The notes under the pieces were generated by a model that had not been told where the DNA came from, did no database searches, and worked only from the letters and a program-made list of their open reading frames with translations. A DNA stretch of 64,000 nt from Lingula anatina (lineage: Eukaryota > Animalia > Brachiopoda): positions 37,764,401 to 37,828,400 of the forward strand of contig CM120641.1 of NCBI GenBank assembly GCA_051362555.1. Reading direction: 5' to 3'. Both the position numbers and the translations under genes were made by a program. Numbering within the stretch: the stretch's first letter is position 1; every line of letters starts with the position of its first letter. Positions 1 to 64,000 of the stretch are shown here, in pieces.

Positions 1-229
1 GAAATTTGAACAAAAAAAATGCTATCTCGAAATTTCGAGATAATTTTTTTTTTCAACATATGGCACCAGTCGGCTTCCGTAAAAATGTGCAGTACGGTAA
101 TGGATAATAAATTTTGAACTCCGGAAAAATAAAACATAATGCTTGGCAAAGCAGACAACTTGTGGTCAAAAATGACATTATTTTATCAAATTTAAACTTC
201 TGCAACTTCAGAGAACCTCCCATTTCAAG

Positions 230-1089
230 AACTTTGACCAAAATGACCTTTTCTTTATTTTAATTAATTTTTTCTGTAGGAAATTTATGGCACATTATGG
301 TAACTCCAAAATTATAACATTTAGTCCCTTATATCTCCAAAACTGGCAGAGATAGGTCCATAGTTACTATTGAAGTTGAATAGGAAGTCATATACTGGCA
401 ATCTTACTGTGACCTTGACATTGACCTTTGACCTACTTTTCACCTTGAACTGAACTTTGCAAAATTTGCTTCCCTTTTATCTCCAAAACTGGCAGAGATA
501 GGTCCATAGTTACTATTGAACTTGCATAGGAAGTCATATACTGGCAATTTTACTGTGACCTTGAAATTGACCTTTGACCTTCTTTTCACCATGAACTGAA
601 CTTTGCAAATTTTGCTTCCCTTTTATCTCCAAAACTGGCAGAGATAGGTCCATAGTTACTATTGAAGTTGAATAGGAAGTCATATACTGGCAATCTTACT
701 GTGACCTTGAAATTGACCTTTGACCTACTTTTCACCATGAACTGAACTTTGCAAATTTTGCTTCCCTTTTATCTCCAAAACTGGCAGAGATAGGTCCATA
801 GTTACTATTGAAGTTGGATAGGAAGTCATATACTGGCAATTTACTGTGACCTTGAAATTGACCTTTGACCTACCTTACAATGAACTTAACTTTGATTGCA
901 CCATTTTTAGTTATATATATTTTTTGCATATTTTGAAAATTCTTGTTGATTGCATTTTTACAGCTTGTCAAGCACAAGACTGGTGGCTGCACCCCTTATT
1001 TTGTGTATGTGGGGGTCTATACGAATGCGCTTGCTCCAGCTGGTGGTACAATATTCGGAGGCGGTATCGCCTCTCTGATCCTCTAGTTT
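230..1089. mobile_element. Possible non-autonomous Helentron/HINE-like element carrying the tandem array
   Basis: Internal tandem core rich in TGACCTT motifs, followed by a short GC-richer tail ending '...ctctagtt' (~1081-1089). This layout resembles tandem-repeat-bearing non-autonomous elements of marine invertebrates. Boundaries are uncertain and no transposase is present. Confidence 0.35.
331..890. repeat. Tandem array of a ~146-147 bp unit (~3.8 copies)
   Basis: Near-identical unit 'atctccaaaactggcagagataggtccatagttactattgaa...tgacctttgacct...tttgcttccctttt' restarts at about 332, 478, 625 and 771. Confidence 0.95.
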
Positions 1090-4000
1090 ATATTTTACAT
1101 GGACATCTAGTACAGTTGTTTTTGAGACAGCCTATGTCTAATAATTGGCTATGCTAAATCCAATGCTTAATTGTGATAATGTATTAATAATTATCAGCAC
1201 AATCAGCTGTTGTATCAAAGACTTTTGGTAGGATTTTACCAACAGATATTCAATGTTTTCCTAATATAATATATTACAAAGGATAGTCTTGAATATGTGG
1301 AGATTGGAAATAATTAATATTTAATTAAAAATTGTGGCAGCCAATACAGCTGAGCTTTTTATTATTTATGCCATCATTTCTCACAAGTGTGACACTCGTT
1401 GACTTATTGCCAATATTTATATGTTCATGCCTCGAAGACTGTCTGGTACACGTCATTGCAGTTGAAGTTTGCATCGTTCGTTAAAATGGCCTGCCAGAAA
1501 ATCTCCAAGTTTGAAATGATAGCGCATAGTGTTAAAATATATGAATTAACAGATAGTATTATAGTACAGTAAATCAAAATGATGTATGAATTTTTTAAAA
1601 AATATTTTGTGGAAAATGTGGAAAATCATTTAAAAATAAACAATTGAAATATATACAAGCATTTTTCTCTTTTCTGAGGAGTGTTTCTTTGTTTGAAGGC
1701 GGATTCGCGTCTCCTCCCAAAAATGAAAAGGTACAATCTGACTTGCAGCTTTAAAAAGTTCTTAAAGGAAAATTAAAATGAGACTGCGTATTAACCGTGT
1801 AGTAAAGACTTAAAAGCTGGCAGCTTATCAAACTAAGTATATGGTCCGGTTTCCGTGTGGAGTCAAATCCTTTGGAAATTTTAATTTGTAAGATTCAATC
1901 TGATTGATTGTCAAGCAAACTGGGAAACAAGAGATAAATAGAGAGGGATTCCTGGAAAAAAAGCCGATTGCAGTTGCACCAACTAGGGTTGTGTGCTGTA
2001 TAAGAACGATGTCAAAAATTATTGTATTATTTTCTCTAAACCAGTGCGTGACTATTCTATAACAATAATACAGTTTAGTAAGGATTTACTACAAAATATT
2101 CACATTTGAATTCAAACCGACTGGCCCCAGGGGAAGGCGTGTTTGAAATATGTGACAATGAGAGACTATTTTGTTAAAATGTTTCGTGTGCCAAGGGTAC
2201 CTGTTTTGAGCGCACTCCAGTGAGCCAAAATACAGCGGCGTCCTGTGATTATCGTCGTAGTTTACTAGATTTAATGGTCAAATATTTCACGGTCAGTGTG
2301 GTAACCTTTCAATTCTACACTAACCCAAATGTCTCCATTTAAAAAAGATGGTTATCAGCGATAAAATGTGTGCACAGTAACATAATGTGTTTGTGTTTGT
2401 AATGATATGCCCACTAGTTTGATGAAATCTATATACAGAAAAATTAGTAGCAGCAAGTACCATTATAAATCTTTTAAATGTAATGAAACACAGGGCGCGT
2501 GTCTATCCTTTCTTTTCTCTGGATTATTTGCACTTGGGCAGTCAAAGTAACAATGTTTGATTTAGAAATGTCATTATGTTCTAATATCTCTTATATTCTT
2601 AAGTTATAAGGTAAGGGTTATTATTGCTTAAGTATCTCATGCGTATAATCATTTGATAAGCCACGTTGTCGACCGTTCGTGACATGTTATATAAACAGAA
2701 ATATTTAGGATAATTTTCATTAGATATGAGATAAGCATAGATGCTAATTTTCACAGTTCGATACATTTAATTTAAGATTAAGTAAACAGGCAGGTGGTGC
2801 ATTAATAATTACTGCAATGGAATACGACGGACGAAACTGCCAGCAGGCACGTGGATTTTATTTAAATGAGGCATTATTTGAAAATAAAGGCGCGTGGTTG
2901 TAAATGCCGGTCAATTAGTACTACGTTTGCATCGGAATAGCAAACACTATTTTAACAAATATGACAACCCCGTGCTCCAATCGGCTATGCATATGTTTAG
3001 AAATGAGTGTGAGGATTTGAAAAGTTTGTTCTTCTGCTTGTAGCTGGAATATTTTCAACGTTGGTCGCATTTATTGTGCAAACCATGCTTCTAGCATGTG
3101 TAAAGTGTCAACGTTTAGTGTTGTAAAACTGCCTTGCAAATTGAAAATTGATCTGTTTGATATACTGTTGATAAGAGAGTGTTTCCTCACAGCGTGCTGC
3201 ATTTATTCAATCCCAGTTTATCCCCTTTGTTACCTTGAACTATCCGGGACCTCCCGGCTCCCAAGTGACAGCACTCATTCAGAAAAAAAAATTGAGTTCA
3301 TTTGGTGGTGAATCAAGATTAACACAATGCGTTTTGCTCGCTTTATTTAGAAATCTATCAGACGTTAATGTCAATAAAACTCACGCGAGTTGAAACGAAG
3401 ATACCATCTAGATACGGCTGTTTTTTATTCAATACTTCAGTGAAAAGGTGTTGAAAAGAACGCGTGCCAGATGCCTCACACACAGTGGATTTTCTCCCCG
3501 TTAATCCCGCACCTCTTAAGCCCACAAGCAAAATTGTTTTGCTTAATCAGTTGTTTTAAAAAGAGGGAATCGAACAGATAATATACACAAACCTTCCTTT
3601 CAAATGAAAGTATAATGTTTTTTCAATAGACCCTCACACGCGCGTTTCCTTTCTGCAAAGTGTGCCGAAAGAGTGCCACGTGTGATAAAATCACTGAGCA
3701 TTATTCTAAAACCAATCGATTACACCCCAATACAAAGCCATTAACAAAAGAACCAAGAGGTATTAGAGAGAATAAATACCCAAAGTTTATTCATTCGTAA
3801 ACAGGAATTGCCAAAAACGCACTGTGTGCAAACATGTAACAGTAACGGTTATGTCGTAACTTTATTTTGACAATGTAATATGATGACAGCTAATAACTTA
3901 ATCTGTCATCATCTTTGTTAATGAGTTTATACATTAGTTCTTCTCGTCTCGTTGTGTCACCAGTACCTTTGCACTTTCTTATGTACGTTTCATCGTAGTT

Positions 4001-4162
4001 ACCGAGTGAGAGTTAATCCACATTGGAATTAAATTTGAAGAATTAAAATGCTAATGTATAATATCAGTTAAATATATACATATTATTATTATCCTCTTAG
4101 TCATCACACTTTTTTGATTATCTTCTGAAAGTACAAGAACTTCTGGAATTTCAACTTTAAAG

Positions 4163-4744
4163 TTAGTAAGCACTTGGAATATTTTCACAATAGTTCTGTT
4201 CTCCATCCAGACTTTCAGAATCAGAATTAATGTACGTATGTGGCATAGTCTTTGCCAATAGCTCCTGTAAAGTCTGTATATAGGTCTGAGCCATTTGAAG
4301 AGTTTCATACTTGGATAATTGTTGTTCTCCCCCTCCTATTTGTGGGACCACCGCCCTCAGCTGGTCAAACGCGCTATTTAGACCATGCATTCTGCGCCTC
4401 TCCCGAGCGTTTGCGGCCTCCCGTTTCTTGCGCTGCCTTTCGTCTTTTGGGGAGACAAATTTTGTTGGTTTCATTTTTCTCTGGGTCACTTTTAGACAAG
4501 TTCTTTCTCTTGAAGGTTGGCACTCGGTTTTGGTTGACTGTGTGTTTTCTTTTCTTGATTCTTCTGTAACTGTTAGGCTCGGTTCCTCCCAAAATTCCAA
4601 TTTGCTGAGAAACTGCGGTGGCAGACTTTCCATTGGTGAATTTCGTATGGCAAAGTTTGTGCAATCCAAAGAATTGTCATTGTAGACATCTTCTCCCATC
4701 CACGTTGTCGCAATATATTCATCGGTAAAAATATCGGCAAACAT
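4163..4744 (-). CDS. Atonal/amos (ATOH1/7-class) proneural bHLH transcription factor, intronless, ~193 aa
   Basis: bHLH '[29 protein letters not shown]...[21 protein letters not shown]' carries the atonal-family [11 protein letters not shown] signature. First ATG is at 4744 (the ORF track starts at an upstream non-ATG codon). TATA-like TATATTAA on the - strand at 4875-4882. Confidence 0.92.
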
Positions 4745-5354
4745 TTTCAACAGATGAAAATATCGCTGCAATAGGCGAACCCTCTGCGTCTTGGAGAAAA
4801 TCAAATGAATTCAGCAGTGAAGTGATACCTAGCGGCAAGAGCCACGGAGTTTAGAGCTAGAGGAAAACGCGGCATTAATATACCCCAGCTCGGGCATTAT
4901 TTGTTTAAAATTCCATCAAGCCTTTGTTGGCTTAGGCGCAAATAGATTTCCAGTTGATTGCGTGTGGTATTGTGCCGCTGTAATCAGTCAGTCAAATCAA
5001 GCACACCTTAACGGGACTTTATTCACCTCCTGATTTAATACTAACGCTGAGATGTTACATTTATCAATCGACACTGTTATTTAAAGACGACAGTCTGAAA
5101 CATCCAGCTCCATCATCGATGTCTCTGAGTTAGGTAGTTAATCTGTAACGTTAGACAGTGTTGCATAAACAACAATAAGGAATAACTGAATCCCCACTGA
5201 AATTGGAATGTGGAATGTTACGCCCGGTGACGTGATCTAACATCAAAGCATACAATGCTATGCAATATTTCTCCATTTTATGTAACAGTTGATATATGTC
5301 GGTATCTTTTATTTTCCCCTTCTTTTCCGTATCTGTCTGACTGACCGACGCCCC

Positions 5355-5394
<40 letters not shown>

Positions 5395-5420
5395 TGCACG
5401 CGCACACGCACGCGCACACT
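5355..5420. repeat. Compound microsatellite (CT)n(CA)n(GCAC)n
   Basis: Directly visible. Confidence 0.9.
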
Positions 5421-6299
5421 CGTATGCACGCATGCTTAGACACATGCACACGCTATCACAAACATCCAATAAGTAATTCAAACAGATCTCTAACGGATAA
5501 AATCATTATGAAGAAAACTGCCAAAATGTTATTCTTTTCATTTTAAAGCCGAAGACGCTACTAACTTGTGTTTTGTGTATGCATCAGAAGACCGTATCTC
5601 AGTAGTTTAAGAGTCACATGTTATGACCGCTGTCTATGGATTACGTATTAACGTCTACAACACGACTATTACATAGAATTATGACAATGAAGAATCGAAA
5701 GAACCCCGCTGATCGAGGAATGCTCATCTCCCTCTACTCACTGTTACGATCTTAAGACACCGCAGCATATGGTTATTTTCGTTCATTTTAAGTAAACGGT
5801 AAAATAAGCGTATCGCCTTTTCCAAAAATTTGCTCCATATCCTTTAAGTGGTTGAAAGGTTATATTTTGGGAGGTGAGCAATATTGTCCTTTTTTTTCAT
5901 GATATTTTAACACGTGCGCACGCACACACCATGTGTGGCAGTTGGCGGACGCTGTGGTCATGTCTATAATCGGTAAATGGCCCACTTCATCAAATGGCCA
6001 AAGAAATCATTGGATCATTCATTACCTTGTCTGTTGATTACATAATTATTCCATAATATTAGATTTCATTGTGAATTATGATAATAAAGAAGAGCTGACA
6101 GCCTAGAAGACTAGAAATGCATGTCCTTTGCTCACTGATGTGAAAAAACATCAAAGCATATGGAATTATGCAACACAAGGTTTAAACATTTTCCTGTAAA
6201 TGGTGTATTTATACGTTTTACTTTTGTACAGAGCCAAGGCAACCGATCGTCTACCTTCTGTTTCCTTCTTTATTCCCCACCGCATGCACACCGTTTTGC

Positions 6300-6341
<42 letters not shown>

Positions 6342-6527
6342 ATGTTGGTAGATACCCCGGTACATGTACGGCTTATAAGTAGTCATGAATGTTTTGTATT
6401 TCAAATGCTAAACTCGCTTAAAAACGACTAAGCGTGATTGAACATATTTGATTTTCAAATCTAAATAACAAAACAAAACAAAAAATTAATTTCCATCAGT
6501 TCTCTCAGTCTGTGGTCACATATTTGC

Positions 6528-6924
6528 TTAGCTGTACTGGGCAGTGTTGGACCCACGTCTTCTGGCCTGGAGCTCGTAGGAATGACTGAACTGGTCGTCG
6601 AGGCATCCTTCGGGGGTATCATTGTATCCTCCGATCCTTGTCGCTTTCAAAGAAATAAGAACAAAAAAGGCAAAATTCACGAGGGAAATCACAAAGAAAG
6701 TTATGAAGTAGTAATCCAGATGGAAGAATATTTCTGTCCTTTGGTCTTCTGGGTAGCATGAGGTGGCTCTGCCTTCTGAAAGATCAAATGTCAAATAATT
6801 AATATTATCCATATTTTTGTATATTTTGATTTCTTCTGTTTGTTTACTGGTAAATGATAATGTAGATTATTCATCATATCTAATATATCATTGCTTTTTT
6901 GTAATCAATTCCAAGAAATCGCTG

Positions 6925-6972
<48 letters not shown>

Positions 6973-9900
6973 ATAAGGTGAACGATACAGACCTTTCTCG
7001 AAGACATAACGTGAAATCTGGTACAAGATTTGCATTGCGAAACTCCCAATTCCCATAGCAGCATACCATATCCCTACAGCTAAACCCGGTAGAGCTCTTG
7101 GAACTAAACCATAGGCAAACTCCAGACCTAAAAAGGAGGGTGATTGGGAATAAAAAAACTACACGACAAATTAATGTCCTCGACTAATAAAGTTAGTTTT
7201 TATATCCAGGAAAAAAGAAAAAGTTTATACTAAATCATACGATAAAAACATGTTGTACAACTTGGTGTGCAAGTTTTTTATGCTACTTATTCAATTTATT
7301 CATTAATTATGAATAAGGGAAAGCAACTTTGTCAGCGTCACGGCCCCATGATCCCACATTACTAAATTCAGAGACATACATGTAGAAAAAGAAGAAGAAG
7401 AAGAAGAAGAAGAAGAACTTTGCATTTATGAATATCCCTGAAACGTTTATTTGACAGATTCACCTGCAATGGCGACGAACACTTGGGACAACCCAAGGAG
7501 CAGAAAGATGGGAGCCTGGACGTGTACTGTTAAGTTTTTCACAGGTTTTGGTCGCGAGCAGCGTCCAAACTCGACCATAACTGCGACCAGTGACGAAAGA
7601 CAAGCAATGGCCAGTCCTGCGCCTAATATTTAAGAAAAAACAAAATAAAAAAAGTTCTTCAAGTGAGTTTTCACTGATTAACATTTGATCTTTCCTTTAT
7701 TACAGCAAGCACACATGCGTAGCTTTACTCTTTAGTTTCGTCACTGTTGCACTGAAATTCAATACTGAAGAGGAGAAAATTAAACCCAGTTTGTACTTAT
7801 TACCCGTATTGGTCAATCCGCACTCCATAAAGGAGTTAATAGACTTAAGACTTAACGATGTATGTCTCGTCCTATTGCGTTTGGAGCGCTCTTACATTAC
7901 CACCACCACCACCACCACCACCCCCTATACCACCCCCACCCATAATCCACTTCATAACGGCTCTCTTATAGACTTCATATTCACCTATCTTGACTAGCAA
8001 TCTGTTCGGTTTACCACGCTTCCTTTCAATCAATGGGTAAATGACATAGAAACACAATGGGATCATCGTCAAAACCGCCCCAATATTGTACGTCTGCATC
8101 CACAGATGGAGCGACAGGAGCTCGTCATTGATGAGAATGTCATGGTGAAGAAGGAGCTCTGCTGCTTGGACGTCATATACACCAAATATCTGCAATTTCA
8201 ATTAGATAGAATAAAATAAGTGCGCAAACGAAACATTTAAATTGGTATAATATTGAAAGAAATCATACTTATAACTTGGTGTTAATTAATTCCATATCAA
8301 AAGTCAAGACCTCAAAATTTTGCTACCAGAGAAAAATCATCAAAACTTAGTTAAAGGGATAACAACTCTTTGAATGAGATCTATATATCACAATAAAACA
8401 TTGTGAAGAACTCATAGAAATATGATATACCACAAAAACGGCAGTTATAACTATTATTCTGAAATCTGAACTTGTCTTTAGACCAAGTGACCTCCATTGA
8501 TGACTTTACTCTGTTATAATCTCTTAAGAGATTTAAGAGATTTTTAGAAAAAAACAGGAACTTACTTTGAATGTAAAAATAGATTCATTAACCATTGGTT
8601 AGTATGGGAAAATTGTTGTTTACTCCAGGAAAATTCATTTTTGGCCAAAACGAAAAGTTATTATCCCTTTAAGTTATATCTAGAGATTACCTGAAAATAA
8701 TTAGACCAATATAAGATCATTGTTCCTTGTATCATGATGACCTTTAGGATTCTTTTGAAACGGTTTACATTTTTGTGTTGTATCTCTCGCTGTTGTGTCA
8801 GTATTGGTCTGATTTCTTGTTGTTCTTGTTGAATATCTGCAGAACCTCGCGAGTGGCGCATGATAGCGGAAAAGCTCCGGGACAAGGTAGTCCATTTTGC
8901 CGAATTAGTGTAAGAACTTTCGTCTTCTGATAAATAGAAATTAAAAATAAGAAAAAAAAACTTTTTTTTATTTCCTAACAGTCATTTTATTATTCCCACA
9001 AACTAGTTTATATTTGGTATCAAAATATTTGACAAAAAAGGGGGGATTCAGTCAATGCATTCCTTTAGTATTTAAAAAGTTGAAAATTTAATGAACATAC
9101 TTTTACTACATGGTTATATTAAACTTTACTTCATGCTTGATGAAGTTGTTTACCTTCGGCCTCTTCATTGCGGTAGAGCTTCCAACCTGACAGGAACACA
9201 ATTGTCGCAACCACGATTGCTGCAGGGATGACGAGGTAGCCGGCCCAGCCGTATGTCCGAAAAGATTCGAGAAACAATGCACACAAAGACCCAATACTCA
9301 AGGCAAAATAATACCTGAAATACAGATAAGCTTTCATATCGAAAACATACAGGAAAAATGAAGTGAGTGAGCCAGAATTCGAATAAACATTCGAATTACG
9401 AACTGTCAAAGATACGGTTTACCTGTAGGGTAATCGAAAAATACGCCAGCCAGTCACATTTTTAAGACAATATTATTATTAACTTCAGCCTTATTATGGA
9501 ATTTCATGATTTCATAATATTTTTTTTTTTTCATATCACTATAAGTTAAGGAGAGTCTTTATAAGCCTTTAAAAACTTATCTATAATATACCATAGTGTA
9601 TACGGTAGGGTAGGCCTACTCAACTTAGACCTAACAAAACGTACCTCATAGTCACTCTGACGATATGAATTCTCTTGATATATCGTTGCATCTGGGACTG
9701 AAACTCATGTCCGTCTTTTGATCAAACTTCCCTTCTAAATCTAACGACTCCACATAGATTTGTTAAAATATTTCTGTCAGTTATTGTAAAGGCTACGCCG
9801 CGTAACACGTATAGGCCTATCCTATCTCTTACCAGTGGAAAAACGAACTATTCCGTTTGCTACGGGGCGGACCCTGTTGGACACCAAGAACCACGATGTT

Positions 9901-10855
9901 GGCTCTGATTCCTCCCTCCGCCACCACCAACAGACACAAGGCCGCCACACTCAAATTTTGTGCCACGAGATGCTCTAATCTCTAAAACATATCAAAACAG
10001 AAATGTGTGTTATTTGTTCCCTTTTATTTTTAGATTAGCTGTACAACTGGCACATGATCCGAGCACAATTTCATCCTTTAAGATTTTAAAGGAACTGAAA
10101 AGTTCATGTGTGAGCGAGACACACACCATGCCCTATAAGCAGGGATACAGTTTTTTACTAAAGTCACAAATTGTGCGCTGGGCTAAATGGTGTGACTGTG
10201 ACTCACTAAAAGCAAAATCAAAACTTATTTATTAATATTTCATTTTATCTGTTTATTAAATTTTTTTATTAATCTATCTATTTTATTATACCCTTTTTTT
10301 TGGGGGGGGGAGGGGGGTATCAATATACTCACCCATATAGCTACGGCACATGGAATCAAAACTGATCCTAATAAAGTAATAAAATATAGTTAAATGCATC
10401 TTTGTAATATCTTAAAGTCGTTGGCGCAAACTTGAAAGAACTGTTTGTTTGTCGGCGTTTACATGTAAATAAAAATGCAAAACACTAGAATATACCCATT
10501 TAATTGTGATTTCCAATCTGTCCATCCCCTCACCTGCAATGAAAACAAGCAATGACACTAGAATAATATATTTCCTGGGACAAAGCATGTCCCCAAGCAG
10601 GCCACCAAATATCGGGAAGAAATAAGCAAACCCTTCAAAGACATTATCCACCACACCGAGAGTAATAGAGCTGTAGTTGAGGTACGTATTTCCAGTGTCC
10701 ACGTAACTAAGCTCCAAAACGCACCGCTGAAATGCCAGTCTCTCCAGGGCGACAAAGCAGAGGATTAATATATGAGCCTTATTCCAGCCGTGGCACTCAC
10801 TGCTACATGTGTTTCTTTCTGTTTTGTCATTTAAGCCAGGTTCTTCTATTTCCAT
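6528..10855 (-). CDS. SLC15/POT (PTR2) family MFS transporter, 9 coding exons, ~549 aa
   Basis: Exons (-): 10855-10534, 10367-10333, 9981-9833, 9314-9154, 8926-8691, 8189-7985, 7622-7464, 7127-6993, 6775-6528. All are GT-AG and the frame is continuous (1650 nt). Motifs: ALERLAF (ExxER region), FPIFGGLLGD, EGGIRAN..LG..Q, SFFHWYYFA, GLEFAY, HLDYYF. Confidence 0.88.
6927..6968. repeat. (CT)n microsatellite in an SLC15 intron
   Basis: Directly visible. Further simple repeats: (GAA)n ~7388-7416, (ACC)n ~7897-7922, (GT)n ~16061-16098, poly-A at 6301-6339 and 15298-15343. Confidence 0.9.
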
Positions 10856-12174
10856 TTTGTTTTGATACACATAACGCGTGTAAAATGCTTCTGTTGCAGA
10901 TGATCCGCAGTATAGATATGCATTGTTTTAGTGAGAATGTACAGTGCAAATGTAAATCTTATCCTGTGTTGATAGTGATAGTAATGACTATCAATAATGA
11001 ACGCTATATTTACACTGTCCTATTTGGGTAGATCCAGTGCGCTCACACAATAAGCTGAAAATATTTTTGGATAATATTTACGCACATACTGATCATTGTA
11101 CGGTCAGAACAACTGCATGTGTATATCACCAATTTGTTGCGATGAACTAGGCCAACGTTATTTCTATAAAACAAGAACGACAACCTTATGTTCCAAACCT
11201 TGTTTTTCATTTTGGTTTTTAAATACGTAGAAATGTATGACCTATATATATATATATGCTACAGCTTTACTGATAAGCATTTCACATTGGTTTGACACCA
11301 TGTTTCAGTATCATCATCATCATAACTTTTGGCGAACGATTAATAATAGAATGACACTGAATCATTAGACATATATATATACTTGAACTTGAATAATCTG
11401 TTAATTTCAAATATCTTATAAGAGCAGTCACGCATTCCCGGCCTCAGTTTAGTTTTACTCTGGTTTAAAACATGGGATAGAAGGAACGCATGTGATATAT
11501 AGGTTTACAATTGCAGGAACAGGTTTGAGAAACTTCAGATTGAAACCCGACAGAGTCAACAGATTTCTTACAGCAATACTGCTATGTTTCCACTACACTT
11601 CACCAGTTTGATTACACAGTCCTCTTCAGAACGAAAATTTCAAATGGTTACACTTTTTTCAAAACGTAAGGGGAAAATATTTGAAAAAGAGAAAAATACA
11701 CCTATATCACTTAGTTTTTTATTTTATTTTTTATTCAGAATCGTAAGAATCTTACCAAGACCGTAGTACAAATGTGTATAGAACTCCTTGACCTAAAATT
11801 CAAGAAGTTTCAGTTTCATTGTATCATTGACCTCAGTAATAGAATCTTACAGCGTCATATTATATTGAAAGTGACAGCAAACCTTATATTTATGAGACAG
11901 CCTTATGTCAGGTACAATTAAAATATTGTAAATCATCATTAACCTAAAAAGAGTTATACTTGTCTACAACCATAGAGACACTATACTAAGTGCTTTGCAC
12001 GCTACACGGTTCTCTTCCCTTGTTAGTGTCGTTTAATTTATTGGGCTATAAACTTATTATTTGTCATGCCTTGGGATTCATTAAAACTTTTGATTTATAT
12101 AAGATATAGCAAGCGGTAAATCTGGATATTCTTCCTGATAAGGTTTGGGGTGAAACAGTAGATATTGGAAAACA

Positions 12175-15100
12175 ATGGTGAGTTTTGATTTGATTTGATT
12201 TATCGTATTCAACATCATGCAATTTCATCGCACAGTTCCATAGCCAAAAAAATATTTAACACGGTGATTGAGTTATATATAAGGTATTTTGAATGAATCA
12301 AGATACAAACCCGCCCAGTAGTATTTAGATTTTCCTTGCAGCTTTCAGAAATCCGAGTATTCGTTGCCATATTGCTACTGTGGGGTTGTGTTTTCTCCTC
12401 CTTGGGCAAAGATCACTCGACGGCGGGAAGAAGCAGACGACAGACTTCAGGTAGAGTAGTCCCTATTGTGACATGCATGTATTGCCGTTATATCATCTAA
12501 ATTATTTACAGTCAACCGCAGAGTCTGTGTCCGTATGTAACAATAATGAGACATCTTACTTTGAAGAAAATATAAATAGTCTGTTCGATTATCAGCTTGT
12601 GTTATTTATCAGTCCGATAATAGGGCTAGCAGAGCGAAATATATAGAAGTAAGCCGTTCAGATTGTCCGGTACATGTATGACTTTTTATTCTCATCGGTT
12701 TAAAATAGCCATCCGCTGAACTACTGTCCTTCTCTGTGTTTATCGGCTTCTTGTAAGTACGTTTTGCAACCCTCTAAATAACTGTCTATAAGTTAATATT
12801 CAGAAAGTCACCAAAGTGAACAAAGGTTGGTGTGAAACTATTAGAACTCAGCCAGAGTGATGGTAGAAGAACTAGAAAAATTGCCGCGGACACCGAGAAT
12901 TATCATTATTTATAGTTTTACTTTTTTGTTTGCTCATATTTTTCTTTTGCTTCGATATCTCACTAACGGCCTCTTTAATAAACCTGGTCGTCTGATGGCA
13001 CGTTTCCAAGTTCATTTAGATTTTAGTAAGACATCCTCTGAACAAAACGAGAGACGCAAGGGGCGGATTTTATTTTGTAAGAGTATAAAGCGACTTATGT
13101 TATTGATTATACCTTTGACTTAAATACACCATACTTAAAATATTTTGATTAATTAACTGTAAAAATAACATCAAAGCTGCACGCACACAAAGTAATGAAT
13201 TCATGAAAAGATAAAATCCAGGAGAGGAATAAATTTAATGCTAAATGTGGGACAAAGGGTAATCAAAACTTTATATATATATTATTATTATTATATATTG
13301 CAACAATAATTCACCATTTTGCCCTTGATCTTGATATGGTATCCAACGCACACAAACTTTTGTCATGTTTTCACTATAATGATTTTTTTAAACATTTTCA
13401 TATTTAGTTGTCAATCAGAGAAGAGTGTGTTTCTACGGCGGCTGGTCGAGAGAGAGGCTGGGTGCGGGCAGGTTTGACGCAAGCTTTATCAATGGCACCC
13501 TGTGTACCCACGTGGTTTACGCCTTTGCCAAGATTGTCAATGGAATCATGGTACCGGATAACAATGACTCCGCCCAGGAAGAAGGTATGAAAACAGCACC
13601 ACATTTTCCTTCATAAGTTTTTGTGCGTGTGAAACATGTCTCCTGAAGAACATCGGACGGGGGTGATCCTGTCGCAGTCATAAAAGCTTACGCGTCAGAA
13701 GACAGCTCCCCTGACCTACGACGCTTGTGAAGTATGTTACTCCATGAGTGCGACTATGTGATTGTGTGTGTGCATATTTGCTTGTGTCCATGCGAAATTC
13801 GTGCTTGTGGAAAAGTGTATTCAAGCGAAAATGCGTGCATATTGTAACTGTTTGCTCGTAGGCCCACTAAACGTTTCACAATGTTATGGATTGCGTTGAT
13901 TATTTTCATTGAATCTTTTGATACGAATTTTTAAATTGGCTTTGCTAAAAGCTTTCAGTTGGTTTTATATTTTCAATTTAATTAACATGATCACCCGTGC
14001 CTGTAATGCCTGACATTTGTATTCTTGACGAATAAACAGCTGAATTTGAAAACTGCGCCACTGAAATGTCGGTTTCCTCCTGCAGTGTACTATGCGGAAC
14101 TCCAGGCGGTGCGGAACCAGTACCCCCACCTGAAGATCCTCCTGTCCGTGGGCGGCTGGCTGCTGGGTTCAGGCCCATTCAGCAGTTTTGCCAGGAACTA
14201 TTCGCAGCGGCTCACCTTCGCGTCACATGCCCTAGCTGATCTCCGGCGGTGGGGGTTCGATGGACTGGACGTGAACTGGGAATACCCCGGATCACGATAT
14301 GGAAGCTCAGCGATGGACAAAGTCAACTATGTAGAGCTTCTGAAGGTAATTAAACAGAGATAAATAAGGCGTAATGAATTAAAGAGAGAAAACTTACTTG
14401 AACCTCCCCTCCCCTCCCAGATAAAAGCAAGGTAACCTATTTGAGATGCACCTCCTTAATAAAAGAGAGAAAGAATTTTTTTAAATTTTTATTTCTGACG
14501 TAGATCTTGCCCAACGTCTATTTTGATGATTTGGAAGTAATTTCTTAATGGCTAATACTAAATATACCAAAGACACATTTACAACTAAGACAACTTGAAC
14601 ACAAGATAGAATTCTGCAAAGAGTCACTTGCAATGTTGAAAAATAATAACAATCTGACAACTTGCTTTCAGGATATTTATTTCGCGTTTGAAGTGGAGGG
14701 AATGATGACCGGTCTACAGCGACTTTTACTTACGGCTACTGTGCCAGCTGGTAGAATAGCCATAGATAACGGATTTAACATACCTGAAATATCAAAGTAT
14801 TTCTCTTTTGATGGAGTTTTATAGAATATTTTTACTTACAACAGTATTACTGAATGTTGTGTTTTACTATCTTAGGGGATTTTTTAATGGAAAACGTTAC
14901 AGTCCTACAGAATTACATTTTATTACTATTGCTGCTGCAAAAAGGTTGTAATGAATTTAGTCATTATTTTTCTCTTTTCGATACCACGTCCTACGTGAAA
15001 AATCTACCCCATCTGCTCATGCTAAGAGTATACTCATGTTTCTTTTAGTAATATGAAATTCTTCTTTTTAGCTGGCTTGACTTCGTCATTATTATGACCT

Positions 15101-15296
15101 ATGACTACCACGGCTCCTGGCTGCACTCGCCCACAGGCCATAACGCGCCCCTCTACCCTGAGGAGCAGGAGGCCAACAAAGAACTGAACGTGGTGCGTTT
15201 GGTTTAACGAAGAATTGGGTATGGGTGTGATACGGAAGCGTAAAATCTATAATATATTGGCCAACTATTCAGATACACAAGTAGGTGTTTTATTGC

Positions 15297-15344
<48 letters not shown>

Positions 15345-17117
15345 GAATAACCGCATTCTGTTCCCTGATAAGTGAAGTATTTCAAAGACCGATGGAACTG
15401 ATGATAAGATTTAATTTCGATTTCTTCCCCAGGATTGGAGTGTGATGTATTGGATTAAACACGGTTACCCCCCTGAACATATAGTCCTCGGACTGGCGGC
15501 TTACGGGCGGACATATACCCTGTACAATGGTAACTGGACGCACATAGGGGCACCTGCTGCTGGCGGAGGGGGTATGGGGGATTACACCAAGACGGACGGG
15601 ATCAACGCTTATTATGAGGTACTTGTAGGAAAGAGTGGAATTATAAAATGTTTTGATTAGAATGCACCACTTGTTCACGGAGACATGATTTATGGTAGTG
15701 GTATTCACCTGTATTCATGATACCTAATAAATTAACGCTTTGTCTTCTTGAGAGTGTAGTAAATATTCATTGAGATTTGTGTATAAACGATGAAAGAGAG
15801 AAAGTGAGAGAGAGAGAGGGGGTGTGAAAGAGGGAGAGGGGGAGAGAGAAAATAATTTAAACTTCTTAATTTTTATTTAATTTTTTGTAGATTTGCAGTA
15901 AGCTTGACAACGGGTACAGTTTAGTCTGGAATGATGCTCAAAAAGTGCACTACGCCTACAATAATCAGACAATGGATTGGGTAGGGTTCGACAGCCCTAA
16001 AAGCATCGCAATCAAGGTGAAATTGTTGAGATAATCTTCCTTCTTTCCCTTTATAAGGGCGTGTGTGTGTGTGTGTGTGCGTGTGTGTGTGTGTGTGTGA
16101 GCATTGTACGTTTTTGTGTATTTTAACAAGTTTTTTTTATGTTTACGTACGATGAAGAAATAATAATATATAGCATGTAACGCATAAGATGAATATAAAC
16201 CGGTATGTGTCATGTGTGGCATGTGTATCGAATTTTTTCTACAATTTAAACTAATATAATTTTATAAAGATTAACATTTATGGATGTTATTCTACATTTA
16301 TGCATGTTAATTAATACATGTTAAAATTGATATTAACGTTTCTTTTTTTGCAGACGAAATACGCCATGTCTCTCGGTCTTGGCGGCATAATGATGTGGTC
16401 CTTAGACCTTGACGACTTCGGGGGCAGTTTCTGTAACCAGAGCCAGTATCCCTTACTGACCGCGGCTTACCTCGTGCAGACGTCAAATCTCACTGTTGAA
16501 GCCGTGGAAAAAATCTACCCAATGGATGGGACAGTCTACCAACCCAAGGTTAGACCGGAGTGCACTTTGAATTGTAAGTCCAGTGTGTTGTTTTTAGTCA
16601 TCCAGGTTTTTGTGGGTTCTGACATATGTGGGTAGGCCTATGTCGTTGTCTCGAGCAATGGATGACAGTTTCCTTTATATATCAAGGAGATTTCCCGTAC
16701 TATCCAGTCCTCAATCTTAAATAGTATATAAAATTTGATGAGAGGCAAATGGCGGTAAAGAAGAACAGCCAGTGCAGAGACTACGAGAACAAAGGCGTTT
16801 AGCGATCAATTTTCAGTCGGTACAAATTATAGATGCATATTATTATAATATGATAATAAAGGAAAGCCAATCAAGATTACACGCTTTTTTTCTGTTTCTA
16901 AAATTTGAAAGTAAATGACCTTTGATTCAATTTTTTTTCAGTTACATGTCCAGAAATACACGGCCTGTACCCACACCCTTGCCCTGACTCCTGTGATAGA
17001 TTCATCCATTGTGCATTCTACAGACCCAATGAGAAGATGTGTCCCCCGGGACTTTTGTATAGCAAAGAACTGCAGTGGTGCGAGTACCCGTGGATGGTGA
17101 CATGCACCACGTTTTAA
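12175..17117 (+). CDS. Secreted GH18 chitinase/chitinase-like protein with C-terminal CBM14 (peritrophin-A) chitin-binding domain, ~500 aa
   Basis: Exons (+): 12175-12177 (ATG only), 12342-12450 (signal peptide LSEIRVFVAILLLWGCVFSSLG, then RSRR), 13408-13584 (VCFYGGWS..CTHVVYAFA), 14086-14345 (KILLSVGGW..FDGLDVNWEYP), 14672-14796, 15072-15192 (MTYDYHGSW), 15433-15618, 15891-16016, 16354-16573 (GGIMMWSLDLDDF), 16942-17117 (CPEIHGLYPHPCPDSCDRFIHC..CPPGLLYSKELQWCEYPWMVTC). Total 1503 nt in frame. Confidence 0.92.
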
Positions 17118-17881
17118 TCTGACATGATAGTTCCTGGTTTTAATTTTGTAATGATTGTTTCGATTAAATACCATATTTCGCAACTTTTGAGTTGTCAACT
17201 TCGCCAGTCGAGTACCTTTGCATGTAGCACTTACACTACCAGTGGCATTAGAGCATGTATTTGGTAACGGCACAATATCGATAAGGTGTAAGAAACTGAG
17301 TCGAGATCTAGAAATACCTGTGGTACTTTATATGATAACAGAGGAAAATGTAGAAGTTGGTGGAAAATAACCCTCTCTTATGCGAATGCCTAAAACCCTA
17401 ACCTTTTGTCATTCTGAATTTTGTTCGTTGGCATTTTTATTTGGTTTATAAGGATTTCCCCAGAATCATCATAAACGGCGGTGAAGGAAAGTTAACCTGC
17501 AAACAAAGGTCCAGTTTAACAAGGTCTCGAAGTCCATGTAGTCGTTTCAAAAGTGTTAGATGAGAAATCTCTTATTTCTAAATTAATTTTTATTTCATCA
17601 TTTATGAAAGGCACAGGAACTGCATATTAATATTTAATAGAGTCAGACTACTTTTATGACGAATTCCGGTCTTGCAATTTCTTTGTAGGATTCTCTAGAG
17701 TCAATAAAAATCATAATATGAAAAAATGACATCGAAATGAAAAATTGCCATGAAGGGCCGACTTCTTAAGAAATATGAAACAAAGTGCAGTTTTGGCAAA
17801 GTAGAAAGGCAAGCGCCATGAGAATACCCAATAATTCCAAAGAAATAAGTGAACAAGGCATGTTTTATCAGCATACACAGC

Positions 17882-17887
17882 TTTATT
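17882..17887 (-). promoter_or_regulatory. Candidate polyadenylation signal (AATAAA) of the Mhc 3' UTR
   Basis: tttatt on + about 750 nt downstream of the terminal Mhc stop, facing the convergent chitinase gene. Confidence 0.55.
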
Positions 17888-18635
17888 CGGGTACAGAGGA
17901 GTGAGACATAAGTCTAGTTCTTAGTGTTCTACTCTCTACTGTAGATTCAAGTTTCTTTCATCTTGTTCACTAGTTTCAAGCAGAGGAGCTACAGTCCCCG
18001 TGTCTGCTTCATATTATTACTACTATGCTAAAGAGCATTCCCCTGTAAGCTCTTGTCTAATGCTCAATTCCTCCAAATGGATGGAATTAAAAGTCGCGTG
18101 TAAAATGTCTAAGTCGTCTGTTAGAACTAAAACAACACAGTCCCGCGTGTAAACACATTGTTTGGTAAATGGTTGCAAAAGTACTATTCACATAGACTTC
18201 AATCACAAGACTGATGGATAGAACTAAAATACACAATAATGTAACTATGATAACAATCGCGGCTTAAAAAGCTATTGTTTAAAAACTGTGTGATTTATGC
18301 CTACACTCCATTCTGCTAATTTTTGTATAACAAAAAAACTCACTGCCTCAATGTCTCAATACGTTTCCAATTTCCACGGTGTGTTCTTATGCAAGTCTGC
18401 TTGCCATATGTATAGTTCTTAAGCTATGATCAGCTACGTTCACTTTGCAGTCTTATATACGATCACTGCAATCTCACTGCGGTTTCAATACCAGTTCTAT
18501 ATATATATAAAAAATCGTAATAGTTCTCAATCAAAGTTCAGTTTTCAATTCGAAGCGAAACCTCACTGGTTTAGATAGAGAAGTTAAGCGTAGATATGGT
18601 AGTTGACTGTCTTTCTTAGTGGACTCCGCACATCT

Positions 18636-20888
18636 CTATTCTTCCTCATCCTCTCCCCCGTTGGCTGAGGCGGCAGAGCGATGTGACGTGTGTCCTGTTG
18701 AATTTGTCAGATTGGATGATCGTGGGATATAACTGCTGGACTTACTATATGAACTTACTGAAGACGGGGTATAATACTGAAACTGAAAGAAATAACAGGG
18801 ATATATTAGAGGCTGTACTAAATAAGATACCATGCAACAGAAGATATGAATGGTTTTTTAATACAGTAATCAAAAGCGTCACAGCAGTAAAATAATAGGG
18901 TTTTCTTTGCTGCAATTTTAAATCATACATTGTTGGTAAAAATGAAGCAAATAAAGTTCAAATCACTATTCTATTAATAAATTACACAAAAAGACATACT
19001 ACAAATTATACCAGTCCATGTAATCATAAACAATGTGTTCTGACATAAGAACTGTAACCAAATATGAAAAATACCTTCACCATCAGAAAAGGTTGAAAAT
19101 GTTATTGGGTTAATGTAGAAAAGGAAAGTTCACAAATTAGTCAATTTGCTCATTTGGCTATGCAACATACCAACAGACTTTCCATTCTAACCTTTATTTG
19201 ATTTTAAAAGTCAAACCATTCTTGTAAGATAACCCCTTCCATTTAACCACTTCTACTAATCCCCTTTACCCTCTGTGCCACTCATGCATCAATTTTATAT
19301 GTAAGATAATACATATATATGAACTTTCTTTCTGGCTTTCACTGTTGAAAAAAATCCAGGCACTAATTTCTAATTTGAAATATTCACAAAATAATTCCCA
19401 AATAAAAGACTAATACACCTCTGTACCAAAGATTTCACCAAGCAATGAACCAAGAAAAATGATGTATTTAAGACAAACAAAAATCAAAGAAAAAGAAAAC
19501 CACAAACAGCCTACTAACACCATTAAGAAAGCATTTAGGATGACAGTTAAGGCATACCACACATTAGGACAGCAATGGATTCAGTGACTCCTATTTTAGC
19601 TAGGGTCGAATTCAAGCCAGTCCAGATTAGGTCGCCAAGTGGATGGCAGGTTACGCTTCCTTTCTATAACTTCCACAACTTCCTATAGTACAAAAGTAGC
19701 ATTGAAGTGCTACAAAGGTCAGCAAAGGTGACACAGAATAAAGCAGAAATTATTACAATAGAATGGTAAGAAATCAGGAAAATTATAAAGGCAAGAAAAA
19801 TAATGAGGGGCCCTAACTGTGGTAAAAACCATCAGGCAAAATCTTGAAGTGAACAAAATTGGAAGTGAAAAATAAAAAAAGACACTGCAGTCCAGAATGG
19901 CTGAAAGATCCACAATGAAGTGACTCAATATTCTCAAGAAAAACAAGAGACAAAAAAATAACGATAAAATACAAAGAAAACACTAAGCCAAGCACAAAGT
20001 GCACAGAATGTAACAACAAACAAGCAAGTCATGAAAACCTTGCATAACAGTGCAAGCATGCACCGAGAGGGGAAAAGACTTACAAAGACAGTCAAATTGG
20101 TTAAAGCTTAGCAATTAATCAGTAGGTGTCTCTGAGCGACGGAAACTCCTTCTAACTCCTGCTGGTGCCTGTTTGGCTTGTTGTAAGAGCATGGATGCCT
20201 GGATGAAAGAAATAGGGTAGGAAATGCATGCTCAATAAAACAAGGTGTTGAGGTGAGAATGAGTCAACAAAACCCAATATCCAAGTTATGCTGGGGACGT
20301 GCAAGGTGAGGGTTTGGTTGACACAGGAGTACAGAACATCAGAATCAGTGGAAACAGTCTGAATTTCATTTGCATAACTCAACACTGTAACGGTTAAACT
20401 TCGAACATCAGACTTACAGACTACTTAAAATTCCTCAACCTGTCTGCTGGATCGTTTGACGGAGCTTTGTGAGATTGTGATAGAAGTACCGCCCTAATAG
20501 GTCAGGAGAGGATAGAGAATAAAAAGGTTGAGAATAGGTGATGCTGGTCACTTGCACAAACAACAGATGATCAAACTCCCCAGGACATGGGTTTGGTGGA
20601 GACACATGAATAGATGGTGGGTAGGTTCAAGAGTGGCCCCAATGGGGGAGGAGGGGGGGGGGTAATAATCAGATAGTGTCCCAAGATGCCACAGTGACAG
20701 GTCAACCTCTAAAGAGGATAATCAGAGATGAGAGTGTTGGAGTGACAAATGGTCCAAATCTTGGGGTGGATAGATTTTTTTCACAACCGGGCTTTTACTT
20801 ACAAGTCTTGTTTTTAATGTGAGGATTTTTTAACAGAGCTTGATGAGGTTCGCACAGTCTTAACTGTGACAACGGCAGAAGAACCGAC
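18636..20888 (-). CDS. Mhc: Mhc alternative non-helical tailpiece exons (4 stop-containing cassettes + terminal exon)
   Basis: Phase-0 exons: 20888-20803 [24 protein letters not shown]; 20493-20418 [22 protein letters not shown]; 20168-20084 [17 protein letters not shown]; 19682-19558 [28 protein letters not shown] (weakest); terminal 18782(or 18776)-18636 ...[13 protein letters not shown]. Each cassette has an AG acceptor and a GTAAGT or GTATGC donor. Confidence 0.72.
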
Positions 20889-23800
20889 CTAAAGTTCATA
20901 AATTAAAGGAATGTGAAGAACATATAAATAATTTTCTCCCCCAGTTGCTTGGACATGGTCGGCATTCTTTCTCTGAAGTGCATTTATCAACATATGTGAA
21001 GGTAGGGATACAATTCAAATTCAAATAATATAAAATCAGAATGAAAGTTTCTCAGTAAAATTGAAGAAATTAAAAAAAAAATTAATGCCTAATAAAGCAG
21101 AGACAAAAGCAGAAATAATTCATTTTGTGTCTCCGCACAGCCAAGATAAAGAAAGGTGTTTTATGTAAAATTGAAATGTGCAATCTATCTATGACTGTTC
21201 ATTTCTAGTAATAAATAGGGGTTTTAAATTAAAAAAAGAATAATGAGTCCAGATTTAAACAAAATACTGAAGAAAAATTACTTAATTAACAAATTATACA
21301 GGAAAGTTACTATAGGAGAATAAGAAATAAATGTGCAGAGAGTAATGTCAACTACTTACAGCTCCACTAGAGCCAGCAGATGATCTGCCTACGGAGACAG
21401 AGCTGCGGGACTTGGCGCGCATCTTGGACAGAGAGTTCTCTGCTTCATCAGCACGGCCCTCAGCATCCTCAAGCTCCTGCTGGACCTTGCGGTATTTAGC
21501 AAGGTTGACAGCAGCAATCTCCTCCTGAATGAGAAAATGAAGAATTGTTTAGCATGAATTGTTTTTTTTTGCAAAAAAGGAGCTCATATTTAGAAAATGA
21601 TGAAACAACTGATCTTGTACAAGTTCAAACTGATTTTACTTTTCATTTCAAGTTAAAGATAAAAAAGAAGCACAAAACATAAGATCCACAGCCTTTATAT
21701 AACAGATGATAATTTGCATGACTATAAGAACAAATGTACACTTTATTATATCAAAGTTTACTTACAGCCTCTTCCACTTGGCGCTTGTAGGTCTTGATCT
21801 TGGTCTGTAGTTTGTCAATGAGTTCCTGGAGACGCTCCATGTTCTTCTTCTCCTCTTCCTGTGCGAAAGCCAGCTCCTTCATGCGGCGGTCAGCCTTGCG
21901 TGCGTTCTTGTCGGTCTCAGCATGGCGGCGTTGTTCAGCATCCAATTCAGCTTCCAATTCACGGACCTAGAATTGCAGTGAAACTTTCATGTTGAATAGT
22001 GGCAAAATGGATTGAAATGTTTAAATATATTTAATATTTCAAAAGAATAAGATATAAGGTATAACCCCAGGGGAAAAAACAAGTTACTGATCTATTATCT
22101 AAACTATTCTTATTGTCAGAAGACAAGACAATGTTACTTACTCTCTGTTCCAACTTGGCAATGGCTTTCTTGCCACCCTTGAGTGCATTGCCCTCGGCCT
22201 CATCCAGGCGAACCTGCATCTCCTTCATCTGTGTCTCAATGCTCTTGCGGCTCCTCTCAATGCTTTGGCTGTGCTCTTGTTCAGAACGGAGTTCCTCAGC
22301 CAAGTGAGCAGAGTCAGCAGCAGCCTTCTTCATGCGCTCATCAGCAGCACGGATCTCATTGGCTTGTTCATCCAGATCAGCCTGCATGGCGGAGATGTCA
22401 GCCTCCAGCTTCCTCTTGGTGGAGGCAAGGTGCTGGCTCTGCTGGGTGAGTTCTGAGATGCGGTCCTGGGCATCTGTGAGTTCGTTCTCTGCAGCTTTGC
22501 GGGCTCTCTCAGCCTAAAGAAGAAAAGTCATTAATGACCAAGTTTCAACCTCTTGTAATTTTAAGTTCGATATAGGTTTAATTCCTTTCCATTTTGGATT
22601 TTTCAAAATTAAAATTTATTTCATATTTCATTTGGCCTAAAAGAATGTTGCTCAAAAATGAAATTCACACCTGTTCCATGGCAGTTCTGAGCTCTTCCAT
22701 CTCAGCTTGCACGGCGTTGGCACGTCTCTCAGCGCTCATCACATGCTCACGGAGCTCATCTCTCTGGTGGGCTTCATCATCAAGTTGTGATTGCAAGTCC
22801 TGTAGTAGAAGTAAAAAGAGAATAAAAACATTTTCCTAGTCATAAGATTTCAGTGAAATCTAAAATGTGAAGAATAGTACAAAACTCTTTTATTCTGATT
22901 TTGATGGTGGTTAAGACTTTCCATTCACAATAATCCATAGATTTCCATTTTAATGTGAAACATACCTTGGCCTGCTGTTGGAATCTCTTCACGTTCTTGT
23001 CAGCCTCAGCTCTTGCTCTGTTGGCAGCATCCAGGGCAACCTCAAGCTCGTTGATGTCCTGTTCCAGCTTCTTCCTCATGCGCATGGCCTCCTGCTTGCC
23101 CTTGGCCTCGGCATCGAGACTGGCCTGCATGGATTCCAGTCCGCGCTGGTGGTTTCTGCGGGTGTTCTCAAACTCTTCATCTTTCTCCTGCAGACGCTTG
23201 TCGATGTCCTGGCGAATGGCAGAGATTTCGAGCTGAGAGCGCATCACCTTGGCCTCTTCCTGCTCAAGAGCAGCCTCAGCCTCCTCCAGGGCAGCCTGCA
23301 GCTCTTCCTTCTCCATCTCGAGGCGTTTGCGGGCCTTCTCAACTTCATGGACATTGCGTCCACCCTCGCTGAGCTGATCTGTGAGGTCGTGGATCTCATC
23401 TGAAAAAGGTATGTACATTTCAATAATAACTGAGCAAAATATTCAATACTAACTGCTGTTTTACAGTAAATTATATATTTTTATTTTTTACTGATTTTGG
23501 TAATAGCCAAGGATCTTAGAATTCATGCCAGGTTAATCTTAGAAAGATATCTACCTGAGAGGTTCTTGTTCTCTCTGCGGACAGCATCCATGGCATCAGA
23601 GTGTTCCTCAATTCTGGCACGGAGGGTGAAGATTTCAGCAGAGTAGCTGCGAGCTTCACGCTGAGCAGCCTCAACCTCAGCTTCAAGATCCTTGATTCTG
23701 GCCTGGAATTCGGAGACGGTCTTGTCAAAGGAACGGTTCCTCTTCTCCATCTGCATGAGATTAGCATTGGCTCTCTCAGCTTCAATGGCCAGGTCTTCCA

Positions 23801-26800
23801 TCTCAGCACTCATTCTGGACTTCACCTTCTCCAGATTCTGTACCTTGATGTTGGCAGCATCCAGTTGGTTCTCAGCCTCAGCCAGTTTAGCAGCAAGCTT
23901 GCGCCTGAAGATACAAAGAATTATAAGTACAAATGTTTGGATATATTTACTTGCAGAGTCATTTGTACATATGGACTCAATTTCAACAAACTGATCAACA
24001 AAACCACTGCTTCATTCATATTCTATAAGTTTCTTAGTTTAAGATATGAATTTACATCAAATTACCATAATAAATTTGGAAAACTTTATAAAACATGATA
24101 AAAAGACTAAAAGAGAAACCAGATGACAAATTATGCATCTTTTGACTTACTTGGCATCCTCTAGTTCCTCAGCACGAGCGCCGCCCTCAGTCTCAAACTT
24201 GTTGCGCCACTGTTGTGCCTCAGCCTGGGCTCTGGCAAGGTGACGCTGAATGTCGGCCTTGCCCTCTTGTTCCTCTTCAATTTGGTCACGAAGGCTGTCC
24301 AGGTCAGACTGGAGGTTACGCACCTCACTGGCCAGCTTAGTTCTTGCCTGAGAGATTAAATTCAAATTTATAGTTTTTGTTTGTATAAATAATATATTTT
24401 CATAAGTGTTTGTGAAATCTAGTTGTATCCCATGTATAATTCTAGGTAATGCATTTCTGGTCTCTGAAGCAACTTGACTGCACATTTTACAATTTAACAA
24501 GACAATTTTCTCTACCTCAAACAAAAAGAGTATAATTATCAAACTGGCAAATTTTACTCATTTTTTCTCACGTTATATATTTATATGCTGTCACTACAAT
24601 ATTGATAAATAAGATATGTTACTTACTCTGGTCTCATCTTCCAGGGACCTCTTAGCATCATCAACCTGAGCCTGAATCTGTTGTTTCTGTTTCTGCAGGG
24701 TGCTGATGGTGTGTTCAGCCTCTTCCAGCTGGCGGCTGAGGTCGCTGGCTTCGCTGGCAGAACGGCCCTTAGCAGAGTTGAGCTCATTGATGGTGCGGGA
24801 GTGTTCATCGATCTTGGCATTGGCCTCGGACAGCTGGGACTCGAGCTGCTTGGTGAGCTTGTCAGCTGCAAGCTGTAGGGAAAGGAGATTGTTTAAGTAG
24901 TTTCTATCCTATTAAAGCTTGAAGTCACTGATTAAACAAATCATCAGTGAATTGTTCCATCAAAAATTAAGAATATTGATGTAAATAAAATTTGCTCTCA
25001 TATGGGAAAGACATGATTTAAAAGAATGACAACAGTAAAGCTACTTTCGATGAACAAATATATCCCCATTCGCCACTGCAAGCCATCAAATCCAAACAGC
25101 CCCCATGCAGTAATGTGAATAAAAGACTATGATGTAACAAAGAACAACTAGCACATTTATACTACCTTGGAGGATTCAACTATCTCCAAACTGTTCAACA
25201 AGTCTTCGCATTCCGTGCGCAGGTGCATGCACTCTTTTTCAAGTCTGGAATTACAGAATATCGCATGCAAATCAACACACAGCAAACTTTTTAAGATGAC
25301 TGATTCCTGACTTCTGGGAGAAAAAAAAAATGCTCACAGTACCTTATACTAACCCTGGTAGAAGGAGTTACCATTCCATCATGGTGTAACCTTTTTTCCA
25401 TCTAAAATTGGATCATCTGTCTTCCCCTGAAGACTGGTACTGCCTCATAGTCTGCCAAACCACATAAAACCTGTAACTCTAACCTCCCTCTCTATTACCC
25501 CATGCATGTCTGCATTCAAACTACATGCAATATCATCCATGACAAACATTTTACCTTGCTCTTTTTAACATGGTCTAACTGAGCCTGAACATCTTCCATT
25601 TCTGATCTCATTTCATTGCGCTCTTTCTCTACTCTGAAAGGGGACAGCAGGACAAAAGTAGGAACAGTAACAAAAGGATAGCACTGAGAAAGACAGAATC
25701 AAAATTGGACAAAAACAAATGATTTAATCAATTAGAAAAAGTAAGCATAAGATGTGTGATGAGAACTGTAAACTCTACAGAAAATAAGCTTTACAAGAAA
25801 AGAATTCATCTACTTAGATAAATCAAGAGAAATTATGAAACCGGAGTAAAGGTGACTAAAATGATAGGCTGATGTCTGGTAAATCACCAAAATATTCCCT
25901 AATTTAAGATATTATCAATAAGCTAAGATATGTTCTCCCTTCGCCAACATCATGTATCAGTTCTTCATATTATGAAGGCTTAGAATTATTTGATCTGTTA
26001 AATTCCTGAAAATGAAATTAACTTATAATCTACCCCTGCATCTACAGTCTGAGAGTTGGAAATTACTTGAGCAGAAACTTTCCATTTGATATACCCAATG
26101 TATCTATTTCCTATCTTATTATAATTATTATTATTATTATTGTCTACGCACCTTCCCTTCACCTTCTGGAGTTGGTCAAGTTGTTCAGAGAGCTCGTTGA
26201 CAGCATCTTGCTGCTTCTTGCGCAGGCCAGAAATCTGAGCTTCATGCTGAAGGTTGGCCTCTTCAAGATCACGACGGAGCTTCAGGATCTCCTGCTCACG
26301 CTTCTTGTTCAGTTCAACCTGTGAAAAACAATAGAACTATGCTCAAGACCAAGCCATACTAACTTAAAGTACAGGAAATTAAAATACATATAAAAAAGAT
26401 CTTTCATTAAATTCACAACCTTGTCTGTAAATGTACAAATTAACCAAGCTTTATACATATTGCTGTAGCAATTAAAACCATACAATTCAACCTACATTAA
26501 GTACTAGATACTTGAAATATCAAACACATTGTTAAATAGTAAATTCACCTCCTCTAGCCAATAGTTTAACAATGATTCATCCATATGAATCCTCAAAGTA
26601 ATCCTAAGTCTAATTATCTATGAATCTGTGAGAAGAACATGTCCATATAGTGAAAGGTTGAGCTCCTGCTAGTGCAAAAGGCATCATGTCTGTAGAAAAA
26701 GCCACCTCAACAATGCCAGACTCAGTTCTCATTGAAATCTCTTGACTCTGATAAACATCCAGCAATGGATTCCTTTCCCCATCAAACAACTTGCATTGTA

Positions 26801-29800
26801 CAATGCCTTATCTCCCCACCCTCCTCTAAGATTGCTGAGTAAACACACCAGAACTGAGCATTCTGAATGGCTATCTTTGCTAGCTTCTGCCTAGTTTTTA
26901 TCATGGGAGAAGTATATGTATAGAGAATATGGTGCACATCACTGGGTTGCTTTCTAGAAATGCAGACATTGATATCAAACTGGGCCAACACACCTCACTT
27001 CCAAGTAGGGTTGCAACATAAGGGGAATATAGAATGACTTAGGTCACTACTGCAGTGTTATTTTTATATCATAATTGGCAATTTTCTCTGGTTATTAATT
27101 TTTTTTTTTTAAGTTTGAAGGATAAATTATTGACAAGTTTGCTAGTTGTAATACTAATTAGGAAAAAGTTTCCTATCTTACCCAGAACAACACATGGGGC
27201 CAAAATCTCTGTCTACACATATATGCTGTGTATTTCAGCATTTTGGGCAAGTATATACAAGAAATATGTTAAGAATTTTCATTTTTCTTGCCAGTTAACC
27301 TTCAGTTGTCATAGTGTTTCAGAACCATGCCAGAGAAGTAAAAACAAAAAGAGAACCAGTGCCTACCTGAGCAGATGTGGCGCCACCAGCCTCATCCAAG
27401 CGCTCACTGAGCTCATCCAACTCACGGGCAAGTTCAGCGCGGGCCTTTTCAACCTGGTTTAAAAAGGTAAAAAACAATGAATTTTACAGAATAATTATCA
27501 TGTGGGTAGAACAATTTTTAAAGAAGATGGTTACCTGTGAGGAATATTCATAGACTATAATTTACTAATGCAAAATGGTAATATAAGTAGGAAGAAAAGA
27601 TAGCAAATCCAGGTGTATCTTTTTTTTTCTAAGGTGTTTTTCGCCATACATCTTAGGCTTACTCTTTCTCACAATGAAATACAAGCAATTTAACCAGGTT
27701 AACACAAAATTCACCTGGAATCAATTGGTATGTGAGGAAAAATGTTTCGCAAGTCCATACTGTAAGGTTACTGCACACTTCTATCAGATTACCAAATATA
27801 GAATCCCAACATTCCAAACTTATTAGTGAAAGCACTCTTTTTCAAGGTGAAGCAATACTCTTCGGAATGACTGAGCATATTTTTCACTGAACCATTAAAT
27901 ATGACATCTCATTGATTTCTGGACCGCAGATTAAATTCATATTTCCAAATTTCAGAGCTTCACCTGCAGTTTACATAAGCAACAATTTTGGGGACCAAAT
28001 TTCAATAATGATAAAAATAAAACTATACCTTTGATCTTGCTGCTCTCTCTGCCTCAAGTTCCTCCTCAAGTTCTTCAATGCGTGCCTAAAACAAAACATA
28101 TTAATTATCAAAATGCAAAAATATTCTTTACACCTGAGAAAGAAGAAAGATGTACGTTAAAAATCATTTCAAAAGATGTGAAATACTTCTCTACCAATAC
28201 ATCAAGTGTGGCAATTTACCTTACATTTTGTTATGGTAAACAAATTACATGCAGAGATATTAAACACATGCAAAAATAAAGGTAACAGAGACATTACTTC
28301 TAGCATGTTTTTGAGCCCTGGGGCCACCAAAGCTAAATCCTCCGATCTCCTTATAATCTGTTTACTTCTTGTAGTGAGTCTTGGATTTACAGGATTAATA
28401 ATTGAAGTCCTTGTGATGAGGGTTGGGTGACTCCTTATGGAACGGCCAACTTCATAATCCACATCAAAGTCAACTCCAAAATCATCATCGTAGCGCGAAC
28501 TGCCCCTGGTCTTTTTGGTTCTTGAAGAGCTTCTGGAGGACTCTTCCACTACTACACTGGAGGATTTCACGCCAGAGGTTTTTTTAGTCACTGCAGCCTT
28601 GGGAGGGGCACCTGTCTTTACATCTTTGCCACTTCCTTCATCAACCCTAACCTCTGAACTCGTTGCTTTATTAGTGGCACTATCCACCTCAGCTCCACTC
28701 ACTGAGAATATGGGCACATCTTCCACAGACTCATCAACCGAAACCTGCTCTGATGTTTTCTTTTCCTCTTTGGTGGCCATATTGTAGTACAGACAGATTC
28801 AGCACAGTTATACTCCGGTAGTAACAGCAGCACAGTATTACCTTACAAACACACAAGGTTTGTTGACAAGGAGTTGTAGTCCCTCGAAAAAATATCAAAA
28901 TACTATGTGATAGTTCCTCTAACTTGAAGAGAAGTTAGCAGAGGGCCGAAAACCTCCTTCCTACCAGTGCCTCCCAGACTGCAGTATGTGCCAGGGCAAC
29001 AGCTAGACAGACTGAGGAGTAGGTAAAGGTAACACTGAGAGCAAGAAAGTAATGGGTAATGGAGAAGATAGCTACATTCCTTGTGTGTTTGTGGGAAGCC
29101 CACGGCCAGGGTTGAACTGGAAGTTTTCCCGAGGATGCTCAGGCTGCACCAACCAAAGTGACTAACTCATTCCAACATCTGGTGCCTTAAAAGGCCATTG
29201 CATATTTTTCTTTGCTAACATTCAGCTTTCAAGTTATAGGGCAGAGGTGAGAGGGTAATGCATGTTAAAGGATAATGTGCAGCCATCATGTATGAATTAC
29301 AGTAGCTTTGCTACTGGATTCACCCCAGTATCTTTTCCTTATCATCCACTTCCCTGTTATGCATCTTATCATTAAAACAAGATTAGTTAAAGGTCAAATT
29401 GGAATATGGAAAAAGAGCAATATAACCCGAAAAAATTCTGAGGCACCATACAGTTCTGGCAACATCATCATCATATATTCTAGAAAGCTTGCCAAAATCC
29501 AAGGTGAAATAGTTGTGTATGCTGGCTCTTCCCTGGATGTTTGTCTGGTATAGCCATTCTGAACCAGACTTACTAATACACATACATTCATCTTCAGGGG
29601 AGCCAGACAGCATTCAAAACTTTCATAGATTTCCCTTTTCCAAATTTAGTTATCTGGCAGCAAGCTGCTGAGAGATCAACACATTTTCTCCCACCTACAT
29701 GGGGTCAGAAGATAAGGTGGATCTGGTTTTCTAGGGAAAGGCTTTTCATTCTGTCCTCCAAGATGTCTATTTCTGGATACCGGTTTTGATGGCAAATAGA

Positions 29801-32800
29801 AGTTAATCATAATAATCCCAATAGCAAATGTAATGTAGAAATCTTGTTTCTGAAGTAGATGTATATACACATCTTCAATAGGATGGGTTAGTTACATGCT
29901 CCACACATGTAGTAATACTATGTTTGATTTGTCTATAGATAAATGAGCACTACTAGTAAACTTTCCTAGCCTCCCTCCCCCCCCCCCCCCCCCCCCATAA
30001 AAAAAGTAAATATAAATTGTTAAAAAAGGAAAACTATCCATTCACTTTTAACAGATATTTTTCAAATTTAATGGATTCTCAAAATTAATGCCTTATTCAA
30101 TTTTGGTTCATTTGTTTACTTAAAATGGTTCAGTATAGTAAGTCAAATTATAGTTCTAAATGTTTTGTGCTACTTATTGGTTACACAATTTTAAATGTAC
30201 TTAGGTGATTTTACTTTAATATCAAATAATTTACTCTCATTCAAAAACTCACAAAATTTTGATAACTAATTTGAGAAATTCTTCAATCTAGACAAAAGAA
30301 TGATTTTTTTAAAGAACTAATTTGTAAAACATTTCAAAAACATCTGTCACATCCAGCTGTGATAATGCTAGCATGTTGAAATTCATATTTAAAAATTCTG
30401 TTCAATATTTCCACTGTCCTATATCAACAATCTATCTGTAGTCTGGGAGTATTTTCATTAATTAAAGTGTTACTTAATCTCTTTAAGGAGGGGCAATGCA
30501 TTCAAGAAAGTTTACCTGAATTATCATCTCATTCTGATAAGTCACATTCAATGGATGAACATATTCAGTTCATAAGAGCAGATTAAGATAAGAATTAAGT
30601 CCTTTGAGGAGATATAAGAGCTTAAACTGAACCTTAAATAAACTGAAGATAATTGTTGTTCTCTGGTGTAGAGCTGAATGAATTTTGTAAGATTTGTTCA
30701 AGGGACATGATTCTATTCTCACAAATTTTAATTTCATTATAATTGCAAAAAAAAAAAAAAAAAAAAAAAAAAACTCAGTCTATATTTCTCTTTTATGTAA
30801 CTTAAAAATGATTAAAGACCTTTGCATGAATTGTTCCGTCAATAATATCATTCAAGTACTAGTTTGCACTTCAAGATGACTTTAATTAATCACACATATG
30901 GGATGCACTGTATGTTAGATCAATCTGTTTTATGGGGAAATAGTGTGAGATAGTCAGGTTCTAAAGGTAGAATTTATAGGTCAGATCAGACTGAAACAGT
31001 TTGTGTAGCAGGCAAAAGAATTTACTGATATTGTCAAGGTGACAGAGAATAGAGAGTGGTGGTAGAAAATGTAAGAAAGTGTGGGTAGATAAGAAACACA
31101 GCACTCCAGATAAATCTCTTTATTCAAATCACACAAATAAGACACAAACAAAGAGACATAGACAAAGCTACTGGTAGGCAACACATACATACGGCTATCT
31201 AATACCACTTCAAGTCAGATCAGCTACTGTTTGGGATGTTAATGTCACACAAAATCAGAAAGGTAATGTAAGTATGTCACTCATCATAAATCACCCTGTT
31301 GTATTAGAAGAGAAGTACTTTTCATCCCTGTAGAATTTTGATTTTTTTAAAAAATACTAATTAAATGACACTTTAACTGTGTGTAATGAAGAAGGATGAT
31401 TGCAAATAAAATGCCTTTCACTGACCTGGAGTTCCTTGATCTTCTTCTGGAGTTGGGAGACCAGGTTTTGTTCATCCTCAAGCCTGGAGTTCAGGCCGGA
31501 GATCTCAACATCCTTCCTGGAAACCGAGAAAGGCAAAACTTGTAAAAATTTCTGCAAAATCTGCGGATAAGTGGGTGTCAATTTTCAATATTGGCAAAAT
31601 AATTATTATGGATTATAAAAGTATCAAAGAGCAGAACATTTTAAATGGGTATATGACTAAAAAAATTGTAAAATCTTACCTTCTGACATTCTCTTCCATG
31701 TCACGTCTGACACGCTCAAGTTCCTCAACATTTTCTTGTGTCATCTTCAGATCTCCCTCCAGCTTGCGCTTGGATTTCTCCACATCGGCACGCTGTTTCT
31801 TCTCACGCTCAAGGTTATCCTCCAGCTAAAGACAGAAAGAGAAGGCATATAATTTCAATTTTATACAACAATTAATTCATCATAACAGTATTCTTTGGAT
31901 ATTATAGAAGAAAATCTAGGAAATGTTCATAGGGTTTTATGTTAGCAATAATGATCAATTAGGCTAAATGTGTTTATTTAAAAACCTGATCAAATTTAAC
32001 TTAATGATCAAATATTCAATTATTCAAGTCACTTAAAATCTCATTTTGATAAACCAAGTCTTAGTATATCCCTACCTCGTCCAAGGTCTGTTCCAGTTTC
32101 TGCTTGAGTTTGTTGAGGTGGTTGCATTTGTCCTCTTCTGCCTGCAGTTTTTCTTGTGTTTGTTTCAGGTTCTCGCTTGTGTTCTTACCCTCCTTGGTCA
32201 GCTTGGCAATCTGTTCATCTTGTTGGGCCATTTCGTCCTGGAGAGTCTTGATCTGGTGATCCTTGGTCTGTTTCTCTTGTTCAGCCTAATAGCAAAAAAG
32301 GAAAGGTTTTATCTACACTTTTGTAAGTGGTTGGCAAATTCTAAGTTGTTTAATATCAGGGTCTGGTTCAGTTTCAAAATGACCAGTTATTACCAGCTGG
32401 TGATATATCTTTAAATTAAATCAAAAGGTTAAAATGTATTTGCAATACCTAATGCAAATGCAATGGTTCTAACAATAATTAGTTCTCAAAGTTCAACCCA
32501 CCTTGGCAAGAGACTGCTCAAGATCCTCAACATCCTTCTTCAGTTCCTCAGCCTCGGCTTCCATCTTCTTCTTGATGTTCTCAAGCTCTGCAGCAGCGTC
32601 TTCCTCATCCATGAGGCGCTCTTCCATTTCCTTGATCTGTGCTTCATAGTCGACCTTCTGGGAGATGAGCTTCTCAATTCTCTCCTCAGCATCAGCCAAG
32701 GTGTCCTAAAGATATTTCATTTTCTTTATAACATGGGTCAAAAGTACATTAAAAATTTTGCTCCCTTACTCAGACTATAGTCAACATCAAAAGAATTTGC

Positions 32801-35800
32801 CATTTTAGAAAATGAAACTGGCAGGATTGTTTTAAAAAAATTTATATATCACATGTTCTTTAGTACTCTGAACAAGTTTTTATTGCAATTTTAAGTCGGA
32901 AGTTGTATGTGTTTGGTTTCCCTACCTGCTCAGACTGCAGTTGCAAGAACATGTCATTCTTAGCCTGCAGCAGAGTGACATTTTGCTCTTCAAGTTCCTT
33001 CTTCAGCTTCTCGAGCTTGGCAAGGTCTTCCTTGCACTTCTCAAGTTCCTCTTCCTTCTTCTTCATCTCATCCTCAGCACGGGCAATGTTCAGCAGAGGC
33101 TTCACCTAAACATGACAATGAAGGCAATTTTCAATATCTGGCTTGCAAAAGAAACGATATGCTATAAAGAAAATATTCATCTCTTTAACTAAGCACTTGT
33201 GACAAATCCTCCCACAAATGCAAATTTTGTGCCACTATAATATCATTATCCAGTAACCTACACTAGTTCTAACTTCAAGGCATTTGCACTGTTTCATTTC
33301 TAATGAGTCCTCTTCGTCCCCACTTTCAGTAATATACAGAGGTTCCAGTTCTTGATCATCTACATCGCAATCAACTGATTCTAATATCCAGTCTAGTTCA
33401 GATAATATTGCATCTGTTTGGCAAGACCCCATTGTTTCATAGTTTCTCTCAGTTAACCATCCATGAGTGCTTAATTCGGTCACAGCATATTACATAAGTA
33501 GCAAGATATGCAGCCTTTCAATGAAGCAATGTCTTGATCAGGTAGCCACAATAAAAATACACCTGCAACCTCTCCAAGACAATAAAATAACTTGTAAACA
33601 CTGCAGGGTATTTGTGGAGACTATAAATGAACATCACTTTACTCTACTGTGGAGAAGGCCCGTACTATGGGACCCAGTCTCTCCTATTGACAAAGAAATT
33701 AATGGGGTATATGGCCACTTCCTTTGCCAGCAAATGAGGAACACAAATGGGACTTATCACAGTCAACAAGCTTGTTCAAAGATAACATCTACTCAATCCA
33801 GTCAATAAACAAACCCCTGCAGGTCACCTTGTGTCCAGGTGTGTGGGGAAGTCATTAAGTAAAGCAGTGGAGGAACCTAATTGATAATAAATACTGTCAA
33901 CAAAGGGGCTTGTAAACATGATAGCATTGATGGTAGACAATAAGGTAAATGGGAGGGGATTATGTGGATGTAGATAAACCAGGTATGGACTTGATAAACT
34001 GCCGAGTGAAAGATATTCTTCAGTTGTGCTCTTGAAGAGGGATTGGAATCATTGCTCTTTTTTATTTTATCTTTTTTTCCTTCTTAATTTTAAAGAAGAT
34101 ACTCACTCTGGTGTACAGCTTCCACCACTGCCAGTTGCGGAGCTGCAGGTACTTGCGAATGTTTCTCTGGATGACAGACAGACCAACTCTGAAAAGTGGA
34201 GAAATGTAAAGGTTAATATCAACAAATCTTAAATTTCATTAAATAGATAAATGATTTGAATGAAAAAAAGTATTTCAGTTGATTAATCAATTTTAGTTAA
34301 GTTGTGAACTTGTGTATAGTTATAACAACTTAAAATGTATATATAACACATTAAGTGAAGACTACATGATCCATTCTAATTATTTCCAATATAAACCCCA
34401 CCCCTTCTTACCTCTGGTCTTGCAGTTTCTTGTATTGTTTGCGCATGATGTAGCCACGGATGTGAGCCTGGAACAGGGAGATGATCTTGGAGAGACGCTC
34501 ATCACGGAGATCCTCAAGATGACCTAGGACACCAGCACGGAAGAAGACCTTGGTGCTGCCAAGACGGTACTCATTCTCATCCAACTGCAGAGATTCCAGG
34601 ATCTTCTGGGAGACAAGTTTGCCCTCCACGAAGCCCTGGGGGATGGCATTGGGAGCCAAGATGGAGTATCTGCAAGTGACAAACGGCAGGTAAACTATGG
34701 ATGAATGTCAGGTGTTTTTCTTGTTGATGATACCAAACTATACATTTTGACTTACTTCAAGAATATAACTCAATAAAAATTCATACATCTTGAACATAAA
34801 ACTATATGAAAAACTGTTTCCTGAGATTCTTCCCTACCCACCTCTGCTTGAATTCAGAGTAGATCATCCTGTTGGGGAAACCTTTACGGCAGATACGGAT
34901 ACCCTCAAGTACACCATTACATTGCAGCTGGTTCATCACAAGGAAGGAGTCAATCAGACCTGGAAAAAATCAAATGAACATTTTTTCAATAAGTCTACAA
35001 AAACCACTTTTGGGATAATGACTTGAAGATTAAAAATTAAAAAATACATACTTAAACTTTACACTTGTATTTTGCTTCTTTGTATGAAATATGACAATTA
35101 ACAGATTAAAAAGTACACTGCAATATGTGTGAAAAGAAATAGTAAGAAAAACACATGACACACAACATGCAAAGACAGTTTTCCTTTAAAGTTTCCCAAG
35201 ATCATAATAAAAAGCCAGACTATTCTAACTCTCAAAATCACACATTCTCCACCCTCCCCAAATTTTAAAGCTTCAAGATATGCCTGATAAAATAAATTTT
35301 GACAGGACTAAAGAAAAAAAAAACCGCTCAACTTTTAAAACCACCCATGTTTTATAAAAAGAATAACCTTTCTCCTTATAACTACCAAAATGTAAAATGT
35401 ATGAGATAGTGAGCTAGACTGGTCATCATGCAGCACCTGACCACTGTACAGAATGGTTGGACACATCAAGACACCAGGTAACACAACATCTACTTCTGGT
35501 CACCGATGAATGATGTGTCCAACAGCGGTGGTGGCTGCCCAGTGGTCAGGGATGTTACCTGGTGTCTTGACTTCATTAGGAATAATACACCTGATGAAGT
35601 GCGGCTGAGTGCTGCGTAAGTTGGTCATCAGCTTATTTAAACTCTCCTGTGAGTAGGTAGGTGTGTGGTTGGGTGGGCAGAGGGGGAGACAAAGAGAAAC
35701 ACAAGGTTAGTGTCTAACAACAAGGAAAAAAAGGTAGTTTATGGGTAGAGCCAAATATTAATTAAGTCATGCTGAGCACACATGGGAAAGTACAGCACAG

Positions 35801-38800
35801 GTAGGGCACAAATCTCGTGACAACTGCAACAGAGAAATGAAGGAAAAAAATCACAAACACAGGAAATCTGAAAAATAGACAGAGAACACACAAGTGAAAT
35901 GGATACATCACATCACATCAAAAGAGAAGCCACAATGATCAAGGATAAAGCGCAAAAAAATATGTATTTTGCCCACTTGATTGTTCCATCAAAAAAAGGA
36001 CACCCCAAAATGTAAAGATAATAATTTTTGGTTCTTTCATAATTATCATACATTTAAATGAAGAAAAAAGGGAAGGTAAAACAACTGAATTTTGTTGATT
36101 TGTTCTTTAAATATAATAACAATTTGAAAAATATTTTTCTTTGAAGATTGGTAGTTTCATGAGACAAACTGCTAAATGTCCTGAAAACAGATAGGGAGTG
36201 ATGCATGCTGTTACTACGAAAGGAGAATGGGTGCACAAAAAAGTGAACAAGAATTACAAAAAAAAAAACATCAGTGCACTTCTTGGACACATTTCCATTG
36301 GTGAACCCGCACATATCTGGCATCCCCACGCTGGCAGTGAGGGATAGAGAAACAGAAGAAGTTATACAAGGCATTCAAAACCAGAGAATATCACATCAAC
36401 ACAGTGCATCATCCATGGCAGCAACAGCACACAGTGATTGCAGTCAATGCTGAAGAGAATGGGGTTTGGTGGGGGGTGCAACACTGGGTGGAGCTTTTTA
36501 CCTGGTGTTTTCACCTCGTTGGGGATAATGCAACGGATGAAATGAGGCTGAGTGGTACCCAAGTTGATCATCAATTTGTTCAAGCTTTCCTGTAATCACA
36601 ATATCTCACGTTAGTTATATAGTTAGGGAAAAAAACGCTGCAAGGGAATGAAGGCTGAAATGTGAAATAAACATAGGCTAATAGTGGATAAATATTAGCA
36701 TGCTTTCATTTCATTGATAATCAAATCAACCTCCTTTCAAAATTTTTGTGGGAGTTGGCTATTGCTACATTTGTATCTTTACATTTGATTTCTGCAGATA
36801 CATGTATTTCAACAATCATAAGATAAATGCTAATATATCGACTGTCTGATTTCAACTAAATATACTAATTTGCTTTCATTTGAACCGCTCCTTCCCATTA
36901 TTCCTAACTGCCATGTCTAACAACTTTTCAATATTTTTTTCTTTTTCAAACTAGAATATGACCAGATTCTTACCCTGTGAGTGGCAGAGATGGTGTGGAA
37001 AGCGCTACCCTTCTTCTTCTTCTTTGGTGCAGCGCCCTCTGCAAATAGCACATTTTATCAAAATTATAAAAACTCATGAATAAATACCATAACTCAAGCT
37101 GAATTGATGAAATATAGAACAAATGAGTCTTATCACTGAATAAATTTATACAATTTAACTTCTGGATGTGAAACCATATGCTACTTACCCCATCTTTAAA
37201 GCAGTAAAAGTAAATCTTTTCTAGAACATGTATTTCTGTTTAATATTTTAGTTATGAAAAAAAGAAAATGTTATATATCTAAGAGCCTACAATAAGCTAA
37301 ATTATGATCAACTACATCTAAGTTACTGCTTGAAATTATATCAAATGAAAATCAGATCTTAAATTATAGAAGCTGACGAAAATTAGACAGAACAGAACAA
37401 GACAAGCTTTCTAGATGATTACATAACATGAATAGAACAAAACAAAACAGAACAGACATATGTTGTACAAAAATGGATACATCAGACAGATATGGAGGAA
37501 AATGTGGTATGAAGGTGAAGGTTGTAGAAGGTGAATGTATGTGGTGAGCAAGTCTGGGAGCAAGGGAGAGGCAGACGACATCCCTGGTGTACAGGATCTG
37601 AAATATAAACTGGAACAGGCGTGAAGGAGATTGGAAAAAAGGAGAGGAGTTGGAGATAAAATGGAATACTCTTGTGGATGGAATAAAGTGACAAAAGGGA
37701 AAAAAACAATGGAAGGAACAATAAGGAAAGCTGCAAAGAAAATGATATATTTGAAGACTTTTTAAAACCACATGGTAGAACTGAAAGTTGAACCTTACTG
37801 GAATAGGAGAGGTGATGGGAAATTTAGGTAGTAGGAATTTCACACATTAGTGGATCTAGAATCCACTGTCTTGGATAGAAATGTGGTAGGTGAAAGTCAC
37901 ATTTTAACAGGATACATGGATCTTGAGGGAGGTTTTGGTGAATGGGTTAAACCTGTGAATCATGGGTACAGTGTTCTTTCCCTTTAGCTCTGAGTGTTGG
38001 TTTTGATAGACAAGTTTTAAAAATAAAAAGTATTTTGTATTGCATGAAGCCTACTAAAATCATAAAAATAATTCCCTTTTTCTTTCCTTTGTTTTTGATA
38101 AATAAATCATCATAAGCTGAATAGCAAATTATACACATTAGTTAAATTGAAAAAAAAATTCAATGTTTAATAAATAATGAAACAAAAAAGGCATTCCAAA
38201 AGTTGCAAGCTGCTATAGCCATTGCTGCTGTCACTGATATTGTTTCCATGCCCCTTACTGTTACCTTCATCATCATCTATTCCAGCAAACAATTGTGCAA
38301 CAGTAGGATCTTTGGATTTGCTGAGGACATGGTAACAAGTAACATTCACTGGATCTTTGTTCTTTTCCAACCACCCACAAATGTTGTAGGGCACCTAACA
38401 GCCACCATAGAATTTTATCATTACATGATTTCACAGAAATCTGATGAACAAACTAGTCTCACTGATAGCTTAGCTTTAAAATGCTGTTTCCAAGTATTCC
38501 ATTCTTTTTGAATTATAAAAGTTGACAGTAAACACAAATTTCACTGTACCCATAGTAATAAGCTGTAAAACAAAGAGGAATCAAGGTTGAATTTCAAACT
38601 AACTACATAAATGGTAATGCAGTCTGGTGTGGAAAAAGGAAGATGTACAGGAGGAAAATTCCGCTTTCCATCATGGTGGATTAGGTTAGGGTTGATCACG
38701 GGATAGTGCCTTCTTACCAGGCTCCTCTGGTTCAGAGAACAAGAATGCAACAAGATGCTCCTTGGAAGAGGCAAGGAGACCAATTACGGTTTCATTCAAT

Positions 38801-41800
38801 GGATCCTTGTTCTTTTCCAGCCAGTTGGTAATATTGTAAGCCACCTGATTGTGAGAAACAAAGCATGTCAATAATGCCACTGTATATTGTGTACAAATTT
38901 AAGTGCTCCTCATTTGTGTTTTGCATGATGAGGGCCAGATATTTTGTGCCTCCAGGGCTTAAAAAGGTAAATGCAAAAAAAAAAAATAACTTGGTGAACA
39001 AGTTATACCCATGGGTCTGGTCAGCAAAAAGTACCTGGAATATAATGTGTGGAGATGAGTCCCAAGTCAAGGGATGAAACAAATGAAAGATGAATAGGAG
39101 TGTGTTCAACATACAACAGATGGAAGTTTTACCTCCGCCTTCAGGCTCAGCAAACAGCGTTTGTACAAGAGGTTCTTTTGCTTCTTGGAGAAGAGAGACA
39201 ACAGTGTCATTCACTGGATCTTTGTTCTTTTCCAGCCAATTGCAGATGTTGTAAGGCACCTGATGTAACAGCAACAAACTCAGGTTTCTAAGGAAGTTCA
39301 TTAGAAATACAGCTGCACACAAAACCGAAATACAAAACACAGGAGAACATGAAGATAAAAAGAAGACTGCTGAAATTTGTATTAAACTTTGCTTGCCAAC
39401 ATGCCTTTAAATTTGTACAAAATATGTTACAGTATTACAGTTTCCTCACTGGCATGGTGGGTTTAGAATTATGTCAAATTTACACAAAAGCAAATATAAG
39501 CAAGCAAAGTTTTCGAAGTTAAAATCTCTAAAATCTATAAAGTCAAATAATTAACCAAGGAAAAATACAACACCACTAGATGGTAAATTCTACCTCTAGC
39601 TGTAATCAACTAATCTTTGATTGGTTCTCATATTCTTATTTTAAAAGGCCGAGAGAAAACAAAAAGCAACATCATCAAAAAGAGCAGATTTCAAATCAGA
39701 ATAGTCAAATCACTGACAACAAGGTTTATGTGTATTCCTCTACAGCTAGTACATGTATGATTAGCTGAAATAAATTACAAATGTTATCAGTTATTGGTGA
39801 AGTGATCATCTTCTCTAGACAGTGGTAGTAGTAGTAGTAGGTTACTGCATCTATGTCCTGCTACCTAATATCCCAGAGATTACCTTCCTCATTGGCACCT
39901 GAGATAAAGACATGTGATATGATATGGTCCTTGCTTCTACTTAGAAGTTCAATACAGCCCTCATTGAGGGGGTCTCTGTTCTTTTCTACCCAGCCTTGGA
40001 TACTGTATGGTACCTGAGGGCATCACAAAAGCATGCATGCACACACACACACAATGGCACCATGTAGCAATTCTTTAAATCCCCAATGGTCTGAATTAAA
40101 TTCCAAAAGTGTCCTAGAGTCTTCAAGTTTTTTAATGATATGTCTTAATTAAATACTAGTATTAGTTACCAGTCCTCTGAAACATTTCAAAACAACATCA
40201 TTTAAGTGTTTTGAGGTTTTCTGTTTATAAAAAATTCAAAATAAATTTTTTTTTAATGGATATACAAGTACTTTGAAAAAAAAAAAAAAAAAAAACAAGA
40301 GTATCAACTTACAGCACCAGCATAATGGTACAACTCAAAGTGGGCCTCGTGCTTCCTGTCCTTGGATGGCTTGGGTTTGCCAAAGTTTGGAGACTTGCCC
40401 ATGTGGTTGTTGTACAGCTTGTCCTTGAAGGTGTCATCAGAGGCCTTGGGGAACATGCACTCTTCCTCAAGGATGGACAAGATACCCATGGGCTAGAAAG
40501 GAGAGAAAAGGGAAAAACGTTGAAGAGCCAATGCTTCAGACCATACTTATCAACAAATGCATGCTGTTTTTCATATTTCACAACAATAGATTGCTAAGAA
40601 CTGCTTTGATCAATTTTCTCAAGTTATAACTATGTAGTACAATTTATGATAAAACTCACCTTCTCAATAAGGTCGATACAGGCCTGCAAGTCCATACCGA
40701 AGTCAATGAACTGCCAGACAATACCTTCCTTCTTGTACTCTTCCTGCTCCAGTACAAACATGTGGTGGTTGAAGAACTGCTGCAATCTCTCATTGGTGTA
40801 GTTGATGCACAACTGCTCAAAGGTGTTGAACTGAAAACCAAGGAGTTGCAGAATGAGAAAGATAAAACAAAGTTGTCCTTCGATTGAATTTAGCTGTTTA
40901 ATGAGAGTACGTAAGTTGATTGTGAAAAGTAAATAAATAATTAGCTCTCAGTAGAAATCAAAACACACATGAATGCAATTGCCAGTTATAATGATACTAT
41001 TCAAAAGTTGAACTTGTCAATTTACCTCAAAGATCTCAAAACCAGCAATATCCAGTACACCAATGAAGTACTGTCTCTTGTTCTTTGTATCAAGAGTCTT
41101 GTTGACACGCTGGACGAGCCACTTGAACATACGATCATACAGAGACTTGGACAGGGCACCCACGGCATATAAGACCTATAAGTTATAACAGTAGCAAGTC
41201 AATAAAGTGTTGTCAGCGGGGAAAATCAAAGCAATCGTGCCATGCATCATGTAAAAATCTTATAAATATGGAAAATTTACATGCGCTATCAAGTTTGAAA
41301 AGTCTGGAAATTCATAATAACAAAATTTAGCTTTGTTGGCATCATGCTTATGAACTTAATGATTCTTATTTTCATTACAGCTTTCTGCATGCTTTTAAAC
41401 ATATATAATCCAAATTTAGTTTATATGAAAATATTGCATTTTAAAATCGTACTTTTACAAGCAGCAAAGAAATAGAATGACACACAAAGATGCTGAGGAA
41501 GATGTTCAAAGGAAAGGTTAGTGACACAGGTGACTGTATAGCCTTCTATACCCAACAGTTGAAAGGTAGAGTGACAAAATTGTGGTAAGGAAAACTCTGA
41601 AAGGAAAAGGTGGGATAAAACACCAAACCTGACTTTGACTAAAATAAGGAATGGTAAAATATGATGAGGTGAGGTGAAAAATATACTTCTTCCTGGTAAA
41701 GTATGGAGTACAGGTTAAGGTATGATTAACAATGTGGGAGCTTTGAGTTTAACAATTTTGACAATAGGAAAAGTGAAATGGTGAATTCATAAATATACTG

Positions 41801-44800
41801 ATCTTGGAGTCATACAGGAAAGGATAAAACAATTGATAGGATGAAAGGGAAAACAATCTTCAATGGAGTACCACATTTCTTTAATGGGGTATGAATGAGA
41901 CGGCATATCCATGGTGATGGGTGGCTGGAAAGAAGAAAGAACCAGTAATGGCTACCTTCAAAGGAATGACTGGAGAAGGTACAAAGTGGTGAGAGGGATT
42001 TGGAAGGAATTGCAAATGGGTTTGTAGAGGATGGAGAATAGACTTGTGAACAACTGCAATCCACAATCTCTAGGTTCTGGTTGGCAGCAAGGTAGTGGGA
42101 GGGTGGACACTGCCTTGATGAGAGGTCACACCTCTATACCTGATTCAAGTTTTGACCCTTGGTCACAAATTCATTTCCGACTTTCACTTTGGGCTTCAGA
42201 AGGCATTTCAATAAATCACCAGCATTCACACCAAGTAAAAATGCTGCTTTTTCAGCCTCTAAAAACAACAAGTAAGAAAAGCTCAGTCATAAGATGTAAA
42301 TGAAAATGAAATTAAGAGTATAAAACTTATAAGACAAAACAAGTTTTTAGTATCATGCCTACAACTACAGAACATTGTACCTGAGCCAATGTTTGACCCT
42401 TGGTGACAAATTCATTGCCCACTTTCACTTTTGGTTTTAAGAAGGACTTGATCAAGTCACCAGCATTCACACCAAGTAAAAATGCTGCTTTTTCTGCCTC
42501 TATTGTAAACAAAAAAATGTGGTTGAGATATTTCTGACATTAGGACAAGTCTTCCTTTTTTGTTGATGATTTTAAAACTTTACTATAAAAATAACACTGA
42601 ATGAACTATAAAAAATCTTTCATTATTTTACTGGACAAGAATGAATAAATTAAATAAAGAGGAAATCTGGCACCTGGAAAAGTGTATAATTATTAGCAAG
42701 AGACAATGTCATACAGTACATGACATAGGGTTGTTTTTCTACAATAACATAATCTTTTGTGATATCTTTTAATATTTTCTGAATTTATTAAGAATAACTG
42801 GTTCTAAGTTTGGTTTAACATTTACATTACTTTTTTTAAACTTCTTCAATCTTAGGATTTTATAGAAAGCAGACAAGTTTTGAAAAATTCAACATCTGTT
42901 TACCTGCAGCTCCATCAGCCTCGGCCTGCTCCTCACGTGGCCTCTGTTTGAACTTCATCTCACCAAAGTGCAAGATGGCAGCTGTGCACTTGTACAAGCT
43001 CAATTTCTCCTCTGGTGTGAAGCCCAGCACATCAAAAGCTTCCTGTTGAATCAAAATAAGGCTGGTGTGAAAGTAACTAAAAATGATTGACATTTTGGAA
43101 GTGTACATTAAATCCATTATCTAAATTACAGTATATACAGTATATCAGAAAGGGTTGTAGAAACTTTTTAAAAAAAGATTCACTTACATCAGTGATTTTC
43201 ATCTCTTCTACATCATCAATGCCATCTACTGTCAAGACACCCTGGTTGATAAAGCTGTAGAGCCCAGCATCAGGAGAAACCAGCAGCTTTTCTGTTTAAT
43301 TAAAACATGAGGCAAAGCTAATTAGACAATGAACTTTGCTGGAAGCCAACAAAAAACAAAAAAGTACACACTGTAATTGCAAATGTATGGACTTTTCAAA
43401 TCCTGAGCATCTTTTCTTGTTTACACGAAACTATGCTAATTACAGTATCTTATTTAATACAATAAAAAATCAATTGAAATTTTTGAGTTTCATTTTTTTT
43501 TTTTTTTGTAAATCCAGTGGGTGCCTACATCACCACTTCTAACCTGAAATCAGAGCATTTCAATTGATGCCACAATCTCCACTCTCTCATTCTCTCTCTC
43601 TCTGGCATATAACACATTATTCTAGTTTCCTCACATACAGTTAGTAAAGATTATATACAGAAGTATACATATTTAACTGAATAAAATAAAATAAAAGATA
43701 AGGAAGGGGATCATGCAGTTCACTTACCTGAAATCCTTTGCTAAGCAGTTAAAAGTTTTTTTTTTCAGAATATTGTTATAACCTTATCACCCATCTAATT
43801 AATTTCCAATATCAATTAAGATGTATGAAATTGTTATTGAAGAGATATCAGTGAGATTTGTTTTCTAAATTGCTACAACCACAGGAAAAACCCACAACTA
43901 AACTTTATTCCAAGTCCCAATTTTTGTTAAGCAGAGTAGAGTGTCTATATAGAGTAAACCTTCTGACCAAAGATGAGTCTCTAAATTGAGAGAGAAATAG
44001 CTTAAGCTTACTGGGGTCATATCATCTTACCCACAAATCCATCAAATGCCCCAGAGCATAACTGGTAAAATATGTGGTAATTCCTTTCAGCTTTTTGCTG
44101 ATAAGTCACCCTAGATTTCTCCAATAAATCTGCAAAATTGTATATCAATACATTATAGTACCAAAGACAAAAACTAACATATCTGATCTACTTTATTGGA
44201 CTTACCCATGTAGCTGGGGAAAGCGTTTGACAACAGCTGGTAGAAAATATGGTAGTCACGCTCAGCTTTTTGTTGGAAGATCACACGAGACTTCTCTAAT
44301 AGATCTAAATGAGAGATCAAACAGAGGTTGAAGAGATGAAGGTTGAGGGACAAAAGTGAAGGGAAGAGGGGATAGGGGATGGGAATCAAATAAACACTTT
44401 CCAGCCTGTGGGCCACTAGATCCTGGATACTTGGCATCCTTCACTCACAATATCTTTTTTGAACTCACCTGCAAGGTCTGGCAATGAGTTACACAGAAGC
44501 TGATAGAATATGTGGTAATTACGTTCTGCAGACAGTTGGAAGGTCACACGAGATTTCTCCAGCAGATCTGTGATATAGTAATATAAATTTTTGCTGATGA
44601 ATCATTTCACTTGAATTCAATGTTTAGAAGGGGTTCACAAACCACAGCAAGGCAGCATCTTTCCACGGCAAGCCTTTCATGCATTTGGGTATCTCACTTC
44701 AGATGTTGGTAGGTATAATTACTGTACTCAAGGGTAGGTGCATATTGTCACCATTATCATAAGGGTTTAAATAATAAAACATAATATTATTGGTGCTATA

Positions 44801-47800
44801 TAAAACCATGGTGAGAGATGCTTCTATATACCTAGGGTAGGGTGTGCCTTACTCAGCAAATATTCCACAGGTTATATATATACATCAGGTGATAGGTTCT
44901 GCCAGCTGACTGGTGTGATCACCAGAACTGAAGAAGACCTTAATTGACAAATCAAATCATAATACTCTCTGAATCACACACCTCAGGGCAAACACACCAG
45001 AAAGACTCTGGGAGTGCCAATGGTAAAAGAAAACTGTGATAACTCAAACTTGGGGGACAAAGAAAAGAGATTACCAAGGAGAAAACTATTCTACAGAGTC
45101 AAACTAGTGAATGAAGTTAAAGGGGTACAGAAATGTCAAAGAAAAAAAACTATATAAAGTCAAACAATTGGAGAAAGAAGAGAAGTGGATAAGTAAAAGG
45201 GTATGATTCCCAATGCAGGTCTTGGGGTAGGTACATGTAACATAAGTATTTAATTCTACTTCTACTTCACTATAGGTACTTCAATAAACAGTCAAAAATT
45301 TACATCTCAAAGTAATATGCTATAGTAACTTCTATAGTAACTTTAATTATATATGTTGACAGAAAAATGTTACATTTATGTGTAATTATTTAATAAAACC
45401 TAGAAATATTATCAGTTGATCATGATTGTTTATTTTTTTACTCCATACTTACAATGCTCAATGTCTGCACCAGCAATTTTACCCTGGGTACCAAAGTGAA
45501 TTCTGATGAATTTACCCTACAGGAGAAGACAAATAAGAATTTAAAAAAATGAACACAGATTTTAGTGCATCACAAAAAAGAAATAAAAACATATTTTGTA
45601 ACTGTACATCTTACTTGCTTGTTCAACAATTTCCACAGGATTTCAGTTAAAATATTCCACATACTAAATGACAACCCTGAATCAGTTCTCAAGAACAATG
45701 AATGACAATTACTTGAACATAAAAAATAAACCATTTAAAACTAATAAAAAGAAAGACAAAACCAAGAGGACAACACAAGATGTTTTCTTCAACGTGATCT
45801 GTTCACCACAAATAATTGAATTCTGCTGCATCAACTCTCACCACAAGTAAAATATGAATCATATCTACATTTTCAGAAACACTCGCCAAAAATGCAATCT
45901 AGACAAAAAAATGCTACCTATATCACAGCACTGCACACTAAAACAAAATCACCAATTAAACTATATTTCGAAATAGGTAGTGATGTAAAACTTGTACATG
46001 TATATTTATACCCATTTACATCTATATCACTGCAAACTCTAAAATGAAACACTACTGTTCTTAAATATGAATGTGCTTCCATTCATATGGTCTAAAAGGA
46101 TATCAAGCAAGAGGTCTGTATAGAACTGGTAGCTGCTAGAAATATAATAAATCTTGAATAAGGTGACTTGATTTGAATTCCTCATTCATATCCCCAAATC
46201 AAAAATTGTGTGACCACTGAAGTAATCTAGCAACTACTAGGTCCTGAGCAGGGGTACTCACAAATCGAGAAGAGTTGTTGTTTCTGATAGTCTTGGCATT
46301 GCCAAAGGCCTCAAGCACTGGGTTGGCTTGAATAATCTGGTCCTCTAAGTTGCCTCGCTGGAATGGCACACACATGCAAGGGAGTGAGAAAAAGTAAGAA
46401 AAAGAAGAAGGCAGTACATCTCACACGTGACACATAAAAAAAAACAAAAAAAAACTAAAAATCATCCATGCACTGTTCTTCATCTTGCAGCTTCCATTTG
46501 AGGTTTGAATAAGAAGAGTGGCAGCTGAAACAAAGATGGAGGGTTGACCTGTTTGAGAGTACAAACAGCAAATATGGTGGCAAGATGGTGCAGAACACGT
46601 CTATACTCCAGTGCATGCGGGAAGGGACAGGATACTCCCTCTACTTACAAAACGTGAAGAGTTGTTGTTACGGACGGTTTTGGCATTTCCATAGGCTTCA
46701 AGTACAGGGTTAGCCTGCACAATTTGGTCCTCAAGTGTACCCTATAAGATTTGAGTAAAATGACATTGAGATGTTTGTAAGCCATAATAAAACAACAAAG
46801 CAGATAAAGCTAATAAACCATTCTAAAAGTACTTACTACATAAAAGAATTTTTACAAAATTTTAATTCTAATTTATGTGTTTATTTTCCTATATGGTTCA
46901 TGGTATATACCTTTCAGACGAATAAGAACAATAATGAGAATGAAATGCACATAAAGTGTAAACATTTTTCAATTGAAGTAAACCATGTTATCAGTATATA
47001 AAAAAATAGATAAAAGCATAAATCAGTGTTACACTATCACTCCATTGCTAGAGGTAAAAAACATAGGGAAACAGTAGTGATAAAATAAAACAAACATATA
47101 CCTAAAATAGAAAATATACCATATGCAAAACAACCACTAGAGTATTATATATATATATCATGATCTGTGTATCTAAGGAGTCAGACAGTCACAAAGGAAA
47201 AGTAAGGTGGTAAGTGATTAAAAAAAAAACAACAAAACACTATTAACTACAGGTATTCTTCTCCATCATGCAAGGTACAGATGTACATCCAGTAGATGAC
47301 AATTGAGGATTTTCTGGTGAAGCAATGTAGAAAGTATCTTCCAGGTTCAAAGTAATAGGAAAGACAGTGAGGCACACAGACAATATAAAGAGAAATACAC
47401 AAAACTGTGATACCAACAAAGGTTATATAAACTGCATTTTGGGATCATACAGTACAGGAGACAACAATGTGGGAATAGGTGGTGAACTGGAAATATCAAA
47501 CAGAAAATTAGGATGGAAACAAGACACAAGTGGGAAGACACATGCTTGACCACTCTCCAATTTGCATTCCTTTCTACCTTCTTCTTTCCTTCTTCAGCCT
47601 CTGCGGTACCCTCTTTCTTTGCAGCAGCAGCGGCCACAAAGGCAAAGTACTGGATTACTTTCTTCGTGTTCTCAGTTTTTCCAGCACCAGACTCACCACT
47701 GATTTTAAGAAAGATAAAAAAGTCAAACATCTAAGTTACATCAAAGCGTTAACAGACAGGACATAGGTCCGTCTGAGCATTTTTTTGTTTTGGAATCCAC

Positions 47801-50800
47801 TTTTGTGACACTCCCCATATCTCATCTTGGGAACAATCAAAAATGTTTCCCAGTGTCCTGCAGGGAGCTTCAAAAGTAGTTTCCATCACATGGTGGCACT
47901 CTTATTGAGGCTACTGAGGACACTTACGGTATCAAGGGGAGAGTCTTTAGTCTTTCCAGCTCTTGCAACTTGTGCGAAGTACTGAATTACTTTCTTGGTA
48001 TTTTCAGTTTTGCCTGCTCCCGATTCCCCTCTGGATAAACCAAAGGAAACAAGACAACAGTAAAACCCACAATTTATCCAAAAAATTACCCTAAGCCACA
48101 TTGTGCAGTGAAATAACCAGCTTGCATTCATTAAATGGTTACAAGAACACTGATAGTTGTAACTTTTCATAAAAATTCAATTAAAATTTAATACATCACA
48201 AAACTAGGTCTGTCCTAATGTGTGTCAGCAGTGTTATTGGCAATACTTACGTAATCAACATGGACTGGTTCTCACGATCTGTGGAGGAAAAGAGAAGGTT
48301 CCAGCATTAAATTAAAGGTGCAAATAGACACAAAAATGGGTTTGTTTTCTAAAATTCTAGAGTATTTCTTTTTACTTTAACTTAAAAAAAAAAAAAACAA
48401 TTTGGCTTTTATTTTAGCTTGAACGAATACCAGGACTCCACAAGACAGGTGCATCTCCACTGATACAGTAAAGTGATGTTTTTTTCCTTTTAATCTGAAA
48501 ACTCTTCAATTTGACATGAATCTTTAATCCTTAGAAAGCATGACATTAAATGTTTCAACCTTTATCGCTCTAGTCTTACAATTAAGAACCACCTGAAAGA
48601 GAACATTTAAATATCACAGTTGAAAAGGTTATATGGTAGACAGTGCAGGCTACATGCAAGGGTTAGAATAATGTTAAAATAACCTACATTCTAAATAATT
48701 ACATTGAAGACTTGAATTAAACATTGTAAACTCAAGTTCATTTAACCTGCTTAAAAATGCATCCACCTATGACATTCACTTACCTTCCAACATGTTTCTA
48801 TATGTATTATCTGTGATTGCAAATATATGGGGTGGTACTTGTGAACGCTTTTTGCCTTGGTATTTCTCAATTACGGCTTTTGTGTAGATTGGGAGCCATT
48901 TGTAAGGGTTGACAGTTACACAGAATAGTCCAGAGAAGGTCTGCAAATAGTGGGGGTGAGGAAAAATGATGTTATAATATGGAGATGAAAAACTGTTACC
49001 TGTTCAGTTTTTCTTTGACTTACCACACTTGGAATCCTTTTCCTTTATGATGTGTCCAAGCCCATACATTTTGAAATTTTGCATGCAAATATACACAAAT
49101 ATTACAACTCAAGTTGAGTATACCAGAGTTGCATATATTTGGCAAAAAAAAAAAAAAAAACTGAAGCAAAAAGTATAACGCATAAAGCACATATGGACAC
49201 AACATGTCACTGGAACAAATACTCAATAACATACCTCCAGAGAGGTATAGACATAACATTAACACAAGACAAAAACATAATGTATAACATGCAAGCAGGA
49301 TGACGAGTATGAAAGGGCCTAGACGGACATGCATTTAGGAATCCCAGACTAATCTGTAATTTTGCAGCATTGGATAGCTGTTAAAGCCTCTAATTTGGCT
49401 AGAAATTTTAAAAACAATTACATTTCCTAATATCTAAAAAAGGCCATTCCTTTGACATGCCCTGGCACTGCATTGGCTTCAACCAGTATTCTTCAGCAAG
49501 AGTTTGGGAACATAGTAAAGTTAGCAATACAAAGACAATCACATATGCAGCTACACAAAAACCTAATCTGTAGAGCAGATATAACAATGGGCAGCACATG
49601 GAGCAGAGAGCCAGAAAATAATGTATCCAGTTTGCCATTTGTGCGCTTGTCTATTAGCTGTCAGAACCTGCCATGCAGCAGAGTTTTAACATTTCCCACT
49701 TCTCAACGAGAACTCTGTTGACTTACTCTGCAGCATGTTGGTATATGCCATATCACAAATGGCATACACATGAGGTGGCATGGAACTTCTTTTCATTCCT
49801 CGAAATTTGGCTATAAGTTCCTTAGTATAGATAGGTAGCCATCGATAGGGATTAATTGTAACACAAAACAGTCCCGAGTAGGTCTGGAAAATAATTAGTT
49901 AGGGGTGCACTAAATTAGTAAGAGAACAGAAAACAAGAAAGGTATCTGACTACAAGAAGTGTGGTAAACAATACAAATTACCTGAAGATGCCCTAGTATC
50001 AGTGGAAACTGATTTAAGGCCTTAATCTTCACGGTAATAGACAAAAATGGATGCAAGTGGGGTAAATATGGGGGAAACAGAGAAATCAATACCAAGTCTG
50101 GAGCTCTTTGACTATAAAAGTTTCATCATAAATTGGTAAAATACTAATTGTTGAATTTTTTATTTTTTTATTATCATTATTATTATTATTTTTTTTGTCA
50201 CACTACAGTAAATGAAACTCCAAACTGGTAAGCAACAATGACAGTGAATTGAAATCTTCAATGAGAAGAGCTCACTGAAATAGAAGACACTTCAAAATAA
50301 AACAACATAGAGTTAAGTTATAGAATCACACAGCAACTTGTGAGAAGGGTGCAGAAAGTAAAATTTCAGAAAAAAAACTCGATTATGTATATGACACAGG
50401 TGACAAAGGTTTTTTAGGGTTCAGTGATTTGTGGGGTAAAGTCCTATACACTGAGACTGAGGAGTAAAGATGCTGATGTTGGGTCACACGGCACTGCAGG
50501 ATCTAAAAGAGAAACTGGATGCAACAGAAAGAAAAAACACAATTGAGTGTTGTACATATAGGGAGGTGGGGAAATGCAAAGGGGTGGGGATATATTCATG
50601 CTGTAAAACTCAACCTGCAGCATGAAACAGCTGTCTCTCTCCTGGCTCCTGGTCTTTTACTTACTCTGAAGCATGTTCTGATATGCTACATCACAAATGG
50701 CATACACATGGGGTGGCATTTGAGAGCGTTTTTGGCCCCTGAACTTGTTGATTACACTCTTCTCATAAATAGGCAACCTCTTGTATGGGTTAATTGTTAC

Positions 50801-53800
50801 ACAGAATAGTCCGGAATATGTCTGAAAAGGGGGTTGATATGAGGAGAAATGATTAGTGGTGTTTCAATAGGTTGGTTATGATGGAAAATTCAACACACAA
50901 TGAGAAAATGAATTAATGGTAAGTGTGAAAATGAGACCCCCTCCCAGATGATTCATGGATAGGGACATCTAATAGTCTATTTTCAAGTAATACCCTTGAG
51001 GAATATAAAAAAATTCAGATATTTTTTGGTTAGATATAATGGTTATGTCTACAAATAAGATTTTTGTTGTTTTTTTAAGTTTGTAATTGGTTAATACAAA
51101 AGATAATGAAAAATGACAATTTTCCGGATATTGGTTAGAACTTGAATTCATGGGAAAATTGGTAAATGGTTAACCTAAAAATTGTTTTGTTCAAATTTTG
51201 TCAGATGTTCTAGTTATTTCACTAAATTATCTGATAAGATTTCTAGAAGGTGGTTATAAACTACGCCCAAACACATTGCCTAGAATGCTAGGTCTTTTTA
51301 CCTTGCAACATTACTGAATATGCACCATCACATATTGAATAAAGATGGGGTGGCATTGCACTTCTTTTAATTCCTCGATATTTTTGAACTTTGGCCGCAT
51401 TGTAAATTGGTAACCACTTGTAAGGGTTGACTGTGACACAGAACAACCCTGAATAGGTCTGGAATGAAATTTAATCAACCCATATTTAAAGAAGTCTGCA
51501 AGCCTCAAATGAAATCTATGGAGCCCATACTGAATAATTCAACAAATCTCAATGGGATTTTTTTGAAAATTCATTGAAGAATTGAGATACTGGTAGGTCA
51601 GTGGGCTTTATCAGGCCAAATCAATGAGAGTAAGATGATGATATGAAATGATTTTAGATCTTTGATGAAATGATGTTGACATGCCAACCTGGAATCCTTA
51701 CCTTCCTACATCTTGTACAGTGTGTACAGGCACTTCAAATCAAGAGGATGGGGAGGGGGTGGGTAGAGACTGACACACTGTCTCAAAAATATAAAAAAGG
51801 TTGAGAAAAGGGACATTGGATAACTTCTAGTTCTTTTACATCTAGATACTGGTTGGATATTCATGGATTGGTATAAAAAATGGAAACAGTTCACAATAAA
51901 AGGATGGTGATGGATGAAAAGGATTTGGATTTGGTTGGAATTAAACACTTGTGAAAAAATCGGGGTATCAAAAAAAAAAAATGTATAATATACATATGGT
52001 TTGAATGGAGGATGCAAGTCAAGGAGTGTTGAATACCACACTTTACCTTGCAACATGTTGCAAAATGCGAGATCACAGAAAGCATACAGATGTGGAGGCA
52101 TCATGGTCCTTTTCTGATTTCTATACTTTGCAACAATCTCGGGTGTATAGATAGGCAGTCGCTTGTAAGGATTGATAGTGATTGTGAAAAGTCCGGAGTA
52201 GGTCTGAAAAGCAAATAAGGTGACACGGTCCCTTTAGAAGGGTTGATACACACCAAATGGAGGACTCCATTACCTCGGACTGAGAACCTGAACCTTAAAT
52301 GAGAAGACAAGGGTAGGGGTGCTTACATTAGGCATGCAGTGTTGGGGAACTGGTATTTTGGGAAAAGAAAAGAACAGTAGAAAAAAGAAGTGATGGTTTC
52401 AAGGTGACCTTGTTTTGGGTTCTGGTGGTTGATTTGGTAAAATACTTGTTGGTTTTATCGATATTTGTTGGGTAAAGATAAAGTCATGGTTGGTTATTAT
52501 CTGAAAATTTTGACCAAATACTTACCATCAGACACTGAACCATTCCTTATCACAATATAATATAATACCTAGTTTGTTGAACAGGAATTCTGCTCAAAAG
52601 ACTTGAAAAAAAAAAGGGTGTGCTTTCACCTGGGAAATGTGCAGGGCATTTGGTGGAACAGGAGAGTTTTTTTCAAAGGGTATGTGGGAATTTGGACATA
52701 TTTTGATATGGGGCACTGAAGTAATAATGTCAACCAATAAGAGAGGGTTTTTCAAAAGGTCTTGGGATACTCTCATATTACCTCTCAGCATGTTTTGAAA
52801 TGCCTCGTCACAAACGGCGTAACAATGAGGTGGCATTTCAGTCTTTTTCTTGAATCTGTATTTGTCTACGATGCTCGGGGTATAGATTGGCAGTCTCTTA
52901 TAGGGGTTAATGACTATACAGAATAGTCCAGAATAAGTCTGAAATACAGCACAAACAGCCATGCTACAGATATTTAAGACAATACATATGTACTTCCATT
53001 AACATTTCATACAGTAAAAGCTAGTAAGCTTACACTAATTATCAGCTCTAAAAGCACTGCGGAAATGTTTGCTACATGTAAAAATTGCATTAAATGCACA
53101 GAACATCATGTAAAGTGATAATCAAAAGCTGTACATGTAATATTATTGCATAGAAAACATTGAAAAAAAGTTCATGCCTGCATTTGCTACTTTAAGCATA
53201 TTATATTCACATATACTGTACATCAATACAGAAACGGCTTATAACAAGAGTAACAAAGTTCAATACAATATACATGATTACAGACAACTATCATGCACAT
53301 ATTTACTACATGCTAAAAGATTTTTCTACAAGTGCAACTTTAAGTGTTGATGCCTCCATTGCAAAAGCAGATAGAAGTTAATATTTTTTTTTAAATCCAT
53401 CTTGCATATTGCATAAGCTTTGCAGCATGTCAATTCATTGTTACAGATTCAATTTAGATTTGTCCAAAATCATAATATACGATAATAGAAAGATTTCCAG
53501 TTGAAAAATGGCATTATAAAGGAACTAGACATTAATATGCAAAAGCTTTTCTTTTTTCTGCTGTGGAATAAGCATCTAATCAGAATATGCACATCCAGAG
53601 TTTTGTAAGCACACAAAAAATGCAGCCAATGTTAGTAATCAGGAAAAAAATCATTAGCCCCGGTGGGAGATAATAACTAAATACCCCCAAAAGAAATCTG
53701 CTTTGTTAAATTTACCATTTGGGTACCACCAAGGGGATGTGGGCTACTTCAAATATGGTATCAGAAGTTGGAAAGTGCTTTAAAACCTGGTATTTGTGTA

Positions 53801-56800
53801 GGAGGGGATCCTATTATGGTGATGTTGGTTCATGGTGGGATATGGAAAGTGGTGCATCATCTTTTTGGCTTGGAAATAAAACTGAAAACTGGTCACCATC
53901 ACTGCAGAAAAAAAAGGTAAAGTAAAAGAACTGAGAGAAGAGGAAGAGAAATAAAGAATGCAGGACATCTTGGGTAATAATGAATGACAAGAAGGTAATA
54001 AAATGCATGATACAAATCTTATGAATGACTTGATCCATGATACTGAGATCCAAGTCAATGATAGATAATGGGAGGATATAAGGATGAGGTTTTATCTTCT
54101 TTGGAAGGGAATAAAGACACTGGCATGGTAGAAAATTTTCTAACAACTTGCCAGAAAAAAAAACAAAACAAAAAAACAAAACAAACAAACATGAGGAATA
54201 ACTTTGGGTTTGATGGGATAGGTTAAATGTGACGGATAACAGGCATGGAACTGCCTTGGGTTTTTGGAATTGTTATCTCCTGTCAGGTAACTGAGTTAAA
54301 TTCAAGGCTAGTATAACAGGTAATTTCAATATATGAATCAGGGTTTGGGGGAATATGGGAAGGTATGATGAATGGTATGTGAATGACATGGTGATGATTT
54401 AATAAAATAAATATGGTTTAACATGGTTCAAAATGTCATATCAGAAGGTTTGCCAAATTCCACAATAACACTACAATTAACAGCATACCCCTGCCACTTG
54501 AAATAACATGGTATGATTGCCAACTGAGACAAGGCTTTAGTTTTTTTCCCCAAATGGCCTCCTTCTGTTATGAATACAATTGAGCAGTTTCTTTACTTAA
54601 CCACCAGTCAATAACAGCCACATTTCCATTTTTCTGTCCATTTTTTTTCAACAAGTTATTCAAACTGACCAGAGCTTTCATAATGCCATTAAAATAATCA
54701 AGTAAAAAATTTTCATGTAATTACATATAAACCAGCAAACTACAGTATATACACACTTTAAAATGATTATCCCACTGGTTTGGTTTTCCAAAACCAGAAG
54801 AGCTCTGTATGTAAATGTTACCTATAAATTTCATTTCATTCTTTGCTAGCCTAGCAAGACTTGGAAAAGTAGCCAACTTTAAATGCTTTCTCAGGTTCTG
54901 TGTGCTATGTTAAATTTGGACAGGATCACACAAATAGGTGTGTAAATATCAAGCTATTTTAAGGTCACATGTCTTGTTTGAAAAGCTTTCTTTAAATTTC
55001 TCCTGCAAATGTTTAATCATCAAAAATTAAACAATCTAAGCAGAATGCACATAAAAAGAAGAAACGGTATTAGCATGTGCTTTCTGGGTACTCTTCAGGC
55101 CACCTTACAGCAAAAAAAAAGGGGGGGGGGTTGTACATTGTATATTTGCTAATAACATTTTATCAAAGGAGGGCATTTTTAGTTTTAAAACACATTCTTT
55201 TCTTCATTTTTGATGCTGTGGAATTCTAACATCTTACACCTATCAAATTATTTTCTACCTTGAGTCTGTCATTACAATTTATCATATGAAGTGAAATAAG
55301 CTTGTAATCTTAACCCCCAAACCAATGACTTCAATAACAATCCATGAAGAGAAAGGTGTGTTTACATGACTCTATTAGCTTGGACTTAAATGAAAGCATA
55401 TTCCTTGCTATGAAGTCAAAATTCCCTACTCGAGTTACATTCAATTCAATAGTTCTCTTTCACTCTAGGTGTAGCAGAGACAACTGAAGCCAAGGGTGGA
55501 AGTGCACTGAATGGTCTAATTTTCCGCAATTCATTGCCTCATTAACCATGGTCAATTAACCTTGTTTGTTTGTAGTCACACCATACCAAGTTCAGGCTAA
55601 TAAATTTGTCCAGGTCTGACAACCTGACATGCACTGGTCAAATAATTTTTAGGTGCAAATTTTTAGCTACATATCTAAACTGAAGACATTTTATACTAAA
55701 TGTGTGTCATGTATCAGAGGCGCTGTAAGTAACAATTTGCATTAATTAATCAACAGTGAAATTTTCAAAACCTCCCCTCTTCTTCCCAAATCTCTGCAGA
55801 TGTAGAGTTTGGAATGCAATTTTTATTACTGAAGCTTTCTTTCATCTGTAAGGATAGCTCCCCCACCTGGGCAATGTTTCCATTAGCAAAATTCCCTCTA
55901 TATATACTACACTGATTTCTTCTTCCCAGGTGGACATATATGGCATCAAAGCTTGTGTTATTTATAGGCTAGGTTGTTATCCTATCCTGCAGTTGCCAAT
56001 CACTGCAAAGGTGAACAGACCCATTCTGAAAGGCATGCTGATCTCCAATGTTGGGATACTGCTTCAAAGCTTAAGTATTCTTATTTATCTCTATTGTTCC
56101 ATAAGGACTTGATAAAATCAATTGTTTTTAAAAATGTTACAAATAGTACATGTATCTTTCAAAACAAGAAATGAGACCCAGAAAAAAAAAACGCTCTATG
56201 GATAGCAGGCACAAGTTTGATGTATAGGTAATTAAAAGGTGCCAAAGTTAACAACTCTACAGGTAACCTATTTATATGGGGCTATATGAGACATTTCCCT
56301 GTTCACAATCAGTAGCACTTAACCACACCTGCTTCAGCAGGATGCAGCATATCTGTTGGTCTAACCCCTTCCTGCTGAACACCTGATCACAGCAAGACCT
56401 TTTATGGTGTTTCCCCAGGTCAGACAGGTAGAGACCAAAATATGGAGGGCATTCGGCTGTGTATAGCACACATGTATGCCCATACCATGCATATAGTCTT
56501 ACCATAGGCTCTCATCCAGGCTCTACTGAGGAGTCAATTTACTTCCATCAGCATTGGAACCTGAGCCTTCCCAAGATAAATATTTCATATTAGTCAGAAC
56601 ACACACTCTGGGATATTCAAACAAACTCTTTCCTATGGAGCTTTTGAAGCAATGTAGTAAATATGACAGGTCAACAGTGTTTGTGCTTCTCATTAAAATG
56701 TCTGTGGATTTTTATATACCCCAAGTTAAATCCATTCAAACCAGCTTTGAGTGACAGTTTCAAATCAATTATGTGAAATAAGAGAATTCTTCACTATAAA

Positions 56801-59140
56801 CTCTTACAAAAACATCCTCTACATGTTTGATCCTATGCAATCAAAATTTGGATAGCAATGATATATTTAGTTGGGGCATCAAAAGTTCACTGTGTAAGCT
56901 TTAAAGAAGAAACCAGAAACTGCAGCTCTATCCTTAAAGCTTGGGAATAAAAGTCATATGGCTTATCTTTCATATAAAAATCAAAATTTGTCTTTAACTC
57001 AGATGTTCTCTGTTAATTAAGCTAACCCGAGCTGGTCAGAAAGGCTTCAAATGCATTTATACTTGCTCTAGTCAGTTTTACTTTTAAAACCAGATAAACA
57101 ATGGCTTAATGGTTGTCTATTAAATTCTCTCTGTGCAAGAGAACAATGATAATGTGTACAAAGGATACTGATCAAAACCACAAGAAAGGGGAAGTAAACA
57201 CAAGTGACTTGACTGGAGGTAAATAAAGGAAATCTACTCAGGTATAATCTACATAATGGCAATATAAATCAACTAAATATGATGTATAATAACATAATAT
57301 TTGTTTGATCCACATATAACTGAGGTGCCAACATGATCATAAGGAGGGCGGGCTAAGTAGGTTGAGGGGTCTCTTTAACTTGGAAACTGACCATGAAAAA
57401 GGGCCAGGTTTCCAAGCTAAAGAAGAGTGTACTTTTCATCAGAAGGTGGGAATATTACAAATGTGCATTTTATCCACATCTCCTGTGCATCCTTCATGCT
57501 TGAAATGATCCAGTACCCGGGTTGGTGCACTAGGTATAGTAGGTTCAAATAAAATCACTCCAGGTGAGAATTCCTATTCCTGGGAAAAAACTTCAGTTTC
57601 TTTTTTGGAATTGGGGTTTTTCTTACTTACGTAAATGAGAGTTGCATAATATCTTGCTTTCAAATTGTACAAAACTGAGGCATCATTTAAATAGGTCAAG
57701 TTGGCAATATCCTCATATTTTTCAAACTTTGGTGGATTCATTTGTTGAATATCATCTTTCTTAACTGTGACGATCTGTAATGTAATGCAAAATAAACGTT
57801 ACAACTCATAATGAATAAAAAATTTAATGAAATATTTGTTTGATACTTACATAGATCAAGTTTGAATAGTATCTATCTTTCAGGTTCCATAACACACTGG
57901 CATCATTTAAATAAGTTAGATCTGCCATGTCCTCACATTTTGTGAATTTGGGAGGGTTCATTTGTTGAATGTCATCTTTCTTCACTGTAACAATCTTTGA
58001 AATCAAGAAAATAATGTGTCAATTCCACGTATCTAAAAAAAAATTTATCACAACTAATATGACGTGTGGATACATGTATAACTAATTTATATAGTAACTA
58101 TCTTGGACAAAAAATGGAAAAAAAACTTTAATTTTATCTAAATAATAAATGAGGCAGCAAAAATCTAATCAGATACATTTTCAGCTTTAAAACACAATAA
58201 CAACCCTGTCAACGCCAAAAGCACCTTTATCTAAAAAATGACAATCTATATTTTCTTTCATTCATACATGTGTATGGAAAAATGTGTATGAAAAAAAAAA
58301 CTTTCATTTTATCTAAATAATAAATGGGCCAGCAAAAATCTTATCAGATACATTTTTCAGCTTTAAAACACAATAACAACCCTGTCAACGCCAAAAGCAC
58401 CTTTATCTAAAAAATGACAATCTATTTTTTCTTTCATTCATACATGTGTACAGGGTACCTACCCAGCATCTGCAAATTGGTGGTCTAAAAACAATACAGT
58501 TACATAAAACAATGCATCCCTCAACAAAATTAGATGCTGTTAAAATATCTCATTTGCTACATAAATTTTCAGACACTTGAAGTTGGAAATATGTTGTCTT
58601 TTCTTTCATTTTAAAACCTTGTTTTTCACAACATAGTGACATTTTTTCCAATGCACTTATCTTCATCTGAGAGAATAAATAAATTTCCATAACCATTTTT
58701 TTTTTTTTTTTTTTTTTGTCAGTATGGACTGAGAAAAACAGAAAACAGAAATTTAAGGAGAACTGCCTATTAATTCTACACCATGTTGCTGATGGTTTTT
58801 CATAGCCAATAAGCTAGTTTCTGACATCCTCACAATCAAAATTTCAGAACAAATGTATAGGCAAATTGCAATTGTCACTTTCAATATAATATCATATTAT
58901 GTATCGAATTATACAGGCTTAAATTAAAATAAAAAGATTGCTACTCACGTTGCCGTCATTCAGTCTTACAGTTACTTCATCCCCTTTAGTGCTCTGGATT
59001 TCGGCTGCCATGAAACCCTCCTTTTGGTGGGGCACCCAGCAGTTCTTCTTACCGTCAAACGGCTGGGTCTGTTCCTTCTGCAGAGCCTTCTTGTCGATGG
59101 CCAGATATTTCATATCTGGATCATTCGGATCGTACGACAT
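18636..59140 (-). CDS. Mhc: Striated-muscle myosin II heavy chain, ~1,950-1,990 aa per isoform, 38 coding exon positions with extensive alternative exons
   Basis: Constitutive exons (-): 59140-58949, 48278-48251, 45516-45453, 43291-43188, 43042-42904, 41175-41026 (DIAGFE switch II), 40830-40660 (relay), 40492-40313, 37038-36974 (loop 2), 34959-34842 (SH1), 34669-34412 (converter/IQ), 34188-34107 (WQWWKL), 33105-32926, 32705-32502, 32285-32076, 31825-31680, 31516-31426, 28085-28029, 27453-27367, 26318-26152, 24872-24627, 24347-24151, 23904-23555, 23399-22966, 22799-22671, 22513-22142, 21966-21766, 21524-21360. P-loop GESGAGKT and switch I NNNSSRF lie in alternative exons. One full path sums to 5943 nt in frame. 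Confidence 0.97.
25166..25633 (-). CDS. Mhc: Mhc mutually exclusive exon pair, S2/LMM rod hinge
   Basis: Two 79-nt exons with identical phases: 25633-25555 [26 protein letters not shown] and 25244-25166 [26 protein letters not shown]. Confidence 0.9.
28298..28780 (-). CDS. Catchin/myorod-type internal alternative first exon (161-aa unique Ser/Thr/Lys-rich N-terminus fused to the distal rod)
   Basis: Open frame from ATG 28780 ([12 protein letters not shown]...APGLKNMLE) to a GTAATG donor at phase 0, matching the next exon [14 protein letters not shown] (28085). Size and position fit molluscan catchin. Confidence 0.85.
33262..33432 (-). CDS. Candidate second internal first exon of Mhc (57 aa, acidic), would yield a full-rod headless myosin
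   Basis: [57 protein letters not shown], then a GTAGGT donor at phase 0, in frame with the VKPLL exon at 33105. No transcript evidence. Confidence 0.5.
35559..36589 (-). CDS. Mhc: Mhc mutually exclusive exon pair following loop 2
   Basis: 88-nt exons 36589-36502 [29 protein letters not shown] and 35646-35559 [29 protein letters not shown]. Confidence 0.92.
38265..40013 (-). CDS. Mhc: Mhc cluster of four mutually exclusive exons leading into loop 2
   Basis: 40013-39884 [20 protein letters not shown]..., 39259-39133 [20 protein letters not shown]..., 38844-38718 [20 protein letters not shown]..., 38394-38265 [20 protein letters not shown]... Lengths are 130/127/127/130 nt, all phase 0 to 1. 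Confidence 0.92.
42140..42499 (-). CDS. Mhc: Mhc mutually exclusive exon pair (cardiomyopathy-loop region)
   Basis: 119-nt exons 42499-42381 [40 protein letters not shown] and 42258-42140 ...[27 protein letters not shown]. Confidence 0.93.
44031..44567 (-). CDS. Mhc: Mhc cluster of three mutually exclusive exons (LLEKSRV region; Drosophila exon-7 equivalent)
   Basis: 99-nt exons 44567-44469 (..[20 protein letters not shown]..), 44304-44206 (..[20 protein letters not shown]..), 44129-44031 (..[20 protein letters not shown]..). Confidence 0.93.
46262..46741 (-). CDS. Mhc: Mhc mutually exclusive exon pair (switch I)
   Basis: 46741-46649 [31 protein letters not shown] (93 nt) and 46357-46262 [32 protein letters not shown] (96 nt). 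Confidence 0.93.
47578..48030 (-). CDS. Mhc: Mhc mutually exclusive exon pair (P-loop + loop 1)
   Basis: 48030-47928 [34 protein letters not shown] (103 nt) and 47698-47578 [40 protein letters not shown] (121 nt). Confidence 0.93.
48784..52938 (-). CDS. Mhc: Mhc cluster of six mutually exclusive 157-nt exons (TYSGLF..NPY..PPH region)
   Basis: 52938-52782, 52203-52047, 51458-51302, 50821-50665, 49883-49727, 48940-48784. All are exactly 157 nt, stop-free, AG/GT flanked, phase 0 to 1. Confidence 0.95.
56260..56450. promoter_or_regulatory. Candidate intronic muscle enhancer in Mhc
   Basis: Perfect CArG box CCTTTTATGG (56398-56407), CACCTG E-boxes (~56326, ~56380) and an A/T-rich ctatttatat element in a locally GC-richer island. 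Motif evidence only. Confidence 0.4.
57631..57994 (-). CDS. Mhc: Mhc mutually exclusive exon pair (N-terminal; Drosophila exon-3 equivalent)
   Basis: 144-nt exons 57994-57851 [48 protein letters not shown] and 57774-57631 [48 protein letters not shown]. Confidence 0.94.
58120..58450. repeat. Recent direct tandem duplication (~175-bp period) in the first coding intron of Mhc
   Basis: 'ttttatctaaataataaatg..cagcaaaaatc..ccctgtcaacgccaaaagcacc..catacatgtgta' occurs twice (~58120-58273 and ~58295-58450) with few differences. Confidence 0.93.
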
Positions 59141-59795
59141 GATGGCAGGTTAAGTGCGTACAACCAACGAAATAAATTAACTGCTTTTGAACGAAAAGGT
59201 AGGCAACCGCAGTGCGACTCTGGACGCTGAGAACGTAACAAACAAGGAGAGCAGTGAGGCGGAACAGCACTAGACCCCGGTTCTGAAAGCAAAGGAAAAA
59301 AATTTAACTTCATTTCATCCTATAATACTATTATCACTTGCAGAATTAAAAGGTAAAAAGATCACGCACTTGCCGGCCGGTTTAAGAATAAACCTGTGCA
59401 CTACTTCCGATTTTCGGAACTATTTCTTGCCCACTTTCGCTTTTGAACACCAGTTTCATCAAGCCGACATATGAGTGCAGAAAAGGGGAAGCCTATAAAA
59501 TCCTCGGCAACGATTGCCTTCTTGAGCAATTCCCTTGCACAAAATTTGAAATGCCTTCTTATTAAGTGCTCTCTACTCTATCCCGACCTCATCACAGTCG
59601 GTTGAACACCTTTGGTAAATATTCCACCGGTTGTATTGTAAAGCCGGTAATCGTTGCTTGTTTACTTTTGGCAACTGAGTATTGTTGTCGAGCTTGCTCT
59701 GCTTAACCGTCCATATGCTGATGACCACCTATTTGAGACTCGATGTTTGCACACTCAGAAAGATAAGCAACATGCTCAGTTAGCATTGTACTTAC

Positions 59796-60160
59796 GAATC
59801 CAAAGCCGTTCTAGCTGAAATCTGTTTTCTGGCGAGGTTTATATATGAGCCAAGGGTCAATTGGCCCCTTGAGGAAGTTCTAAAGGTGTTTGCAATTGGC
59901 GAATAGACGGATTAGAAATAGCTTAAGACCAATCCCGTCCGCCGTTGTAAGTGAAAACACTCATTACCCATTTAAGGATGCGCCAAATATGTTCGGCATC
60001 TATTTAGCGTTCTCTTCTATATGGGTTCTACCGCGTTCACTTTTAGCTCAGAACATTATATTCAACCGGCAGCTTATATGACCAGAGCGTTTGTGTAATG
60101 GCATCTATATAGAATTTGATGCTGTTTTATTGTAAATAATTTTTCGTTACTTAAAAATAG
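59796..60160 (-). promoter_or_regulatory. Mhc core promoter and short non-coding leader exon
   Basis: TATATAAA (-) at 59838-59845; Inr-like TCAGCT about 28 nt downstream (~59813-59818); GTAAGT donor after 59796; perfect CArG CCATTTAAGG at 59968-59977; MEF2-consensus TTAAAAATAG at 60151-60160. Confidence 0.7.
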
Positions 60161-62060
60161 TGGGAGGACGTAAAGGCCTACTAGTAGGCCCTACCCTATA
60201 TATACAGTTGTATATACATTACTCAAATTTTGCGAAATATACGTAGCAATAGGTAGGCCTATTTTAATATCTAAAAAAAAGCCACGTTCTGTACTAAATA
60301 AGGGCGACCGGTCGGCGGATCCAAGAAAATAGGCTACTCGGCATTGTATATCAACGTTAGAGATATAGGCCTACATGTAGGCCTACGTCCTAATATATGA
60401 AACGCATCGCACCTTTTACCTATGCTAAATTATATCAATTAAAAAATCAAAATAAGTTTTTTTAAAAGAAATTGATGAAAATAATAATAAAAAAATAGCA
60501 CGGCCCGTTAAAGAGTAAGAATGTGTTTATAATTAATTTTCATCTTAAACGATGAATTATATCCAAAAAAAAAAAAAAAAAAAGAAAGCGACCTGGGATT
60601 AATACATGCACATGTAGGCCCACTGCACACACTATTAGGATGAACTTGCTTTATATTGCACCAGCGATTAGTATAGTACCTGGGATTTCAGATACTACTT
60701 GGAACCCACCTCCAATATGAGCACTTGTCGTTCATAAAAGATAACTGTGAACGTAAATGTATGTTGGGTGGCACTTTACTTAGGCCTACCTAAATTACCG
60801 CCAGTGCCAGTGAACACGAATGAAATCCAGGATGTGATTGTTCTTTTGATTTGGAAGTAATGCAATTGAATGTTTCATCTGCACTTCATCTTTTTCTTAA
60901 ACTGGCTGTGCTGTTGCTTAGTTCACAAGGAAAGATGTAGAATATTAGAGAAATTAAAGCGGTCCTGTCACCTATCGAACCACGCCTCCTCCCCCATAAA
61001 ACGCTAAATTTGTTTGGATAATATATAACAAGGCAAGATTTTCAGGCCTTAACTTTACGTAATTGCTATTACTCAACATTATCCAATGATATGTTCTAAA
61101 TAACATTATTCATTCTATTACGGCGATTTTTAAATAATAGCGACCGTCACCGGCCAACTTTCGAACATCATAGGCCTACTTGTGTTTGTTAATTTTGTGT
61201 GTAAACGAGGAGACATGAAGGATTAGTGTTTTTATATAATTGTCAATGTGAATAGACTAGACATATTTTAAAATTTAACATATTCTTTGTTCATGTATGG
61301 CGCTGATTTGCAATATCTTAAGCGTGTTAGCGTGTCAAAATTAAGCTTGTCTTGGAAGATGCAAATGGAGCTCATTTATGAAAAAAGATTTGTTTTTATA
61401 GATAGTTTGGAAGCGGCAAAATCACCCGAGGTTGTTGTAAAATGTAGGTTTGGATAGGTTTGATGGGCATATTTAATTTCTTCATCCCGTTTTTGTATTA
61501 TTATTATTTTAAGTGTTTTAAACTTAGTGTGAGCAGTACATAGTACTTGTCACCTGCAACCGCGTTTTCAGCATCAATCGCGTATTTTGTCACTGCCTAG
61601 TACCGGTAGTTCTTTCATCGTCACACCGTTAGTCTCAGATCGGCCCTTTGAATATTGACTTTGGTCTCCGACTCTGGTACCTGATAGTCATAGTAATGTT
61701 CACAAGATACAGGCCGACGTAGTGCTAAAATAATGCAGTTGTTATACATTCCATTACTTTCTTCACGCAACGTATCTCTTGATAATAATTTACTTGAAAA
61801 CATATAACCTGATATTTCAATGATTAGATATGTAATTCTTCTCCCTTTAGCAAACTTCCTTCTTCCTATGTTCAAAATTTTGTGCAGAAAGTTTGAGTTT
61901 TGTATTAAACAATGTAAAATTAAATATTTCAATGGGGGAAATTCAGGGGAGGGTCAGGATCAAGTTTCCTCCCTATTTAGCATTTTATTGCCCCATACCT
62001 TATTTGGTTAAATCATTATTTGTAGGAGTGAAGTGACTAAGAAGCAAATCTACAAGAATT

Positions 62061-63086
62061 ATGGCTGACACAACAATACTGGTGACAAGTGATCACTGGT
62101 GCCATCCTTCAGGTTTTATAGTACACTGGAGAATAAACTCTCCTCCTTTGTGCATTTGCTGTGTAGTTGAACTACTGAGCAGTGAAAATGTTCTGCTCAT
62201 AAAAAAGAAATTCATAGTTTCAGAATTTCTAGGTGCATTATCAGCCAGACCAAAAGAAATCATCACTTCATTGTGTACAGAATTGAGGCTTGGTGAAAGA
62301 CTTTGTGAATGTTTGTTGGGTAAAGTATTTTTAAGTACTGTCAAGCCCATAGCCAGGGATTTCAAAAAGGGAGTTTCTTTTTTTCTAAAAAAAAAGGGAA
62401 GCTCTTTCCATGGAATCTTCTTGTGCCAAAATCAAATTTTGCCCAAAGCTGACCTATTCCCCATCAAAAAAGCAGTTTGTTCTAACCCCCCAAACCCTTC
62501 CCTGGCTATGGATCTGATTACATTAATTATTTCTATTCCAAATAACCACTTATTTAAATTTCAAGAGTTTAGAGTCAACTTAATTTTAGAAAATTGACTA
62601 GCACATGGTTACATTTGTTTTCTATGTTTCTCCATTAGGCAGAAAAAATAATTTTTTTAAAAGATGTAAAGCAAAGCTTTCTCAGTCAATCAAAGGACAG
62701 TCAGTTTGTAGATATGCTTTTCACATGTCTGTGACCAGCGGAAATATCATCTTTTGTATTTCCAGGGTTCTTACAAGTTTCTGACAACACTTTTGTCCCA
62801 ATTGTAACTGAAGGTAAAGGAACTATGAAGACTTACCAGAAATTATTGCATCTTGGCCTAAGACTGCATTATTTGGTGACAGTGTATGTGATCACAGAAG
62901 TCTAGCAATTTTTCTGTATAGTTCTCTTTTTAATCTTAAAAAATAGCATACATAATGTTTTTTGTAACATTTTAATGTTTTTATTAATATTTGTTTTTAT
63001 GTTTTTTTTCAGCTGTGGTACAGTTGACATGTCTTATGCAGTCGGATCAGTTTGTTTGCTTTGTATTGGATCATATCACTCATGAG
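62061..63086 (+). CDS. MEI1: MEI1 (meiosis inhibitor protein 1)-like gene, first three coding exons; continues beyond the window
   Basis: Exons 62061-62319, 62766-62813 and 63013-63086 splice in frame to MADTTILVTSDHWCHP...PPLCICCVVELL..ENVLLIKKKFIVSEFLGAL...EAVVQLT...FVLD. This matches my recollection of the vertebrate MEI1 N-terminus (H..H...P.LC..C..ELL...V.L..KK). Not verified by a search. Confidence 0.7.
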
Positions 63087-64000
63087 GTAATCAGATAGCA
63101 ATTTTTGAATTATTTACTTAAAAACTTATTGTAAAAATTATGTGGATTTTCTCCTCTTTCCTAGAATTTCATAAGCACTGTAAAGGCAAATTACCTTAAA
63201 CCGTTAATATTCCAGTAGCAGCTATGATATATATTTATGGTTATGTTTCATCTAGATTTGTAGTTATTGTTTTCATTCTGATATCAATAAGTGTGAATGT
63301 ACCATTCAACTGTCATGAATGAATCCTCCCACATTGGTAATGGCCAAAGTTCCAGATGGGAGAGCAGAGAGCAAGTACACTTTGAAGCTTTTTCTGCAAA
63401 GCAGGAAAACCAAATAAATCATTGTTGGTTATTTTTGCCGGTGGTCTGTTGCATGATAATATAGAAAGCTAGTGATTTAAGTTTCCCATGTGCCAGTACT
63501 ATTCCATGACAGAACACACACAGGGAATATATTTACCTGTTACTAGGCTATGCAAGGCAACTTATTTATTGCAACCATACACAAAAATGGTGTGTTGCGA
63601 TGTGACTATAAAAAGTTTTGATTCAATATTGTAAAAGAATTTTTGTACCAATTAAAACACTATGATATTCACTTATGGCAGACCACAGATATCAGGGCTG
63701 GCCAGAGCATTGCCCTCCATTAATTACATCAACCTTATTTGGGGAGCAAGAAATAGTATCTTCCACCTCTCACTCAGGTGAATATTCTATGGCTGGTGGC
63801 TTTAATGCTTGTTTAATAGAAAGGGAACTGAAGCATGTGATTTTGTTCAAAAGTTGTAGGTTTATGTAATTGAATACCGATTTTTTTGCAAAAGAGTACT
63901 ATTTATGTTTTTCAAAATGATAACATTAATTTTGGTTAATAAAAATGGAAAAATGTTAATTAAAAATCTAGTGCTGATTTGCATAATTAAAGTCAGGCAG

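Follow-up and report, generated by a model that had tools for sequence, protein, structure and literature searches.

The 64,000-nt window analysed here, from Lingula anatina, contains a muscle myosin heavy chain gene. A tblastn search with a nemertean myosin query places it on the minus strand between about 59.1 and 21.3 kb. The best protein matches of one of its exons are nemertean and bivalve myosins (85-87%), and scallop and squid-type myosin structures head the PDB list for the locus. The named proteins, from gastropods, bivalves, and a nemertean, are about equally distant from the gene, the best reaching 71% over 15 exons, one of them mis-framed. Sequence comparison assigns the gene to the muscle myosin heavy chains of lophotrochozoans, with no named group clearly nearest.

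The tblastn mapping shows many duplicated exons across the gene, which, judged by the text of published descriptions, ranks among the Mhc genes with the most exon duplication. At 52944-48789 (minus strand), a 158-nt motor exon (TYSGLFC...) is repeated six times in tandem, a candidate cluster of unusual size. The exon before loop 2 is present in four copies at 40013-38265 (minus strand); three of the four have junction reads, their use is strongly sample-dependent, and the PMC3912159 text consulted does not describe the cluster. Candidate intron pairings flank these copies (38884-38902 with 39407-39425, 19 nt, 95%), and further candidates there are 37961-37973 with 38542-38554 and 39384-39397 with 39499-39512. 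Other duplicated exons have two copies at 57997-57631, 48038-47584, 46741-46262, and 42506-42137, and three at 44565-44053. A tail intron carries a 198-aa low-complexity open frame with an ATG near its start (28798-28202, minus strand), which may be a catchin-type alternative first exon (cf. PMC3912159), and an early intron contains a near-identical 175-nt tandem repeat at 58118-58450.

Exons 9A and 9B (Table 1) have equal length and phase and are 77% identical; 26 of the 29 encoded residues are the same and three differ. The pair is placed right after the loop-2 exon, which agrees with the text description of Mhc cluster-9 (Kollmar and Hatje 2014, PMC3912159), a duplicated exon in that position whose product is one strand of the central sheet of the motor. 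Cluster-9 is reported there in arthropods and lophotrochozoans; the cluster number used here is tentative, being taken from the text of that paper. As described in that text, cluster-9 shares position and duplication with 9A and 9B, and RNA structure is not part of the description.

Table 1. Exons and pairing elements of the 9A/9B region (window positions)
Feature	Position	Strand	Description	Basis
Upstream shared exon	36974..37038	-	Shared exon upstream of the pair (end of loop 2)	tblastn, junction reads
Exon 9A	36502..36589	-	88 nt; upstream exon of the mutually exclusive pair, the major form	junction reads, translation
D:D'	36202..36433	-	16-bp helix enclosing S (36433-36418 with 36217-36202); GCAUG in D'	
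S	36276..36308	-	Weak candidate for a long-range selector, within the 9A-9B intron; complement of C+A*	borderline significance
Exon 9B	35559..35646	-	88 nt; downstream and minor member of the pair	junction reads, translation
A	35553..35570	-	Final 12 nt of 9B and donor +1..+6	sequence
B	35540..35550	-	Outer 5' arm of the ON hairpin	sequence, folding
C	35511..35523	-	Middle 5' arm; predicted toehold (putative role)	sequence, folding
A*	35497..35510	-	Decoy, a degenerate donor-region copy; partner of A' in the ON hairpin	folding
A'	35466..35483	-	18-nt anti-donor; partner of A (OFF) or A* (ON)	sequence, folding
C'	35456..35468	-	Partner of C, directly contiguous with A'	sequence
B'	35436..35446	-	Partner of B; arm transcribed last	sequence, folding
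UGCAUG	35427..35432	-	Motif; in the model partly paired with exon bases 35615-35608	sequence
Downstream shared exon	34842..34959	-	Shared exon downstream of the pair	tblastn, junction reads

Exon 9B is a minor, sample-dependent choice. Junctions were counted in raw RNA reads, with 6-25% of each run sampled. On the donor side, run X16 has 8 junctions for 9B and 5892 for 9A (8/5900; 0.14% 9B), X19 has 42 and 202 (42/244; 17%), X18 has 36 and 129 (36/165; 22%), and X13, with 24 reads at the locus, has 0 and 2. Acceptor-side 9B:9A counts agree at 7:2754, 51:136, and 14:73 for X16, X19, and X18. The use of 9B thus spreads more than 100-fold between samples, and X16 and X18 carry one study code. The two exons are near mutually exclusive and each single-inclusion form is present in the reads. 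A 9A-9B junction occurs in four reads, all from X19, and a junction skipping both exons is absent among the 15 of 18 junctions listed. Steric hindrance by a too-short intron is rejected, as the 9A-9B intron is 855 nt long and is excised in these four reads. Since both exons are 88 nt long, inclusion of both or of neither shifts the frame. Decay hides such products for 14 of 19 clusters of non-3n exons in C. elegans (PMC4165533), and nonsense-mediated decay could likewise mask those of 9A and 9B.

The intron after 9B contains several complementary segments. An earlier note on this DNA had claimed an 18-nt anti-donor, two further perfect pairs, and a UGCAUG beyond them, all of which are found: A and A' are complementary at 18/18 Watson-Crick positions, B:B' and C:C' at 11/11 and 13/13, and TGCATG is present beyond B'. 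A:A' is extendable to 20 bp with a terminal G-U at either end (-33.6 kcal/mol); A' occurs once in the 64-kb window, and A:A' is the longest of its 20 perfect inverted repeats of at least 11 nt within 300 nt. When the intron was shuffled 5000 times (mononucleotide), perfect pairing over the donor never exceeded 11 pairs. Among 51 donors of the gene, script-picked near tblastn ends and possibly misplaced in some cases, the best duplex over the 9B donor has -33.3 kcal/mol and the next -20.6, while the longest perfect helix across the GT is 18 at 9B and at most 8 at the others. The fold of the element has a z of -3.9, with 0/200 shuffles as stable, and 4 of the 12 strongest helices, from 791 in the 38-kb gene, fall in the 1.1-kb 9A/9B cluster. 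G-U pairs favour the pre-mRNA strand, with a fold z of -5.1 against -3.2 on the opposite strand and a C+A*:C'A' energy of -34.8 against -26.9. The three pairings and the UGCAUG are therefore real and far beyond chance, and none of the other donors among the 51 is similar. The three perfect helices lie in crossing order, so they do not come from one inverted duplication. Rfam gives 0 matches up to E 1 across 34900-37100; a metabolite riboswitch was considered and rejected, as this search yields no known aptamer.

The minimum-energy fold is one long hairpin in which B:B' is followed by a short extension with bulges, then by C:C' and an innermost A*:A' helix. A*, which the earlier note had missed, sits directly after C. 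Because A* pairs with A' within the hairpin, A' can take either of two partners: the true donor or this decoy. Both of the crossing alternative folds proposed previously are present in the model, and with the entire exon in the folded sequence their energies are similar, the ensemble being 79% hairpin (B+C) and 21% A:A'. In short folding windows the hairpin is ahead by 6-8 kcal/mol, the balance being dependent on the folding window. With the allele of the 64-kb window, the ON hairpin is favoured at equilibrium in every folding window; the hairpin to A:A' ratio is 58:42 with the X7 allele and 25:75 with the X10 allele. The proposal that the donor is free in the B+C fold holds in part, as the donor is only about half unpaired there (0.4-0.6). 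In global folds of 0.9-1.3 kb, only B:B', C:C', and D:D' are stable between folding windows, and temperatures of 10-37 C scarcely change the balance between hairpin and A:A'.

Folding order gives a different ranking in the co-transcriptional series. With a growing 3' end, P(A:A') is 0.95-1.0 for ends at 35473-35440 and then 0-0.2, and A:A' yields only once B' is complete. Direct refolding faces a barrier of about 29 kcal/mol, a maximum value computed with pseudoknots ignored. In the fold model, B:B' brings UGCAUG, an Rbfox-type motif (PMC4165533), adjacent to the 9B donor. When UGCAUG is forced to be unpaired, P(A:A') falls from 0.20-0.21 to 0.001-0.022 in four of five folding windows, and shows a small effect in the fifth (0.29 to 0.21).

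These features are probably functional. The preferred reading, given slightly better than even odds (about 55%), is that the 130 nt after 9B form an RNA latch that keeps the 9B donor off by default. On this reading, A' would pair with the donor before anything else and hide it, and A:A' is predicted to dominate from the transcription of A' (+85) until B' is complete (+120). In the predicted ON state, B:B', C:C', and A*:A' would form a hairpin that locks A' and frees the donor; this hairpin would set UGCAUG beside the donor, and an unpaired UGCAUG would tip the ensemble to ON. C:C' could be the toehold because C' follows A' without a gap, and A* would then displace A by strand exchange. In tissues that use 9B, an Rbfox-type protein or early capture by U1 may aid the displacement. 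The latch model needs kinetic trapping, because the ON hairpin is favoured at equilibrium, yet 9B is minor. Nonsense-mediated decay would remove the double- and zero-inclusion products of the 88-nt exons. On this model, the latch likely helps to keep 9B minor and sample-dependent.

The same hairpin may act as a static structure alone, that is, as an RNA bridge bringing UGCAUG to the 9B donor, with A' a by-product and A:A' transient at most. Being the minimum-energy fold in every folding window, the hairpin is compatible with this, and Rbfox RNA bridges are known, with beta-tropomyosin 6B noted in PMC9198270. A static bridge would, however, be expected to have A' matched to A* and not to A, whereas A' matches the donor at 18/18 positions and A* partially (-33.6 vs -13.2 kcal/mol). 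This explanation is accordingly regarded as unlikely, though it deserves a real share of the weight.

Comparative data bear on the origin of the element. The region is covered by a contig from run X10 with 62 differences over 1651 nt, representing a lineage about 4% diverged. Of the 69 intronic arm bases none is substituted, against 3 of the 63 non-arm bases of the element, among 40 listed substitutions; the list is taken as complete up to 36124, as the 40 rows are all from X10 and in position order. The conservation of the arms, in this one contig, has a p of 0.052 against local introns and 0.11 within the element. Conservation is as high in the intron upstream of 9B (3 in 314 nt), which points to constraint near the exon and not to pairing as such. 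One of the three non-arm changes, C>T on the + strand at 35504 and shared with X7, keeps A*:A' through a bulge shift (-13.2 to -11.7). Read depth in X10 indicates no deletion in 35442-35609, with insertions possible, and no compensatory double change occurs among its listed substitutions. The substitutions listed do not extend to S and D:D', and for X7 they include 3 of its 9 differences in that part. Contigs from X2 reached 36260-36700 only, and those from X12, at 80% likeness, are without coverage of the element. Runs X19, X13, and X10 have fixed differences from the window under one species label, which suggests divergent lineages.

Among 28 metagenome loci, L006 and L015 have two cluster-9 exons and L002 has an exon of the second type. 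The anti-donor is absent at these three loci, whose introns are unalignable, and the C..C' pattern is found at 0 of the 28. Going by these distant cluster-9 loci, which are without it, the element is lineage-restricted or unalignable.

Replication template switching yields perfect inverted copies. The arms may thus be neutral inverted micro-duplications of this kind without a splicing role, proteins setting the exon choice and decay cleaning up. The cores are perfect Watson-Crick pairs, A' matches synonymous bases specific to 9B, distant orthologues are without the element, and exons of 88 nt let decay enforce exclusivity (PMC4165533). On the other hand, at least two or three events would be needed in one 130-nt spot, exactly on the alternative donor, the arms are without substitution in the X10 lineage, and the pairing has a G-U strand asymmetry. 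Neutrality is also unlikely for a 20-bp duplex that covers a donor in use. A neutral origin is considered quite improbable, and the latch on the 9B donor is retained as the preferred reading.

The proposed latch would concern 9B only. The earlier note had proposed a toggle choosing between both donors, from an 11-nt match of A' to the donor of 9A. The match is present (11 bp at 36508-36498), but the toggle is rejected because A' is locked in the hairpin in the very state where 9A would need repressing, and because A' carries 9B-specific bases and its match to 9A follows from exon paralogy. On the 9A donor A' reaches -16.6 over 11 nt, or -21.8 when extended; 9B is paired about 12-17 kcal/mol better. 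As A' is locked when the 9B donor is freed, 9A needs to be repressed by separate means, and the element would leave the silencing of 9A unexplained. The GCAUG motifs at 36703, 36208, and 35772 are candidate sites for repressing 9A; the motif is common in the gene, with 54 occurrences in 38 kb. Upstream of the second cluster-9 exon, L006 (4802-5234) and L002 (85-600) have four GCATG each, about 3-4 times the locus background, which hints at shared Rbfox-type control.

A long-range partner could extend the latch. Within the upstream 1.4 kb, C+A* has no better partner than S (-32.6; runner-up -24.2), which covers exactly both segments that hold A'. In a docking-site/selector system coupled to the latch, S would pair with C+A*, so that 9B is looped out and A' set free to reach the 9B donor, a geometry like the downstream docking sites of insect Mhc and 14-3-3 (PMC6071210, PMC4691838). 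Against this, S is the best of five segments tried, and it is matched or beaten by 2/300 and 8/300 shuffles and by 4/72 real windows. Opening S, which lies within the D:D' domain, costs 18.6 kcal/mol and leaves -65.3 vs -72.0 for ON, and its pairing is without strand asymmetry. The X7/X10 allele at 35504 weakens the pairing to -29.0, and P(S:C) is 0.00 in global folds, which cannot hold S:C and A:A' together. D:D' is the second-strongest of the 791 gene helices and is strongly strand-asymmetric (-30.7 vs -16.8), while the 9A intron segment overall is not unusually stable (z -1.1). The coupled selector is thus rated as very doubtful.

Intronic complements over an exon end and its donor also occur in A-to-I editing, and A' has the same geometry as the editing-complementary sequence of the GluA2 R/G site (PMC3553983). 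Such a role in editing the end of 9B is highly improbable, as 20 bp is short and no difference is listed in 35546-35736 in four RNA runs (depth about 17-31 in two; at least 3 reads off read ends required).

In its fullest form, the latch on the 9B donor would amount to strand displacement from a toehold, used as a natural switch by an animal pre-mRNA. Its kinetic trap would be made up of the anti-donor, the decoy, and two clamps; an Rbfox-type protein would resolve it, and an upstream selector would capture the decoy and lock 9B off, so picking motor isoforms by tissue. This complete scheme is put forward tentatively, with the odds well against it. The element, with 135 nt, discrete arms, and a measurable output (0.14-22% inclusion), offers an unusually clean test of co-transcriptional kinetic trapping as a means of setting isoform ratios. 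The effect on the protein is small (three residues), which limits the physiological reach.

Competing RNA structures at exon pairs are documented chiefly in insects and in few human genes. In human ATE1, competing R1R3 and R3R4 pairings hinder splice sites of the exon pair 7a/7b (PMC7797038). The 9B element resembles ATE1 in having an exon pair, one strand with two competing partners, and, as predicted, splice-site hindrance and sensitivity to the timing of transcription. In contrast, the hindered site in ATE1 is one of two 3' splice sites and the outcome is enforced exclusivity (PMC7797038), whereas the 9B element concerns only the 5' splice site of the second exon, has all arms within 135 nt, and is known from sequence and folding.

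Stems that mask donors are present in MAPT exon 10, SMN2 exon 7, and MALT1 exon 7 (PMC11802352, PMC7404189, PMC9348792). As in these, pairing over the 9B donor is predicted to block U1, and in MALT1 the opening is protein-assisted. They are cassette exons, while the 9B element has a 20-bp duplex, a dedicated decoy, two clamps, and a crossing fold. The fungal TPP riboswitch of NMT1 occludes or releases a 5' splice site by alternative folding (PMC7404189, PMC3597705); the 9B element would share this donor occlusion but is without an aptamer, given the empty Rfam search.

The insect Dscam, 14-3-3, and Mhc clusters use docking-site/selector pairing (PMC6071210, PMC4691838, PMC12962786). Competing helices at a tandem-exon cluster are common to both, and C+A*, being located after the last exon, has the position of a downstream docking site. 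Here the strong helices involve the donor itself, unlike in the insect systems, and the sole selector candidate, S, is borderline. The earlier note had set the element apart from docking systems; that distance from known systems was overstated, as ATE1 competes similarly and a weak S exists. Searches of the open-licence literature yielded no such case for lophotrochozoan myosin and no donor/decoy/anti-donor design at an exon pair. On the folding model, the element would work like known competing structures that mask splice sites, from which its near-perfect anti-donor, decoy, and compact clamps would set it apart.

Follow-up and report, generated by a model that had tools for sequence, protein, structure and literature searches.

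Does the gene for muscle myosin heavy chain (Mhc) in this stretch of DNA encode, apart from the motor, a headless protein that retains the full rod? We addressed this question in the window, i.e., the whole stretch of 64,000 nucleotides that was analysed. The earlier note had drawn attention to an acidic open frame in the intron at the head/rod junction, and had suggested that the locus may encode both kinds of headless product, catchin and a full-rod form. RNA evidence was taken from eight of nine raw-read runs, denoted here X1 to X8 and assigned by species label; 6% of each of X1-X6 and about 25% of X7 and X8 were used. X1-X3 represent one study, and X4 and X5 a second one; X4 and X5 are muscle-like, and X1-X3 are poor in Mhc. 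The features are as follows.

About 59140 to below 21360, minus strand: muscle Mhc gene, one within the window, with numerous groups of mutually exclusive head exons.
34107..34190, minus strand: last head/neck exon, skipped in the headless form (X2 depth 0).
33106..34106, minus strand: host intron at the head/rod junction, 1,001 nt, phase 0 (canonical joint with 5,427 reads in X4 and 261 in X7).
33262..33640, minus strand: alternative first exon of the headless, predicted full-rod transcript, placed by RNA depth; its 5' end is approximate, about 33630-33700.
33625..33630, minus strand: TCATTT, a match to the initiator pattern TCAKTY, at the place where read depth stops; a weak signal, with 3 matches within the host intron.
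33393..33495, minus strand: five upstream ATGs (at 33495, 33488, 33464, 33460 and 33440) with frames of 1-15 codons.
33262..33432, minus strand: 57-codon coding part for the acidic N-terminal peptide, with its ATG in strong context; translation presumed.
33106..33261, minus strand: GT..AG intron of 156 nt, removed in the headless transcript (joint 33105^33262).
32926..33105, minus strand: first rod exon, with an acceptor common to the head exon and the new exon.
21360..32705, minus strand: remaining rod exons, about 1,045 codons, with RNA joints down to 27451 and the rest predicted.
28298..28780, minus strand: catchin first exon of 161 codons; it joins the rod exon at 28085, an entry point 277 residues into the rod.
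About 6500-10900, minus strand: putative multi-exon peptide transporter gene, recognized by eye.
4169-4744, minus strand: single-exon bHLH gene (Pfam HLH, E 1.7e-18).
About 320-880: tandem repeat array with recurring translations.

The frame is present as the earlier note had described it, at 33432-33262 on the minus strand: it contains no stop, begins with MGSCQT, sits in the intron that separates the last head exon from the first rod exon (34106-33106), and runs up to a phase-0 GTAGGT donor that keeps it in frame with the rod exon beginning at 33105. It is indeed very acidic, with 17 Asp/Glu versus 3 Lys/Arg in 57 residues. The length of the product, put at about 1,210 aa in the earlier note, was recomputed as about 1,185-1,200 aa, i.e., 57 residues plus about 1,105 rod residues plus one candidate last exon of 22-34 codons (the last exons are predicted). 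The start ATG at 33432 has A at -3 and G at +4, the best context among the ATGs of the exon; an in-frame ATG at 33297 (Met46) has G at -3. The frame that begins at the upstream ATG 33440 overlaps the main start out of frame, and a sixth upstream ATG, at 33634, lies at the edge of the RNA-covered region. A tblastn comparison of 59140-35557 (minus strand) found mutually exclusive head exons, including 2 copies near 57900, 6 copies of the TYSGLF exon (52938-48785), and further clusters toward 35557 of 2, 2, 3, 2, 4 and 2 copies. Two exons, at 25633 and 25245, are likely alternatives for the hinge, and the three predicted candidate last exons at 20888, 20493 and 18740 (minus strand) encode Ser/Arg-rich tailpieces of 22-34 codons; alternative last exons are likewise reported for the Mhc genes of Capitella and Lottia.

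The splice junction predicted in the earlier note, 33262^33105, was found in the RNA reads: nine reads with seven different starts in X1 and five reads with four starts in X3 (14 reads and 11 starts), all of them from one study. The same joint had a count of 0 in X4 and 0 in X7, and the canonical head-to-rod joint had four reads in X1 and none in X3. The alternative donor at 33274, also put forward in the earlier note, was rejected, as it is absent among the joints listed and scores 4.6 bits versus 8.6 bits for 33262. The depth over 33251-33550 was 9-12x in X1 and 5-11x in X3, and tapered in the 5' direction to about 3x at 33551-33625, about 0.2x at 33626-33700 and 0 at 33701-34075; in X2, the new exon was covered at 3.5x and 2.1x per bin. 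No joint into the new exon is found among the joints listed for X1, X3, X4 and X7. Because of this, and because the depth fades near 33630-33700, the new exon is most likely a first exon with its own start. A cassette exon in full-length Mhc was rejected, given that no incoming joint is listed and that head depth is near zero where the exon is expressed. A 5' extension of the rod exon in the Drosophila manner was rejected because the acceptor TAG is an in-frame stop, and a repeat-derived exon because no second copy exists within the window.

In X4 and X5, the new exon is covered at about 1x, with flanking intron bins at zero; therefore, this signal does not come from unspliced RNA, and intron retention was rejected on the same ground. 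The rod is covered at about 6,000x in these runs, which argues against abundance of the isoform in muscle-like runs, where the new exon amounts to about 0.02% of Mhc depth. The rough levels of the new exon are 3-6 RPKM in X1-X3 and about 1 in X4/X5, where the rod is over 5,000. The depth on the new exon was zero in X6, X7 and X8; the zeros of X7 and X8 were given no weight, because reads as divergent from the window as theirs can be lost at the 95% identity filter. Over 27301-34750, X7 and X8 differ from the window at many fixed positions, among them, in X8, a 3-base deletion within the catchin exon; this suggests that a diverged population or a cryptic species carries the same label.

In X2, the last head exon is uncovered and head joints are missing, and the successive rod joints have 9, 20, 4, 4, 3 and 2 reads, reaching 27451. 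These joints are not explicable by catchin, because all but one of the six are located upstream of the point where catchin enters the rod. Head-free rod transcription in X2 extends to at least 27451, and the rod 3' of 27451 is predicted only (RNA coverage was followed in short reads as far 3' as 27301). The X2 depth falls about fourfold past exon 32285-32076, and hence some transcripts may be short. In X1-X3, the depth over rod exons 2-3 (32076-32600, minus strand) also rises two- to fourfold, an X2 joint there having 20 reads versus 4 for the next one, and a weaker peak, about 1.5x, is present in X5/X6; the rise may reflect a library bias, as the exon is A-rich, or else another internal start or transcripts that end early. 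At 34505-34700, antisense-direction reads reach 10-14x in X1, over a head exon and into the intron; they mostly share one start and are possibly duplicates.

The exon is real and is spliced into a motor-less Mhc message, as the reads of X1 and X3 confirm for the transcribed intronic exon and the joint that the earlier note had proposed. This headless message dominates in the Mhc-poor samples and is near-absent from the muscle-like ones, a pattern that the earlier note had not predicted. Thus, at the RNA level, the evidence for the isoform comprises the exon, the joint, the frame, the sample pattern, and head-free rod transcription to 27451.

Is the frame coding? It is open for 76 codons before the donor, and the other two frames have 5 and 7 stops. 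We compared its composition to a background of 1,044 overlapping open 57-codon windows taken from 27,730 intronic bases. The 17 Asp/Glu residues compare with a maximum of 8 (mean 2.3) in these windows, and the 23 codons with G in the first position compare with a maximum of 19 (mean 7.9). None of 20,000 base shuffles reached 16 Asp/Glu; this acidity test is partly post hoc, as the frame was originally chosen for being acidic. Length alone is not rare, since one of 16 equally strong intronic donors is preceded by an ATG frame of at least 57 codons. The GC3 of the frame is 0.28, an intron-like value, versus 0.63-0.67 in two rod exons and 0.41 in the catchin exon. Three read variants at 33366-33370 (one silent and two missense), carried by 8 of 10 reads in X1 and 4 of 10 in X3, leave the frame open. 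Judged by its composition, the 57-codon frame looks coding; translation presumably begins at ATG 33432, preceded by the five short upstream ATGs.

The earlier note had also looked to conservation in relatives, which gave it no support: no homolog of the peptide was found, and the related loci are without the host intron. With the 57-mer as the query, phmmer against 1.84 billion representatives returned 0 matches of any kind, none of four candidates from a word search of longer proteins was real, none of 172 matches in a metagenome pattern scan was real, Pfam gave nothing, and BLAST against the fetched proteins and loci gave a best E above 1. These blanks are weak evidence, because the word search also missed the catchin exon, which is itself a clear catchin; the ESM Atlas likewise had no usable match for the catchin exon. 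No rod-only form with a new N-terminus was seen among the short members inspected in 10 named Mhc clusters (at most 15 members each), and clustering may hide such forms.

An alignment search with the first rod exon confirmed 132 metagenome stretches. In all 80 of the best 80, the frame is continuous through the head/rod junction; 16 of these are transcript-like (195 or more open codons upstream) and uninformative on introns, and 64 are genomic-looking, with the host intron absent. Many of the 80 loci are near-identical, and thus few taxa are represented. The alignments indicate that the host intron is patchy or lineage-restricted; the exon cannot be conserved in those animals because the host intron is absent. 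It is argued in the accessible part of PMC3912159 that Mhc introns are mostly old and were lost repeatedly, and an exon boundary in the head/rod region is described there for insects. A cut-off at the head/rod boundary in two distant lineages could therefore represent either convergence or an old intron lost in most relatives, both being viable given the age of Mhc introns and the boundary that insects share in this region. The rod is at best 70% identical to named molluscan rods. In a quick tree of 33 rows, made without bootstrap, with the careful search unfinished and no row labelled chiton, cephalopod or brachiopod, the rod falls outside a bivalve and gastropod clade (20 rows, SH-aLRT 100), in an unresolved fork with this clade and six further rows.

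The suggestion of two kinds of headless protein held at the RNA level only: both headless messages are spliced, in different samples. The exon at 28780-28298 is identified as catchin by its length, by its C-terminal segment, and by its splice to the ARIEELEEE exon; judged by eye, roughly 45 residues at its C-terminal end agree with the alignment of catchins in supplement 3 of PMC3912159, a source available in part. The catchin joint has 32 reads in X5, 17 in X6, 2 in X8 and 0 in X2. The new exon is not a catchin exon by the same standard, as it joins 277 residues upstream of the ARIEELEEE exon and bears no likeness to the catchin exon. In X2, a depth of about 2x was observed at the catchin 5' region (28705-29172, minus strand), with none over the rest of the exon and no catchin joint. 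In the portion of PMC4410989 at hand, myorod/catchin is said to occur exclusively in the catch muscle of molluscs. A spliced, expressed catchin with a rod outside the bivalve and gastropod clade would extend the range of catchin if the animal is not a mollusc.

What would the new message do? With modest preference, we consider that the intronic start exon produces a headless Mhc message that is likely translated into a motor-less, filament-forming structural rod of about 1,190 residues, most likely lipid-free. A promoter near 33630-33700 would be active in a cell type in which the main Mhc promoter is nearly off. Ribosomes would get past the five short upstream frames and initiate at 33432 through leaky scanning or reinitiation, so that the protein output would be low. 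The product would be devoid of ATPase, actin-binding head and light-chain sites, and, with S2 and the filament-assembly region kept, would form coiled-coil dimers and assemble into filaments or paracrystals through the intact rod. In place of the heads, the acidic, mostly unfolded 57-mer would serve as a spacer or binding tag. Its most amphipathic stretch is residues 7-19 (moment 0.46), which resemble the paxillin LD motif LDxLLxxL, a lead only; a single-sequence AlphaFold model of the 57-mer was uninformative (pLDDT 52). Where full-length Mhc is scarce, headless filaments or paracrystals could serve as scaffolding; at about 0.02% of Mhc depth, the isoform could play a part in muscle only within a small subset of cells. 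In Drosophila, headless rods are known to assemble thick filaments (PMC13322953, accessible part).

A different reading of the same protein is that it is myristoylated at Gly2 and palmitoylated at Cys4, tying myosin-rod filaments to the membrane, which we consider unlikely. Cys at residue 4 is a second-lipid site in dual-acylated proteins, and Cys4 could take such a lipid here. The start ATG with the best context in the exon and the expression in non-muscle-like samples are in line with this reading. The N-myristoylation proposed in the earlier note agrees with the basic consensus in Gly2, Ser3 and Thr6, provided that 33432 is the start; after Met removal, the consensus has Gly first and prefers Ser/Thr/Cys fifth, as stated in the part of PMC4692089 consulted. 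The same part lists Ala/Asn/Cys/Gly/Ser for the fourth place and does not list Gln, the residue found here. Residue 7 is Asp, where the pocket of human NMT1, roofed by three Asp, favours Lys, and NatA accepts negatively charged Gly-starting substrates (PMC7048800, accessible part). Because of Asp7, the myristoylation looks doubtful, even though the residue-7 preference belongs to the human enzyme and is not an absolute rule. The Src-family SH4 type of dually acylated N-termini is similar in the Met-Gly start, the nearby Cys and Thr at position 6; the 57-mer differs from it by Asp7 in place of Lys, the lack of a basic patch, and strong acidity, and its 17 acidic residues would repel an anionic membrane. 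Furthermore, Met-Gly is favoured anyway by the G at +4 of the start codon, and no conserved copy is at hand that retains the motif. For these reasons, a lipid anchor on the headless isoform has a low probability in our view, and so does the larger scenario in which an intronic exon specific to the lineage has allowed a lophotrochozoan to recruit its muscle myosin rod to a non-muscle cell type, where it would be a filament scaffold anchored in the membrane by myristoylation and palmitoylation. Should it be true, a single Mhc gene would yield a motor, catchin and a lipid-anchored rod, an arrangement reached independently of the Drosophila myosin rod protein (Mrp); in the literature searched, we found no description of such an anchor on any product of a muscle myosin gene.

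Two further explanations question the product rather than its lipid. A leaky tissue-specific promoter, of the kind common in germ cells, might give a spliced message that is functionless or barely translated, with a frame that is open by chance. The low level of 3-6 RPKM, the five upstream ATGs, the intron-like GC3, the one in 16 equally strong intronic donors with such an ATG frame, and the lack of a homolog in the searches are compatible with this; against it stand the frame-specific composition far beyond the intronic background, the single precise in-frame joint in two samples, the coverage of the exon in three samples from one study and in two from a second, and the position of the exon, which coincides exactly with the head/rod boundary that Drosophila Mrp uses, so that we regard it as rather improbable. 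The message could also be functional with another product, if translation started at Met46 (33297) or at a rod Met, or if an early end gave a short coiled-coil fragment. The context of ATG 33297 would permit this, the overlapping frame from 33440 could carry ribosomes beyond 33432, and the depth in X1-X3 peaks at 32560-32076 and then falls. However, the coding-like signal resides in codons 1-45, upstream of Met46, the peak of about 1.5x over the same A-rich exon in X5 and X6 is indicative of library bias, and rod joints run past the peak; we consider this reading very unlikely.

Mrp of Drosophila (Standiford et al. 1997, described in PMC3912159), an Mrp-type protein being a homodimer built into muscle thick filaments, is similar to the new isoform in that it is a headless product of a single muscle Mhc gene with an internal start. 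It has an N-terminus of 77 residues that is Pro/Ala-rich, whereas the one found here is acidic, and it is a major part of some flight muscles, as opposed to about 0.02% of Mhc depth in the muscle-like runs here. Mrp was reportedly first found in testis, and such an origin parallels the expression of the new isoform in Mhc-poor samples. In both cases, the junction is with the exon that immediately follows the motor and light-chain domains, and the N-terminus is short and unconserved. Mrp keeps the whole rod, and the new isoform is predicted to do so (RNA joints to 27451). For the new isoform, the exon has depth without head depth and its own start, placed approximately, downstream of the head exons, and the junction with the first rod exon, 33105^33262, is in phase 0. 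According to the available sections of PMC3912159, Mrp starts at the first exon past the motor and light-chain domains, and its N-termini are unconserved even between Drosophila and mosquitoes. The new isoform differs in having a separately spliced first exon, the insect case being a 5' extension of the rod exon (PMC3912159, same sections), and in belonging to a lophotrochozoan and not an insect, with catchin in the same gene.

Molluscan catchin/myorod (Yamada et al. 2000, cited in the accessible parts of PMC3912159, PMC12040844 and PMC4410989) is likewise a headless Mhc product with its own first exon. The catchin exon of the window, with its 161 codons, resembles it in position, length (156 residues in the part of PMC12040844 at hand) and C-terminal sequence. 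In contrast, the new isoform starts 277 rod residues further upstream, keeps S2, has an unrelated N-terminus, and shows the opposite sample pattern, with the new exon in X1-X3 and the catchin joint in X5, X6 and X8.

In the accessible portion of their paper, Kollmar and Hatje 2014 (PMC3912159) hold that Mrp isoforms were unpredictable outside D. melanogaster for lack of mRNA evidence. In the literature searched, mostly without subscription journals, no lophotrochozoan was found to have a reported headless isoform with the full rod; a genome annotation could already list the transcript. Our verdict, at the RNA level, is a headless isoform of the Drosophila Mrp kind, predicted to keep the full rod, in a lophotrochozoan in which catchin is present too. 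The spliced reads show an Mrp-type message from a gene that also makes catchin, and therefore two distant lineages have used the head/rod boundary to remove the motor. The enrichment of the message in samples nearly devoid of full-length Mhc makes the role of a headless muscle-myosin rod outside sarcomeres testable in a second animal.

Follow-up and report, generated by a model that had tools for sequence, protein, structure and literature searches.

Six long-diverged, likely mutually exclusive copies of exon 3 in a striated-muscle myosin heavy chain gene of Lingula anatina

A myosin heavy chain (Mhc) gene on the minus strand of the Lingula anatina window, the whole 64,000-nt stretch of DNA that was analysed, carries six tandem copies (a-f) of its exon 3, each of 157 nt. 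The explanation we prefer, and hold with moderate confidence, is that these are six long-diverged exons of which likely one enters each transcript, and that the choice among them is predicted to retune the coupling of the nucleotide pocket to the converter and lever, not adenine binding. Alternative Mhc exons are a classic map of the motor regions used by evolution to tune muscle. What is new relative to the cluster descriptions of the 2014 survey is a cluster of six old copies at an undescribed slot, together with two further slots not described there (slot 11 with two copies and slot 15 with four).

By its sequence the host gene (Table 1) is a striated-muscle class II myosin heavy chain, as it encodes a class II motor and a coiled-coil rod and groups with muscle Mhc. 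The 1933-aa model shares 70-73% identity with mollusc striated Mhc and 41% with a cnidarian myosin-10-like outgroup. In the Mhc tree, which lacks named chitons, cephalopods, brachiopods and phoronids and places the gene's own branch weakly, the gene falls outside two clades, bivalves plus gastropods and annelids, each of which has support 1.0. Besides slot 3, eight slots are duplicated; six of these match cluster positions already described (1, 2, 3, 9, 11 and likely 4), and 4608 exon combinations are formally possible. The exon 3 array itself sits between slot 2 and the single-copy exon 4. The window had no Rfam match to a structured RNA, and none of the 10 ORFs of at least 90 aa at 47.5-59.5 kb was convincing as a nested gene.

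Table 1. Exons of the Lingula anatina Mhc gene discussed in the text (window positions; residue numbers follow human MYH7)
Feature	Position	Strand	Remarks
Whole modelled Mhc gene	21360..59140	-	37 exon slots (9 of them duplicated); open frame of 1933 aa; terminal exon(s) outside model
Exon 1	58949..59140	-	ATG, N-terminus; single copy
Exons 2a (57994-57851), 2b (57774-57631)	57631..57994	-	SH3-to-motor transition; Kollmar cluster-1
Exon 3a	52782..52938	-	K129 R130, F144, E160; K145 and E149 retained
Exon 3b	52047..52203	-	R130, N144 Q145, M149, L160, C163
Exon 3c	51302..51458	-	W130, I145, A149, G160, V164
Exon 3d	50665..50821	-	R130, Q145, Q149, V160; last base A, giving N168 via junction codon
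Exon 3e	49727..49883	-	R129 W130, M145, S149, M160; junction codon gives N168
Exon 3f	48784..48940	-	F117, W130, Q143, Q149, N160, R163, E167
Exon 4	48251..48278	-	28 nt, single copy; shared downstream acceptor; completes codon 168
Exons 5a (48030-47928), 5b (47698-47578)	47578..48030	-	P-loop/loop-1 pair; cluster-2
Exons 6a, 6b	46262..46741	-	End of loop-1 to switch-1; cluster-3
Exons 8a, 8b, 8c	44031..44567	-	Upper 50 kDa domain; three 99-nt copies; likely cluster-4
Exons 11a, 11b	42140..42499	-	119 nt; pair outside all described clusters
Exons 15a-d	38265..40013	-	Four copies; exon preceding loop-2; outside all described clusters
Exons 17a, 17b	35559..36589	-	Cluster-9
Catchin (myorod) alternative first exon	28298..28780	-	Phase 0 splice to exon 26; by-eye comparison with Fig. 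S3 alignment text
Exons 29a, 29b	25166..25633	-	Tail hinge; cluster-11

Re-reading of the sequence bore out the six 157-nt intact-frame exons and the peptides quoted in the initial annotation; the TYSGLF start given there holds for the other copies, while copy f begins with TFSGLF. All six are flanked by AG on the upstream and GT on the downstream side, are entered in phase 0 and left in phase 1, and are free of stops. The donors of d-f read GTAAGT and those of a (GTAATA), b (GTAAAG) and c (GTAAAA) are weaker. The exon 3 peptide aligns to residues 114-164 of scallop myosin S1 and 116-166 of human MYH7. Protein and DNA profile searches recovered exactly six copies (nhmmer E 1e-42 to 6e-47), copy b scoring lowest (80 bits vs 87-101 for the others), and they gave no degenerate or decayed seventh copy, since the next match had an E value of only 0.52. 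The copies are not assembly duplicates. That the array is an assembly artefact, or consists of fragments of several tandem myosin genes, is extremely improbable: the use of a single assembly is the sole point in its favour, against which stand the pairwise identities of the copies (60-69% nucleotide, 52-81% amino acid), their unrelated introns, and the single-copy state of exons 1, 4, 7, 9, 10 and 12-14 in profile searches. Local alignment scores of the intron pairs did not exceed the maximum of 30 shuffles in 13 of the 15 pairs and were 1-2 points above it in two.

When one copy is chosen, the 1933-aa frame stays open whichever copy is taken (6/6), whereas the 57 multi-copy combinations all reach early stops and skipping of exon 3 leads to a stop at codon 120. 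The copies are homologous neighbouring internal exons of equal length, with common flanks, the same frame and phase and canonical splice sites, which are the marks of a mutually exclusive cluster. From this frame logic, mutually exclusive use with one exon 3 copy per message is likely. Exclusion by steric hindrance needs a very short intron or a distant branch point between the variants. The introns separating the copies (480-786 nt) would be longer than simple steric exclusion allows; copy d has a zone of at least 117 nt devoid of AG, compatible with a distant branch point, and an exon 3 pair on a metagenome contig (L052) lies only 69 nt apart. In docking/selector splicing, reportedly described for Dscam by Graveley in 2005, one intronic element pairs with a complementary selector beside each variant. 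No such pairing element common to the copies rose above shuffled controls in a single-genome test of low power, the best candidates being equalled or exceeded by 2/16, 27/100 and 17/100 shuffles, and the inverted-repeat list held no element common to all six. The GC3 of exon 3 is low (0.42 vs 0.64 in the single-copy motor exons), in keeping with a minor use of the individual copies.

The initial annotation had read the array as old duplications retained by selection and had named dN/dS as a check. Synonymous sites are near saturation (pS 0.57-0.84; dS 1.1-3.1, undefined in 5 of 15 pairs), dN between copies ranges from 0.22 to 0.40, and the likelihoods reject omega=1 (lnL -917.4 vs -851.3 at omega=0.1). 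On these codon comparisons the duplications are old and all six copies have been kept by selection, so that the earlier reading stands. The likelihood gave no point estimate of omega, because under saturation it is flat below about 0.1. In simulations with 0.5 substitutions per site, a neutral copy stayed intact in only 1.5-2.8% of cases. Identity to 14 orthologues is 58-66% for each copy, against 79% among those orthologues themselves; the copies lie at about equal distance from the orthologues and differ among themselves more than do orthologues from different phyla. Such an identity gap is absent from the single-copy motor exons, the excess divergence being confined mainly to slot 3, but an elevated dN would also be expected under relaxed constraint. 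The alternative that some copies are live and the rest recently silenced but still undecayed could draw on the weaker donors of a, b and c and on the low profile score of b. It is very improbable, given that length, frame and AG/GT are kept in all six despite the near-saturated synonymous sites and that no decayed copy lies nearby.

Exon 3 holds the purine-binding loop NPxxxxxxY (MYH7 126-134; PMC12489053, PMC9859928), and its placement at the adenine pocket in the initial annotation was thus right. None of the six copies departs from the purine contacts N126, P127, Y128 and Y134, and every residue that the copies have at 126-134 also occurs among 22 lophotrochozoan orthologues (p_low 0.01). 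The 3:3 split at residue 130 was also correctly reported (R in a, b and d, W in c, e and f) against R in 21 of the 22 orthologues. W130 occurs as well in chicken MYH7-like P0277, Mytilus P0030 and Globodera P0078, and in single-copy genes of distant animals, and judged from these alignments the R/W difference is a real but ordinary dimorphism. The portions of the purine-loop literature examined do not name residue 130 (130/131) as a nucleotide contact.

The view put forward earlier, that a mutually exclusive cassette mainly tunes nucleotide binding directly at the purine loop through R/W130, is therefore kept in part: the switch is real, but the named contacts are invariant and the unusual changes lie at 143-168. 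In its favour are the clean 3:3 split and the fact that ATP photoprobes label Trp130/131 of skeletal myosin. Five copies have T at residue 124 and the sixth has V; T124 belongs to the water network holding the purine (PMC12489053), and the loop is described as shifting upon ADP release (PMC9859928, PMC8735999). However, two states at residue 130 cannot account for six copies, the loop lacks orthologue-unseen residues and W130 is found in single-copy genes, and we regard this view as unlikely.

The unusual residues gather at 143-168, notably at G144, K145, E149, N160 and Q163, in the loop and helix predicted to face the converter and lever arm. G144, K145 and E149 are invariant in the 22 orthologues, yet show 3, 4 and 5 states among the copies; N160, conserved in 21 of 22, has six states in six copies. 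Despite the loss of E149 in five copies, the net charge of 143-150 is +3 in every copy and every orthologue, and K146 is invariant across the six. In a post hoc test of seven regions with uncorrected p values, excess states were found for 143-168 (p=0.021), helix 154-168 (p=0.045) and the omecamtiv-pocket residues (p=0.059), and the measure of novel residues gave p=0.069 for 143-168 and p=0.15 for the drug pocket; the positional signal in these alignments would accordingly be called modest. In cardiac myosin, 142-153 and 154-168 make lever-dependent contacts, and hypertrophic cardiomyopathy (HCM) changes in the region include R143Q, G144D, K146N, R147S and D168N (PMC11477208). The K146-D778 link moves the D-helix and Y134, and since the region is coupled in this way to Y134 and the nucleotide (PMC13127578), altered ADP/Pi kinetics may still result indirectly from the changes at 143-168, by analogy with the cardiac protein. 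The case for N168 as a special disease mimic is weakened, because exon 3 also ends in A in the annelid-like loci L052, L057 and L079.

Exclusive use of the copies by tissue or stage could also have been followed by mostly tolerated drift, each copy being kept since it is needed somewhere and not for a functional difference in its sequence. The roughly equal distance of the copies from the orthologues and the low GC3 agree with this, as do the small differences within young exon 3 pairs on two unrelated metagenome contigs (L052 and L079, 4/52 and 3/52 residues). A cysteine at 158, common to five copies and found otherwise in one of 192 compared segments (P0201), suggests one ancestral burst, again as drift would have it. 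But the changes strike positions that are invariant in 22 orthologues while the loop charge is preserved, and a copy-b-like exon persists in P0201; we therefore consider drift after partition rather improbable.

In the preferred explanation, retuning of the pocket-to-lever coupling, a transcript with a single copy preserves the frame while zero or several copies bring early stops, and purifying selection has acted on all six exons as they diverged beyond cross-phylum orthologues; these two steps are shown by the sequence. Regulated exon choice together with nonsense-mediated decay of mis-spliced messages would then produce exclusion. The loop 142-153 and the helix 154-168 are expected, from vertebrate cardiac myosin structures, to make contacts with the relay, converter and lever that depend on orientation, and the isoforms would consequently differ between muscle types in lever priming, in Pi/ADP release or in how stable the folded-back state is. 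A wider joint reading is tentative and rather doubtful: splicing might act as a six-position dial on the wall that binds omecamtiv mecarbil and mavacamten, adjusting for each muscle its lever priming and its energy-saving folded-back state, with isoforms bearing the equivalents of R143Q (f) and D168N (d, e), and with independent annelid-like duplications marking a site of repeated tuning that earlier surveys overlooked.

Together the six variants amount to a natural allelic series, tested by selection and set in one shared backbone, at the purine loop and at the converter-facing wall, the latter a cardiomyopathy hotspot and cardiac drug pocket. If the lever-contact reading is true, the six copies would give six motor settings. 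The younger two-copy exons on the metagenome contigs point to a repeated origin; judged from these pairs, exon 3 was likely duplicated more than once. Copy b groups with the exon peptide P0201 (UFBoot 92), the only orthologue of an individual copy found by word-index searches and among the best 150 matches listed from a full-library profile search. The two-copy records P0197-P0200, P0497 and P0498 were rejected, being either fused gene models of fish or amphioxus or non-muscle myosin models with near-identical repeats.

The closest known systems are the protostome Mhc clusters (PMC3912159; Odronitz & Kollmar 2008, PMC2257972), which likewise consist of tandem homologous exons of the same phase and length in one striated-muscle gene. 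The six-copy Lingula exon differs in falling between cluster-1 and cluster-2. Set against the text descriptions of clusters 0-11 from 116 metazoans (Kollmar & Hatje 2014, PMC3912159), its position corresponds to none of them, and the initial annotation's statement that it is not a Drosophila cluster extends to this whole set. In the same text, the large clusters are arthropod relay, converter and ATP-site-lip exons, with up to nine copies in cluster-7, and all clusters are concluded to be early in origin and later only lost or expanded. The array shares with the Dscam and Drosophila Mhc docking-selector systems its multi-exon form, which would need a one-of-N choice. The Lingula gene also contains what distinguishes the catch and striated isoforms of scallop and oyster (clusters 2, 3, 11 and catchin), namely the P-loop/loop-1, switch-1 and hinge pairs and the catchin exon, and scallop S1 provides the solved structures closest to the exon 3 peptide; exon 3, however, is six-fold here, while it varied in none of 14 bivalve, gastropod and nemertean isoform sets and had no alternative version in 7 further sets. 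In Biomphalaria, the isoforms differ from one another at slots 5, 6 and 16 (its clusters 2, 3 and 8). As for the omecamtiv mecarbil/mavacamten pocket, all seven residues listed for the N-terminal subdomain (K146, R147, N160, Q163, Y164, T167, D168; PMC5543065) are encoded by exon 3 or its junction codon, and by sequence alignment the copies differ at six of these positions. In vertebrates this drug site lies in a single-copy exon, whereas in the Lingula gene the wall is altered genetically.

The array lies inside one gene for a striated-muscle myosin heavy chain (Mhc), with 37 exon positions (slots), the frame of which was open over 1933 aa (the terminal exon(s) lie outside the model) and stayed open with every single alternative substituted. 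Nine slots were duplicated, namely 2 (x2), 3 (x6), 5 (x2), 6 (x2), 8 (x3), 11 (x2), 15 (x4), 17 (x2) and 29 (x2), and the formal exon combinations number 4608. The protein was 70-73% identical to mollusc muscle Mhc. In a 42-sequence tree, from which named chitons, cephalopods, brachiopods and phoronids were absent and which does not fix the placement within lophotrochozoans, it fell among lophotrochozoans, outside the bivalve+gastropod and annelid clades (support 1.0 each). Given the catchin first exon of the gene, the animal is likely a mollusc belonging to neither of these two classes, or a close relative.

The six 157-nt exons were found at 48784..52938, as in the initial annotation, and profile searches of the window gave exactly six slot-3 exons. 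All six copies (a-f) had AG..GT splice sites and are entered in phase 0 and left in phase 1. The peptides quoted earlier were correct and the 3:3 split of R and W at residue 130 was confirmed, but the TYSGLF start does not apply to copy f, which reads TFSGLF. Copy a aligned with scallop S1 114-164 and human MYH7 116-166; MYH7 numbers follow from this match as alignment column + 115.

Features of the Mhc region (window positions) and of three metagenome loci (locus positions)
Feature	Position	Strand	Remarks
Mhc gene, modelled	59140-21360	minus
Exon 3 copy a	52938-52782	minus	157 nt
Exon 3 copy b	52203-52047	minus	157 nt
Exon 3 copy c	51458-51302	minus	157 nt
Exon 3 copy d	50821-50665	minus	157 nt
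Exon 3 copy e	49883-49727	minus	157 nt
Exon 3 copy f	48940-48784	minus	157 nt
Slot 2 exon pair	57994-57631	minus	76-nt intron between copies
Slot 8 exons	44567-44031	minus	upper-50-kDa exon, x3
Slot 11 exon pair	42499-42140	minus	119 nt, after loop-4 exon
Slot 15 exons	40013-38265	minus	before loop-2, four copies
Loop-2 exon	37038-36974	minus	cluster-8 position
Catchin/myorod alternative first exon	28780-28298	minus	conserved C-terminal stretch as in mollusc catchins
Mhc motor exons	59140-34107	minus	GC3 much lower in alternative (0.43) than single-copy exons (0.64)
Candidate short exons	21360-18600	minus	several, beyond modelled Mhc end
Near-duplication, Mhc intron 1	58118-58450		176 nt, 1.9 copies, 96%
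POT/PTR2-family peptide transporter gene	~10927-6531	minus	Mhc neighbour
bHLH gene (Pfam HLH)	4810-4166	minus	Mhc neighbour, single-exon; presumably atonal-like by motif
Tandem repeat	325-894		146-nt unit, 3.9 copies, 95%
L079 exon 3 pair	4045-4201, 5872-6028		49/52 residues identical, dS ~0.5
L052 exon 3 pair	350-506, 576-732		48/52 residues identical, dS ~0.5
L057 duplicated exon	10433-11232		cluster-5 position; annelid-like Mhc, exon 3 single

When all 64 subsets of copies were tested for frame, each single choice was open (6/6) and none of the 57 multi-copy combinations was, their stops falling at codons 175-195; skipping all six led to a stop at codon 120. By this reading-frame test a productive transcript can use only one copy. 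The introns between copies measure 480-786 nt, a length that speaks against simple steric exclusion. In this one genome, two low-power searches for a docking element shared by the copies gave nothing above controls (the best site was equalled in 2/16 shuffles in the first; 27/100 and 17/100 shuffles matched in the second). Since the introns are long and no docking element exceeded the shuffles, we infer that exclusion would be a regulated exon choice, backed by nonsense-mediated decay. The array has every genomic hallmark of a mutually exclusive exon cluster, and very probably is one.

The duplications had been described as old and kept by selection, and the rates among the six copies bore this out. 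Pairwise pS was 0.57-0.84 and dN 0.22-0.40; dS ranged over 1.1-3.1 for 10 of the 15 pairs and had no defined value for the other five. The introns were essentially dissimilar (13/15 pairs did not exceed the maximum of the shuffles). In neutral-copy simulations, which ignore indels, frame and splice sites were retained in 1.5-2.8% at 0.5 substitutions per site and in 0.3-0.5% at 1.0. Under the codon model lnL rose from -917.4 at omega=1 to -851.3 at omega=0.1, the point estimate of omega being undefined under saturation. By the dS, simulation and codon-model results, purifying selection has acted on all six copies over most of the time since they arose; one may have been silenced recently. The array is real and selected.

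The copies share on average 33.8/52 residues and 22 lophotrochozoan orthologues 40.5/52; among 10,000 random sextets of these orthologues none fell below 36.1. Each copy was 58-66% identical to 14 orthologues, themselves mutually 79% identical, a gap absent from the single-copy motor exons and present in slot 15a. G144, K145 and E149, fixed in 22/22 orthologues, take 3, 4 and 5 states among the copies, N160 takes six, and I154 and Q163 are also unusually changed. Net charge of 143-150 was +3 in all six copies, in 22/22 orthologues and in 145/196 segments of a wider, class-mixed set. Copies b-e probably inherited a single paired loss of K145 and E149, so that the changes across the copies amount to about two independent events, not five.

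The initial annotation proposed ATP/ADP kinetics tuned at the purine pocket. The purine-binding loop 126-134, which binds adenine via Y134, P127 and Y128 (PMC12489053, PMC9859928), does lie in this exon, but N126, P127, Y128 and Y134 are identical in 6/6 copies and the loop shows only residues that also occur among the 22 orthologues (p_low 0.01; excess states p_low 0.10), the unusual changes being at 143-168. The R/W switch at 130 is a possible second dial; W130 also occurs in chicken, Mytilus and Globodera, and the literature passages searched gave no role for residue 130. Direct tuning at the purine pocket is unlikely, and neutral divergence of copies whose expression had been partitioned is slightly less probable still.

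Ranked above both, and somewhat favoured as the best reading, is a lever-coupling mechanism. In cardiac myosin, the omecamtiv (drug) pocket has an N-terminal wall that faces relay and converter and is made up of K146, R147, N160, Q163, Y164, T167 and D168 (PMC5543065); contacts of loop 142-153 and helix 154-168 vary with lever orientation, and cardiomyopathy (HCM) changes there include R143Q, G144D, K146N, R147S and D168N (PMC11477208). One proposal has a K146-D778 link bringing the D-helix, together with Y134, onto ADP.Pi (PMC13127578). Given these roles of 142-168 and the unusual changes at 143-168, the six isoforms would tune coupling between nucleotide pocket and lever. Q143 is present in copy f and N168 in copies d and e, but N168 also arises in three metagenome loci (L052, L057, L079). 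Post hoc, uncorrected over seven regions, excess states gave p=0.021 (143-168), 0.045 (154-168) and 0.059 (pocket residues), and novel residues 0.069, 0.071 and 0.15, modest statistical backing for lever coupling.

Exon 3 varied in 0/14 isoform sets of molluscs and a nemertean (among the matches listed, at most 15 members per cluster), and 0/7 further sets had an alternative version. A metagenome scan confirmed 497 matches and gave 80 loci; many are redundant, so the counts are not a frequency. Exon 3 in genomic 157-nt form occurred in 50 of the 80 loci listed: two had tandem pairs (L052 and L079, the latter covering exons 1 to 5), eight were single-copy with both flanks, and 40 were too short to call copy number. 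Both pairs have the splice phases of copies a-f, group with annelid-like sequences apart from the six (low support, 52 residues) and are likely independent, younger duplications. The C158-D159 signature occurred, among 192 segments, only in the exon peptide P0201, whose grouping with copy b (UFBoot 92) suggests that the array is older than at least one speciation; the best 150 of a full-library profile search included no further relative of this type.

Slot 15 copies were 40-64% identical, with no variation in 14/14 relatives' isoform sets and no match to any described Mhc cluster. The slot 11 copies (87% amino-acid, 83% nucleotide identity) are therefore a younger pair, also without match among described clusters. 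Clusters 0-11 were described across 116 metazoans (Kollmar & Hatje 2014, PMC3912159). Slot 2 is a cluster-1-type SH3-to-motor pair in a lophotrochozoan; the origin of three clusters was dated to the arthropod ancestor, and by elimination these are 1, 7 and 10 (PMC3912159). The slot 8 triplet is likely cluster-4, described as annelid-specific (PMC3912159); in the tree this gene falls outside the annelid clade. Cluster-8 was called the oldest bilaterian cluster (PMC3912159); no second loop-2 exon was found in the window.

Biomphalaria isoforms tied cluster 2 to slot 5, cluster 3 to slot 6 and cluster 8 to slot 16, and cluster-6 was placed on the loop-4 exon (PMC2257972). With these anchors, the text of the 2014 survey describes no cluster at slot 3, 11 or 15. 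The legend to its Fig. S2 notes, for two insects, adjacent exons that are identical, at positions it does not state (PMC3912159). The literature searched, outside subscription journals and CyMoBase, gave no description of a slot-3 cluster. The slot-3 exon, said earlier to lie outside the Drosophila clusters, is indeed absent from the text descriptions of all twelve; it sits between cluster-1 and cluster-2, a place that none of them takes (PMC3912159). By this text comparison, the array is of a known kind, very probably a mutually exclusive Mhc cluster, at an undescribed position in Mhc.
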